Of a stretch of 64,000 nt of DNA, positions 1 through 64,000 are shown one piece after another. The stretch comes from Lachnospiraceae bacterium (GTDB taxonomy: Bacteria > Bacillota > Clostridia > Lachnospirales > Lachnospiraceae): NCBI GenBank assembly GCA_017437965.1, contig JAFRWN010000121.1, positions 10,836 through 74,835 of the forward strand, in the 5' to 3' direction. Numbering within the stretch: position 1 is the stretch's first letter; the number at the start of each line of letters is the position of its first letter. The notes beneath the pieces were generated by a model, which did not search any database, was not told the origin of the DNA, and was given only the letters and a program-made list of their open reading frames with translations. The position numbers and the translations under genes were made by a program.

Positions 1-337
1 GCAGTCCTTCTATCTTCGGGCTGGTATAATCTTTAAGCAGGTCCTCAATGTATTCGGAAGGATCACCCTCACCGGTCTTAACGACCTTGTCACCCTCTGT
101 AATAGTGGTAACACCGTTCTTTGCCGCAATGCAGAGCTTCGGTTCGAAACCAAGGAAGGTATATCTGCCCCATTTTTCCTGGTTCTCCACACTCTCAAGC
201 ATATAAACATGAGAGCTGACACCCTTTAAGATACGGAGCACCTCCATCGGTGTCCTGATGTCTGCGATCAGTTCTTTTGCCAGGGGCACAACCTTGTAAC
301 CCTGTGATACCTTTTTTGCTTCTTCCAAGCTTAGCAT
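1..337 (-). CDS. trpE: anthranilate synthase component I, N-terminal part (continues past the window edge)
   Basis: My own translation from ATG at 337 (absent from the ORF track because it runs off the window): MLSLEEAKKVSQGYKVVPLAKELIADIRTPMEVLRILKGVSSHVYMLESVENQEKWGRYTFLGFEP..., a TrpE-like N-terminus. GGAGG lies about 8 nt upstream and a Trp T-box leader precedes it. Confidence 0.8.
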   Translation of the reverse strand, partial: MLSLEEAKKVSQGYKVVPLAKELIADIRTPMEVLRILKGVSSHVYMLESVENQEKWGRYTFLGFEPKLCIAAKNGVTTITEGDKVVKTGEGDPSEYIEDLLKDYTSPKIEGL

Positions 338-351
338 TTTTCGATCCTCCT

Positions 352-660
352 GTTGAAAATTAAGTTTAACGCAAGAAAACCGCCCATGAGAACATCTTCT
401 TATGCTCTCAAGGACGGTTAAAAATCTTTCTACCGCGGTGCCACCTTGATTTGTGGATTCCACACTCTCGTCAGAATACTATCATATTCCCGGCAGGTAA
501 CGTCTGCCTTACGTCGCGGAATACTCGGCTTTTGCCTTTGACCGCGCCCTCAGTGGTCCATTTAATGAACTGCTTACCACCGGCTCTCAGCTCCCCGGCT
601 CTCTGTAGGCGCATCTTTCATTTTTATCTCCACCTCAACGGTTTCAAAATATTGAATTAT
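352..660 (-). promoter_or_regulatory. T-box leader, probably tRNA-Trp responsive, with terminator/antiterminator
   Basis: The minus strand shows AGAGAG and GCTGAGAG stem-I elements (about 585-610). A candidate specifier AAA-UGG-A has its UGG at 558-560. The conserved T-box GGUGGCACCGCG is at 433-445. A long terminator hairpin at 378-419 is followed by a U-rich run (371-379). Confidence 0.8.
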
Positions 661-666
661 GGTGTA

Positions 667-695
667 ATTAAATCACAAAATATTTTCAATGTCAA
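667..695 (-). promoter_or_regulatory. sigma-A-type promoter for the trp leader
   Basis: Minus strand has TTGACA (690-695), a 17-nt spacer, then TTTAAT (667-672). Confidence 0.5.
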
Positions 696-715
696 GAAGT
701 TTTTTAAAAAACTTC
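696..715. terminator. perfect 20-bp palindrome GAAGTTTTTTAAAAAACTTC at the end of the WYL operon
   Basis: It starts 1 nt after the stop codon at 717-719. The arms are perfect 10-bp repeats rich in A/T runs, so it could act as a bidirectional terminator or insulator ahead of the trp promoter. Confidence 0.4.
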
Positions 716-716
716 C

Positions 717-1673
717 TCACTCATTCTCTTTGTAGTACCCAAGTCTCTTCTCTACGGAATCCAGAAGCCTCTTTCTGATATCCTCAGGCTCATATACTAT
801 CATCGAGCTTCCGTAACTTCTTACCCAAGAATAGAATTTTTCTATTCCGAAAACGTCATCCTCATAGATAATATACCCGTCATGCTTTTCGACATGCCCC
901 TCCGCTCTGTCGCCAAGTTCCCTTTGCACACGCATAACCACTCCGGCCTCATCAAGAATTTTTACCTTTACATGAACCGGAACACCGAATTCCACTCCCC
1001 ATGCCCTGTCATATTTTGTAAATTCCACGTGCTCCTTAGGGGTGCAAATCTCATTTGACGTCCTGCAGTCCTTTATCCTGTCAAAACGGTAAAGTCCTTC
1101 ATCATGACCGACAACATAAATAAAATTATCGTCCACATTATGTATGATCTTCATCGGCCTGATGGTCTTTTTCTGTATTTTCTCTTTGTTTTTATCAAGG
1201 TAACTGAAGCTGACGCTCTTTCCTTTATTCATCCTCTCAGACAGAAAATTTCTTAGCTGTATATCTTCGTCGGAGAAAGAACCGATAGCATTCTTAATGT
1301 AACAGGACTTGCTTTTCTTCACTTTTCTGCCCAATTCATTGTCAAGAAAATCACTGAGCATGGTAAGTTCCTCATTGTCAAGTATCAGCTGCACATTTCT
1401 GCTTCTGGGTCCCTCAAGAAAAAGTCCGGCACACTTATCGAGCCTGCCGTCCTCAAGTTCCTCCCCCGCATCGCGCTCTTCATATTCCTCATCATCACTT
1501 GCATAGTGAAGTGAATAGCCCTGGATATTCTTAAGATCGCGGATTATGGTATCCTCATCGACCTGCATCAGCTCAGTCAGTTCCCTTACCGAAAATCCGT
1601 CGCCATAGTCCTTTGACATCAAGGAAACAAGGGTTGCCATTCTGATAAATTTATTACTTCCGTAACTACTCAT
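717..1673 (-). CDS. HTH-WYL-WCX transcriptional regulator (PafC/BrxR-like)
   Basis: N-terminal HTH (FSVRELTELMQVDEDTIIRDLKNI). WYL-like core (SFSYLDKNKEKIQKKTIRPMKIIHNVDDNFIYVVGHDEGLYRFDRIKD). C-terminal extension (HVKVKILD...SSMIVYEPEDIRKRL). Its start overlaps the upstream gene by 8 nt. Confidence 0.7.
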   Translation of the reverse strand: MSSYGSNKFIRMATLVSLMSKDYGDGFSVRELTELMQVDEDTIIRDLKNIQGYSLHYASDDEEYEERDAGEELEDGRLDKCAGLFLEGPRSRNVQLILDNEELTMLSDFLDNELGRKVKKSKSCYIKNAIGSFSDEDIQLRNFLSERMNKGKSVSFSYLDKNKEKIQKKTIRPMKIIHNVDDNFIYVVGHDEGLYRFDRIKDCRTSNEICTPKEHVEFTKYDRAWGVEFGVPVHVKVKILDEAGVVMRVQRELGDRAEGHVEKHDGYIIYEDDVFGIEKFYSWVRSYGSSMIVYEPEDIRKRLLDSVEKRLGYYKENE

Positions 1674-2940
1674 AAAGGCCCTCCTCCCTGTACTTTTCTA
1701 AGGTACGGTTCAGCGAAAAGACCATTGTTTTCCTTAGTTCTTCCGGCTCACGAACATAAACACTGCTTCCGAATTTTCTTAAGAATCTTGCAAAGTCATT
1801 AAGTCCGCGGATATCGTCCTCATATATATAACCCTTCTCAAATTTACCGTCCGTACAAGAATAAAGTGTCGCATTTTTTCTTTTCCTCAAAAGGTTTTCA
1901 AGTTTCAGTCCGATATTTCCGAAATCCTGGAATTCCACCTTCACATGTACAAGAGGGTCGACCGAAATCTGAAACATTTCCTCAGCCATCCTGAGATATC
2001 GCGGCGATTCAAAGATATCGTTCTTAATGCCCCGGGCAATGCTTATATTCTTTATCTTCATAACATTAAGTATATAATCGAAACCCGCGCCCTCGTTCTT
2101 TCCGATAAGGTAAAGCATATCCCTGTCGGAAAGGTAGACGACAAGTCCGAGCCTGAAAATCATGATTTCACCCTTGTCCCCGTATTCTATTTCAAGTGCA
2201 TAATGCTCATAATCCAGCTCCGACAGTCTGTCGAGCCACTTTTCCACTTCAGGCTTTTTATTCATCCTGTTGCCAAGCACTACGAAATTTTCCCTGTTCT
2301 CCTCACGGTATTCCTCGCCTAGTACAAGGGCAAGCTTTTTTTCAATTTCCTGCAGCTTATCAGAAAATGAATATGACGGCCCGAAGGCATGAAGCCTGTC
2401 AAGAATGTCAAGTGCTTCATCTTCGGAAAGGTTTACATATACAGGCGCCTTCTTTGTCAGCTTATACTCATTCTCCGCAGTCTTCTCAATTATCCCTGCC
2501 GAAATCAACGACCCAAGTGCATTCACAACCGCATTCCTGTATTTCTCTGTCTCCTCGTTTCCGACAAGATCATGCTCATCATAGTGCACGGGCATTATAT
2601 ATTCCATATATTTTCGGGTAAGATGATCGATATTGTAGACCGAGCCCTCCTTCTGAAGTATCAGAAGCAACAGCATTTTGGAAAAATCCGTCTTGTAGGA
2701 ATCCTCGACCGAACGAAGCACCTTATTATCCCTCGCCGAACTTTCCGCAGGAACGGTAAGAGTGTATCCGACTCCCTTTTTATGCCTTGAAATATCATAT
2801 GTTTTGGAAAGTTTTCCTACATCCTTTTTTATGGACTCGGTATCCACCCCATATTTTTCAGCAAGCCATTCCTTGGTTTTCGGACCGCACATAAGGTCTG
2901 CAAGTATCATATCCTGCCTGGTTTTGCCTTCTCCTGCCAT
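1666..2940 (-). CDS. HTH-WYL-WCX transcriptional regulator, paired with 717-1673 (PafB-like)
   Basis: N-terminal HTH (KEWLAEKYGVDTESIKKDVGKL). WYL-like segment (ALEIEYGDKGEIMIFRLGLVVYLSDRDMLYLIGKN). WCX-like end (VHVKVEFQ...SSVYVREPEELRKTM). GGAGG RBS. Confidence 0.65.
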   Translation of the reverse strand: MAGEGKTRQDMILADLMCGPKTKEWLAEKYGVDTESIKKDVGKLSKTYDISRHKKGVGYTLTVPAESSARDNKVLRSVEDSYKTDFSKMLLLLILQKEGSVYNIDHLTRKYMEYIMPVHYDEHDLVGNEETEKYRNAVVNALGSLISAGIIEKTAENEYKLTKKAPVYVNLSEDEALDILDRLHAFGPSYSFSDKLQEIEKKLALVLGEEYREENRENFVVLGNRMNKKPEVEKWLDRLSELDYEHYALEIEYGDKGEIMIFRLGLVVYLSDRDMLYLIGKNEGAGFDYILNVMKIKNISIARGIKNDIFESPRYLRMAEEMFQISVDPLVHVKVEFQDFGNIGLKLENLLRKRKNATLYSCTDGKFEKGYIYEDDIRGLNDFARFLRKFGSSVYVREPEELRKTMVFSLNRTLEKYREEGLYE

Positions 2941-2976
2941 GAAAAGTCCTCCAAATACATCCGCCCATCGTTACTT

Positions 2977-4152
2977 TTACAAGGCCAGCATTTTCTCCGA
3001 TATCATCACATCAATATCCCTCGGTACGGGCTGGATTTCAATGGGAAGCCCATTATCCTTCTTAAGATGCCTTGCTGCGCAACATGCCTGGAGTCCGAGT
3101 CCGAGATCCATTATCGGAATCGGATTCCCTGTTCCGACGGACAGGTTTATCGGACTTGCATTCCCGAGCAGGAACACTCTCTTTTCCCCGAACCTGAACA
3201 TTTCGACATTCTTGTCAAGCATTTCCGTGCTGTCTGCTTCTTTTCTCAGGTCATCCGAGTCGATCTCAAAGCCGAAATGCCCGGCATTGCAGAGCATCAC
3301 GCCGTCCTTGAACAGTCTGATATGCTCATTTCGGATAATGTGGAACCTGCCGGTAGCGGTAACGATAACATCTGCCTGAGGAATCAGTTTTTCGAGATCC
3401 ATATCTACCGTATGGCCATCAGCTTTCGCCTTTAAAAGATAGACGGGATCGATGTCATAGACCATGGTATTTGACCCCATTGCACGGAATTTATTCGCTA
3501 TTCCGCTGCCCACATAACCATAGCCGATCTCAAGCACTTTTTTGCCGCCAAGAAGCGTGCTGGTTGCACGCATGAAGCCGTCAACGACCGACTGTCCTAC
3601 GCCGATGGCATTTTCAAGAAGGCGCTTAAGCGGTGAATCATCAATTACTATTATCGGGAAGGTGGGCTTTATTCCTGCATCGTCGATAAGAAGCCTGCCT
3701 GTCCTTGTTTCTTCATTTGCACCAAAAGGCTTCCAGTCCCTTTCTTTTTTGAAGTAGGTTCTTATCAGATTGGAACCGTTGTCCAGAAAAAGATCCGGCT
3801 TTTCCTCCATTACCATCTCAGCGTAACGCTCATGATCCTCGAGAGTATCGTTTTCCTTTGCATAGACCGTGATCTTAGGGTTTGTCGCAAGAAATGCCGC
3901 TGTGTCCTTCTTGGTTGTTCCCAGATTTCCAACGATGGTGATATGTTCCGCTCCTCCGTCAAGGAAGCAGTCGAGCCAGACCGCTGTCTTCGGTTCAACA
4001 TGAAGACAAATACCGATCTTTTTGCCTTCAAATGCCCTTTCTTCGGCAAACTGCCTGCGAAGATCCGCCATTAACGGCATCTGCTCGCGGAACCATCTGA
4101 TTCTTTCTTCACCTGCTTTTGCAAGGGTAATATCATCGATAATTGAATTCAT
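2977..4152 (-). CDS. S-adenosyl-L-homocysteine hydrolase family protein (divergent)
   Basis: AHCY-like layout: LHVEPKTAVW, NEETRTGRL, Rossmann GYGYVGSGIA, VTATGRFHII, AGHFGFEIDSDDL. Several canonical motifs appear substituted (see findings). Confidence 0.7.
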   Translation of the reverse strand: MNSIIDDITLAKAGEERIRWFREQMPLMADLRRQFAEERAFEGKKIGICLHVEPKTAVWLDCFLDGGAEHITIVGNLGTTKKDTAAFLATNPKITVYAKENDTLEDHERYAEMVMEEKPDLFLDNGSNLIRTYFKKERDWKPFGANEETRTGRLLIDDAGIKPTFPIIVIDDSPLKRLLENAIGVGQSVVDGFMRATSTLLGGKKVLEIGYGYVGSGIANKFRAMGSNTMVYDIDPVYLLKAKADGHTVDMDLEKLIPQADVIVTATGRFHIIRNEHIRLFKDGVMLCNAGHFGFEIDSDDLRKEADSTEMLDKNVEMFRFGEKRVFLLGNASPINLSVGTGNPIPIMDLGLGLQACCAARHLKKDNGLPIEIQPVPRDIDVMISEKMLAL

Positions 4153-4184
4153 GTCTTTCCTCCTGTTTTTTAAATATATGTCAT

Positions 4185-6191
4185 TCAGACTTCAAGTGTT
4201 TCTGTTATCTCAAGAAGCTCTGCTATGTGCTCTGTGGCATGGGCGCTTCTTACATCGGACAACGGTCTTCCTTTAAAATCCGTTTCCATGCGGTACAAAA
4301 ACTGCAGCCAGCCGACAAGCATGATCCTGTTCCTTACTGACGCAAGTTCTTCCTTATCCTTGTCCTCAAAGTATATACGTATGACCTCATTCCATATATA
4401 ATCCGCCGTTTCGGGTGAAACGCCGAGCACTCTTTCGGTATTTCCGGGCTCATCCTCTTCAAAGCACTTATAATTGAAGAACACACCCGCTAGATCAAAC
4501 ACCGCATTTCCGGCCGCCATGGTATCCATGTCTATTATCATCAGCTCGCCGCCCGTGCGGATGATATTGTTCATATGGCAGTCCCCATGTATTGCATTAA
4601 GGCTCTCAGGTACCGCCTCGACGAGCATCTTAAGACGCTCATATTTATCCTCCGGAAGCGTATGTTTTACAGTTTCAACATAACCGATGAACCGCTTTCT
4701 TGCCGAAGGACAGCATCCCTTGTCCATCTTAGTCGAATGCATCAGCTTAAGAAGCGCGGTATAGCTTTCCACCACATTTTTAAGCTCGTCCGGAGAATCA
4801 CAAAGCCACTTTGTACAGGTCGTGGAATCAAGCAGTTCAAACACCGAACCGTACAGATCGCCGACCTTTACGATATCATATGGTATCGCAGTCGGAATAC
4901 CCTTTAAAAATGCCGCCTTCGACAGACGCTGTTCATTCTCTATCATTGCAAGGGCATCACGTGAATTATACACCTTAACGACGGTATCGGCATCAAGCCT
5001 GTAGACCGTACCATAGTACCCTTTTCCGATAACCTCACAGCCGTCTACCGATATTTCCCTCATTTTTTTATGCACGTCAAAGAGTTCCGTAAAGCCTGTC
5101 ATTTCAAATATTTCATAGACATCTCGCGACACATTTTCTATGACAAGGTTCTTTCCGGTTTTCTTTCTTACGCCCATGAGCACCCTGAGGCCCGCACTTG
5201 AAACATAAGTGAGCTCCTGCGCATCAAATACCGGATTTTTCTCTCCTGTCCTTTCAAGGATTTCATCTATCTGCCCGGCAAGTTCCGCTGCATTGTCCGA
5301 ATCTATCCTTCCCTTAAGCGGTATCCGGATACCATCAAGATTTTCAATCACAATATTTTTCTGGAATATACGAAGGTCCGATCTCTTTTCGGCAACTTCC
5401 CTGCAGTAATCCAGTGTTTTCTGCACCTTCTCCGCCGTACTCTCTATCATCGGAGTGATCCTGTCTTCAATCGATTTTGCTCCGATCACTATCTTATCCC
5501 TAAGCACATCTACAGTCCTTATGGACTTGTGTACCGCAAAGCTGTCAATATCCTTCTGCTTTGTAAGGCGTGAAGTATCAAAGAGTAATTCGGGATTTCT
5601 GTTGGCTCCGATATCGATTTCATCGGCAAGACGGATTACCGCAGACAAAAATGCGGTCCTGATCACTCCGTCCTTTGTTTTGATATCGTAATATTCTTTT
5701 TCGTCAAACAGGTCGACTCTTCTGTGACCTCTTGAAATCTGTATAATGGCAAACAACTGCTCTTCTGAAGCGAAATCAAACAATCCTGCATATTTTCTTA
5801 TAAAAACGCCGCTGAATTCATGATGGAATTCCCTGATTATATCTGCATTCTCCATCTCGGGATGGTCCTTACGGTAAGACTCAAGTCCCAGCTCTTTAAG
5901 AAAGATTTCATAATCCTTCTGGTTTATTGTAAGCCCGACGTCGTGAAGATAGCAGGCCATGATCAGCACATAGCACTCCTCCGCACTTAAAAACTCTACC
6001 TGCTGTCCGAGAAGAAGATTGCAATATTCCAGAACATCCATGCTGTGAAGGGCGGAATGGTCCGTAAAATCCGGGAACCATGACAAAAACGACTCCAGCA
6101 TTTTGTTCAGAACCGCCACATTATCCCTCATCTGTCTGTGAAGGGCAGGTGACTGTTCCTTCAGTTTTTTCTCAAGAAGATATTCATTCAT
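4185..6191 (-). CDS. multidomain HD phosphohydrolase - STAS - APH/choline-kinase-like kinase fusion
   Basis: aa 1-~210 form an HD domain (FTDHSALHS...YLHDVG...RLADEID). aa ~280-375 are STAS-like (IPLKGRIDSDNAAEL...LTYVSSAGLRVLMG...FEMTGFTELF). aa ~380-668 are a kinase-like fold (GKGYYGTVYRL..VKVY, HGDCHMNNII, IIDMDT). Confidence 0.65.
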   Translation of the reverse strand: MNEYLLEKKLKEQSPALHRQMRDNVAVLNKMLESFLSWFPDFTDHSALHSMDVLEYCNLLLGQQVEFLSAEECYVLIMACYLHDVGLTINQKDYEIFLKELGLESYRKDHPEMENADIIREFHHEFSGVFIRKYAGLFDFASEEQLFAIIQISRGHRRVDLFDEKEYYDIKTKDGVIRTAFLSAVIRLADEIDIGANRNPELLFDTSRLTKQKDIDSFAVHKSIRTVDVLRDKIVIGAKSIEDRITPMIESTAEKVQKTLDYCREVAEKRSDLRIFQKNIVIENLDGIRIPLKGRIDSDNAAELAGQIDEILERTGEKNPVFDAQELTYVSSAGLRVLMGVRKKTGKNLVIENVSRDVYEIFEMTGFTELFDVHKKMREISVDGCEVIGKGYYGTVYRLDADTVVKVYNSRDALAMIENEQRLSKAAFLKGIPTAIPYDIVKVGDLYGSVFELLDSTTCTKWLCDSPDELKNVVESYTALLKLMHSTKMDKGCCPSARKRFIGYVETVKHTLPEDKYERLKMLVEAVPESLNAIHGDCHMNNIIRTGGELMIIDMDTMAAGNAVFDLAGVFFNYKCFEEDEPGNTERVLGVSPETADYIWNEVIRIYFEDKDKEELASVRNRIMLVGWLQFLYRMETDFKGRPLSDVRSAHATEHIAELLEITETLEV

Positions 6192-8004
6192 TAGCTTCCA
6201 ACTCCGCTGTCAGATTTATGTAAAGGCAATTAGTATTGAAAGTATATATGTATCTGATATCCTTTGCCAGATTCATTACCATGCGTATTCCTATGTTTTC
6301 TTCCGTATCGTCCCTGTGTATTTCATAGTATTTCATAGGGTCGAACTGTTCACAGAAATCCCTCAGGCAAAGTGATATCCTGTTCTTATCGGCATAAAGC
6401 CTGTAATCCACGCATATTCCGGTTTTATTCCGGGGTTTTCCGTGCTCCACTATGTTTCCGGCCATTTCCTCGACAAAAAGAGACATAAGCCTTGCCTGTC
6501 TTGCACTGACACCATGCTCAAGGCAGAACTGCCAAGCCCTTTCACTTTCGCTTACAACATCCTCCATGCTGTATATATGGGCATCTATGTTATCTTCCTT
6601 TCTTCCGCCGAAACCTTTTTCAAGGAACATATAGTCCTCCGTGTGCTTCGGTATGCCGTGGTTTCGTAAGCAAAGATACAAAAACATGCCAAGGATAAGG
6701 ATGACCTTTCCGACAGCCACCGCTGCCATGATGCCTTCAGAACCAAAGATTTTTCCGAGAACTGCTGCCGTGATTATCGGTACAAAAAGGCGTTCTACAA
6801 AGCAAAATATATTTACCATCTTTCTGTTCTGTATTCCCTGCAGATAGTCCTGGTATATCTCGGTAATGCCGTCAAGCGAAAGGCCTAATGCCATGCAGCG
6901 AATACTGAACACGGACAGCCTTGTAACCTCCGGATCGGAGGTATAGATGCCTGCAATGAACGGAGCCGCAAAAAACAGGATTGCTCCGGCTACAAGTGTT
7001 ATCTTCACACAAAGCTTTATTGCATATGTAAAACTTCTTTTAAGTCCTTCCTTGTCGGATGCCCCGTAATACATCGATGACACGGTAAGAAGCGTCCTTC
7101 CGATGCCGATGCTGATACAGAACATCAGCATATTGAGATCGCTCTGCATTCCCTTTGCAGCCACCGCAGCAGTGCTTACTGCGACAACAAGGTTTATCCT
7201 GTTGGTGGCTATATCTCTTATAATTACCGCAAGCTTTTTGACGAAAGAAACTGAGCCGCACTTTACGATATCCCCAAATTCCCCGAAGGTCATTGTCTCA
7301 AGCGAAAACCTGAAGTAACCTTTTTTCCTCACAAAATGCGTCGCCAGTACGGCAAGCTGCAGCCAGATTGATACCGAGGTTGCAAGCCCCATTCCGAAAA
7401 TGTTTCCGTGAAAAACAAAAATATTCAGAAGGTCTCCCGTCACATCCGAAACGCACAGCACTACCGCAGATATCGTTATCAGCTTTTTGCCGTTATCCAT
7501 TACCATGTATGGACTCAGTATCTGCACAAGTATCACTGCGGGGATACCGACAATATATCCCTTCATGTATTTAAGCATATGCTCAAAGATTTCCGGCTGC
7601 CTGCTTCCTTTGATACCGCAGATACGGAACAATACCTCAGGCGCAAATATACAGACAAGCAGGAACAATGCAGCTATTCCGAGGCCGAAAACCACCGAAA
7701 AAGTAAATACCGCATTGGCCTTCTGCCTTTCGCCTTTTCCAATTTTATGGGAACATACTATTTGGCCGCCGATTGATATGAAGCTGGCAAGTAAGAGTAT
7801 GATGTTTACCATCGGTCCCAGAAGGGAAACAGCGGAATATGCATCATGTCCCAGATACCTGCTTGTGATCACACCGTCTATGATATTGGCGATCACGCCC
7901 GTAAGCATCGAAAAAATCATGACGATCGCTGCAGGAAGGAACATACTTGCGATGATATCCTTTTGCTGGTTTTGTTTTAAATTTTCTTCCACTCTGGTTC
8001 CCAT
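6184..8004 (-). CDS. MATE-family efflux transporter with a C-terminal SpoIIAB/RsbW-like HATPase domain
   Basis: About 450 aa of polytopic MATE-like membrane core, then about 135 aa (nt 6184-6597) reading ERAWQFCLEHGVSARQARLMSLFVEEMAGNIVEHGKPRNKTGICVDYRLYADKNRISLCLRD, which resembles anti-sigma serine kinases. It overlaps the next gene by 8 nt. Confidence 0.65.
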   Translation of the reverse strand: MGTRVEENLKQNQQKDIIASMFLPAAIVMIFSMLTGVIANIIDGVITSRYLGHDAYSAVSLLGPMVNIILLLASFISIGGQIVCSHKIGKGERQKANAVFTFSVVFGLGIAALFLLVCIFAPEVLFRICGIKGSRQPEIFEHMLKYMKGYIVGIPAVILVQILSPYMVMDNGKKLITISAVVLCVSDVTGDLLNIFVFHGNIFGMGLATSVSIWLQLAVLATHFVRKKGYFRFSLETMTFGEFGDIVKCGSVSFVKKLAVIIRDIATNRINLVVAVSTAAVAAKGMQSDLNMLMFCISIGIGRTLLTVSSMYYGASDKEGLKRSFTYAIKLCVKITLVAGAILFFAAPFIAGIYTSDPEVTRLSVFSIRCMALGLSLDGITEIYQDYLQGIQNRKMVNIFCFVERLFVPIITAAVLGKIFGSEGIMAAVAVGKVILILGMFLYLCLRNHGIPKHTEDYMFLEKGFGGRKEDNIDAHIYSMEDVVSESERAWQFCLEHGVSARQARLMSLFVEEMAGNIVEHGKPRNKTGICVDYRLYADKNRISLCLRDFCEQFDPMKYYEIHRDDTEENIGIRMVMNLAKDIRYIYTFNTNCLYINLTAELEANE

Positions 8005-8036
8005 ACCGCCACTTCTGTAAATAAGATATTTGTGTC

Positions 8037-8065
8037 ATTATAGCATATGCGGTAAAAAAACACAA
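8037..8065 (-). promoter_or_regulatory. extended -10 promoter for the 8004-717 operon
   Basis: Minus strand has TTGTGT (8060-8065), a 17-nt spacer, then TGcTATAAT (8037-8045). It sits just downstream of the groEL terminator. Confidence 0.5.
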
Positions 8066-8080
8066 TGTTTTACGATATAT

Positions 8081-8116
8081 AACAGAAAACGCCATACCCA
8101 AAAGGGCATGACGTTC
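8081..8116 (-). terminator. rho-independent terminator after groEL
   Basis: Minus strand reads ACGTCATGCCC-TTTT-GGGTATGGCGT followed by TTTCTGTT. Confidence 0.6.
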
Positions 8117-8151
8117 TTCTTTTTCTGTTTCTTATAGGTTTACAAACGATT

Positions 8152-10097
<1,946 letters not shown>

Positions 10098-10165
10098 TTT
10101 TTCCTCTCTTTCCAAAACCGGCTTCATTTTCCGGTTTTTCCCGGTATTTTTTTTAACTGTCCTGT

Positions 10166-10194
10166 AGTATATCACTATTTTTCCGGCTTGTCAA
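10166..10194 (-). promoter_or_regulatory. sigma-A promoter of groESL
   Basis: Minus strand has TTGACA (10189-10194), a 17-nt spacer, then TATACT (10166-10171). Confidence 0.6.
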
Positions 10195-10201
10195 CAAAAA
10201 A

Positions 10202-10228
10202 TTAGCACTCATTTGAAGTGAGTGCTAA
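10202..10228. promoter_or_regulatory. CIRCE operator (HrcA binding site)
   Basis: Perfect TTAGCACTC-N9-GAGTGCTAA inverted repeat. Confidence 0.92.
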
Positions 10229-10235
10229 TTTTTTT

Positions 10236-11087
10236 TTACTGTCTTCGATATGCCAGTGGTGAAATACCGAAATGCCGTTTGAAAAGCTTCGAGAAGTGGT
10301 ACATATCTTCATATCCGACCTTCTGGGCTATCTCCCTGATGCTCTTTGTACTGTCGGAATCGAGCATTTCCTTTGCCTTTTCAAGCCTTATCCTTATCAG
10401 GTAGTTAATCGGCGAATCCCCTGTTTTTTCCTTGAATATTTTGGAAATATATACCGGGCTCAGATACATGTTCGTTGCAATCTGGTCAAGCGAGATCCTC
10501 TGGTCATAATTTTCATTCAGAAAATCAATGATCTTCCTGGTTACATAACTTTTGGAATATGATGAAAAGCTTGTTCCCTGAAAATCGTTCTTGACATCAC
10601 CCTGGATCGCACGGAATATAAGCACGAGCATTCTGATCACAAGAGCTTTTATTATATAGTACCGTCCGGGCTCAGCCCTGTCATTCTCTTCTATGATATC
10701 ATAGCAGCAACGTGAAATTTCCCTTCTGTGTTCCGGAGAAAACCTCAGGATTGCGGATCCGTCCTGAAGCTCGATGCGGTTTCTTCCCATGCCGGCAAAA
10801 TGCACATCACTGAATCCGCAGATAAATTCTATCGTCGGATTGTCACGGTCAATAATTATGTTCTGGTGCTCGTCACCGGGGTTACATATGACAAGGTCAC
10901 CCTGATGCACATCATATTCCTTTGAATTGACCATGTATCTGCCGTTACCCGACAGTATGAATGCCAGTTCAATATTGTTGCTGTGATGATGGACCTGCTC
11001 GTTCCTTGAATCATGAACGCGGCTGCAATACCATATCGAAGGGTTCAGTTCCTCCACCGTAATGTCCTGAAACATGTTGTCTGCCAT
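10236..11087 (-). CDS. AraC-family transcriptional regulator (cupin + HTH)
   Basis: C-terminal AraC HTH (ISLDQIATNMYLSPVYISKIFKEKTGDSPINYLIRIRLEKAKEML...HFSKLFKRHFGISPLAYR). Start placed at MADNMF, which has GGAAGG upstream. Confidence 0.8.
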   Translation of the reverse strand: MADNMFQDITVEELNPSIWYCSRVHDSRNEQVHHHSNNIELAFILSGNGRYMVNSKEYDVHQGDLVICNPGDEHQNIIIDRDNPTIEFICGFSDVHFAGMGRNRIELQDGSAILRFSPEHRREISRCCYDIIEENDRAEPGRYYIIKALVIRMLVLIFRAIQGDVKNDFQGTSFSSYSKSYVTRKIIDFLNENYDQRISLDQIATNMYLSPVYISKIFKEKTGDSPINYLIRIRLEKAKEMLDSDSTKSIREIAQKVGYEDMYHFSKLFKRHFGISPLAYRRQ

Positions 11088-11120
11088 AATAAATACCTTC
11101 CTTTTCCTATCCTTACCCAA

Positions 11121-11801
11121 TCAGTGATTAATATTTTCTATCTGCCAGTCTATTTCCTTTACTCCGTTTTTTTTCAGAAATTCATTTGCCTTGCTGAAGG
11201 GCCTGCTGCCGAAAAAGCCTCTGTAAACCGAAAGAGGACTCGGATGCGGTGCCTCGAGTATCAGGTGCTTCGGATTGTCGAGCATCGCCTTCTTCTTCCT
11301 TGCGGGCGATCCCCAGAGCATGAACACTATCGGCCTGTCCTCGCAGTTTACCGCAGAAATCACCGCATCGGTAAACTGCTCCCAGCCATGTCCCGCATGT
11401 GACGCCGCCTGATGTGCCCTTACCGTAAGCACTGTGTTTAAAAGAAGCACGCCCTGCTCTGCCCATTTTGTAAGGCAGCCGTTGTCCGGAATATATGTTC
11501 CGATATCATCGTGCATTTCCTTGTAAATATTCACAAGTGACGGCGGGATTTCAATACCCGGCTGCACGGAAAACGAAAGCCCGTGTGCCTGGCCCACATT
11601 GTGGTACGGATCCTGCCCGAGTATAACCACCTTGACCTCAGACAGAGGCGTCAGATGGAAAGCGTTGAAAATATCATCCGCCTTCGGAAATATCTGTTTT
11701 GTATTATATTCTTCCCTTACGAAGTTGTAGAGCTCCTTATAGTAGGGCTTTTTGAATTCGGCTCCTATCGCGGGAAGCCAGTCATTTGCTATCGCACTCA
11801 T
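11121..11801 (-). CDS. ung: uracil-DNA glycosylase
   Basis: Family-1 UDG motifs [10 protein letters not shown] and EAPHPSPLS. 4-nt overlap with the hisF stop. Confidence 0.9.
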
Positions 11802-12559
11802 AACCTCACGCTTACGCCCTTGTTTCTTAAATATTCCTTTACTTCTCTGATCTCCAGCTCTTTGTAGTGGAAAAGGCTTGCAGCAAGCGCCGCATCAGCC
11901 TTGCCTTCTGTCAGGGCTTCATAGAAATGTTCACATGTTCCCGCGCCGCCCGAAGCTATTACGGGCACTGAAACATTTTCAGAAATTATCCTTGTAAGCT
12001 CGATATCATAGCCGTTCTTGGTTCCGTCGCAGTCCATGCTTGTAAGCAGAAGCTCGCCTGCGCCAAGCTCAACAGCCTTTATCGCCCACTCAACCGCGTC
12101 AATTCCCATGTCGATCCTGCCACCGTTTTTGTAGATATTCCAGCCGCTGCCGTCCTCTCTTCTTTTGGCGTCTATCGCACATACAACGCACTGGCTTCCG
12201 AATTTGTCGGCAGCTTCCGAGATCAGTGTCGGATTCATTATCGCAGCAGAGTTTACGGCAACCTTGTCGGCGCCCTCACGGAGTATCATCCTGAAGTCGT
12301 CAACCGTGCGGATTCCTCCGCCTACCGTAAACGGGATGAAAACCGTCTCCGCAACGCGTCTTACCATTTCCTTCTTGATCGTCCTGGCATCTGAGGATGC
12401 AGTAATATCAAGGAAAACAAGCTCATCGGCGCCGGCCTCACCATAGGCTGCGCCTACCTCAACCGGATCTCCGGCATCCCTGAGGTCCACAAAATTTATT
12501 CCTTTTACGACCCTGCCGTCCTTTACGTCAAGACAGGGGATTATTCTTTTTGTAAACAT
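11798..12559 (-). CDS. hisF: imidazole glycerol phosphate synthase, cyclase subunit
   Basis: [20 protein letters not shown]...; ends SGGAG...[11 protein letters not shown] lies 1 nt after the hisH stop. Confidence 0.93.
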
Positions 12560-12560
12560 A

Positions 12561-13166
12561 TTAAATCTCCGCAAAATTCTTCAAAATCCTGAGTCCGACA
12601 TCTCCGCTCTTTTCGGGATGGAACTGGGTTGCATAGATGTTGCCCGACTCGACAGCCGCATGAATAAGCGTTCCGTATTCGGTCGTCGCAGCCACATCGC
12701 TTTTATTTTCAGCCTGCAGATAGTAGGAATGGACAAAATAAACATAAGGATGCTCTCCTGTTCCCGAAAGCAGCCTGCTTCCCTCCGTGACAGTAAGGTC
12801 GTTCCAGCCGATATGCGGGATCTTAAGCCCCTCGGCATCCGGAATCCTTACAATCTTTCCGGGAAGAAGCGAAAGTCCCTTTACCCCGGGGCTTTCCTCG
12901 GAACTGTCAAAAATCAGCTGTAGGCCCAAACATATGCCAAGGAAGGGCTTTCCAAGTGAAACAGCCTCCTTTATCACACTTACCAGCCCATAGTTCTCAA
13001 GCTTTCCCATCGCATCGCCGAAGGCTCCTACTCCGGGAAGCACTATTTTGTCCGCAGAAAGTATCTCGGAAGGCTCCCTTGTAAGCCTGACCTCACAGCC
13101 GAGCTTTTCAAAAGCCTTCAGCACGCTTGCTATATTACCTGCATCATAATCAATTATCGCTATCAT
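12561..13166 (-). CDS. hisH: imidazole glycerol phosphate synthase, glutaminase subunit
   Basis: [15 protein letters not shown]...LPGVGAFG...GICLGLQ...FHPEKS. Confidence 0.93.
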
Positions 13167-14688
13167 TTTCTTTCACTTCCTTATCTGAAATACGGCTGTC
13201 TGCCATGCAGTCAAAATCCGCCCAGAACTCAACGCCGTCATCTATGTTTCTGACGCCGCAGTCACGATGGTGAAGCTCCATTATCGCCTTGACTATTGAA
13301 AGACCGATTCCGCTGCCGCCGTACTCCCTGGTCCTTGCCTTGTCAACCTTGAAGAATTTTTCCCATACCTTAGGAATATTCTCATCATCAATGTGGCTTC
13401 CGGAATTGTATACCGCAAAGCGAAGTGCATTTCCGGTCTCCTTAAGGCTTACCTTTATGATATTTTCACCTGCCACATAATGGTAGGCATTGCTTATATA
13501 ATTCGTGATGACCTCCTCGGTCATATATTCATCGGCATAGACAAAATGTGTAGTAACTGCATCAAACTCCACCTTTATCTCCCGGCCTTCTGCAAGTACC
13601 TCGGACGCCGCGAGCACACCGCTTATCATCTTTGTAATGTCAAACCTGCTGATTTCAAGCTGGTCCTCACCATATTCCAGCTTGTTTAATGAGAGTATCT
13701 TTTTTACCAGGGTGTTCATTTTCACAGCCTCGTCCATGATGACGTCGCAGTAGAAATCCCTGCTCTCCGGATCGTCATTTACACCCTCTTTTAAGCCTTC
13801 CGCATAGCCCTGGATTATCGCAATGGGGGTCTTCAGCTCATGTGAAACATTACCGAGGAAATCCCTCCTCATCTCATCGAGCTTTTCCCTCTTTTCAAGG
13901 TCTACCTGCAGCTCGGAATTGGCTTTCTTGAGATCCAGTATGTTCCTTTCGAGGCTCTCTGAAAGTATATTGAGGCTCTTTGCGAGCTGTCCTATCTCGT
14001 TTGCGGAATTCACCTCCGCCTTGGCCTCGAAATCGAGGTCTGCCATCTTCTTTGCAACCTCGTTCATAACAAGTATAGGCTTTGTGAACCGTCTGAGGAA
14101 GATTATGATAACAATAGCCTCAATAAGTATAATGAAAATACCGACATAGGCATAGAAATTGTTTGCGACCTTTGCCGCACGCTCAACACTCGCATAGTTC
14201 ATCCTGACAAGACAATATATGCCGTTATTAAGTTTTCCGACAAGATCATAGTTTACCGTATCATAGTACTCATCCTCGGTCCTGAAAATCCTGACACCAT
14301 TTTCTTCCTTTACCAGATCGGAATTTTTCGCATTCGAGTCCTCTCCCGTAAATATATAGGAGCTCAGCGAATCCACGAGCTTTTTGTTGTTTCCGTCAGA
14401 ACTGTATACCGCAAGCTTACCCATGGCATCAAGAAGACAGATATCGAAGTTATAGTTGGCACTCATCCTGTCCAGCTCTTCCTTTATCGTTCCCTCGGAA
14501 ATGAAGGTCCGGCTTCCCAGCCTGTCATCTATCCTGTCGAATATCTCCTCCAGATTGCCCATCTGGCGGTTCCGGTAATATGTTTTCAGCAAGAGGTTCG
14601 AAACCAGTATGCTTATAAGAATGCAGCTTGCCATCAGTGCCACAAACACCAAGGCAAACTGCATTCTAAAAGAATTCTTTAATTTCAT
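13150..14688 (-). CDS. sensor histidine kinase (TM-HAMP-HisKA-HATPase)
   Basis: H-box FLGNVSHELKTPI, N-box NYISNAYHY, G-boxes GGSGIGLSIVK. Two TM segments flank an extracellular loop. Confidence 0.85.
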   Translation of the reverse strand: MKLKNSFRMQFALVFVALMASCILISILVSNLLLKTYYRNRQMGNLEEIFDRIDDRLGSRTFISEGTIKEELDRMSANYNFDICLLDAMGKLAVYSSDGNNKKLVDSLSSYIFTGEDSNAKNSDLVKEENGVRIFRTEDEYYDTVNYDLVGKLNNGIYCLVRMNYASVERAAKVANNFYAYVGIFIILIEAIVIIIFLRRFTKPILVMNEVAKKMADLDFEAKAEVNSANEIGQLAKSLNILSESLERNILDLKKANSELQVDLEKREKLDEMRRDFLGNVSHELKTPIAIIQGYAEGLKEGVNDDPESRDFYCDVIMDEAVKMNTLVKKILSLNKLEYGEDQLEISRFDITKMISGVLAASEVLAEGREIKVEFDAVTTHFVYADEYMTEEVITNYISNAYHYVAGENIIKVSLKETGNALRFAVYNSGSHIDDENIPKVWEKFFKVDKARTREYGGSGIGLSIVKAIMELHHRDCGVRNIDDGVEFWADFDCMADSRISDKEVKENDSDN

Positions 14689-14691
14689 ATT

Positions 14692-15369
14692 TTACTTTTC
14701 CGGCTCAAACTTGTAGCCATAACCCCAGATGGTCTTGATATATTCGCCCTTCTCGCCAAGCTTTGAACGCAGCTTCTTGACATGGGTATCTATCGTGCGG
14801 GCATCGCCCACATATTCATAATTCCATACGTTGTTGAGTATCTTTTCCCTCGAAAGCGCAACGCCCTTGTTTTCCACAAAGAAGGTTAAGAGCTCGAATT
14901 CCTTTACGGAAAGCTCGATAAGTTCGCCGTCAACCTTTACCTCATGGGCACGCTTGTCGATCAGAATACCGTATACCTCAACAGGCTCGGCATCTGCGGC
15001 TACCGTTCTCCTCATCAGGGCATCTATCCTTGCCACAATGACCTTGGGGCTTGTGGTCTTGGAAATGAAATCATCCGCCTTAAGCTCAAAGCCGGTAAGC
15101 TCATTCTTCTCATCATCCTTTGCGGTCAGCATGACCACGGGAGTGTCGGAATACTGTCTGATGGACTTTAAAACATCCCAGCCGTCAAGCTTCGGCATCA
15201 TCACATCAAGCAGCACCAGTGCGATGTCCTTGTCCTTAAAAAATTTTTCAAGCGCCTCCTCACCGTCGGCCGCCTCGATTATCACATAGCCTGCTTTGCC
15301 GAGGAAGTCCTTAAGGAGCTTTCTTATCCTGAGTTCATCATCAACCACCAATATTTTCAATGCGTCCAT
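14692..15369 (-). CDS. OmpR-family response regulator
   Basis: Receiver domain (ILVVDDE...LLDVMMPKLDG) plus a winged-helix output (TIDTHVKKLRSKLG...IKTIWGYGYKF). Confidence 0.9.
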   Translation of the reverse strand: MDALKILVVDDELRIRKLLKDFLGKAGYVIIEAADGEEALEKFFKDKDIALVLLDVMMPKLDGWDVLKSIRQYSDTPVVMLTAKDDEKNELTGFELKADDFISKTTSPKVIVARIDALMRRTVAADAEPVEVYGILIDKRAHEVKVDGELIELSVKEFELLTFFVENKGVALSREKILNNVWNYEYVGDARTIDTHVKKLRSKLGEKGEYIKTIWGYGYKFEPEK

Positions 15370-15377
15370 GCTGCCTC

Positions 15378-16151
15378 CTAAACATACTTGTAAACCGTAA
15401 TTTTCTTTATATAAATATCCTGTTTTCCCTCTGCCGCGTCTGCCTCAACAGCATCCAGCACATCAAAGCCTTTAAATACCTGGCCAAAGACGGTATTGTG
15501 ACCATATATCCACGGCGCGCCGCCATATTCCAGAAATCTTGCCAGCTCCTTATCCTCAAGCTCGGTACCGTAGGTATCCGCAAGATACTGCTTAAGACTG
15601 ATGCCGTAACGCTCGTTAAGCGGGTCATCAAGCTTTTTTATCGTATCCGCAGCCGTTGTCACAAAGAAAAACTGCTGCGCATTTGTACCGTTTTTGCCCT
15701 GGTTTGCCATGCAGAGTGCACCTCTTGTGGGTACCAGGCGGTCGCTTATCTCATTTGTGAAACCGCCTCCCCAGATGCTTTCTTCCTTTGTATCTTCTGT
15801 AAGAGGCTTTCCGCCCTGAACATAATAATCCTTTACAGCCTTTGAGATCAGGGAACCGGTATAGTCTCCCTTTTCCGCCTTTTTTCTGAAATTTTCTACT
15901 GCTCCCGGAGCATCCTCGTCAAAGAGCCTTACATAAATATGGCCATAGTCAAGAATGAAAATATCGGCACAAAGCTGGCCTTCCACGGGATAACGGTATT
16001 GATAATAGTCCTGCGCCGCATCGGACAGGGTCTTCTCCTTAAGGTCATTTCCCTCGGGAGCATAGACATCCTTCTTATTCTTTCCGCAGGAACAGGTCAA
16101 AAGGCAGATGATAAGGCAAAAGCAAAGGAAATGTTTCTTTATTTTCCTCAT
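15378..16151 (-). CDS. cyclophilin-type peptidyl-prolyl isomerase, lipoprotein
   Basis: Lipobox LLTCSC. Cyclophilin-like VKDYYVQGG, ALCMANQGKNGTNAQQFFF, HNTVFGQVFKGFDVLD. Confidence 0.8.
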   Translation of the reverse strand: MRKIKKHFLCFCLIICLLTCSCGKNKKDVYAPEGNDLKEKTLSDAAQDYYQYRYPVEGQLCADIFILDYGHIYVRLFDEDAPGAVENFRKKAEKGDYTGSLISKAVKDYYVQGGKPLTEDTKEESIWGGGFTNEISDRLVPTRGALCMANQGKNGTNAQQFFFVTTAADTIKKLDDPLNERYGISLKQYLADTYGTELEDKELARFLEYGGAPWIYGHNTVFGQVFKGFDVLDAVEADAAEGKQDIYIKKITVYKYV

Positions 16152-16171
16152 AAACTTCCCCTTCGGGCCTG

Positions 16172-17284
16172 TCAGATCACGCTGAATTTGTAAATAGTTA
16201 CCGAATCAAAAGGCTCGCCTGCCGCATATACTGATTTCGGGAATGAAGGCACATTGCAGGCATTGGGAAAATGCTGGGTTTCGAAGCATACGCCCTGCCA
16301 GAAATCATATTTTGCGCCGTCCTTCATCTCTTCGGGGGGATTCACCCAGTTGCCGGTGTAAAAATGCATGCCGGGAAGATCGGTGAACACCTCGAGTTTT
16401 CTTCCGCTCTTTTCGCTTACGCAGCTTGCCACAAGCTCGACCTCATCCTTGTCACAATCAATGTCAAGCACAAAATTGTGATCATACCCGTGCTGCTTCT
16501 TTATAGGTTCATAAGGACATTCATCGAAATTATGCTCGCCGAGTTCGGCCTTTTTTTCGCAGAACGGACGGATGTAATCTCCGATTTCCTTGGGTTTTGT
16601 GAAGTCCATCGGAGTACCCTTTACTTCCATGATCTTTCCGTCAGGCACATTATTAGGTCCTGCCGGAGTAAAGGCATTTGCCTTTATCCATACCTTATGG
16701 TCAAGCACATTTCCGGATGCATGGCCGTTCAGATTGAAGTAGGCATGGTTTGTAAGATTGATCGCGGTAGCCTTGTCGGAAACCGCATAATACTCAATTA
16801 TCAGCTCATCATCGTCGGTCAGGGTGTAGGTCACGCTCACATCGAGATTTCCGGGCCAACCCTGCTCACCGTCGGGTGAAAGTCTTGAAAATTCAAGGCT
16901 GTCCTCGCCTTCCTCACCGTAGGCCTCAACCTCGTAAAAGTATTTATTGTAGGATCTGTTGCCGGAATGAAGGGTCTTTCCTCCGTCATTATCCTCTAAG
17001 ATTACTTCCTTTCCGTCGATCACGGTCTTAGCTCCGTCAACACGGTTGCAGACACGTCCCATCAGGCCTCCGAAATTGTCAACCGTGGTCTCATAGCCCT
17101 TTACCGAAGGAAAGCTCAGGCAGATATCGTCAAACTTTCCGTCCCTGTCCGGTGTTTTTATTGAAATGATCGCTGCACCGAAGTCTGTTATCGAAACACT
17201 CACGCCATTTTTGTTGGTCATGGTGTAAAGTGTTGCCTTCTCACCTCCGGCTGTCTTTCCGAAGCTCTCTTTTCTGATGCTCAT
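16172..17284 (-). CDS. galM: aldose 1-epimerase (galactose mutarotase)
   Basis: Mutarotase signatures GGLMGRVCNRV, TLHSG, NLTNHAYFNL, GVCFETQHFPN. Confidence 0.85.
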   Translation of the reverse strand: MSIRKESFGKTAGGEKATLYTMTNKNGVSVSITDFGAAIISIKTPDRDGKFDDICLSFPSVKGYETTVDNFGGLMGRVCNRVDGAKTVIDGKEVILEDNDGGKTLHSGNRSYNKYFYEVEAYGEEGEDSLEFSRLSPDGEQGWPGNLDVSVTYTLTDDDELIIEYYAVSDKATAINLTNHAYFNLNGHASGNVLDHKVWIKANAFTPAGPNNVPDGKIMEVKGTPMDFTKPKEIGDYIRPFCEKKAELGEHNFDECPYEPIKKQHGYDHNFVLDIDCDKDEVELVASCVSEKSGRKLEVFTDLPGMHFYTGNWVNPPEEMKDGAKYDFWQGVCFETQHFPNACNVPSFPKSVYAAGEPFDSVTIYKFSVI

Positions 17285-17345
17285 GAATTATTCTCCTGTG
17301 TTTTTACTTGGTCTTTCGAACCTAATCTTCTCATTCTGTTAAATT

Positions 17346-17654
17346 TTATCTTCTTAAGATCTGAACAACACACAATGCCACCATCATCAGCTGGAACACA
17401 AGTATTGCGGGCATTCCGACGGTGAACTTTGTGTGCTTGGTTTTGTGTCTGAAAACCTTCATTCCGAGGATAGACCCCACCGAGCCGCCGATCGCAGCCA
17501 CAATGAACAAGGTTTTCTCCGGTATGCGCCACTTATTCTTTTCTGCCTTTTTCTTGTCGATTCCCATCAGGGCAAAGCCCAGGATATTTACAATCACAAG
17601 GTAGGTAAGTCCCAGCATACCGGGATGGTCTTTATAAAAATCAATAATCTGCAT
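17346..17654 (-). CDS. DUF1294-family small membrane protein
   Basis: MGIDKKKAEKNKWRIPEKTLFIVAAIGGSVGSILGMKVFRHKTKHTKF matches my recollection of the DUF1294 core. Confidence 0.7.
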   Translation of the reverse strand: MQIIDFYKDHPGMLGLTYLVIVNILGFALMGIDKKKAEKNKWRIPEKTLFIVAAIGGSVGSILGMKVFRHKTKHTKFTVGMPAILVFQLMMVALCVVQILRR

Positions 17655-17660
17655 AAAGGA

Positions 17661-19454
17661 TTATTCCTCTTCAACCGGTACCGTCTTAAGATACAGTTCC
17701 TCGAGCTGCTTCTCGTCAACCACATCCGGTGCGTTGCACATCAGATCGCTCGCATCCTTTACCTTCGGGAACGCAATAACCTCACGGATATTGTCGGTAC
17801 CGCTAAGCAGCATTACAAGTCTGTCAAGACCGTAGGCCAGTCCTGCATGAGGCGGAACACCGTACTTGAATGCGGTAAGAAGGAATCCGAAACGCTCCAT
17901 TGCCTGCTCTTTGGTAAATCCGAGTACCTCAAACATCTTCTCCTGAACATCGTCAAGATGGATTCTGACCGAACCACCGCCTGCTTCATAACCGTTGATA
18001 ACAATATCATAGGCTTTTGCGCGGACCGAGCCGGGATCGGAATCGATGTTGCCCCAGTCCTCCTCCATCGGCATGGTGAAGGGATGATGCATAGCCTTGA
18101 AACGGTTCTCCTCATCCGACCACTCAAGAAGCGGGAAATCAATCACCCAGAGCAGGTTGAATTTGTTTTTATCAATCAGTTCAAGTGCCTCGGCGAGCTC
18201 ACATCTGAGCTGTCCAAGCACATTCCATACAATTTTGTTGCTGTCCGAAACGAAGAACATCATATCGCCCGGCTCAGCCTGCATTTTTTCAGCAATAGCC
18301 TTCAGCTCGTCCTCTGTCATGAACTTAGCAAAAGAGGATTTGAAGCTGCCATCGGGAAGAAGTGCAAGATATGCAAGGCCCTTTGCGCCACTGCCCTTTG
18401 CCATATCGGTCCATGCATCAATTTTCTTTCTCGGCATCTCAGCCTGGCCTTTGATTGTTATACCGCGAACTGAACCACCGGCTGCGATAGCGCCTGTAAA
18501 TACAGCAAAACCACAATCCTTGACAACGTCCGAAATGTCGATAAGTTCCATTCCGAATCTTGTATCCGGCTTGTCCGAACCGAAGCGGTCCATTGCCTCC
18601 TGCCAGCTCATGCGGGGCAGGGGAAGCGTGATATCATAGTCGATGCACTCCTTGAAAACCTTTTTAAGAAGTCTTTCATTAACATCCAGTACATCATCGA
18701 TGTCCACAAACGAAAGTTCCATATCTATCTGGGTGAACTCGGGCTGACGGTCTGCACGAAGGTCCTCATCACGGAAGCACTTCGCGATCTGGAAATATCT
18801 GTCATAGCCCGAAACCATCAGTAACTGTTTGAAAAGCTGGGGTGACTGTGGAAGCGCATAGAAGGTTCCCGGATGCACACGGCTCGGTACAAGATAATCC
18901 CTGGCGCCCTCCGGAGTTGACTTGCAAAGTACCGGAGTCTCAATCTCAAGAAAGCCCTCGTCGCAAAGGAAGTCACGGACAACTCTCATTACTTTTGAAC
19001 GCAGCATGATCTTGTTCTGAATGTCGGGACGGCGGAGGTCAAGATAACGGTACTTGAGCCTCAGTTCCTCCTTGGTCTTGGAATTTTCTTCAATAGGGAA
19101 AGGAAGAACGTCCGACTGGCTTAAGATTCTTAAGCTCTTCGCACGGAGCTCGATCTCACCTGTCGCAAGATTCTCGTTTACAGCGCCCGAACGCTTTTCG
19201 ATCACACCTGTAACTGCAAGCACATCCTCACTTCTTATTCCGCTTGCCTTCTCAAAGAACTCACTGCCGCAGTCCTTCTCCTCAAAGATTACCTGAAGAA
19301 GTCCGGTACGGTCACGGAGATCCACAAAAACGATTCCGCCTTTATTTCTGCTTTTATTGGTCCAGCCCATCATTGTGACGGTCTCACCGATATTTTTACT
19401 GTTAACCTCTGCACATCGATACGATCTGTGCAGACCTTTCATGCTCTCTGCCAT
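17661..19454 (-). CDS. aspS: aspartate--tRNA ligase
   Basis: 597 aa with class IIb motifs (FVDLRDRTG, CFRDEDLRADRQPEFTQID, GGGSVRIH, GLDRLVMLL). Confidence 0.95.
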   Translation of the reverse strand: MAESMKGLHRSYRCAEVNSKNIGETVTMMGWTNKSRNKGGIVFVDLRDRTGLLQVIFEEKDCGSEFFEKASGIRSEDVLAVTGVIEKRSGAVNENLATGEIELRAKSLRILSQSDVLPFPIEENSKTKEELRLKYRYLDLRRPDIQNKIMLRSKVMRVVRDFLCDEGFLEIETPVLCKSTPEGARDYLVPSRVHPGTFYALPQSPQLFKQLLMVSGYDRYFQIAKCFRDEDLRADRQPEFTQIDMELSFVDIDDVLDVNERLLKKVFKECIDYDITLPLPRMSWQEAMDRFGSDKPDTRFGMELIDISDVVKDCGFAVFTGAIAAGGSVRGITIKGQAEMPRKKIDAWTDMAKGSGAKGLAYLALLPDGSFKSSFAKFMTEDELKAIAEKMQAEPGDMMFFVSDSNKIVWNVLGQLRCELAEALELIDKNKFNLLWVIDFPLLEWSDEENRFKAMHHPFTMPMEEDWGNIDSDPGSVRAKAYDIVINGYEAGGGSVRIHLDDVQEKMFEVLGFTKEQAMERFGFLLTAFKYGVPPHAGLAYGLDRLVMLLSGTDNIREVIAFPKVKDASDLMCNAPDVVDEKQLEELYLKTVPVEEE

Positions 19455-19513
19455 GAAAAATTGCCTCTCTTTCTTTATTTCTGCTCAAAAATGGTCCTAA
19501 AACACCATGCTTA

Positions 19514-19542
19514 ATGATACCACATTCCCAAAAAACTTTCAA
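19514..19542 (-). promoter_or_regulatory. promoter for aspS (extended -10)
   Basis: Minus strand has TTGAAA (19537-19542), a 17-nt spacer, then TGgTATCAT (19514-19522). Confidence 0.5.
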
Positions 19543-19553
19543 TATTTTTTATT

Positions 19554-19587
19554 TTCTGGTGCAATTTTGGTGCACCTGCCGTGATAC
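19554..19587 (+). promoter_or_regulatory. conserved motif, copy A (tandem GGTGCA 11-mers + CGTG); candidate promoter or operator
   Basis: TTCTGGTGCAATTTTGGTGCACCTGCCGTGATAC matches 36628-36662 at about 24 of 28 aligned core positions. Confidence 0.4.
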
Positions 19588-19620
19588 CGGAACGACTATA
19601 AGGATAGTCTGAACAAATTC

Positions 19621-19899
19621 TTGCCCGAGCCTGAGCAGGCCGTCAACCTCCCCTTCGATCTTAACACCCTGATAACAAGTGGGGAAAAGTATCATATCAA
19701 CGCCGATAACAAGGAAAAAGCAACCCTTGAAAACCTGAAGGATGTCCCCCTTGAAGGAAGCAGCATGGCAAACAGCTTATCCCACTTAGGTCTGGTGAAC
19801 ACTTTTGTTCAGAACGATATCAACGGGCACGCCAAAAGCTTTAACGATACTGCAAACGAAATTAAGAAGAACGTGGCACCGAAAGTAAAGGCAAAATAA
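19621..19899 (+). CDS. hypothetical protein (start uncertain: TTG at 19621 or ATG at 19765)
   Basis: ORF track only. There is no convincing SD at the TTG. The internal ATG has GAAGGA upstream. A hairpin CTGGGGGTTAACCCTCAG plus T-rich run follows at about 19926-19956. Confidence 0.3.
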   Translation: MPEPEQAVNLPFDLNTLITSGEKYHINADNKEKATLENLKDVPLEGSSMANSLSHLGLVNTFVQNDINGHAKSFNDTANEIKKNVAPKVKAK

Positions 19900-19952
19900 T
19901 CAAAGCAGATGATAAAAAAACAAGACTGGGGGTTAACCCTCAGCCTTAGTTG

Positions 19953-19983
19953 TTTTGTGACACGGGGACGTATCCGGTGTCAC
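19953..19983. repeat. 31-nt repeat, copy R1 (TTTTGTGACAC-N13-GTGTCAC)
   Basis: TTTTGTGACACGGGGACGTATCCGGTGTCAC lies 4 nt 3' of the ABC ATPase stop. It matches 22556-22586 at 27 of 31 positions. Confidence 0.7.
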
Positions 19984-19987
19984 GCTG

Positions 19988-20623
19988 TTACAATGAACGG
20001 GAAGTAATCCTCCCGTGCTCCATTGTATATACCATGTCACACAGTATGCCGATATCTTCCTTCGAATGCGAGGCCATCAGTATGGTGCCTCCGTTCTTCT
20101 TATACTCCAGGAAAAATGTCCTCATCTCCTCAAGTCCTTCAACATCAAGCCCGTTAAACGGTTCGTCAAGAACCAGCAGCTTCGGGTTCTCCATTATCGC
20201 CTGCGCGATCCCCAGACGTTGCCTCATACCGAGCGAATATTTTCTGACGGATTTCTTCATATCGGGGTCAAGCCCGACCTTTCTCATGGCTTCCCTGATT
20301 TCATCCCGTCCTATCTTCGAATTGATGCCTGCAAGTATCTTCAGGTTTTTATAGCCGCTGTATGCCGGGATGAATCCGGGCGTTTCAATGATCAAGCCGA
20401 GAGATTCCGGAAAATCACAGTCCTTTCCGATATGTTTCCCGTCCACACGGACCTCTCCCTTATCCGGTCTGATAAAGCCGCAGATACATTTCATCAGCAT
20501 AGTCTTGCCGCTCCCGTTGCGTCCGACAAGACCGCTTATCTTTCCCTTCTCGAAATGTACGTTTATATCATCCAGTATGTGGTTTTTATTCAAGGTAAGG
20601 TCAAGACCTCTGACATTTATCAT
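19988..20623 (-). CDS. ABC transporter ATP-binding protein (LanF-like, single NBD)
   Basis: Walker A GRNGSGKT, signature YSLGMRQR, Walker B LLVLDEP. Confidence 0.9.
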   Translation of the reverse strand: MINVRGLDLTLNKNHILDDINVHFEKGKISGLVGRNGSGKTMLMKCICGFIRPDKGEVRVDGKHIGKDCDFPESLGLIIETPGFIPAYSGYKNLKILAGINSKIGRDEIREAMRKVGLDPDMKKSVRKYSLGMRQRLGIAQAIMENPKLLVLDEPFNGLDVEGLEEMRTFFLEYKKNGGTILMASHSKEDIGILCDMVYTMEHGRITSRSL

Positions 20624-21480
20624 AGATATGATTCCTTTTCTTCAAAGCCAGTTCTGTTTATCATTATCCCGCTTATCAGCAGGGCTACGGCCATTATCGT
20701 TCCAAAGTATGCATATGATTTCCAGATAGCATATACCGGTTTTCTGACTATTTCCTCAAAATGTACCCATATGACAAAGTGTGCAACCGGGAAACTCCAG
20801 CGAATACCGGACCCAACCGAGCAGGTGATGACACCCATGAGGAAAAACAGTACCGTAAAAAGCAGTCCGGCCTTCCTTTTTCCAAGCACGGTGAAGGCCA
20901 TCAAAAGCACCGAAACCATCATGAAGAACATCAGCAGGAGCGTGAACGAGAATAGCAGTGCGCCGGAAATGCTCAGCTGGTTATAAAGGTTTGAGGGCAG
21001 AAGCTGCAAAGCATAGGAACTCACTGCTTCGGGATGCCTTGAAAGGTAAGTCCTTGTGACAAAGCTCCACTCGTTGCCGAAATAGCAGTTCTTTACCGAC
21101 ATAATAAGCACTCCGCCGTATATCACCGCAATGAAGGTCAGCGACGCCATCAGTGAAAACAATACCTGTCCCCACATCCATGCAAACCTTCCGCTTCTTG
21201 ACACATAGAGCATCGAATTCGGTTCGACCGAAGGAAAATCACTCATCATCACCAGAAAGAAGCTGGGGATGATCAAGACAAGCAGCCTTGAATTGCACAG
21301 ATCTATCAGCGGCTCAAACACGTTCATCTTCATCCCCTCCGAAACCGAGCGACTGACCAGCGGATCGACCGCCAGCATTTTTACCACAGGAAAGATGAGA
21401 ACGAAAAGTAACATCCTCGCATTCAGCACCCACTTGGAATATTCGATTCCTGCAATTTTAAATATCTTTCTAAGATTCAC
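20620..21480 (-). CDS. ABC-2-type membrane protein (LanE/G-like permease)
   Basis: 286 aa and polytopic. 4-nt overlap with the ATPase gene and 11-nt overlap with the upstream permease. Confidence 0.65.
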   Translation of the reverse strand: MNLRKIFKIAGIEYSKWVLNARMLLFVLIFPVVKMLAVDPLVSRSVSEGMKMNVFEPLIDLCNSRLLVLIIPSFFLVMMSDFPSVEPNSMLYVSRSGRFAWMWGQVLFSLMASLTFIAVIYGGVLIMSVKNCYFGNEWSFVTRTYLSRHPEAVSSYALQLLPSNLYNQLSISGALLFSFTLLLMFFMMVSVLLMAFTVLGKRKAGLLFTVLFFLMGVITCSVGSGIRWSFPVAHFVIWVHFEEIVRKPVYAIWKSYAYFGTIMAVALLISGIMINRTGFEEKESYL

Positions 21481-22345
21481 AGGTATCCGCCTTTCCGAGA
21501 TTTATCAGCATATACACCAGATAGCTGAAAAGAAAAACGCCGACATTGCACCGGATAAGGCCCTTAATGTCAAGGTCTTGGTAAATAGTGCTCCCGAGCC
21601 TGTAATAACCGATGTTGACAAGCGTAATGTATGCCTTACTGCCGTTCATAGCCAGGTATACGATGAACCTCTCCCAAAGATGGCACAGCAGGAAAGGCAG
21701 GGATATCACGAAATATATGTTGATGGACAATGACGAGATCAGCAGAGCCGGAATGACTGCAAGAGCCCCGTAGGCAAAGTATCTGACAGCATTTACAAGC
21801 AGCACCGCAGCAATGCTGCCAGTCTTTACCGCCTTACAGTACCATGCAGGGGCAGTATACTCCAGCATCTCATAATAGCCTGCCTGATCCTGAACGCTGA
21901 AGCTTTGTATTCCTGGAAAAGAAAGGCAGATGACAAGTTCCGCAAGCAGGCTTCCGATAATAAGCATTATCCCCCCACAGATGACTGCCGAAAGATACGA
22001 AGCGGAAAAATAATTCTTTTTGCTGACGTGGGGCATGACATATCTCGTAAAGCGGTGCTTTAAATCTTCATTGAGCACCGGTACGAAAGCAAAGGCTGTC
22101 AGTACAGGGACAAACATCATAAGCCAAAGGCTGTCCTTTCCGGCAAGCATCTCCAAGGAATTATAGTTTATGTCATCATCCATTTTGCTCTTATCGATGA
22201 TCATGTCGATCATCGTGATGCTGTCACCGTTAATATCTAACTTGACCACTGCGGCAAGGAGCATCACGCAGACCGCCGCCGAACCCATCCAGAATTTCCA
22301 GTCGGTCAGTGTCCTTACAATATTTGTACGAAGAAGCTTAAACAT
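21470..22345 (-). CDS. ABC-2-type membrane protein (LanE/G-like permease)
   Basis: 291 aa and polytopic. AGGGGA RBS. Confidence 0.65.
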   Translation of the reverse strand: MFKLLRTNIVRTLTDWKFWMGSAAVCVMLLAAVVKLDINGDSITMIDMIIDKSKMDDDINYNSLEMLAGKDSLWLMMFVPVLTAFAFVPVLNEDLKHRFTRYVMPHVSKKNYFSASYLSAVICGGIMLIIGSLLAELVICLSFPGIQSFSVQDQAGYYEMLEYTAPAWYCKAVKTGSIAAVLLVNAVRYFAYGALAVIPALLISSLSINIYFVISLPFLLCHLWERFIVYLAMNGSKAYITLVNIGYYRLGSTIYQDLDIKGLIRCNVGVFLFSYLVYMLINLGKADTCES

Positions 22346-22555
22346 TTATATCCCCTGAAGCCCTCTTATATCTGAAATTTGCACCATCTTTTCCCGACAA
22401 AATGTACCGCATTGTCGTCAAACTTATCAAGCTGTTCCTTGCTGTTTTTTCTTGGATAGCAGCTGCTGTAAAAACCATCTCTCTATCCGGTTCTCTTCAA
22501 CAGTCTCCGAAACCAAAACAGCAATATCAGAAAAACTTACACTTTATTTCAAATT

Positions 22556-22586
22556 TTTTGTGACATTGGGACGTATCCAGTGTCAC
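22556..22586. repeat. 31-nt repeat, copy R2
   Basis: TTTTGTGACATTGGGACGTATCCAGTGTCAC lies about 25 nt 3' of the lipoprotein stop and about 210 nt 5' of the ABC operon start. Confidence 0.7.
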
Positions 22587-22611
22587 AATATCTCCTTTTG
22601 ATTCCACCTCA

Positions 22612-24012
22612 TCACTCCGGAATTTCCTTATAATAGTGAAAGTTTCCTCCGTCCTCCGCATTTACATAGCAGACATAGGTTATTCTGTCATTTTTATTAT
22701 ACAGCGACAGCTTCCATGAAGCCTTTGTTTCAAGACTTAAATCTTCTGGCATGGTTGATTTACCGTTTATGCTTTCAACAAAATACACCAGTTCAACTTT
22801 CCTGAGTTCGAATTCAACCGTCTGTGACATTTCCTTGCTAACAAGCTTTACCGCTTCTGCAGCGCTGATCATGTCGTAGCTTTCCTTTTCGTCAATATAT
22901 CTGAAGCTCACCGGAATATTATAAATGGAGTCCACCTCGAAGCTGTTTATCATGGAACCATAGCAAAAAATCTGATAACCAGAATCACCTTCAGTATAAC
23001 TGCTCGTACCGTTTATCCCGTCAAAGTCTATCCCCTTATATGTTGACGTACATATCATCTGAAGACCTTCCACGCCGTGAAGTTCATAAATGTTCACATA
23101 TTTTACCTTTAGGTCTGCACTTTTATTTTCAATGCATTCCAGAGAATTGATATAGCTTTCAAAAACGGCAACCGCATCCTTGACCTTTACGGTCTTGTCA
23201 AGCATATTTACTTCTTCTTCACTGTCAGCAGGCACCTCTTTCTTAAAGCCCCCAAAGTAACTCAACTGGTCATACGCTTCAAGCATATCCGGAAAATCAT
23301 CATTTTTGAAATGTCTTTTTGCAATAACGCCACGGTTAAAGCGGAACAGCCCGTTGCCCACAGGGCTCTGTGCCTCCATAAATACCTTATCATCACCCTT
23401 ATCCTGATAGATATACATAAAAACCTGTGTCTTATCATCAAAAACCTCATCTTTATAATCTTCAACCAGCGGAATTACAGGTTTTACCAGATTTTTTTCT
23501 TTTATTAGTTCTTCTATCCGCTTTGTAGCTTCTTCTCCTCTGAGTCCTTCTTCATTCCATACATACATTCTTACTTTCTCAGTTTCCTCGCTATACGCAA
23601 GAGAGATTGCATCATATTTTTCCCCCGAAAACATCGTGTACTCAGGCTTGAACTCAACATCCGGGAAGATTTCCGAAAAGCATTTAACGAAATTGTCATA
23701 AGCGTCTTTATTATTCAAAAATGAATGGTATCCGAGATCAAAGGACGGAAGCCCATCAAGTTCTTCCGGCACAGAGACCGTAAATTCCTCCCCGGGTATG
23801 ATATTGGCTACGGTATTTACAGCTTCCATTATGCTTTCTGCGTCCGAAGCAACAATGGATTTTGTAATTTTTTCGTTATTCTTTATTTCTTTTTCTGAGC
23901 TGCTTAGCATATTTTCACTTTCAAAACCGCTGTCGTTTTTTGAACATGATACAATAAAAACACTGGTAACCAAAACAAAGAAAACTGCAATTTTCTTAAA
24001 TATTCTCATCAT
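22612..24012 (-). CDS. hypothetical lipoprotein
   Basis: Start moved to MMRIFKKIAVFFVLVTSVFIVSC (lipobox), with GGAGA 6 nt upstream. I recognise no domain. Confidence 0.6.
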   Translation of the reverse strand: MMRIFKKIAVFFVLVTSVFIVSCSKNDSGFESENMLSSSEKEIKNNEKITKSIVASDAESIMEAVNTVANIIPGEEFTVSVPEELDGLPSFDLGYHSFLNNKDAYDNFVKCFSEIFPDVEFKPEYTMFSGEKYDAISLAYSEETEKVRMYVWNEEGLRGEEATKRIEELIKEKNLVKPVIPLVEDYKDEVFDDKTQVFMYIYQDKGDDKVFMEAQSPVGNGLFRFNRGVIAKRHFKNDDFPDMLEAYDQLSYFGGFKKEVPADSEEEVNMLDKTVKVKDAVAVFESYINSLECIENKSADLKVKYVNIYELHGVEGLQMICTSTYKGIDFDGINGTSSYTEGDSGYQIFCYGSMINSFEVDSIYNIPVSFRYIDEKESYDMISAAEAVKLVSKEMSQTVEFELRKVELVYFVESINGKSTMPEDLSLETKASWKLSLYNKNDRITYVCYVNAEDGGNFHYYKEIPE

Positions 24013-24041
24013 TATGTTTCTCCGTTTTATTCTTAAATATT

Positions 24042-24068
24042 GGGCAGAGATAAAAAATATCTCCGCCC
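24042..24068 (-). other. intercistronic stem-loop
   Basis: Minus strand reads GGGCGGAGATA-TTTTT-TATCTCTGCCC, between the small secreted gene and the lipoprotein gene. There is no clear U-tract. Confidence 0.4.
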
Positions 24069-24102
24069 ACATAAAAAATGTCGAGTAACAATCGCAACAT
24101 GA

Positions 24103-24552
24103 TCAAGGTGTCGATACTATTGTTCCGCTAACAATAGCAGTATTACCGGTCGTACTGGTATATCCTGAAAAATGAAAATCCTGATACTGTGTAATACCGC
24201 TGTAAACAGGTTTGCATTCTACCGAATCGGTATAAACATAGTTATAGTATCCAAGATATTTAACAGACATAGTACCATTATTACTCGTAATAAGAGCCCT
24301 GTAATTTCCGCCCGATACCGTAATCGAGTGACTTGTCATGTATCCCATCGCACCATTTGTAGAATATGCAATTTTTTTATTGGTACTTACATTGGAGCCT
24401 TAAGGTGCACCAGGAACATTTACATATGTCACAGACCATGTTGCACTTGTTGGATAATCCATCATTGCTGCATTTGCAGTTTGAATTCCTACATCTGCAA
24501 GAGCTATAATAGCTGCAAGCAGAATTGCCGTAATCTTTTTTATCGTATTCAT
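24103..24552 (-). pseudogene. small secreted S/T/Y/G-rich protein interrupted by an in-frame TAA
   Basis: ATG at 24552 (GGAG RBS) encodes MNTIKKITAILLAAIIALADVGIQTANA|AMMDYPTSATWSVTYVNVPGAP. A TAA at 24400-24402 follows, and the same frame continues into the 81-aa track ORF (24103-24348). Confidence 0.55.
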
Positions 24553-24626
24553 AGATACTCCATTTCTATAAGCCTTTTGCTTATTTGTAACTTCTATTTT
24601 CAGAACACTACTATAACCGTCAGTAA

Positions 24627-25481
24627 TTAACTCGACTTTATTACTGGCAATTTTTCAACCTGTACCTTTTCACTGGAATATATTTCTTCGAGTTTATATC
24701 TCCAGTGATAAACAACTGGCTCTTCGTTGACTTCCTCAAAGTATTTATAGATGCGCGAAACCAGTTCTTCTTTGGTTTTAACTCGTATGCCTTTTAAAGA
24801 TTGACGAGTCAGCTTGCTGAAGAAACCTTCAACAAGATTCAGCCATGAACCATGCTTGGGTGTGAACACAAATTCAAACCTATCCGGTACTGTAGCAAGA
24901 TATTTTCTTGTTTCATCGGATGTATGAACCTTTAAATTATCAAGTACCAAGCGGATTTTATCACCTTTGGGATATTTTGAGTCAAGCAGCTTAAGGAAAT
25001 CTATGTAATCCTTACTGGTATGAGAATCTCTAACCAATGGTATTGCTTCTCCCGTTTGCAAATCAATTCCGGCAAGGAGAGATATTGTACCAAGTCGTTT
25101 GTACTCATAATCACGACTGATAGTCTTGTGCCTTTCATCAGGAAGAAGATCATCAGATGTTGTTGCAACTGCCTGTATTCCGGGTTTTTCATCATACGAG
25201 ATTGCATGTATGTTCTCACTGTCAGCACAGATGCCGATGTAGTTACCTTTCTCATCGAATTGTAACGAAAGCTGCTTATAAACCAAAAGAACATTATGCA
25301 TCTTCTGATCGAAATCAGGGTCGCGGTTTTCGCAGTAGTATGTTATCTTGTTGGGCTTGATATCTGCCTCTTCAAGAATAGTGTGTACCTTTGACTGACT
25401 TATAGTGGAAAGTCTTATATGACCGGCTTCTTCTGCAAGTATGATAGTGCCGGATTTTTTACCCATGATATGTACCTCCAT
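24627..25481 (-). mobile_element. IS630-family DDE transposase gene, apparently 5'-truncated
   Basis: DDE_3-like core (ISYDEKPGIQA..., VLDNLKVHTS, TPKHGSWLNLVEGFFSKL). It lacks the usual ~80-100 aa N-terminal HTH region. I found no terminal inverted repeats. Confidence 0.7.
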
Positions 25482-25672
25482 ATCCTTATATGTAGGTTAT
25501 ATCATAGATTTGACAAATAGTCTAGTCATTTAAAAACATTTATACTACGAGAACTCATTATCTTATCATTGGATCGTACCTCGCTTTCTATATATTTGCC
25601 CAGGAAATCTTTTTTCATTTCTGAATTTTAAGCATTTCCTTCAGCTTCTCAGGTTTTTCAGGCTGATTCGTT

Positions 25673-25828
25673 TCAGAACCTTTTCTGCTGTTGTTTCAGC
25701 AGCTTTTCCAGCTCCTTGGGTTCAGCAGGCTGATAATAGCCATTTTTCGACGGACTCTTTGCTGTAGTCAATGCAGATTTTTTTGCAGCATTAACTCCCA
25801 AATTTGCTAAAATCTTCTTTAACCTCAT
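25673..25828 (-). CDS. agrD: AgrD-like autoinducing-peptide precursor (51 aa, no cysteine)
   Basis: Not in the ORF track (<60 aa). ATG at 25828 has AAAGGAGG 9 nt upstream. Sequence: MRLKKILANLGVNAAKKSALTTAKSPSKNGYYQPAEPKELEKLLKQQQKRF. It overlaps the agrB 3' end out of frame. The QPxEPKEL tail resembles the conserved AgrD C-terminal region. Confidence 0.6.
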   Translation of the reverse strand: MRLKKILANLGVNAAKKSALTTAKSPSKNGYYQPAEPKELEKLLKQQQKRF

Positions 25829-26513
25829 AACCTAATTCCTCCTTTATTTTTTCTTGTAACGTACCACCATAATCTTCTTTTGTCAACAGGTTTGGCACAA
25901 ACGGTCGTTTTTCCGTCACAAACGGCAAAAAAATATTTTTAATAAGACCTGCAACGAATGCTACATCATTTGATAACAAACTAAAAAGCATTATTATTGA
26001 AGCTTTGTTGGCTCCGTTTAGATACAGCATTTTAGCTATGGCTTCAATAGCAATCAATATAATAAAGCATTGCAGTTTTACTTTTTTTCTCGAAAAAACT
26101 TTTATCAACTTGTTCGGATTAATGATTGGTGCCGCCAACACAATCTCAACAGTCGTTATTATAAAGACAGCTATCTCTGCCGGTTTAATTATATTTCTAA
26201 CCGGCAGAGAAGCAAGCTTCAATACTGCAAATACATTTAGAAATATTAAGACATTACAACGTAAATATGTATTTGCATGATATCCTCCCATCCGACTTCT
26301 TATAATAGTGAAAGTAAAATAAAATACAAAGGCTCCCATTATATCTTTACACATTGTTCCTGATCCCAGAACAACCAAATAATTACATACAGATGAAATA
26401 ATGTTTTCATTTCCGTATTTTATTATCTCATAGTCATTTTTTTGTTCAGGTAAAATCTTTAAATACAAAACAGTCAATTTGTCAGCTATTTGTTCCATCG
26501 TCGGCATTTTCAT
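25791..26513 (-). CDS. agrB: AgrB-family accessory gene regulator peptidase
   Basis: Polytopic, with an AgrB hallmark RSRMGGYHANTYLRC. The start could instead be the second or third Met (GAGAGG RBS). Confidence 0.8.
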   Translation of the reverse strand: MKMPTMEQIADKLTVLYLKILPEQKNDYEIIKYGNENIISSVCNYLVVLGSGTMCKDIMGAFVFYFTFTIIRSRMGGYHANTYLRCNVLIFLNVFAVLKLASLPVRNIIKPAEIAVFIITTVEIVLAAPIINPNKLIKVFSRKKVKLQCFIILIAIEAIAKMLYLNGANKASIIMLFSLLSNDVAFVAGLIKNIFLPFVTEKRPFVPNLLTKEDYGGTLQEKIKEELGYEVKEDFSKFGS

Positions 26514-26524
26514 TTTCCTCTCAC

Positions 26525-26559
26525 ATCAAAAAAACTGTGTACACTTCTGCACACAGTTT
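26525..26559 (-). terminator. rho-independent terminator between the agr kinase and agrB
   Basis: Minus strand reads AAACTGTGTGCAGAAGTGTACACAGTTT followed by TTTTT. Confidence 0.6.
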
Positions 26560-26575
26560 ACAAATAATTTGCCAT

Positions 26576-27934
26576 TCAGTCAACAGGTTTGGCACAAACG
26601 GTCGGGTTTCCGTCATAAACGGTGGAAAGCGGTATGATTATCTCACTTGTAAAGCAATCATTTTCCTCAAAATTACGATAAATACCGTTCATGTTTTTGA
26701 CGTGTTTTTTTATGGCTTTTAATCCAAAGCCGTGATTGGTCTTATCATCTTTATTGCTTTCCTCGCTTACCACATTTTTTGCAACACTTTCGCTGATTCC
26801 GTTTTTCACCCTTATATACAAAAAGGATTCTTCATTGTACAGATCCATTTCAATGTTGTTGGTTCCGTGTTTTTTCATTGCTTCTTCGGAATTCTGCAGA
26901 AGATTCACCAAAATCGATGCTATTACTCTTTCGGAAATACTTCCGAGGAATATTTTTTCAATTCTTAACGATACCACATAGTCATTTTCCTTGAAAATTG
27001 ACAGATAATGCATCAGCACGGCATTAATCAGTATATATCCACTGTCAATCAGATTCTCGTTTTTCAGGCTTTCCTCTGTTTCATTAATAACTTCATCCAG
27101 CTGTCTTTTTGCTTCATCCAGTTGTTTTTGTTTTAGCAGTTCCTGAATTGGAAGGAAAGAGTTTCTTATTTCATGCCTTAAAGACCTTAATTCTTTCTTT
27201 GACTCTTCAATTTCTGTCAAACGGGACATTTCATAATCGGTTTTGATAAGAAAAGAATTTAATTCATAATTTTCCTTTTCTTTATTGTACATATAAAGCA
27301 CAAATGATAATGAAATAAAAGAAAAGATCAAAAGAAGGATAATAAAGCAAAAAAAAAGAATTCTTCTGACAGTTTCATTTTCATTGCCGATGATGGCAAT
27401 TCCCAGATCGGAACACAAAGTAACAAAAAGCATTACCGTACCTTCAGGAACCCAGTTTTTAACGTGATATTTTTTTTCAAGTTTATGTACAGAAAGGAAA
27501 AACGCCAAAGAAAGCAGAAACTGAACAGTTTTTGCAAGAGAAAGAGAAAATACCCTTATATCAGAATCGTTCCGGATTATTGTTTCTGCTATTTCAGCCG
27601 ATGAAATCACCGGCATGAGCAGCATAGTAGCCAATGCAGACAGACTGATAGCCAGTTCAAGCAGCAGTACTTTAGACAGTTTTTCAAAATGTGGTCCTTT
27701 GAAAAAAAGCTCCGCCACAAACATATCCATCAGGATATATATTACCACATCAAAAGTTGTAAATGATTGTAAATGATCAAGAATACCAACGCAAGCAGAA
27801 TTAATACCCACACAAATTATTAACGCCATTAAGCGATATGGCAGCCCATGTTTTTTGGGTATAAGCATAATGCCAAGAAAACCATATTGTATAACTGCCT
27901 CTATGATCGTAGCAGATATTTCAAACGCACTCAT
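26576..27934 (-). CDS. AgrC-like membrane histidine kinase (GHKL)
   Basis: About 200-aa multi-TM sensor, H-box LRSLRHEIRNSF, N-box LVNLLQNSEEA, G-box NHGFGLKAI. The ATGA overlaps the regulator stop. Confidence 0.8.
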   Translation of the reverse strand: MSAFEISATIIEAVIQYGFLGIMLIPKKHGLPYRLMALIICVGINSACVGILDHLQSFTTFDVVIYILMDMFVAELFFKGPHFEKLSKVLLLELAISLSALATMLLMPVISSAEIAETIIRNDSDIRVFSLSLAKTVQFLLSLAFFLSVHKLEKKYHVKNWVPEGTVMLFVTLCSDLGIAIIGNENETVRRILFFCFIILLLIFSFISLSFVLYMYNKEKENYELNSFLIKTDYEMSRLTEIEESKKELRSLRHEIRNSFLPIQELLKQKQLDEAKRQLDEVINETEESLKNENLIDSGYILINAVLMHYLSIFKENDYVVSLRIEKIFLGSISERVIASILVNLLQNSEEAMKKHGTNNIEMDLYNEESFLYIRVKNGISESVAKNVVSEESNKDDKTNHGFGLKAIKKHVKNMNGIYRNFEENDCFTSEIIIPLSTVYDGNPTVCAKPVD

Positions 27935-28656
27935 AAACCTTTTCTCCTGATTTTTTCAATCATCTTTTTTTCTACTTCGTCGCGTCTTCGCCTGCTTATG
28001 GGAGCCTTAAGACCATATTTCATCAAAACATCTCCTCCCACAAAACCGGTAATATATCTGTAATTCACTAAAAATGCCTTATGCGTTTTTATAAAATCAT
28101 TTTTTAACATAAGCTCTTCATAGCTGGCAAGTGAATCTCTTACAGCTATTTCTCCTGCTTCATTTCCGTTATCATAGCGAAACAACAATTTATGACCAAG
28201 TACCTCAAGACATATCAGCTTATCAATGCCGATATATTTTTTTCCGTCTTTTGTCTTCACCTCTATGATTTGACTCTTTTTCCTGAAAGCCTCCAAGAGA
28301 TTATTGATCGCGCGCGGAAAATCGGTGTCCATTTTGGTTTTTCTGACAAATGCTATGGGTTTAATATCGAAAACATTATAGGCATATTCATCATAATCGG
28401 AAACAAATATTATTTCTGCCTTTTCATTGCTCTCCCTGATTTTTCTTGCAACTTCATCCCCATTGGTTCCCGGCATTTCAATATCCAAAAAATATACATC
28501 ATAGTTTTTTGCCGCATGGTTTTCAAGCAGAGAAACAGGATCACTGTACTTATCTATCGTATATGCCTCCGTTTCTCTGCCTGAAAATTCTTTTTTTATA
28601 TTTTGTTCCACTTTTTTGACGATATCTTCCATATCGTCACAGATACATATCTTCAT
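27931..28656 (-). CDS. LytTR-family response regulator (AgrA-like)
   Basis: Receiver domain (MKICICDD...FLDIEMPGTNG) plus a LytTR domain (IEVKTKDGKKYIGIDKLICLEV...IKTHKAFLVNYRYI). Confidence 0.88.
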   Translation of the reverse strand: MKICICDDMEDIVKKVEQNIKKEFSGRETEAYTIDKYSDPVSLLENHAAKNYDVYFLDIEMPGTNGDEVARKIRESNEKAEIIFVSDYDEYAYNVFDIKPIAFVRKTKMDTDFPRAINNLLEAFRKKSQIIEVKTKDGKKYIGIDKLICLEVLGHKLLFRYDNGNEAGEIAVRDSLASYEELMLKNDFIKTHKAFLVNYRYITGFVGGDVLMKYGLKAPISRRRRDEVEKKMIEKIRRKGL

Positions 28657-28660
28657 ATTT

Positions 28661-29971
28661 CTATTTTATCAAATACGATATTTCACTGATCTTCACCATC
28701 TCCTGGCTGCCCTCAGCCATGTTCTTAAGCATTACGGAGTCTGCCGCTGCCTCTTCCTCACCGATGATGGCAACGAATGGAATGCCGAGCTTATTGGCAT
28801 ATTTCATCTTGGGCTTCATGCCCTTGTCCTGATAGTAAACATCAACGGGCACGTCGGCTTCTCTTAGTACTCTTGCGGCCTCAAGCGCCTTACCCATATA
28901 TTCCCTGCCCATCGGTACAACAAGGCATTTTACCAAAGATCCGGTCTCGGATTTAATCACACCAACTTCCTTCAGCTGATAGAAAAGCCTTGTGAGGCCG
29001 ATCGATATACCGATGCCGGGAAGCTTCTTGGTTGTGTAGTACTCTGTCAGGTTATCATAGCGTCCGCCCGAGCATACGCTGCCCATGGACGGAAAATCAT
29101 TGAGCTGGGTTTCGAAAACGGTACCCGTATAGTAATCAAGACCTCTTGCGATCGTAAGGTCAAGTGTGAAGTTTTCATCCGGCACGCCGAAACCACGGAG
29201 GAAGCCTACAACCTGTGAAAGCTCGTCAACGCCGGACAAATAAAGCTCGTCATCAACACCGTTTGCTTTAAGAGCCTGAAGCATCTCATCGTTGCTGCCT
29301 TTAATGGAGATAAACGCAAGGATTTTCTCAATTGCTTCCGCGCTCACGCCAAGCTCTGTAAGCTCGGATTTTACATTTTCCTCGCCTATTTTTTCAAGCT
29401 TGTCGATTATACGGAGTATGTCGGCGATATTACCGCCATAGCCCAGGGCCTTAAAGAAACCGTTAAGAACCTTACGGTTGTTCATTCTGATGGTGAAACG
29501 GCCGAAATCAAGTTCCTTGAAGACATTGTAGATTACTGCAGGAATCTCTGCATCATAGATCAAATCCAGTTCCTCTGCGCCGATAACATCGATATCGCAC
29601 TGATAGAATTCTCTGAAACGACCCTTCTGGGGACGCTCGCCACGATAAACCTTTGCCATCTGATAACGCTTGAAAGGGAAGGTCAGCTCACCGAAGTGCT
29701 GTGATACATAACGTGCCAGCGGCACGGTAAGGTCGAAACGGAGGGCAAGGTCGTTGTCGCCCTTCATAAAACGATAAATCTGCTTTTCGGTCTCACCGCC
29801 TGCCTTTGCGAGCAGAACATCCGAAAGCTCGATTACAGGAGTGTCGATCGGCAGGAAGCCGAATTTTTCATAGACGCGGCGTATCGTGTCATACATTTTA
29901 TTGAAGGCTATCTGGTCTTCGGGAAGAAGCTCCATAAAGCCGGGTAAGATTCTTGGCTGTACTTTTTCCAT
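28661..29971 (-). CDS. hisS: histidine--tRNA ligase
   Basis: Class IIa motifs (RYVSQH, FKRYQMAKVYRGERPQKGRFREFYQCD, GGRYDNL) and a C-terminal anticodon-binding domain. Confidence 0.9.
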   Translation of the reverse strand: MEKVQPRILPGFMELLPEDQIAFNKMYDTIRRVYEKFGFLPIDTPVIELSDVLLAKAGGETEKQIYRFMKGDNDLALRFDLTVPLARYVSQHFGELTFPFKRYQMAKVYRGERPQKGRFREFYQCDIDVIGAEELDLIYDAEIPAVIYNVFKELDFGRFTIRMNNRKVLNGFFKALGYGGNIADILRIIDKLEKIGEENVKSELTELGVSAEAIEKILAFISIKGSNDEMLQALKANGVDDELYLSGVDELSQVVGFLRGFGVPDENFTLDLTIARGLDYYTGTVFETQLNDFPSMGSVCSGGRYDNLTEYYTTKKLPGIGISIGLTRLFYQLKEVGVIKSETGSLVKCLVVPMGREYMGKALEAARVLREADVPVDVYYQDKGMKPKMKYANKLGIPFVAIIGEEEAAADSVMLKNMAEGSQEMVKISEISYLIK

Positions 29972-29989
29972 GGTTGTTCTCTCTTTCTG

Positions 29990-30622
29990 TTATTTCATTA
30001 AAAATCTTTCATTAGCCTGAATAATAAATTTATTCACCGTCTCAAATTCTTCCGAATGGATGATATCGATCAGAAGAAGGAAAAGCCGGATATCATAGTT
30101 TCTGGCCTCAAGCGACATGATCACAAGTGCATTGTCGATCGTATAGGCCCGTCTGAACGGCCTCTCACTCACCAGTGAAACGAAGGTATCGCAGACATGA
30201 AGCACCTTGGCACCCATCGGGATATCGTCTCCCGAAAGCCTCTCGGGATAGCCCGTTCCGTCCTCGTTTTCATGGTGATAATAAATATATTTCAGAATAT
30301 TTTCGTTGTAGAGCCCGCTCTTTAACGCAAGGTCACGGCTCAGAACCGGGTGCATTCTCGAATACTTGATCTCATCGATGTCTAGCAGGCCTTCCTTACG
30401 GCCATAAAGGTAGGCCGAAAGCTGAAGCTTCCCGACATCATGGAGCATGGAAGCCTTTGCGATGTCGCTTACCTCGTCCTCAGGCATCTCAAGACGCTTT
30501 GCCATGATCTCAGTCAGCATCGCAACGATCATGCCATGGTCGAAAACCGCAGCAATGTCCTCTTTATATTCGGTCTCCTTGCCAATCTGTTGTATGAGGG
30601 TGATTTCCCTGCTCAGTTCCAT
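29990..30622 (-). CDS. HD-GYP domain phosphohydrolase
   Basis: MLHDVGK ... YYHHENEDGTGYPERL. Confidence 0.75.
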   Translation of the reverse strand: MELSREITLIQQIGKETEYKEDIAAVFDHGMIVAMLTEIMAKRLEMPEDEVSDIAKASMLHDVGKLQLSAYLYGRKEGLLDIDEIKYSRMHPVLSRDLALKSGLYNENILKYIYYHHENEDGTGYPERLSGDDIPMGAKVLHVCDTFVSLVSERPFRRAYTIDNALVIMSLEARNYDIRLFLLLIDIIHSEEFETVNKFIIQANERFLMK

Positions 30623-32169
30623 GCTGCAAACGCTTCTTTCTTCCGTTCGATCATCTCATCAACTCTGCTTATATAATCCGTCAAGCTCTTAACATTCTCT
30701 ACGCGTTCGATTCTTACTTCACTGCTTCCGTCCTCAAGAATCTTTTCCGGAAAAACATATTTCGTGGTCGCGCCGGCGCCGAGTGCAAGTATCGTCTGCT
30801 TTTCTTCCATTATCAGGATGTTGTAGAGGCCTTCCTTTCCTTCCCTTGCATAACCGATGTTTTCAAGGTTTTCCGCCATGTTTTTCTGACGGTAGAGGTA
30901 GTACGGATGATAGGCATTTTCAGACGCAAACTTCATTGCAAGCTCCGCTGCCTTCTCCACATCCTTCGCAGCCAGATCCTTATATCTGTCATTTTCAAGC
31001 TTAAGCCTTGCTGCACGTTTTATCGCAAGCGTATGCACTGTAAGGGATTCTGGATCCAGTTCCTTTACACATGAAAGCGTGTGTGCAACATCCTCCGGTG
31101 TTTCTCCGTGAAGCCCGATTATCATATCAAGATTTATATTCTCATGTCCCGCTGCCCTTGCCATCTTAAAGGCCTCATAAACCTGTTCCACCGTGTGCTT
31201 TCTTCCGATAAGCTCAAGGGTTTTCTGATTCATGGACTGGGGATTTATCGAAATCCTGTTGACTCCGTACTCCTTCAGAATCCTGAGTTTTTCAGGATTC
31301 AGGCTGTCCGGCCTTCCGGCTTCAACGCAGAATTCAAGCGTGCTTTCCACCGGGAAATATTTATGGACGGCTGTAAGGAGTCTCACAAGTCCTGCTTCCG
31401 AAAGCGCAGTCGGTGTTCCTCCGCCGATATATATGGTATTTAAATTTTTCTTTTTGCTTCCGTTTTCACCCGAAAATGCAGTGGACGCATATGCCATCTC
31501 GCGTTCAAGCGAAGTAAGATAATCGTCCATCAGATATCCGAATCTTTCAACCGGATATGAGGTAAACGAACAGTAAAGGCAGGTTGTCGGGCAGAAAGGA
31601 ATGCCGATATAAAGACTATAGCCGTTACGGTAATCAAAACCACGAAGGATATCAAGCTCACGTTTAGCGATGTCAACCGCAATCTCTGCTCTCTCAGATG
31701 AAACATATAGTTCCTTTTCAAAGCGCGCTTTTATCTCATCTTCGCTTTTTCCTCTCTCAAGTGCCTCATAGGCATGCTTGGTCGGCCTGATACCTATCAT
31801 CACTCCCCACGGAAGCGTCTTTCCGGTAAGCTGTGAAAGCATATCATATATGAGCCTTCCTGCCGCATAGCGGTATTCGGCAATATCTTCGGGCATTTCT
31901 TCCGAAGAGCCCTCAATCAGCAGTGCTTTTGTACTTCCCCCCACTTTTGCTGCAATTTTGCAACAAACCGCCTTTTCCGAAAAGCCGCATCTGACACTTA
32001 GCTCCCCCGAAACTATTTGAGCCTCACCATAGTTTATCTCATCGTTGTCCACATAGGCATATTCATATTCGATATTTCCGAAAAAGGACTGGATAAGGGG
32101 TCTTATTGCCTGGGAAATGTCAATTCCCGAAATATATATTTTTACTTTTTTAGTATCTTGTATCATCAA
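30613..32169 (-). CDS. hemZ: radical-SAM coproporphyrinogen dehydrogenase-like protein (HemZ-like)
   Basis: CPTTCLYCSF radical-SAM cluster motif. The HemN/HemZ-like length and N-terminal extension fit. Confidence 0.75.
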   Translation of the reverse strand: MMIQDTKKVKIYISGIDISQAIRPLIQSFFGNIEYEYAYVDNDEINYGEAQIVSGELSVRCGFSEKAVCCKIAAKVGGSTKALLIEGSSEEMPEDIAEYRYAAGRLIYDMLSQLTGKTLPWGVMIGIRPTKHAYEALERGKSEDEIKARFEKELYVSSERAEIAVDIAKRELDILRGFDYRNGYSLYIGIPFCPTTCLYCSFTSYPVERFGYLMDDYLTSLEREMAYASTAFSGENGSKKKNLNTIYIGGGTPTALSEAGLVRLLTAVHKYFPVESTLEFCVEAGRPDSLNPEKLRILKEYGVNRISINPQSMNQKTLELIGRKHTVEQVYEAFKMARAAGHENINLDMIIGLHGETPEDVAHTLSCVKELDPESLTVHTLAIKRAARLKLENDRYKDLAAKDVEKAAELAMKFASENAYHPYYLYRQKNMAENLENIGYAREGKEGLYNILIMEEKQTILALGAGATTKYVFPEKILEDGSSEVRIERVENVKSLTDYISRVDEMIERKKEAFAAWN

Positions 32170-32882
32170 TCGGTTTTCTTCTTTCTGAAGAAAGGAAACT
32201 TTCTCTTTTTTATGTCACTCTCGTCAATATACTGGACGCTGTCGCGGAGAAGTTCCTTAAGGTATGGATTGTTCCTTCTTTCATAACCGATGTTTGTAGA
32301 AGGTCCGTGACCCGGAAAGACCTGAATATCGTCCGGAAGTGCAAAAAGCTTTTCAACAAGCGATTCGATCAATACCTTCGGCTCTCCGGTCGGAAGATCG
32401 GTACGTCCGATGGAATCCGCAAAAAGCGTATCTCCCGAAAAAACAATGCCATAAAGAGGAAAAAGGAAGCATATGCTTCCGACTGTATGGCCCGGCACCT
32501 CGAAAATCGTAATGAACATGCCTCCGGCCTCAATAACATCTCCGTCGGAAAGGGTTTTGTCGGGAGCCACTGTACATGCGCCCCAGGCCTGCGAACTGAC
32601 ATTGAGCACGGAATCTCCGAGAAGCTCAACCTCCTTCGCGCCGGCAAAAACTTCGACGTCCCATTCTTTCCTGAGCTCATTTACAGCACCGATATGGTCA
32701 AAATGGCCATGGGTAAGGAGTATTGCAACCGGCGTATAGCCTGAATCCGCAACCTCTTTCTTAATCTTTCCCGCCTCGGTGCCGGGGTCGATTACGACGC
32801 ACTCCATCGTCTCCGGATTTCCGACGATTCCGCAGTTTGTAAACATGTTTCCGACTGTAACTATTTTCAGAAAATAATCCAT
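32166..32882 (-). CDS. MBL-fold metallo-hydrolase
   Basis: LLTHGHFDHIGA motif. Start set at MDYFLKI (the alternative at 32906 would overlap relA by 20 nt). Confidence 0.8.
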   Translation of the reverse strand: MDYFLKIVTVGNMFTNCGIVGNPETMECVVIDPGTEAGKIKKEVADSGYTPVAILLTHGHFDHIGAVNELRKEWDVEVFAGAKEVELLGDSVLNVSSQAWGACTVAPDKTLSDGDVIEAGGMFITIFEVPGHTVGSICFLFPLYGIVFSGDTLFADSIGRTDLPTGEPKVLIESLVEKLFALPDDIQVFPGHGPSTNIGYERRNNPYLKELLRDSVQYIDESDIKKRKFPFFRKKKTD

Positions 32883-32886
32883 CTTG

Positions 32887-35184
32887 TCAACCTGTAGTTC
32901 TCTCAATTCCGATTACGTTCGGTACCTGCCTTAACTTCCTCATTATATCGTCAAGCTCGGCTGCGCCCTTGGTTTCAAAGCTGATGGTAAGCGTCGCAAC
33001 TCCGCTCTTTGCGGTATTCGCCGTTATGGAGCTGATGTTTACCGAGCTTTCGGAAAGCACCCTGGAAACCTCAAGAAGCAGTCCCTGCTTGTCATTTGCA
33101 TAGATACGCACCTCGGCATTATAGACCATGTTGTCAAGGCCTGCCGCATCCTTGTTCCAACTTGCCTCGATCAGTCTGATACGGTCGGTCTCCGGCATAT
33201 TGATCACGTTGACGCAGTCAGTCCTGTGTATCGTGATTCCGCGGCCGCGCGTCACATAGCCTACGATTTCATCGCCCGGCACAGGTGAACAGCATCTCGA
33301 AAAATGAACTGCCACGTCGTTTACGCCGTTAACGATGATCGCGCCCTGGTTCTTCTTGTCCTTATGGGCACTCGAAGTCTGGGGATTGGAATAATTCGAA
33401 AGCGCCTCTTCCACATCGGTCGGTGAAACGGGCTTACTCTTTCTCATGCTTTCCTGCAGCTTACCGACAACCTGGCCTTCCTTTAAGGATCCGTGGCCGA
33501 TACCCGCAAGCAGTGAATTCCAGTCCTTATAACCGTACCTCTGTACGCAGTTTTCCATATATTCGGGCTTAAGAAGCTCGCTAAGGTTTATGCTCTTTGC
33601 CTTACAGTAGCTTTGCAGGAATTCTCTTCCGCGTACTGCATTGTCTTCCTTGAGCTCCGTCTTAAACCACTGATTTATCTTGTTTTTCGCCTTGGAACTC
33701 TTTACGATCTTAAGCCAGTCGCGGCTCGGTCCCTTGGCGTTCTGCGAAGTCAGAATCTCGATTCTGTCGCCGTTCTTTATTACATATTCAATAGGCACAA
33801 GCTTTCCGTTTACCTTACCGCCCACCATGTGATTTCCGACTGCCGAATGTATCGCATAGGCAAAATCCACAAGGTTAGAGCCGTTCGGAAGCTGCTTTAC
33901 CTCTCCCGTCGGAGTGAAGGCATAGATGCTGTCGCTGAAAAGGTCAAGATCGCTCTTAAGCACGTTAAGGAATTCCTTGTTATCCGAGAAATCCCTCTGC
34001 CATTCAAGTATCTCACGAAGCCAGCTGAGCTTTTCTGCCTCGTTGGTGTCGGAATGCTTGCCGTCCTGGTTTTCCTTGTATTTCCAGTGCGCAGCGATAC
34101 CGTATTCAGCCGTTCTGTGCATTTCGTAAGTACGTATCTGCACTTCAAACGGAGTACCGCCGGGGCCGATCAGTGTCGTATGGAGCGACTGATACATATT
34201 GGGCTTCGGCATTGCGATATAGTCCTTGATGCGGCCCGGTATCGGTTTATACATTTCATGAAGGATTCCGAGCACACCGTAACAGTCCTTTACATCTTCT
34301 ACTATCACCCTGACAGCAAAAAGATCATATATCTGGTCAAGTGTCTTGTTCTGGTTGACCATCTTACGGTAGATTGAGAAGAAATGCTTCGCACGTCCCT
34401 CTATCTCGCCACGGATTCCCGCTTCCTCAAGCTTGCCCTTCATCTCTGTGACTATTCTTGAGGTAAAGGCCTCCCTTTCGAAACGTGTTGCGGAAATCTG
34501 CTCTGCAAGGTCCTTATATACATCCGGATGCAGATATTTGAGCGCAAGATCGTCCAGCTCGGTCTTTATCATGCTGATACCGAGACGTTCCGCAAGCGGT
34601 GAATATATTTCAAGTGTTTCCCTTGAAATCGAAATCTGCTTCTCGGGCTTCTGGTACTTCATCGTACGCATATTGTGAAGCCTGTCGGCAAGCTTTATGA
34701 TTATTACTCTGATGTCCTTTGCCATTGCAAGGAACATTTTACGGAGATTTTCAGCCTGTACCTCAACCTTGTCGGCGCTGTACTTGAGTTTTGTCAGCTT
34801 TGTAACGCCGTCAACAAGTAGAAGTACTTCCTCTCCGAACATGTTCTTCATTTCCTCGTCGGTAACCGAGGTATCCTCAAGAACATCGTGAAGGAGGCCT
34901 GCCATGATGGTTTCCTTGTCCATTTCAAGCTCGGCAAGTATGATTGCGACGTTCACAGGGTGATTGATATAGGGTTCACCCGAACGGCGCAGCTGTCCGC
35001 CATGTGATTTTTTTGCATAATCATAGGCAAGCTCTACACGTGAAACATCAGTCGAGGGATGATACTTCTTTATCACTTCGATAAGATGCTTCTTCATCTC
35101 GTCCGGTTCCATGAACTCGGGCATCAGTCCGATTACACCGTGCGGACTTCTTACTATACTTACGGTACCGTTTGTATCAGGCAT
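32887..35184 (-). CDS. relA: bifunctional (p)ppGpp synthetase/hydrolase
   Basis: 765 aa with an HD hydrolase (HPVNVA..LHDVLEDT), a synthetase (YRKMVN...SLHTTLIGP), and TGS and ACT regions. Confidence 0.95.
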   Translation of the reverse strand: MPDTNGTVSIVRSPHGVIGLMPEFMEPDEMKKHLIEVIKKYHPSTDVSRVELAYDYAKKSHGGQLRRSGEPYINHPVNVAIILAELEMDKETIMAGLLHDVLEDTSVTDEEMKNMFGEEVLLLVDGVTKLTKLKYSADKVEVQAENLRKMFLAMAKDIRVIIIKLADRLHNMRTMKYQKPEKQISISRETLEIYSPLAERLGISMIKTELDDLALKYLHPDVYKDLAEQISATRFEREAFTSRIVTEMKGKLEEAGIRGEIEGRAKHFFSIYRKMVNQNKTLDQIYDLFAVRVIVEDVKDCYGVLGILHEMYKPIPGRIKDYIAMPKPNMYQSLHTTLIGPGGTPFEVQIRTYEMHRTAEYGIAAHWKYKENQDGKHSDTNEAEKLSWLREILEWQRDFSDNKEFLNVLKSDLDLFSDSIYAFTPTGEVKQLPNGSNLVDFAYAIHSAVGNHMVGGKVNGKLVPIEYVIKNGDRIEILTSQNAKGPSRDWLKIVKSSKAKNKINQWFKTELKEDNAVRGREFLQSYCKAKSINLSELLKPEYMENCVQRYGYKDWNSLLAGIGHGSLKEGQVVGKLQESMRKSKPVSPTDVEEALSNYSNPQTSSAHKDKKNQGAIIVNGVNDVAVHFSRCCSPVPGDEIVGYVTRGRGITIHRTDCVNVINMPETDRIRLIEASWNKDAAGLDNMVYNAEVRIYANDKQGLLLEVSRVLSESSVNISSITANTAKSGVATLTISFETKGAAELDDIMRKLRQVPNVIGIERTTG

Positions 35185-35204
35185 TTTAATCTCCTCCTTC
35201 CTTT

Positions 35205-35245
35205 AAAGGATAAAACTCCTCACTTCATTCGGAGTTTTTTGAATT
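35205..35245 (-). repeat. ~41-nt hairpin element, copy 1 (also a likely apt terminator)
   Basis: Minus strand reads AATTCAAAAAACTCCGAATGAAGTGAGGAGTTTTATCCTTT. It is about 85% identical to 43581-43622, which is read on the plus strand. Confidence 0.6.
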
Positions 35246-35255
35246 TATCGCGGAA

Positions 35256-35786
35256 TTACTTCCCTTCGTACTTAATTACACTCTCCACATCGTATTTCTC
35301 AAGCTTTTTCCTGCCCTCAAGCCCTTCAAGCTCCATAAGAAATACGCTCTTTACAACCTCCCCGCCGAGTTCTTCTACAAGCTCTGCGATTGCAGCAACG
35401 GTTCCGCCAGTTGCGATCAGGTCATCCACGAGAACTACTCTGTCTCCGGGCTTGATCGCATCCTTATGAATCTGGATTTCGGCCGTTCCGTACTCAAGTG
35501 AATATTTTTTGCTCACAACCTCTCTCGGAAGCTTTCCCGGCTTTCTTGCAAGCACAAAGGATTTTCCGAGCTTATAGGCAATAGGAGCGCCGAAAATAAA
35601 GCCTCGGCTCTCTGCGCCGACAAGCACGTCAAACTCGGTATCCCCGATAAGATCGATAAGTCCGTCTATTGCAAGCCTCAGTCCATCCGGATCCTGGATC
35701 ACGCTCGTAACATCACGGAACATGATTCCCGGCTGCGGAAAATCGGGAATTGTCAGTACATAATCGGCAACATTTTTCTTTTCCAT
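35256..35786 (-). CDS. apt: adenine phosphoribosyltransferase
   Basis: FPQPGIMFRDVT... and the PRPP motif VVLVDDLIATGGT. Confidence 0.93.
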   Translation of the reverse strand: MEKKNVADYVLTIPDFPQPGIMFRDVTSVIQDPDGLRLAIDGLIDLIGDTEFDVLVGAESRGFIFGAPIAYKLGKSFVLARKPGKLPREVVSKKYSLEYGTAEIQIHKDAIKPGDRVVLVDDLIATGGTVAAIAELVEELGGEVVKSVFLMELEGLEGRKKLEKYDVESVIKYEGK

Positions 35787-35928
35787 CGCTTGATATCTCC
35801 TGTCCTGTATATATTAAAGAAACAAAAATTTACAATGTATCTAATAAATGTTATCACAAAGTACCCGATTTTACAAGCTTTTTTACAGTTTTTAAAGCCC
35901 TCCGGACCGCTTTTCAACAAGAAAGCAT

Positions 35929-35956
35929 TTGCAATTCCGGAAAAATATGTTAAAAT
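35929..35956 (+). promoter_or_regulatory. sigma-A promoter of hisB
   Basis: TTGCAA (35929-35934), a 16-nt spacer, then TAAAAT (35951-35956). Confidence 0.55.
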
Positions 35957-36010
35957 ATGTCATATATCAGCCGGATATGTCATATCCCGGCTCATTATAA
36001 GGAGGCAAGG

Positions 36011-36604
36011 ATGGAAGCCAGAACCGCAACTATTGAAAGAAAAACCAAGGAAACCGACATTTCTCTTACTTTAAACATCGACGGAACCGGAATCTGCGAC
36101 ATCGATACCGGCATTCCTTTCTTCGATCACATGCTCTCGGGCTTTGCAAGGCACGGCATGTTCGACCTCCGCCTTAAATGCAAAGGTGATATCGAGGTTG
36201 ACAGCCACCACACCATCGAGGACTGCGGTATTGTTCTCGGCGAGGCAATAAAAAAGGCACTCGGCGACAAAAAAGCCATCAAACGCTATGGTTTCTTCCT
36301 GCTTCCGATGGACGAAACCCTTGTAATGTGCGCGATCGACATCTGCGGAAGGCCATATTTCAAATATAATCTGAACTTTACAGTGCCGAAGCTCGGCACG
36401 ATGGATACCGAAATGGTAAGGGAATTCTTCTATGCAGTCTCCTACGGTGCGATGATAAACCTGCACCTCAAGGAAATGGACGGTCTCAACAACCACCATA
36501 TTGCAGAGGCAGCCTTCAAATCCTTCGGAAAAGCTCTTGACGTTGCCACCCAGATTGAACCGAGACTCGGCGGCCAGGTATGGTCCACCAAGGGCGTTCT
36601 TTAA
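36011..36604 (+). CDS. hisB: imidazoleglycerol-phosphate dehydratase
   Basis: MEARTATIERKTKETDISL...DSHHTIEDCGI...NNHHIAEAAFKSFG. Start moved to 36011, which has AAGGAGG upstream. Confidence 0.93.
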   Translation: MEARTATIERKTKETDISLTLNIDGTGICDIDTGIPFFDHMLSGFARHGMFDLRLKCKGDIEVDSHHTIEDCGIVLGEAIKKALGDKKAIKRYGFFLLPMDETLVMCAIDICGRPYFKYNLNFTVPKLGTMDTEMVREFFYAVSYGAMINLHLKEMDGLNNHHIAEAAFKSFGKALDVATQIEPRLGGQVWSTKGVL

Positions 36605-36627
36605 AAAATTTTAATAAAAAACGATAA

Positions 36628-36662
36628 TTTGTTGCACTTTTGGTGCACTTGGCGTGTTATAC
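36628..36662 (+). promoter_or_regulatory. conserved motif, copy B (tandem TGCA 11-mers + CGTG); candidate promoter or operator
   Basis: TTTGTTGCACTTTTGGTGCACTTGGCGTGTTATAC aligns with 19554-19587. It overlaps the 5' arm of the hisB terminator hairpin. Confidence 0.4.
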
Positions 36663-36694
36663 TTAATGAAAAAGTTATAACACGCCATTTTTTT
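36651..36694 (+). terminator. rho-independent terminator after hisB, abutting the RBS of the next gene
   Basis: GGCGTGTTATA (36651-61), a 14-nt loop, TATAACACGCC (36676-86), then ATTTTTTT. AGGAGG starts at 36695. Confidence 0.7.
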
Positions 36695-36708
36695 AGGAGG
36701 TAAAAAAC

Positions 36709-46599: not shown

Positions 46600-47760
46600 T
46601 CAATTATTACCATCCGTGGGGTATATAGCATCACCATAACTAGCAACAATTTTCAAATCCTTGTCTATTTCAACAAAACTTTTATTAGCCTCTTTAGTAG
46701 CTCCGTTTTCTTCTCTTTCACGTTCTGCATACAATTCAATAAACATATTATCGGTAAACGAAAACTCATACACTCCCACATTTCTGTATGAAAAACCATC
46801 TTCATTTTTCCCAAACTCTATCTTACCGATGACTTCTCCGTTACTGTCTGCTTTAAAAAGGAGATGATCATTTCCGAAGTAACTGAAAATCAGACTTCCG
46901 TCCGGTAACACATAATACCAATATCCCACATCTTCCATTACAAAAGTTTTTTCTCCGCTTGCAGGATCCAATTTATAAAGTTTTCGTATCCCCTCAATGT
47001 ATTCGATAATATATATATATTTATCAAACACCCTTGTTCTGACAACATGATCATCGATTTTTTTTGCACTGCTATTTTCAATATTAACAATAAAGAGTTC
47101 TCCGTCAATATTATGCAGCACAACATTATTGTCATCGTACTTATAAAGGCTTTCAAACCAAGCCGCTTCACCGATATCAATCAAAGTGCCTTGTTTTTTT
47201 GTTTCAAGATTGTAGGTAAAGCCATAATTTCTTCCAATCATGAACAGATTGTTTTCGTTAAGGAAAATAAACTCTGATATACCATTTGGATCATAATTAA
47301 CGTCAGAATCTCTTTTTTCAGCAGATGCACCATGTTTTTTATTATCAAACAGTTTTATTATTTCACCATCAACAATATGAACTAAAGAGGAACCCGACGT
47401 TGCCAGAAAGCCATTATTATAATAACAACAGACACTACAATGACCGAAAAAATTTTTCATACATTTTTCATTGTTATGTTCACAATTTGGTTTTTCACAC
47501 ATGGTTTTCTTTTCACCTGTCAGCATGTTAAAATAATAGAAGTAATGCGGACAAAAAATATTTTCACCATCTGAGGTAACCTGCCCAACAAGTTCATAAT
47601 GATCCCGATAATCATTATACTTTGTATGCGTGCCGCTTCGCTTTTCATCTTCTGTCTTTATTATTTCGTATATTTCGTTTTCAGACAGTACATTTTCGTT
47701 TTTATTGCAGGAGCACATAAAAATTATTATAATAAACAGAATTATAATATATTTCTTCAT
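46600..47760 (-). CDS. hypothetical lipoprotein with a Cys cluster (possibly beta-propeller-like)
   Basis: Lipobox IIIFMCSC. CEKPNCEHNNEKC...GHCSVCC cluster. A repetitive beta-rich remainder. Confidence 0.55.
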   Translation of the reverse strand: MKKYIIILFIIIIFMCSCNKNENVLSENEIYEIIKTEDEKRSGTHTKYNDYRDHYELVGQVTSDGENIFCPHYFYYFNMLTGEKKTMCEKPNCEHNNEKCMKNFFGHCSVCCYYNNGFLATSGSSLVHIVDGEIIKLFDNKKHGASAEKRDSDVNYDPNGISEFIFLNENNLFMIGRNYGFTYNLETKKQGTLIDIGEAAWFESLYKYDDNNVVLHNIDGELFIVNIENSSAKKIDDHVVRTRVFDKYIYIIEYIEGIRKLYKLDPASGEKTFVMEDVGYWYYVLPDGSLIFSYFGNDHLLFKADSNGEVIGKIEFGKNEDGFSYRNVGVYEFSFTDNMFIELYAEREREENGATKEANKSFVEIDKDLKIVASYGDAIYPTDGNN

Positions 47761-47774
47761 TTAATTCCAATCCT

Positions 47775-48845
47775 TTAATCAACAATATTAACATAACGTT
47801 TATTGTTTTCACACACTCTTCCTCTGAGACCGTCCCCAATATTGACAGGAACGGGAATTACTATTCCCTGGATAGCATGTTCACCAGATGAAGGATAGAA
47901 ATCCTGTTGTATCTGATAGTTCAAAACCCTGTTTCCGTTTTGGTTGTCAAAACAAATTATTTTCGAGCCGTCAAACACGGGCAGAATTTTGCCGTCGCAT
48001 AATACCATAAGATAATTATCGGTTTTACAATCACTGCTCACGTATGCTTTTACAAATAATTCTTTCTTTGATTTACTGATGGTTAATTTACTTCCGATCT
48101 GAAAATTGGGATCCCATTTTTTTACTCCGTCTTTTTTTGACTGTTCCACACAGACTGCACCGACATCAATATCAAAGTCACCGGTTCCCTCAAGGTAGTC
48201 CGAATCAACGGCTGTTTTTTCAATTTTTCCGGTTTTTTTGAATTTTGAAGTATCGGCATAGCAAGAGAAAGCAAGAATATTAGGAACCTCATAGAGATTG
48301 CCCCTGTCGGTAAAGAATTCGGGATCAATATTCGCAATTATGTAGATTTCACTGGTATCCCTGATAAACACATCATTCTTCCCCTGTATTTTTATAGGAA
48401 CATAGTTTTCTTCAATCTTCTTCAAATCAAGCCTGATTTTTTCATCATACATATCATCTGCAGTAATATCCAAGAGCCTTCCGTCACAAAAAGCATAAAT
48501 ATCCACAGGTACTGTTTTATCAAGCTTATATCCATTAAATTTAAGGTATACCTCTATATCAAGAACGTCATTTTCATCAAACGTAAGTACCCTGTCGTCA
48601 ACAGGATAATGCACATATTCATTTTTTTTCAAGGTTATATTTATATTGCCTTCAAAAAATCCATAATCATCAAAGGAATCCTGCAATGAGGATTCCTCTA
48701 ATGACTCTTTTCTATTAGGTGATACTGAAGAATCAGAATTTATTCCATCTGAATTATCATTATGATCATCACATGAACATATCATAAGCATTATATATGA
48801 TAAAACTATGATTATTATACAATTTTTAAATATCTTTTTCTTCAT
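47775..48845 (-). CDS. hypothetical lipoprotein
   Basis: Lipobox LMICSC. The ATG directly abuts the upstream TAA (TAAATG). Confidence 0.55.
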   Translation of the reverse strand: MKKKIFKNCIIIIVLSYIMLMICSCDDHNDNSDGINSDSSVSPNRKESLEESSLQDSFDDYGFFEGNINITLKKNEYVHYPVDDRVLTFDENDVLDIEVYLKFNGYKLDKTVPVDIYAFCDGRLLDITADDMYDEKIRLDLKKIEENYVPIKIQGKNDVFIRDTSEIYIIANIDPEFFTDRGNLYEVPNILAFSCYADTSKFKKTGKIEKTAVDSDYLEGTGDFDIDVGAVCVEQSKKDGVKKWDPNFQIGSKLTISKSKKELFVKAYVSSDCKTDNYLMVLCDGKILPVFDGSKIICFDNQNGNRVLNYQIQQDFYPSSGEHAIQGIVIPVPVNIGDGLRGRVCENNKRYVNIVD

Positions 48846-49265
48846 TTAAAAATTACCATTTTTTGTATAAGATGAGCTTCCATAATATGAATCACTGGTT
48901 CTCAAATATAATGTATACGAATTATACATTTCTTGACCTGTTAATCCACTATATCTCTTATGTAAAGTGGTAGTTTGACTTTGCTCAGCAAAATGTGTAC
49001 TACTATTCGTTTTGAACAGATATCCTTTACTTATCCATGTGGTAGACGGTGGATTTTGTTCCGTTACGTAACCCTCAATCCCATAATAAGTTACTGTATA
49101 TCCTGAATACGAAACTTGTTCTTTGTAAACATGCTTCTTGACTTTAATAGTACCTGATGTACCTCCTGATGTAGTCTGGTCTTCTTCATTATAATATTGA
49201 ATAGCACTAACTGACGTAACAAGAAGCAGCAATGCCAAACACAATGCGATAACTTTTCTTTTCAT
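48846..49265 (-). CDS. small secreted S/T/Y/G-rich protein
   Basis: Start set at ATG 49265 (GAGAGG 8 nt upstream): MKRKVIALCLALLLLVTSVSA|IQYYNEEDQTTSGGTSG... Confidence 0.6.
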   Translation of the reverse strand: MKRKVIALCLALLLLVTSVSAIQYYNEEDQTTSGGTSGTIKVKKHVYKEQVSYSGYTVTYYGIEGYVTEQNPPSTTWISKGYLFKTNSSTHFAEQSQTTTLHKRYSGLTGQEMYNSYTLYLRTSDSYYGSSSYTKNGNF

Positions 49266-49314
49266 TTTAGACACCTCTCAATATAATAATATTTCGGTTA
49301 ATCCCGATAATTAT

Positions 49315-49343
49315 ATTATATTACATGTTCTATACAAAGTCAA
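49315..49343 (-). promoter_or_regulatory. near-consensus sigma-A promoter for the 49265-43748 operon
   Basis: Minus strand has TTGACT (49338-49343), a 17-nt spacer, then TATAAT (49315-49320). Confidence 0.65.
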
Positions 49344-49393
49344 TCCCCAACTACCAGTAGTGTTTGTGTTTGTGATTAAAAAATCGTGGCTTC

Positions 49394-50104
49394 CTACCAG
49401 TCCGTATCCCAGTCGGTATCGCCGGCATCCCAGCCGCCCCAGTCATTATCGTCATTCCACCAGTCACCACCATCATCATCCTTATAATAATCCGAATTAT
49501 CAAAGCTGTAGGAAGGGTTATCGAAGCCATAGTCCGTGCCGTGATAATAGTCATCAAACCACTCACTCTCATCCTCAACACCGTAGTAAGGTTCCCAGTC
49601 GAGATCGATGTCATCAAACCAGTACCAGCTTCCGTCCTGGAAATAATAAAGCTGGTCATTCCTGCGATAATAACCACGATGCTTACTGTCTTTGTATTCC
49701 GATACAATGCCTGCCACACAGACACCGATAACAGCTGCAACTAGAAGTCCCGTGCCTGCCATGGCAAGCGGGCTTTTCTTCTTTTTGCCGCCTCCCGATG
49801 AAGCGCCCAGTCTTTCGGGCGAATTATATTTTTCCCGTCTGAGCATTATTTCGGACTCAAGCTTTTCAAAAAGCTCCCGGGCTGCATATTCCTCATCGAA
49901 GCCACGGTATCTTTCTGCTCTCGTGCCGTCAGCCTTGTTTTTATAGACTACCCACTCAAGCGTTTCCGGATCCTGAAAAATCCCGAAAGCCTTTGGCTCC
50001 TTATAGTCCCGGTTAATAAAAAACCTCATCTGCTCAAGAGGCATCTTCTGATCTTCGGCAATTGCAAGTATATCGTTTACCGAATGTACCATATCACGCG
50101 ACAT
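49394..50104 (-). CDS. single-pass membrane protein with a W/D/Y-rich acidic extracytoplasmic tail
   Basis: N-terminal ~100-aa soluble domain, a G/K linker, a TM segment (LAMAGTGLLVAAVIGVCVAGIV), then a tail ...DWWNDDNDWGGWDAGDTDWDTDW. Confidence 0.6.
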   Translation of the reverse strand: MSRDMVHSVNDILAIAEDQKMPLEQMRFFINRDYKEPKAFGIFQDPETLEWVVYKNKADGTRAERYRGFDEEYAARELFEKLESEIMLRREKYNSPERLGASSGGGKKKKSPLAMAGTGLLVAAVIGVCVAGIVSEYKDSKHRGYYRRNDQLYYFQDGSWYWFDDIDLDWEPYYGVEDESEWFDDYYHGTDYGFDNPSYSFDNSDYYKDDDGGDWWNDDNDWGGWDAGDTDWDTDW

Positions 50105-50131
50105 TTTTCCACACTCTTTCCTGAAACTTTT

Positions 50132-52051
50132 TTACTGCGCAGTCACAAGCCCGTATCCCACCGGCAGCCAGCTTTCCTCGGTACCGATCTGTGAAACATC
50201 AGAGTACCATGGTGAAGCAAGCTTTCCGGTAAAAGGTGCCTTTCCGCATATGACGTTTGAAACGCCCTTTCCTTCCGAGCCGGGAAGATAACACATTACA
50301 ACAGCGTCCCACTTATCCACATAATCCTTTATTATCACGTTTCTTCCGGCAACAATAAGTGTCACAACCGGCTTGCCGCTTTCTTCTGCAGCCTTGATTG
50401 CCTTTTTGTTTCTTTCAAGTCCGAGACTGCCGCAAAGCTCAAGATCTTCGGTATCGCCGTTCCATTCGGCATAGGCCTGCTCACCTACCGCAAGAAGTAC
50501 CACATCGGCATCCTCAATTTTATCTGCAATGCTGATACCGTATTCTGCGGCGTTTTCAAGGAATGCTTTCTTTATCGTTGTAAGTCCCGGAATATCCTTG
50601 ATCGGACTTCCGTTCCATGCCATAGTCCATCCACCGCACTGTGAAACTGCATTGTCGGTCGCAGGACCGGTAATATATACCTTTGTGCCTTCCTTAAGAG
50701 GAAGTATGTTGTTTTCGTTTTTAATGCAGACAAGGCTTTTTTCCACAAGCTTCTCGGCAAGCTTTCTGTATTCTTCGGAGCCTGTCTCGCTCTGCCCGGT
50801 CTTCAGGTTTTTGAAGAGAGGATCGTCAAAAACACCTGCGTCCATTTTCACGCGGATTATCCTTGTAACCGCGTCGTTTACTCTTTCCTCGCTTATCCTT
50901 CCGTCATTTACGGCACTGATTATTGTCTGCCTTACTTTTTCATAGGCATCAACTTCCATCAGCATATCCAGTCCCGCATTCACGGCATTCACTATCTGCT
51001 CTTCGTAGGTCGGAGCCGAAGTATTGGTTACGGAATTCCAGTCTCCTGCCACAAAGCCCTTAAATCCCATCTCGTTTTTAAGGTACTGTATATACTTTGC
51101 GTTCTCATGCATCTTTACGCCGTTAAGTGCCGAGTGGCTGATCATGATGCTCTGTACTCCGGCATCGATCTGGCCCTGATATACCGAAAGGAGCTCCTTT
51201 ATCTCATCCTCCGAAAGCTTTGCGTCACCACGGTCGATCAGTCTTTCCACATCCGAATTTTCTCCCGTACCGTATTCCACATTTCCGTCAGCGAAGAAAT
51301 GCTTTGCGCATGCGATAAGTCCGCCGTCGATGAGACCCTTTGTATAGCTTTCACCAAGCGTTTTAATGATTTCAAGGTCAGAGCCGTAGCATTCATAGGT
51401 TCTGCCCCATCTCGGATCCGCTGCCTGTGCAACAACCGGCGAATAGGTCCAGATCATGTGGCAAAGCTTTGATTCATCGGCTGTGGCTTTGCCCATTTCA
51501 TACATGAGCTCCGGATCGTTTGCTGCGCCGAGTCCGATGCTGTGAGGAAAGATCACGGCATTAAGACAGCCGTAAACTCCGTGAACCTGATCCTGTCCGT
51601 AGATATAGGGTATTGCGGCATCGGATTTAAGTGCTGCCTCCTGGTAGCTGTCGATAAGCTTCCGCCATTCCGCGCTTTCAAGCGGATCGGTAAGCGAAAG
51701 AATACAGCCATAGCAGTTTTCCTGCATCTGCTTTGTGTTGATTTTATAAACGCAGGCCATAACCATCTGGGCGGCTTTCTGTTCAAGAGAAAGCGAAGCG
51801 GTTATCTGCTCGGCAGTCATACCTTTGTATTTATCGGACTGCATTTCTGCCTGCTTGGGTGTCGGTCTCGCCGGCGAGCTTTCCGCTGAACTTTCTGCAG
51901 ATGATGAACTTTCGGGTGCGGACGAACTCTCGAGTGCGGTTGAGCTTTCCGATGAAGAACTGCCCTTGTCACCGCAGCCCATCATTGAAAAAGCCATGAC
52001 AACTATCGCTATCATGGCCGTTAATTTTTTAAGTCTGCTGTTTTTGATCAT
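50132..52051 (-). CDS. glycoside hydrolase family 3 (beta-glucosidase-like) lipoprotein
   Basis: Lipobox FSMMGCG plus a Ser-rich linker. GH3-like KHFFADG and GFKGFVAGDW. Start set at the MIKNSRL Met (AAGGAAA RBS). Confidence 0.85.
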   Translation of the reverse strand: MIKNSRLKKLTAMIAIVVMAFSMMGCGDKGSSSSESSTALESSSAPESSSSAESSAESSPARPTPKQAEMQSDKYKGMTAEQITASLSLEQKAAQMVMACVYKINTKQMQENCYGCILSLTDPLESAEWRKLIDSYQEAALKSDAAIPYIYGQDQVHGVYGCLNAVIFPHSIGLGAANDPELMYEMGKATADESKLCHMIWTYSPVVAQAADPRWGRTYECYGSDLEIIKTLGESYTKGLIDGGLIACAKHFFADGNVEYGTGENSDVERLIDRGDAKLSEDEIKELLSVYQGQIDAGVQSIMISHSALNGVKMHENAKYIQYLKNEMGFKGFVAGDWNSVTNTSAPTYEEQIVNAVNAGLDMLMEVDAYEKVRQTIISAVNDGRISEERVNDAVTRIIRVKMDAGVFDDPLFKNLKTGQSETGSEEYRKLAEKLVEKSLVCIKNENNILPLKEGTKVYITGPATDNAVSQCGGWTMAWNGSPIKDIPGLTTIKKAFLENAAEYGISIADKIEDADVVLLAVGEQAYAEWNGDTEDLELCGSLGLERNKKAIKAAEESGKPVVTLIVAGRNVIIKDYVDKWDAVVMCYLPGSEGKGVSNVICGKAPFTGKLASPWYSDVSQIGTEESWLPVGYGLVTAQ

Positions 52052-52068
52052 ATTCTTTTCCTTTTCTT

Positions 52069-52746
52069 TTATTTCAGCCATTCAACGCTGGTAACATAGA
52101 TCACCTCACAGGCTCCGTCACCGTCGTCATCCCTCGAGGTGCTTGAATACCAGTAAAATGTTGAACCGTCGGATTTCTTTCCGTCAATGTAGACAAGATA
52201 GCCCTGAATCCTTATATGGTCACCCTTCTTTATTTTCTTGATGGCTTTTTTTGCCCTGGTATCAGCGGGTATCAGATGGTTGTTGGAACATTGTTTTGCG
52301 ACTCCGTCCATGCCTCCTACCGGATCCAGAACGTCTACGTTGCTGACACTCCAGTTGACCCATCTGCCTGACTGTCTCCAGTTGAAATCTATTTTTTTGT
52401 TGTATTCCGCAACCTTGCCCCATGCAAGCGCGACATCCTTCGGCGACAGCCTGTCACCGACTCCCGAGCCACTGTAGTTTTTGGTACTTACTACCAGTGC
52501 CTCGATATCATAGGAATACTTGTATTCAATGTGCACATCATAGCCCGCGACCTTGGTGTCCACATGCCCCGTGGTTTCCTTCTGTATCGGTTCACGGATT
52601 CCGGCTATGGCACGGTGTCGTCCACCGAGTCCTTTTATCAGGCTGAAGATTATCACAGCAACAACCAGCAGCAGTACAAATATCAGAATGCCGCTGCGTT
52701 TTTTTCTTCCGCCGTAATAGTTTCCGCCGTAGTAATCCATATGCAC
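52069..52746 (-). CDS. membrane-anchored hypothetical protein
   Basis: N-terminal TM (ILIFVLLLVVAVIIFSLI) plus a ~170-aa external domain. No recognised motif. Confidence 0.5.
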   Translation of the reverse strand: MHMDYYGGNYYGGRKKRSGILIFVLLLVVAVIIFSLIKGLGGRHRAIAGIREPIQKETTGHVDTKVAGYDVHIEYKYSYDIEALVVSTKNYSGSGVGDRLSPKDVALAWGKVAEYNKKIDFNWRQSGRWVNWSVSNVDVLDPVGGMDGVAKQCSNNHLIPADTRAKKAIKKIKKGDHIRIQGYLVYIDGKKSDGSTFYWYSSTSRDDDGDGACEVIYVTSVEWLK

Positions 52747-52774
52747 CTCATCCGTCAGCCTGCGGCTGACACCT

Positions 52775-53707
52775 TCATATCTCTTTTAAACCATTGAGTT
52801 TGTCGAAGATGGTCGGAAGCTCAGCATCAACCAGATCGTTGTCAAGCTGGCAGGTTCCCGCATTTGCATGTCCGCCACCGCCATATGAAAGGCAGAGCTC
52901 ACCGATATTTACCTTTGAAACCTTGTTGATTATTGATTTTCCTATCATGACAGCAGTATTCTGCTTTCTGAAGCCCCATGCCACATGAACCGAGATCTCG
53001 GTTTCGGGCCACATTGCATAGACCATGAAACGGTTGCCCGCATAGATAGTCTCTTCATTTCTGAGATCGATCACGGCAACCTTGCCCACTATCTTTGTGA
53101 TGCGCCGGAGCTGCTCCTTGAAAAGCTCCTGCTGTTCGAAATAGAGATCCACTCTTTCCTTAACATCGGGAAGCTCGAGCACATCCTTGATGGAGTGGTC
53201 AACACAATAGGTGATCAGTTCCATCATCAGCGCATAGTTTGAAATTCTGAAATCATGGAAACGTCCGAGACCTGTACGTGCGTCCATAAGGAAATTCATG
53301 AGCACCCAGTCAGTCGGATTAAGTATTTCTTCTTTTGTGAAATCTGCGCTGTCGCCCTTGTCAACCGCCCACATGATTTCCTCGGAAACACGGGTAAAGG
53401 TCTTTGCGCCACCGTAGTAATCATAAACTACACGTGCTGCGGACTTTGCGTCGCCGTCGATGATATATTTTCCCTGATACTCTTCCACCTTGTTTCTGAT
53501 AAGCTCACTCTCATGGTGGTCAAAAGCAAGACCTACTCTTTTATCGAAGGGCAGGTTTGTCGTTATATCATTTTCGGAAAGATCAACCTTTCCGTCCTGT
53601 ACATCCTTGGGATGAACAAACTTGATATCGTCGATCAGGTTTAGCTCCTTTAAAAGCATCGCACATACGAGACCGTCAAAATCGCTTCGCGTAACCAGTC
53701 TTTTCAT
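52775..53707 (-). CDS. DHH-superfamily phosphoesterase-like protein
   Basis: MKRLVTRSDFDGLVCAMLL...AFDHHESE (DHH-type motifs). Start set at 53707, which has GGAGG upstream. Confidence 0.55.
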   Translation of the reverse strand: MKRLVTRSDFDGLVCAMLLKELNLIDDIKFVHPKDVQDGKVDLSENDITTNLPFDKRVGLAFDHHESELIRNKVEEYQGKYIIDGDAKSAARVVYDYYGGAKTFTRVSEEIMWAVDKGDSADFTKEEILNPTDWVLMNFLMDARTGLGRFHDFRISNYALMMELITYCVDHSIKDVLELPDVKERVDLYFEQQELFKEQLRRITKIVGKVAVIDLRNEETIYAGNRFMVYAMWPETEISVHVAWGFRKQNTAVMIGKSIINKVSKVNIGELCLSYGGGGHANAGTCQLDNDLVDAELPTIFDKLNGLKEI

Positions 53708-53820
53708 AATAAAAATACCTCCGTAACTTATATAAACCTCAATATTACTATCTTTCGATACTTGATAATAGTATATATCAAACCGGACTTTCATGTCAAC
53801 AATTTACGCAAAAACTTTGT

Positions 53821-53862
53821 CGAACATTTGTTTTATTTTCCCTCTTTACAAACATTTGTTCG
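53821..53862. promoter_or_regulatory. two LexA (Cheo-box-like) sites overlapping the polymerase promoter
   Basis: CGAACATTTGTTTT (53821-34) and AAACATTTGTTCG (53850-62), against the consensus GAAC-N4-GTTC. The promoter is TTTACA-17-TATTAT. Confidence 0.6.
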
Positions 53863-53879
53863 TGTGTTATTATAGTGGC

Positions 53880-55277
53880 ATGAAGAGAACATATATCTGC
53901 ATCGACCTCAAATCCTACTATGCTTCGGTCGAATGTGTCGCGCGAGGCCTTGATCCCTTAAAAGCAAGGCTTTTAGTTGCCGACGAAAGCCGGAGCGACC
54001 AGACAATCTGCCTTGCGGTCTCGCCTGCCCTTAAAGCCATCGGAGTTCCGGCGAGACCCAGGCTTTTTGAAGCAAAGCAGGCCATCAGGTTCTATGAAAC
54101 GATGCATAAAACGAAAATCGACTACCTTATCGCAGTGCCAAGGATGGCGGAATATGAGCGGATCTCCGCGCTGATCTACTCGATATATTTAAACTATGTC
54201 GCGCCGGACGACATCCACATCTATTCGATAGATGAATGCTTCATCGACTGTACGGAATATCTGCATTTCTACACTGAATGTCCAGGCGGGAACGAAATGA
54301 CTGCCGCAAGGCTGATGGCAATAACGATAATAAGGGATGTGCTCCGGACAACCGGAATAACCGCAACTGTCGGTATCGGCACAAATCTTTACCTTGCCAA
54401 AGTCGCAATGGACATAGTTGCAAAAAAATGCCCGGCGGACGCAGACGGCGTACGGATCGCGGAGCTTGACGAGGACAGTTACAAATTCCTGCTCTGGGAC
54501 CACACCCCGTTAACAGATTTCTGGATGGTGGGTCCGGGCAAGGCAAGAAGGCTTTACAATGCCTCGATGTTTACGATGGGAGACGTGGCCGAGAGGACAC
54601 AATGGGACGAGGAGTGGTTCTACAAACACTTCGGGATTGACGGCGAGATACTGATCGACCACGCCTGGGGGCTTGAACCGGTAACGATGAAGGACATTAA
54701 AAACTATCGCTCCGACTCGCATTCCCTTTCATCCGGGCAGGTACTTCCGCGCCCGTACAAATTTGGCGAGGCCCGCATCGTTTTTTCCGAAATGATAGAC
54801 GGGCTCTGCGCCGACATGTCCGAAAAGGGGCTGATCTCCTCTCTTTTCAGCTTCTGGATTTCCTATGACTACAAAAGCCTCGAGGTCTGTCCGGGCTACA
54901 CAGGTCCGGTTTCCCTTGACTTCTACGGAAGGTTGCACCCTAAACACACAGGCGGAACCGTAAGGCTCCGAGCCGCGACAAACCTTGCCGTGAACGTCTC
55001 GCCCCCTCTTCTTTCAGCCTTCGATACACGGACAGATCCGAGGCTTTTGTTCAGGCGGCTTGGAGTTGCTGCCGGAAATGTCGAGCACGACTGTGGCTTT
55101 TACCAGCTTGACTTTTTTACGGACTATGATGAGCTTGCAAGGTTAAGAAGGCTTCAGGCAGCCCAGATAAAAATAAGGCAGAAATATGGTGTAAATTCGA
55201 TTTTCAAAGGAACGAATATGCTTGAAGGCGCCACCGCCCTCGAAAGAAATCTTCAGATAGGAGGACATAAAGCGTGA
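53880..55277 (+). CDS. Y-family DNA polymerase (UvrX/DinB-like)
   Basis: MKRTYICIDLKSYYASVECV...IDECFID... Start moved to 53880. Confidence 0.85.
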   Translation: MKRTYICIDLKSYYASVECVARGLDPLKARLLVADESRSDQTICLAVSPALKAIGVPARPRLFEAKQAIRFYETMHKTKIDYLIAVPRMAEYERISALIYSIYLNYVAPDDIHIYSIDECFIDCTEYLHFYTECPGGNEMTAARLMAITIIRDVLRTTGITATVGIGTNLYLAKVAMDIVAKKCPADADGVRIAELDEDSYKFLLWDHTPLTDFWMVGPGKARRLYNASMFTMGDVAERTQWDEEWFYKHFGIDGEILIDHAWGLEPVTMKDIKNYRSDSHSLSSGQVLPRPYKFGEARIVFSEMIDGLCADMSEKGLISSLFSFWISYDYKSLEVCPGYTGPVSLDFYGRLHPKHTGGTVRLRAATNLAVNVSPPLLSAFDTRTDPRLLFRRLGVAAGNVEHDCGFYQLDFFTDYDELARLRRLQAAQIKIRQKYGVNSIFKGTNMLEGATALERNLQIGGHKA

Positions 55278-55543
55278 AAACAGTAAACATTGTTGAAATT
55301 CCTGCGGATTTCAGATATAAAAAGGTCTACCTTAAAGGTAAACCTGTCCATGATAATTTTGATTCTTTTACCGCAAGGCATCCCAGAATGGATGTGGGCC
55401 GCCGTGCCAAAATCTTTGCGCCTTTTGACGCCCTGCGCGGTTTCAGTGCCGCGATACTTGCCGAGCAGGGAAAGGCCGAACAAAAAGAAAGAGAAAAGGA
55501 AAAACCGCACGGTGGGGAACCGTGCGGTGTATATAAGGATTAG
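55274..55543 (+). CDS. YolD-like protein
   Basis: GTG start overlaps the polymerase stop. ARHPRMDVGRRAKIFAPFDALRGF resembles the YolD family, which accompanies Y-family polymerases. Confidence 0.6.
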   Translation: MKTVNIVEIPADFRYKKVYLKGKPVHDNFDSFTARHPRMDVGRRAKIFAPFDALRGFSAAILAEQGKAEQKEREKEKPHGGEPCGVYKD

Positions 55544-55563
55544 GATTGTGAAGAACACGTCGA

Positions 55564-64000: not shown

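Follow-up and report, generated by a model that had tools for sequence, protein, structure and literature searches.

Organization of the Locus

The locus, from a rumen bacterium, consists of two overlapping genes on the minus strand, here ORF-A and ORF-B, which are numbered within the window, i.e., the whole 64-kb stretch of DNA that was analysed. Both genes are preceded by groEL, and together they comprise the following features:

6184..8004, minus strand: ORF-A, 606 aa, a MATE-type transporter with a C-terminal anti-σ-kinase-like domain (ORF list, translation, Pfam)
6625..7968, minus strand: MATE membrane core, about residues 13–460, with about 12 hydrophobic segments (TIGR00797 alignment, Pfam MatE, hydropathy)
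6595..6666, minus strand: linker from the last membrane helix to the tail, residues 447–470, motif P..D.MFL...FGG (alignment A1)
6187..6594, minus strand: SpoIIAB/RsbW-like GHKL tail, residues 471–606 (PF13581, AF2 model, fold search)
6439..6471, minus strand: N box EEMAGNIVEHG of the tail, residues 512–522 (family alignment)
6337..6366, minus strand: variant G1 box LRDFCEQFDP of the tail, residues 547–556 (alignment, family G1 table)
6184..6191, minus strand: 8-nt overlap ATGAATGA between the ORF-A stop and the ORF-B start (sequence read)
4185..6191, minus strand: ORF-B, 668 aa, HD-CE, STAS and APH-like kinase domains (translation, Pfam, NCBIfam)
5394..6077, minus strand: HD-CE phosphohydrolase domain, residues 39–266 (PF24391, E 4e-36)
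5061..5351, minus strand: STAS domain, residues 281–377 (PF01740, E 1.4e-11; PF13466; TIGR00377)
4188..5036, minus strand: APH/choline-kinase-like kinase domain, residues 386–668 (PF01636, TIGR02172)
8086..8117, minus strand: terminator-like hairpin after groEL, a 14-bp stem and a T run (sequence)

A preliminary description, made from the sequence, had placed both ORFs at these positions, although they lie on the minus strand; the peptides that it quoted (LFVEEMAGNIVEHG, YVSSAGLRVL, HGDCHMNNI and IIDMDT) are found in the translations, and its five domain calls (MatE, HATPase_c_2, HD, STAS and APH) were upheld by profile searches against Pfam and NCBIfam. The gene overlap is likewise real, with the ATG of ORF-B at 6191 and the TGA of ORF-A at 6184–6186 together making up ATGAATGA and a GGAG lying upstream. 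In relatives, the transporter and partner genes are 2 nt apart or overlap by 4 nt, and translational coupling of ORF-A and ORF-B is supported. On its upstream side, the transcription unit is bounded by the hairpin that follows groEL, whose end lies at 8152. Custom models of limited sensitivity detected no second STAS, HATPase_c_2 or PP2C domain in the window.

The Transporter and Its Family

ORF-A matches MatE (PF01554) in two stretches (E 5e-28, 98.3 bits), and its residues 29–421 align with positions 2–389 of the 396 in the TIGR00797 profile at 107.5 bits, below the cut-off of 147.4. A crude hydropathy scan of the core resolves 11 clear segments and one amphipathic segment, and these three lines of evidence together describe a MatE repeat pair with a core of about 12 helices. 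In these respects ORF-A resembles the MATE exporters NorM, DinF, MepA and FepA, from which its family differs by the addition of a 135-aa regulatory tail. All NCBIfam exporter equivalog cut-offs (FepA, MepA, PRK09575 and GntT) are missed by far.

The union of transporter and tail is no peculiarity of this contig. One search returned 186 clusters homologous to ORF-A, nearly all 580–615 aa long and carrying the same two domains, and the tail profile matched the representatives of 3326 clusters formed at 50% identity; in the best 150 of these, the tail invariably lies at the C-terminus, and full-length proteins measure 560–610 aa. The linker joining the two parts is itself conserved, since in an alignment of 24 members reaching down to 43% identity F465 and G466 never vary and P452, D457, M459 and L461 hardly do. 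Thus, the MATE-HATPase fusion, which the preliminary description had proposed and which the survey of relatives establishes, is a large conserved family of rumen and gut bacteria from several phyla, and not an artefact.

The STAS-Bearing Partner

The N-terminal HD-CE domain of ORF-B belongs to the HD superfamily by its profile match and by its H...HD...D metal-binding residues: all 38 homologues share H45, H49, H83, D84, H123, H156 and D190. Its AF2 model (pLDDT 88.6) has only remote fold matches, namely a PPX/GppA domain and cyclic-nucleotide phosphodiesterases.

At 54.8 bits, the STAS domain clears the TIGR00377 (ant_ant_sig) cut-off of 53.45, and its best sequence match in the PDB is SpoIIAA (1th8_B, E 4.9e-07). 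In that alignment Ser332, whose codon occupies 5196–5198, stands opposite the Ser of DSSGL, which bears out the earlier suggestion that the Ser of YVSSAGLRVL sits where SpoIIAA is phosphorylated. An equivalent Ser is present in 117/117 STAS-APH homologues, and all 22 STAS domains encoded at the examined MATE-HATPase loci carry Ser at the acceptor position. The Pfam scan gave no Sulfate_transp match; STAS belongs to the soluble protein of the pair, and the membrane part is MatE.

The C-terminal part matches PF01636 over residues 386–579 (E 1.3e-13) and TIGR02172 at E 5.7e-25, its 88.5 bits being below the cut-off of 228.2. TIGR02172 is also the family name that some homologues bear at JGI. The motifs of an APH/choline-kinase-like phosphotransferase are all recognizable, i.e., the Gly loop (IGKGYYGTVY), the β3 Lys (Lys406), the HxDxxxxN motif (H535-G-D537...N542) and the metal-binding Asp (D554), and they are conserved in 116–117 of 117 homologues.

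The HD-STAS-kinase protein of the preliminary description is therefore a real architecture but not a typical one, as it is found in 4 clusters, whereas those of STAS-APH number more than 3300 and those of HD-CE 659. This rarity, together with the fact that the relatives are mostly metagenome-assembled genomes, could be taken to mean that the fusions arose by misassembly or frameshift, or that the adjacency of the genes has no functional meaning. Such an explanation is extremely improbable. Independent ENA, Logan and NCBI assemblies contain the ORF-B architecture at 98, 82, 67 and 52% identity; that of ORF-A is present in independent assemblies by the hundreds, as well as in Butyrivibrio sp. 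NC3005, whose genome is not labelled as metagenome-assembled; and the adjacency recurs in differing gene orders across phyla. For the ORF-A fusion, recurrence in independent assemblies refutes an artefact outright. The preliminary description had held that finding the halves of each ORF as separate, unlinked genes would point to such an error: the halves of ORF-A are fused across the family, while those of ORF-B are indeed separate genes in relatives, albeit beside the transporter gene in the closest clade. Judging from these sequences, ORF-B is best described as a rare secondary fusion of an HD-CE gene and a STAS-APH gene.

The C-Terminal GHKL Domain

HATPase_c_2 (PF13581) is recognized in residues 494–594 of ORF-A (nt 6223–6525) with E 8.2e-08 and 32.7 bits, above the gathering threshold of 27.4; the tail alone reaches E 3.9e-09, and 19/20 family tails match the same model. 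The AF2 model of the tail (pLDDT 87.2) finds SpoIIAB as its top Foldseek match in the PDB (1th8_A, E 2.9e-06, TM 0.70), other top matches being RsbW (6m36/6m37) and UsfX (8ih8 and 8jzt), with top TM values of 0.63–0.70. Of these structures, 1th8, 6m36 and 8ih8 are anti-σ kinases solved as complexes with STAS partners. Sequence comparison of the tail profile with the PDB gave no match, which counts against the interpretation favoured below. Profile and fold agree on a GHKL domain of the anti-σ-kinase type, and an HMM built from the soluble kinases of related cassettes matches the tail at 3.9e-18. This cytoplasmic tail descends from small STAS-binding proteins of the SpoIIAB/RsbW type.

The ATP-binding motifs are only partly preserved. 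The N box, which aligns with that of SpoIIAB/RsbW and of the soluble kinases, is intact, with E513 and N517 invariant and H521 and G522 nearly invariant family-wide. The G1 box keeps Asp549 but has Cys551 in place of its first glycine, and the G2 box of the ORF-A clade (ENIGI) has lost its first glycine as well. In GHKL enzymes (Bergerat fold), both glycines form part of the lining of the ATP pocket. Both are kept in the soluble HATPase_c_2 kinases of related cassettes (IDAGLPFDP, IGGLGI) and in far-clade tails (RDNGKPFDP, ASGLGI).

Gene Neighbourhoods in Relatives

Among 80 species-level loci, the gene adjacent to the transporter encodes a STAS domain in 15, APH only in 8 and HD-CE only in 2, and in the closest clade (at least 60% identity) STAS-APH and/or HD-CE accompany the transporter in 10/10 evaluable loci. 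The conserved association of transporter and STAS genes that had been predicted thus exists. Outside the close clade it is patchy, and about two thirds of the species-level loci, some of them on short contigs, have no partner genes within the stored flanks, which again counts against the favoured interpretation. Where partner genes are present, their order is variable, their spacing is tight or overlapping, and the association recurs across phyla. The two parts of ORF-B, HD-CE and STAS-APH, occur elsewhere as separate genes next to the transporter, and solo STAS genes, devoid of any enzyme domain, adjoin it at six loci (L004, L009, L017, L021, L041 and L080).

Fuller cassettes, at L098, L084, L041 and L057, additionally encode three proteins: a solo STAS, a phosphatase of dCache_1-SpoIIE architecture and a soluble, canonical HATPase_c_2 kinase. 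As relatives thus possess both a canonical kinase and a PP2C phosphatase, the partner switch is therefore fuller than the window shows, and the earlier inventory of parts, right in containing no σ factor, was incomplete in these two components. Among the families listed for 85 neighbour proteins of 14 STAS-linked loci, only STAS, APH, HD-CE, HATPase_c_2 and SpoIIE recur.

The absence of a nearby σ factor holds as well. No σ-factor Pfam domain was found among the called genes within 10 kb on a contig of the same species (L081), nor among those within 7–10 kb at L081, L084, L091, L097 and L098, and no σ factor is among the 25 families listed, out of 82, for the 85 neighbours of STAS-linked loci. 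A σ factor as the sequestered target is thus missing from the loci examined.

Adjacency to STAS goes with the residue at G1 of the tail: it is seen for 14/48 Cys-type tails, 1/7 with another non-Gly residue and 0/25 Gly-type tails (Fisher p = 0.0015 for G1 state against STAS adjacency, uncorrected for phylogeny). In this sample all STAS-linked tails, that of ORF-A included, are non-Gly at G1. Since every STAS-linked tail in the sample has lost the G1 glycine, nearly always to Cys, the tail may be a docking module; and since E513, N517 and D549 are strictly conserved, it probably still binds nucleotide and could even be an active kinase. The latter would make it a serine kinase acting on Ser332 of ORF-B, as SpoIIAB acts on SpoIIAA, by which the state of the exporter is written onto the STAS enzyme. 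Apart from the invariant N-box and G1 residues, this idea draws on a predicted fold nearest to the active kinases SpoIIAB and RsbW, on a Ser at the acceptor position, on translational coupling of the two genes and on a window in which custom models find no other HATPase_c_2. It is nonetheless unlikely, because the first glycine is gone from both G1 and G2 in the tail whereas soluble kinases and far-clade tails keep both, and because relatives' cassettes possess a separate canonical kinase. UsfX, one of the fold matches, is an anti-σ factor reported to be without kinase activity, and would be a precedent for a GHKL domain that only docks. The standard kinase of the preliminary description is hence doubtful, and on the sequence evidence the tail is more likely a STAS-docking, nucleotide-dependent module than the main kinase.

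The enzymes invite yet another explanation, namely that the genes merely share a pathway: the APH-like kinase and HD-CE would modify a small molecule moved by the MATE transporter, whilst the STAS domain and the HATPase tail answer to partners encoded elsewhere. Several lineages have an APH-only or HD-CE-only gene after the transporter and no STAS (L027, L030, L031, L067, L006, L008 and L091), so the link between enzyme and transporter does not always need STAS. STAS-APH and HD-CE far outnumber the transporter family in searches and are often found without it, which also counts against the interpretation favoured below; for instance, Ruminococcus flavefaciens encodes STAS-APH within a cluster of STAS, HATPase_c_2 and dCache_1-SpoIIE genes that has no MATE gene, which makes STAS-APH a regular partner-switch component. 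The fully conserved kinase active site fits as well. Such co-location, however, leaves unexplained why the transporter family keeps an anti-σ-type domain and a conserved linker, why enzyme-free STAS genes adjoin the transporter and why STAS adjacency follows the G1 type of the tail, and we consider it quite improbable as the whole explanation.

Comparison with Known Partner-Switching Systems

Like SpoIIAB-SpoIIAA and RsbW-RsbV of Bacillus, the pair combines a HATPase_c_2 domain of the GHKL type with a STAS domain whose acceptor position holds Ser, and related cassettes also include a phosphatase of the SpoIIE family (PP2C). It departs from those systems in having no σ factor, in carrying its GHKL domain at the C-terminus of a 12-helix transporter, in a STAS domain flanked by an enzyme on either side and in a Cys at the position of the G1 glycine. 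UsfX, the Mycobacterium tuberculosis anti-σF protein acting with RsfA/RsfB, offers an anti-σ fold that binds STAS antagonists and is among the top fold matches, but it is soluble and sequesters a σ factor. In SLC26/SulP transporters a C-terminal STAS domain is carried by the membrane transporter (PMC8256260). There, too, STAS is paired with a transporter, yet it is fused to it, whereas here the transporter bears the putative STAS-binding partner and STAS resides on a separate protein.

The preliminary description knew of no characterised example. This stands for a transporter-fused partner switch, of which no case was found in the literature, but not for σ-free switches at large: a report on the Anabaena All4160/HenR/Alr3423 module describes a σ-independent switch with an enzyme-fused STAS, in which kinases oppose the phosphatase HenR and the enzyme is controlled directly (bioRxiv 10.64898/2026.04.08.717354). 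The enzyme part of All4160 is a glycosyltransferase (PMC8256260) instead of an HD/APH pair, and the abstract of the report mentions no transporter fusion.

A Proposed Partner Switch Acting on a Transporter

Taken together, we favour, with modest confidence, the reading of ORF-A and ORF-B as a compact, σ-free partner-switching cassette whose output is the membrane transporter. The unphosphorylated STAS domain of ORF-B would dock on the tail of ORF-A, and docking would either gate transport or keep both ORF-B enzymes close to the transporter. Whether Ser332 is phosphorylated would depend on a GHKL kinase and an opposing PP2C phosphatase, presumably as in relatives, i.e., a soluble HATPase_c_2 protein and a dCache_1-SpoIIE protein with an extracellular sensor domain; in this genome their genes would have to lie beyond the window, where the custom models found neither, a point against this reading. 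Whereas the domains, their motif states, the fusion and the gene linkage can be read directly from the loci, and the fold from the model, we infer that STAS binds the tail, as well as which partner controls which, what the substrates are and what phosphorylation does.

A more specific version of this reading, possible but doubtful, has the transporter take the place of the σ factor. Sensing of an extracellular ligand by dCache_1-SpoIIE would set STAS phosphorylation, and STAS, when unphosphorylated, would dock on the kinase-dead, Cys-substituted tail, thereby switching transport on or off within seconds or coupling the export of a substrate to its modification by the kinase and hydrolase that carry STAS. 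If true, this would let an outside signal act on efflux post-translationally, without any step of transcription. Horizontal transfer seems to have carried the module into rumen bacteria of five phyla or more, and a transporter equipped with an anti-σ-like domain, together with an overlapping STAS gene, points to an unstudied wiring of partner switch to transporter.

A transporter family with an anti-σ-type domain

Partner switching is a textbook route of σ factor control, and recent work has extended its reach to the direct control of enzymes. The genes considered here are two overlapping ORFs and the hairpin upstream of them:

8086-8117, strong terminator-like hairpin, after groEL and before ORF-A
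6184-8004, minus strand, ORF-A, 606 aa, a MATE core (Pfam MatE, E 5e-28) with a C-terminal HATPase_c_2 tail
4185-6191, minus strand, ORF-B, 668 aa, with HD-CE (E 4e-36), STAS (E 1.4e-11) and APH-like kinase (E 1.3e-13) domains

Profile HMM searches detected each of these five domains, as the preliminary description had proposed, and the peptide motifs it cited are all found in the two translations. Residues 494-594 of ORF-A match Pfam HATPase_c_2 with 32.7 bits (E 8.2e-08; gathering score 27.4), the E-value improves to 3.9e-09 when the tail is scanned by itself, and the same model is matched by 19 of 20 tails of the family. The fusion is genuine, since one word-indexed search returned 186 clusters of MATE-HATPase homologues, nearly all of 580-615 aa and with identity down to 43%, for most of which both Pfam domains are precomputed. 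A tail-only profile, run against 1.84 billion cluster representatives, retrieved 3326 proteins at E ≤1e-3 (1070 at E ≤1e-10); the match is C-terminal in all of the 150 best, and full-length members measure 560-610 aa. Among species-level genomes, the hosts are Lachnospiraceae, Oscillospiraceae, Selenomonadales, Erysipelotrichaceae, Synergistaceae, Spirochaetes, Coriobacteriia and Cloacimonadaceae, and as sampled the genomes come in almost all cases from rumen or gut. Database labels for these proteins go no further than “ATP-binding protein” or a two-part automatic name.

A conserved linker joins the tail to the last membrane helix; in it F465 and G466 are invariant and P452, D457, M459 and L461 nearly so, and this conservation argues for a tail that would be mechanically linked to the transporter and not loosely tethered. 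Because the tail profile gave no match among PDB sequences at E up to 1, the fold was modelled with AlphaFold (pLDDT 87.2). The best fold matches are SpoIIAB (1th8_A, E 2.9e-06, TM 0.70), RsbW (6m36/6m37) and UsfX (8ih8), all anti-σ proteins and each solved with a STAS partner. The tail is also matched, at 3.9e-18, by an HMM built from the small, soluble HATPase_c_2 proteins that related cassettes encode, and it most likely originated by fusion of such a soluble cassette gene onto a MATE gene.

The three-domain partner protein

The TGA of ORF-A and the ATG of ORF-B lie in an overlap that reads ATGAATGA, with GGAG upstream. The STAS domain of ORF-B exceeds the cut-off of TIGR00377 (anti-σ antagonist), and its Ser332, proposed earlier as a phosphorylation site, corresponds in alignment to the Ser at which SpoIIAA accepts phosphate; a Ser occupies this position in 117 of 117 STAS-APH homologues. 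The APH-like domain, whose top NCBIfam match is TIGR02172 at a score under that model's cut-off, retains all catalytic elements typical of a protein-kinase-like fold, and the HD-CE domain keeps the HD metal ligands. Searched against the PDB, HD-CE gave noise by sequence and remote matches by fold, and nothing relevant was found in the literature on HD-CE or TIGR02172. An HMM of the APH domain, built from STAS-APH homologues, also has a weak second match on HD-CE (i-Evalue 2.3e-05; residues 34-281, window 5350-6090, minus strand) and on stand-alone HD-CE proteins of two related loci (L006, L008), which may be an artefact of helical composition.

The usual form of the C-terminal two thirds of ORF-B is a 390-aa STAS-APH protein (>3300 clusters), and that of the N-terminal third is a stand-alone HD-CE protein of 286 aa (659 clusters). 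The three-domain form is found in four clusters only, at 98, 82, 67 and 52% identity and from independent assemblies; thus, the fusion is real but young. The HD-STAS-kinase protein of the preliminary description is a secondary fusion of parts that are separate in relatives. STAS-APH followed by HD-CE lies 3' of the transporter gene in five relatives' loci (L002, L003, L010, L056 and L084), and the order HD-CE, then STAS-APH, found in Butyrivibrio sp. NC3005 (L041), is the one that would yield ORF-B.

Two other roles were considered and dropped. A defence role was rejected because PADLOC gave no defence-system match for ORF-A and just a weak local one for ORF-B, between HD-CE residues 118-198 (window 5600-5840, minus strand) and C-terminal positions 799-876 of RT_UG24 (DRT; E 4.8e-07); the match suggests that this reverse-transcriptase family may hold a related HD module. 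An antibiotic-resistance island combining APH and efflux was also rejected, as no resistance equivalog came near its cut-off and STAS-APH proteins occur in signalling clusters.

Gene linkage and signalling cassettes

Linkage was surveyed with custom HMMs over 80 species-level loci; in L003, L010 and L059, genes were taken from stop-to-stop ORFs with HMM matches. The transporter gene is adjoined by a STAS gene, solo or APH-fused, in 15 of the 80 loci, by an APH-only gene in eight and by HD-CE only in two. In the clade with at least 60% identity to ORF-A, STAS-APH and/or HD-CE are present in all 10 evaluable loci, and STAS adjacency recurs in distant members (L057, 34%; L077, 27%; L080, 28%). 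Gene orders in linked loci vary, and neighbouring genes are separated by a few bases or overlap by 4 nt. Conserved linkage holds for the close clade, but in about two thirds of the 80 loci the stored flanks lack a partner gene, and HD-CE and STAS-APH are often found without the transporter.

The cassette of locus L098 comprises STAS, STAS-APH, MATE-HATPase, HD-CE, dCache_1-SpoIIE and HATPase_c_2 genes. Similar cassettes are found in L084, L057 and L041, the last being a full one in a record that carries no metagenome-assembled label. Ruminococcus flavefaciens has STAS, HATPase_c_2 and dCache_1-SpoIIE followed by STAS-APH, with the MATE gene absent nearby. Among the Pfam families listed for 85 neighbour proteins of 14 STAS-linked loci, the recurrent signalling families are STAS (13), APH (10), HD-CE (3), HATPase_c_2 (3) and SpoIIE (2), and no σ family occurs. 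The gene order of the window is repeated in contigs of the metagenome-assembled Lachnoclostridium sp. UBA3775, where no σ factor domain is annotated within 10 kb of ORF-B, in line with the absence of a σ factor noted at the outset.

Other surroundings also recur. A far clade (L064-L078, ~28-31% identity to ORF-A) has Gly-type genes, named for the G1 residue of their tails, flanked by an MFS_2 transporter and large AMP-binding proteins of 945-1282 aa, some fused to an esterase domain; these flanks hold no STAS, APH or HD-CE. In a mid clade (L014, L017, L018, L034, L027, L031 and L067), the recurrent pair of neighbours consists of a TIM-barrel protein resembling xylose isomerase (AP_endonuc_2, ~265 aa) and a protein of ~445 aa that combines PAS with an adenylate/guanylate cyclase. 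Four loci (L021, L024, L031 and L061) contain two MATE-HATPase genes, tandem or convergent, which are paralogues of differing subtype, and the second copy in L021 has a solo STAS of its own.

Kinase or docking module

In the Bergerat fold, the ATP site is lined by the glycines of the G1 and G2 boxes, and nucleotide governs the affinity of SpoIIAB for SpoIIAA. Across the family alignment, the N box of the tail (E513, N517, H521 and G522) and Asp549 of G1 are invariant or nearly so. The tails were also aligned with soluble kinases and with SpoIIAB and RsbW as reference sequences. Tails of the ORF-A clade read RD(F/Y)CExFDP in G1 and ENIGI in the G2 region, soluble kinases of the same cassettes IDAGLPFDP and IGGLGI, and far-clade tails RDNGKPFDP and ASGLGI. 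In ORF-A, the G1 glycine position is taken by Cys551 (codon nt 6352-6354). Another residue, Cys494 (nt 6523-6525; motif FC, first tail helix), is nearly invariant in Gly-type and Cys-type tails alike; were it to lie close to Cys551, the pair might form a redox or metal site.

G1 type of 80 tails and presence of an adjacent STAS gene
Gly: 25 tails, adjacent STAS in 0
Cys: 48 tails, adjacent STAS in 14
Other (S, H, Q, F): 7 tails, adjacent STAS in 1

G1 type and STAS adjacency are associated with a Fisher p of 0.0015, a value that ignores the shared ancestry of the tails. The tail had been read as an anti-σ-type kinase, and both the SpoIIAB/RsbW-like fold and the N box bear out the type; with N box and Asp549 kept, catalysis would still be conceivable, but the Cys in G1, the lost G2 glycine and the separate canonical kinase in the relatives' cassettes make an active kinase rather unlikely. 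Since the glycines are lost and the cassettes bring their own kinase, docking would be the more likely role, and the conserved N box suggests that the tail may still bind nucleotide.

A proposed σ-free partner switch

The best-supported reading is a σ-free partner switch in which the transporter tail is the STAS-binding partner. Beyond the anatomy and linkage of the module, which are observed, we infer STAS binding, the direction of control and the substrates. Phosphorylation of Ser332 would control docking of STAS on the ORF-A tail, and the docked STAS might gate transport or bring the two enzymes of ORF-B to the transporter. Relatives have a sensor phosphatase and a canonical kinase in the cassette; here, both would presumably be encoded elsewhere in the genome.

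The component parts belong to known families, and σ-independent switches are likewise known. SulP transporters with a fused STAS domain are classical (PMC8256260), and a preprint describes a σ-independent partner switch with a STAS-fused enzyme in Anabaena (bioRxiv 10.64898/2026.04.08.717354). The earlier remark that no example had been characterised therefore needs narrowing to the transporter fusion: literature searches found no report of an anti-σ-type domain fused to a transporter, and nothing relevant on MatE combined with HATPase_c_2.

Other genes in the window

Further features of the window are as follows:

2977-4152, minus strand, short AdoHcyase-like gene (PF05221, AdoHcyase_NAD), 391 aa, 32 nt 3' of ORF-B
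717-2940, minus strand, two WYL/WCX-type regulator genes side by side, of 424 and 318 aa and with an 8-nt overlap

No terminator hairpin lies between ORF-B and the AdoHcyase-like gene, which is conserved in same-species contigs only (L081-L083). In L091 and L092, the transporter gene is preceded instead by an operon for sulfate assimilation (PAPS reductase, CysN/APS kinase, sulfate ABC transporter and Inositol_P phosphatase); together, the AdoHcyase-like gene and this operon might point to a theme of sulfur or adenosine nucleotides. Both WYL/WCX-type genes match PADLOC WYL models (E 4e-11 and 1.4e-19), one also matches a Cas3c model, and no defence genes were identified beside the pair. G+C content is 0.33-0.40 at 22001-28000 and 44001-50000, compared with 0.43-0.50 elsewhere, and the AT skew flips to about +0.2 at 36001-42000, which suggests a block of plus-strand genes; these stretches could reflect islands or a change of gene orientation.

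Significance

A family with an anti-σ-type domain inside a transporter would carry partner switching into membrane transport, and would be the first case of a cytoplasmic domain dedicated to the regulation of MATE proteins. The conversion of a kinase into a docking module can be followed here in a natural experiment, namely the split of the ATP site into Gly and Cys types and its tie to STAS linkage. Since the family is large and, as sampled, limited to anaerobes of the rumen and gut from several phyla, it may matter to how these communities handle metabolites, signals or toxic plant compounds.

Follow-up and report, generated by a model that had tools for sequence, protein, structure and literature searches.

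The locus described here is a real agr-type peptide quorum-sensing locus, ordinary apart from its serine-type precursor, and it lies in a 64,000-nucleotide stretch of DNA that was analyzed as a whole and is called the window below. Our main reading, to which we assign a probability of about 0.68, is that the source, an uncultured ruminant-gut bacterium of the Clostridia, has a functional agr-type autoinducing-peptide (AIP) circuit in which a Ser27 lactone is the signal and both agrB and agrD are box-driven. All four agr ORFs are intact and lie on the minus strand, where the order of transcription is response regulator, histidine kinase, terminator, agrB and agrD (Table 1). These coordinates agree with the order given in an earlier, sequence-only reading of this DNA, which had also called it non-canonical; the order itself is indeed present, but a regulator-first arrangement was already known from C. 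difficile agr2, which is agrACDB (PMC3754575). Likewise, a Ser-type AgrD is a rare but previously documented variant. Two points are unusual here: the predicted ring (S-K-N/H/Y-G-Y) is cationic and strongly hydrophilic, and agrD has a predicted promoter of its own.

Table 1. Features of the agr-type locus, in order of transcription (window coordinates).
Feature	Position	Strand	Evidence	Remark
AgrA-like response regulator	27931..28656	-	Pfam Response_reg 50.8 bits, LytTR 34.3 bits	
AgrC-like sensor histidine kinase	26576..27934	-	Pfam HATPase_c_5 51 bits	GHKL ATPase domain
LytTR box 1, CCGTTTATG-N12-CCGTTTGTG	26593..26622	-	D1 repeat, pattern scan, conservation	inside kinase 3' end
Predicted agrB promoter, TTGACT-17 nt-TAAACT	26555..26583	-	promoter scan	
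Intrinsic terminator, 12 pairs and T-run	26532..26559	-	terminator scan	follows kinase gene
AgrB peptidase/cyclase	25791..26513	-	PF04647 85 bits (cutoff 23)	
LytTR box 2, CCGTTTGTG-N12-CCGTTTGTG	25896..25925	-	D1 repeat, pattern scan, conservation	inside agrB 3' tail
Predicted agrD promoter, TTGACA-17 nt-TACGTT	25858..25886	-	sequence reading, alignment with relatives' promoters	
agrD, 51-aa precursor	25673..25828	-	TIGR04223 16.4 bits, own AgrD HMM, selection, RNA contigs	
Relic of second AgrD follower peptide, NQPEKPEKLKEMLKIQK-stop	25615..25668	-	direct repeat D2	non-coding, out of frame, no start codon

The agr-type assignment made in the sequence-only reading is supported by Pfam and NCBIfam family matches for the regulator, the kinase and AgrB. 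The regulator gene begins 4 nt past the hisS stop codon, and the regulator and kinase genes are probably transcribed from the upstream hisS operon. [quoted passage not shown] The kinase has seven hydrophobic segments within residues 6-210 by hydropathy and an H-box (RHEIRN, His254); together with the HATPase_c_5 domain, this polytopic N-terminal sensor places it in the AgrC type (HPK10, for which 6-7 transmembrane segments are the criterion). Its orthologs P0007 and P0008 share 48% identity and are 437 aa long, and the source of its nearest homolog is labeled Lachnospiraceae. AgrB scores above the gathering threshold of its family and carries His79 and Cys86, 7 residues apart and invariant in our AgrB alignment; the catalytic residues of S. 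aureus AgrB are H77/C84. Whereas the AgrBs of relatives stop near residue 200 in this alignment, residues ~200-240 of the window protein are a lineage-specific tail, encoded where the agrB frame continues across box 2 and the agrD promoter. An alternative agrB start at 26507 gives a 238-aa form, the length of P0002. A single-sequence AgrB scan of GTDB genomes gave no match and an alignment-based scan found only AgrBs of at most 35% identity, indicating that the species is absent from the representative genomes. The AgrB scan of JGI metagenomes also gave no match, and a PDB sequence search with AgrB returned only chance matches to GABA receptors.

Judged by its sequence, the 51-aa ORF is a real, divergent AgrD. 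The translation of 25828..25673 quoted earlier was reproduced exactly, and the description of a Cys-free AgrD that overlaps agrB and has a strong ribosome binding site proved accurate: the ORF lacks Cys, starts 38 nt within the agrB ORF in a different frame and is preceded by AAAGGAGG at 25845..25838, 9 nt ahead of the ATG. Residues 1-26 form a basic amphipathic leader, after which come S27-K-N-G-Y31, predicted to be the ring, and the follower, Y32-QPAEPKELEKLLKQQQKRF; the length and the position next to agrB are those of the small precursors of this family (about 40-55 aa, same locus as agrB). The search with an AgrD HMM that had been suggested for this ORF gave a divided answer, since its Cys-free orthologs exceed the TIGR04223 cutoff of 19 bits (P0010, 21.6 bits; L079, 25.8 bits) but the window ORF, at 16.4 bits, does not; Cys-type control AgrDs score 27-53 bits. 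A second HMM, which we built from 53 clostridial AgrDs encoded beside AgrB genes, ranked the ORF first among all small ORFs in the window (E 0.046; next, E 4.3) and directly behind the AgrDs recovered by the first-round model. The P0010 alleles have 5-8 synonymous and no non-synonymous differences, so the ORF is under purifying selection, and this pattern together with the top rank in the window indicates that it is more than a chance reading frame. Gene calls on six public metagenome contigs also include it. P0010 was found by an exhaustive phmmer search; a word-indexed protein search with the 51-aa ORF returned only itself, and a Pfam search returned no AgrD match and only a chance hit to DUF7432 (E 0.19). 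These Pfam and TIGR04223 results could also be expected if the ORF were an unrelated small basic protein encoded after agrB, with the cognate AgrD elsewhere in the genome, and agrD can be unlinked from agrB, as in C. thermocellum. Nevertheless, we consider this very improbable, because the orthologs pass the curated cutoff, the follower motif [YH]QP.EP..L is common to at least 50 clostridial AgrDs, the ORF is always linked to an agr kinase under a LytTR box, and our HMM found no other AgrD-like ORF within the 64-kb window.

Given that the ORF is an AgrD, the earlier placement of Ser at the ring-forming position also holds. Ser27 is 5 residues before Y32-Q-P and aligns with Cys in each of two independent AgrD models, in which an in-silico S27C substitution regains 5-9 bits (21.5 bits on TIGR04223). 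The stretch S27-KNGY/YQPAEPKEL aligns with C-xxxx/[HY]QPxxP of the 53 clostridial AgrDs, with Ser and not Cys as the nucleophile, and the spacing S(0)...Y(+5)-Q-P(+7) equals C(0)...H/Y(+5)-Q-P(+7) in those precursors. The S27-KNG-Y31/Y32-Q-P34-A-E-P37 geometry also matches that of a known serine-lactone precursor, C. (Acetivibrio) thermocellum Clo1313_2818, whose AgrD-type pentapeptide is cyclized through Ser as confirmed by LC-MS/MS (PMC5322536). In both, Ser is at 0, the ring end at +4, Tyr at +5 and Pro at +10 (S25-F29/Y30...P35 in C. thermocellum); however, the C. thermocellum gene is unlinked to any agrB, agrC or agrA (PMC5322536), whereas the window has four linked genes and a hydrophilic ring. 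Serine-lactone AIPs have been noted as "rare cases" (PMC8251862), in keeping with the rarity stated in the sequence-only reading, but the C. thermocellum peptide shows that they are not confined to staphylococci, the only source that it had named.

We propose that AgrB, through His79 and Cys86, would cut the 51-aa AgrD between Tyr31 and Tyr32 and that the Ser27 hydroxyl would then resolve the acyl-enzyme, yielding the five-residue lactone S-K-N-G-Y where a thiolactone is usual; if leader removal takes place exactly at Ser27, an O-to-N shift may later convert the lactone to an all-amide ring. AIP rings usually end in hydrophobic residues. Serine lactones are also produced by AgrB-family enzymes in Bacilli, namely the E. 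faecalis FsrD/GBAP peptide (9-residue ring, order fsrABDC) and the Staphylococcus intermedius/pseudintermedius AIP (order agrBDCA), and, unlike the window ring, these have hydrophobic ring ends. None of the 53 comparison AgrDs has a ring nearly as hydrophilic as the one predicted here (mean hydropathy -2.3 versus +2.1, with a minimum of -1.1 in the comparison set), and Ser27, Lys28, Gly30 and Tyr31 are identical in 3/3 alleles, with Cys in 0/3. The atypical, hydrophilic ring residues, the lack of Cys and a Lys28 that, like Ser27, never varies among the three alleles would also fit a different product, for which AgrB only removes the follower and the signal is either linear or closed by another nucleophile (the Lys28 amine, giving an isopeptide lactam, or Thr21/Thr22); an amine could, in chemical terms, resolve the acyl-enzyme. 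We think this unlikely, since Ser27 sits exactly where the models have Cys, serine-lactone formation is documented for the enzyme family (PMC5322536, PMC8251862) and the linear C. thermocellum pentapeptide is inactive (PMC5322536). A rather improbable extension is that the S-K-x-G-Y core defines a new AIP chemotype, a small hydrophilic cationic ring recognized by its kinase in a way unlike the hydrophobic-tail mode of all studied AIPs; such a ring might be a lactone, a lysine isopeptide or homodetic after an O-to-N shift, and the variable position (N, H or Y) would be the determinant of strain specificity. If the hydrophilic ring truly is the signal, the known chemical range of autoinducing peptides would be widened.

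A 44-nt direct repeat (D1), which contains a LytTR box and a predicted promoter, is present once before agrB and once before agrD. Both boxes read CCGTTT(A/G)TG-N12-CCGTTTGTG and end 9 nt upstream of the promoter's -35 (TTGAC), an arrangement that corresponds to the two ~9-bp direct repeats with 12-bp spacing, about 4-11 bp upstream of -35, of LytTR-autoinduced promoters (PMC6193735), and regulator binding is predicted at both sites. The pattern scan found these two exact sites against 0.05 expected, the box is retained between lineages with no more than 46-48% protein identity, and an alignment of six box regions shows no variation in the TTGAC and TA...T columns. The -10 of the agrD promoter (TACGTT) is weak, falling below the promoter-scan threshold, and has TG immediately 5' of it (extended -10). 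A third box-like site at 60114-60143, with 3 mismatches, no promoter after it and a location within coding sequence, is probably due to chance. According to our model, the 7-TM kinase would sense the lactone and phosphorylate the LytTR regulator, which would bind both 9-bp/12-bp/9-bp boxes; box 1 would drive agrB, and box 2, inside the agrB 3' end, would drive agrD and probably the downstream secreted-protein, lipoprotein and ABC transporter genes.

The duplicated promoter had been overlooked in the first reading of this DNA. It explains why agrB and agrD overlap and why the terminator lies where it does. The terminator itself is present as claimed, as a 12-pair hairpin and T-run at 26559..26532. 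The last ~16 kinase codons extend into box 1, and the 5' arm of the terminator overlaps the agrB promoter at its -10 and predicted start. Transcripts begun at that promoter should thus lack the 5' arm, and the terminator would insulate regulator and kinase transcription from agrB. Two other candidates for a hidden AgrD in this region, a 31-aa ORF (26616..26521) and other reading frames of the 44-nt repeat that contain Cys (..TVCAKPVD), were rejected, since they have neither a follower motif nor an HMM signal and their DNA is intergenic in relatives.

Because relatives are arranged as box-agrB-RR-HK-box-agrD, the order in the window represents a local rearrangement, in which agrB would have moved between the kinase gene and agrD and the box would have been duplicated. 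In L076 and L077, an agrD ortholog of the same Cys-free family directly follows the kinase gene under the same LytTR box. A Cys-containing AgrD, the loss of which could have left only the present ORF, was not found in the relatives' locus, where the same Cys-free gene is directly after the kinase. L074 has agrB-RR-HK upstream and a lipoprotein gene in place of agrD under the same box, indicating that agrD is dispensable in some strains. In L045, a Ruminococcus sp. MAG, the order is agrB-RR-HK-agrD, with agrD likewise apart from agrB and after the kinase, but its AgrD is of the Cys type and its promoter boxes are different.

All four components of S. aureus agrBDCA have counterparts here: an AgrB peptidase/cyclase in which His and Cys are 7 residues apart, a small AgrD made up of leader, core and follower, an HPK10-type kinase with a polytopic sensor, and a LytTR regulator with paired direct repeats before autoinduced promoters. 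Unlike S. aureus, the window has the order A-C-B-D, at least three predicted transcription units, a Ser at the ring position, a regulator distant from AgrA and no RNAIII-like divergent effector, and its regulator and kinase are apparently not autoinduced. C. difficile agr2 also has regulator and kinase genes ahead of the peptide-production genes, but in that locus agrD comes ahead of agrB and encodes a Cys-type precursor, and transcription as a single unit has been proposed. To our knowledge, agr-type signaling in uncultured rumen Clostridia is almost unstudied, and this locus offers a specific peptide (...SKNGY) and a defined regulator box for direct testing. Serine-type AgrDs are few, and here is one with all four genes linked; neither an AgrB nor a receptor is known for the C. 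thermocellum peptide. The locus also suggests that duplication of a 44-bp promoter box can rewire which agr genes are autoinduced. If the hydrophilic ring is not the signal, the gain is one of routine annotation, a small gene missed by domain models by 2.6 bits.

Contigs from four metatranscriptomes, assembled and unstranded, span 20413-25914/26058 and thus contain agrD and the downstream genes, while 26071-33000 appears only as traces in them, leaving most of agrB, the kinase, the regulator and hisS uncovered. The predicted agrD transcript start is not mapped by these contigs, since one of them extends to 25914, about 60 nt further upstream, and 25842-26058 is spanned by another. The agrD ORF is followed 115 nt downstream by an IS630 fragment, and the downstream secreted-protein gene has an in-frame stop. 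The relic follower, which resembles the tail of the L079 allele, shares 71% identity with the tail of agrD and scores 8 bits against that of the AgrD HMM. A reading of relic and agrD as a single 70-aa protein, frameshifted and with two QPxxPxxL repeats, was rejected because the relic lacks a start codon and the 51-aa frame is the same in the window, in six metagenome contigs and in one relative-free strain.

Several of these features could be taken as marks of decay: the rearrangement and loss of Cys, the IS630 fragment, the relic second tail and the in-frame stop, the AgrB and kinase ORFs that run into promoter DNA, and the absence of agrD from L074. If the locus were such a remnant, AgrD would be non-functional and the kinase and regulator would answer to something else or to nothing. 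We regard this as quite unlikely, since the four agr ORFs are intact with the AgrB catalytic His and Cys retained, Ser27 and the core are kept in three alleles that come from different samples, all changes within one allele group are synonymous, the same ORF occurs without the IS in L008, and RNA contigs cover agrD in four runs.

The elements of the locus described in the sequence-only reading (response regulator, histidine kinase, terminator hairpin, AgrB and an overlapping Cys-free ORF) are all present, all on the minus strand, and our translation of the 51-codon ORF is identical to the one quoted there, with Cys absent. The kinase and response regulator genes overlap by 4 nt, the kinase has seven hydrophobic segments inside residues 6-210 and an H-box reading RHEIRN (His254), and the 51-codon ORF starts 38 nt within the agrB ORF.

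Features of the agr locus and the genes downstream of it (window positions)
Feature	Position	Strand	Remarks
Response regulator	28656..27931	-	receiver and LytTR domains (Pfam, 50.8 and 34.3 bits)
Kinase, 452 aa	27934..26576	-	HATPase_c_5, 51 bits
Hairpin	26559..26532	-	12 pairs and T-run, 3' of kinase gene
AgrB	26513..25791	-	PF04647, 85 bits (cutoff 23)
51-codon ORF (agrD)	25828..25673	-	AAAGGAGG 9 nt 5' of ATG
Relic of second AgrD follower peptide	25668..25615	-	NQPEKPEKLKEMLKIQK and stop; 71% DNA-identical to first tail
IS630-family transposase fragment, 284 aa	24627-25557	-	lacks ~90 N-terminal model positions
Small secreted-protein gene	24103-24552	-	signal peptide MNTIKKITAILLAAIIALA...; one in-frame stop after ...VNVPGAP
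Lipoprotein (486 aa), two polytopic membrane proteins, ABC ATPase	19988-24072	-	same strand, same RNA contigs

Sequence comparisons lead us to conclude that the 51-codon ORF encodes a genuine but divergent AgrD with Ser at the ring position. The AgrD HMM search proposed earlier gave 16.4 bits over residues 9-42 with TIGR04223 (the NCBIfam model of the AgrD family cyclic lactone autoinducer peptide), which is under its curated cutoff of 19 bits; Cys-type AgrD controls scored 27-53 bits. Searched exhaustively with phmmer, 1.84 billion representative proteins yielded a sole homologue, P0010 (45 aa, 60% identity, E 4e-9), and a JGI metagenome scan yielded a third allele, L079 (48 aa). Both are Cys-free and both exceed the cutoff (21.6 and 25.8 bits, respectively). 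Changing Ser27 to Cys in silico raised the window ORF to 21.5 bits, indicating that the model places Ser27 in its Cys column. We also built an HMM of our own from 53 AgrDs that adjoin AgrB genes across 65 genome loci of Clostridia and ran it on 4,567 small ORFs, with all those of the window among them. The window ORF came just below the AgrDs that the first-round model had recovered (11.8 bits, E 0.046; 20.7 bits with the Cys substitution), and the second-best ORF of the window had an E of 4.3.

The residue spacing, S27(0)-K-N-G-Y31 followed by Y32(+5)-Q-P34(+7)-A-E-P37, matches the predominant pattern in Clostridia, C(0)-xxxx followed by [HY](+5)-Q-P(+7). The same spacing occurs in the C. thermocellum peptide, in which a lactone ring of S25-F29, confirmed by LC-MS/MS (PMC5322536), precedes Y30...P35. 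Three DNA alleles of P0010 differ by 5-8 synonymous and no non-synonymous changes (pS 0.18-0.28, pN 0), and the window agrD differs from that of an IS-free strain (L008) by a single change, synonymous in the agrD frame. The core P-S-K-[N/H/Y]-G-Y is common to the window ORF, P0010 and L079, leaving just one ring position variable.

Replacement of Cys by Ser in AgrD peptides occurs "in rare cases" (PMC8251862) and, although rare, is established, including in C. thermocellum (PMC5322536). The set of 53 clostridial AgrDs contains a single Cys-free member (L048, Ruminococcus sp.) and one further peptide with Ser in the ring position (L013). Other Ser-type cases include S. intermedius and E. faecalis GBAP. 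The leader, basic and weakly hydrophobic, lies inside the range of Lachnospiraceae- and Ruminococcus-type AgrDs. The very hydrophilic ring is an unusual feature: its mean hydropathy is -2.3, whereas the rings of the 53 AgrDs average +2.1 and none falls below -1.1; the chemistry of the product is a prediction.

A duplicated regulator box, overlooked in the sequence-only reading, lies within a 44-nt direct repeat (93% identical) at 26579-26622 and 25882-25925. Each copy has the coding-strand sequence CCGTTT(A/G)TG-N12-CCGTTTGTG, and 9 nt past each box is TTGAC(T/A), a 17-nt spacer and TAAACT or TACGTT; the box pattern has two exact matches in the window, compared with 0.05 expected. This arrangement matches the sites described for LytTR regulators, in which a pair of 9-bp direct repeats, 12 bp apart, stands ~4-11 bp 5' of the -35 element (PMC6193735). 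The box and promoter module is also found 5' of agrB and 3' of the kinase gene in relatives with only 46-48% protein identity, and the aligned modules show no variation in the repeat cores, in TTGAC or in the -10 element's TA...T. The locus's own regulator would thus activate two predicted promoters, for agrB and for agrD, the latter being a second unusual feature of the locus. Since the 5' arm of the hairpin overlaps the -10 hexamer of the agrB promoter (26560..26555), read-through from the kinase gene would fold the terminator, and transcripts begun at that promoter would lack the arm. No promoter or box was found 5' of the regulator gene, which begins 4 nt after hisS; expression of both regulator and kinase is probably coupled to that of hisS.

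Ruminant-gut metagenomes are the source of the AgrBs (46-47% identity, ~201 aa) and of the kinases (48% identity, 437 aa) most similar to those of the window. Their loci (L074, L076, L077 and L001) give the layout box-agrB-RR-HK-box-agrD, with no ORF separating agrB from the regulator gene. The sequence-only reading would have been refuted had relatives kept a Cys-containing AgrD missing from the window, but none was seen in these loci. In L074 (4285-4517) the same box and promoter module, 3' of the kinase gene, drives a lipoprotein-like ORF (MKKKLTLLLLLLISVLLVACGE...) in place of agrD, the sequence diverging directly past the RBS, which indicates a strain without a linked peptide gene. A Ruminococcus MAG locus (L045) has the order agrB-RR-HK-agrD with a Cys-type AgrD, agrD precedes agrB at the majority of the 65 loci from Clostridia, and C. 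difficile agr2 is ordered agrACDB (PMC3754575); therefore, the staphylococcal order is not the rule in Clostridia. The A-C-B-D order of the window is best read as relocation of agrB to a site separating the kinase gene from agrD, accompanied by duplication of the box. Such a rearrangement would also account for a 40-residue tail of the window AgrB not present in any relative and a 16-residue extension of the kinase, as both ORFs run into box DNA.

Assembled contigs of four metatranscriptome runs (three studies) span ~20413 up to 25914 (X6) or 26058 (X7), with at most traces of 26071-33000, a region containing the 5' two-thirds of agrB, the kinase, the regulator, hisS and two more genes. This sharp edge argues against DNA carry-over and fits a promoter near box 2 driving agrD and the downstream genes, with the RNA contigs being unstranded and their ends giving no transcript start. 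Contigs of two runs (X6, X12) matched the kinase gene only in two 18-nt stretches (27258-27275 and 27576-27593), with unrelated letters between them; these contigs probably derive from a related kinase gene of another organism.

The agr and downstream genes form a ~8.7-kb block between hisS and aspS (17661-29971, minus strand); many Firmicutes have hisS and aspS side by side, which suggests that the block is an inserted island. The relic follower peptide, out of frame and 67 nt past the first tail, resembles the tail of the L079 allele, which suggests a past allele replacement. The IS630 fragment is inserted after ...GATAAGATA, 115 nt 3' of agrD, and is strain-specific: in L008 and one RNA contig the site is empty and another gene lies downstream, and a loose end at 25558 places the IS-free junction in one RNA run. 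The agrB tail, agrD and relic tail of L008 are as in the window and lead straight into a small secreted-protein gene homologous to the post-agrD gene of L076; these differ from the secreted protein of the window, which is 34% identical to a 141-aa secreted protein directly 3' of the L079 agrD. Such secreted proteins may be quorum-sensing outputs. The two polytopic membrane proteins had no family match. L002 carries an ABC ATPase of similar C-terminus directly 5' of agrB, and L077 carries one 3' of agrD, indicating that the transporter travels with agr genes. The sole Rfam match above gathering score within the window was an FMN riboswitch (RF00050, 95 bits) at 43403-43531 on the minus strand.
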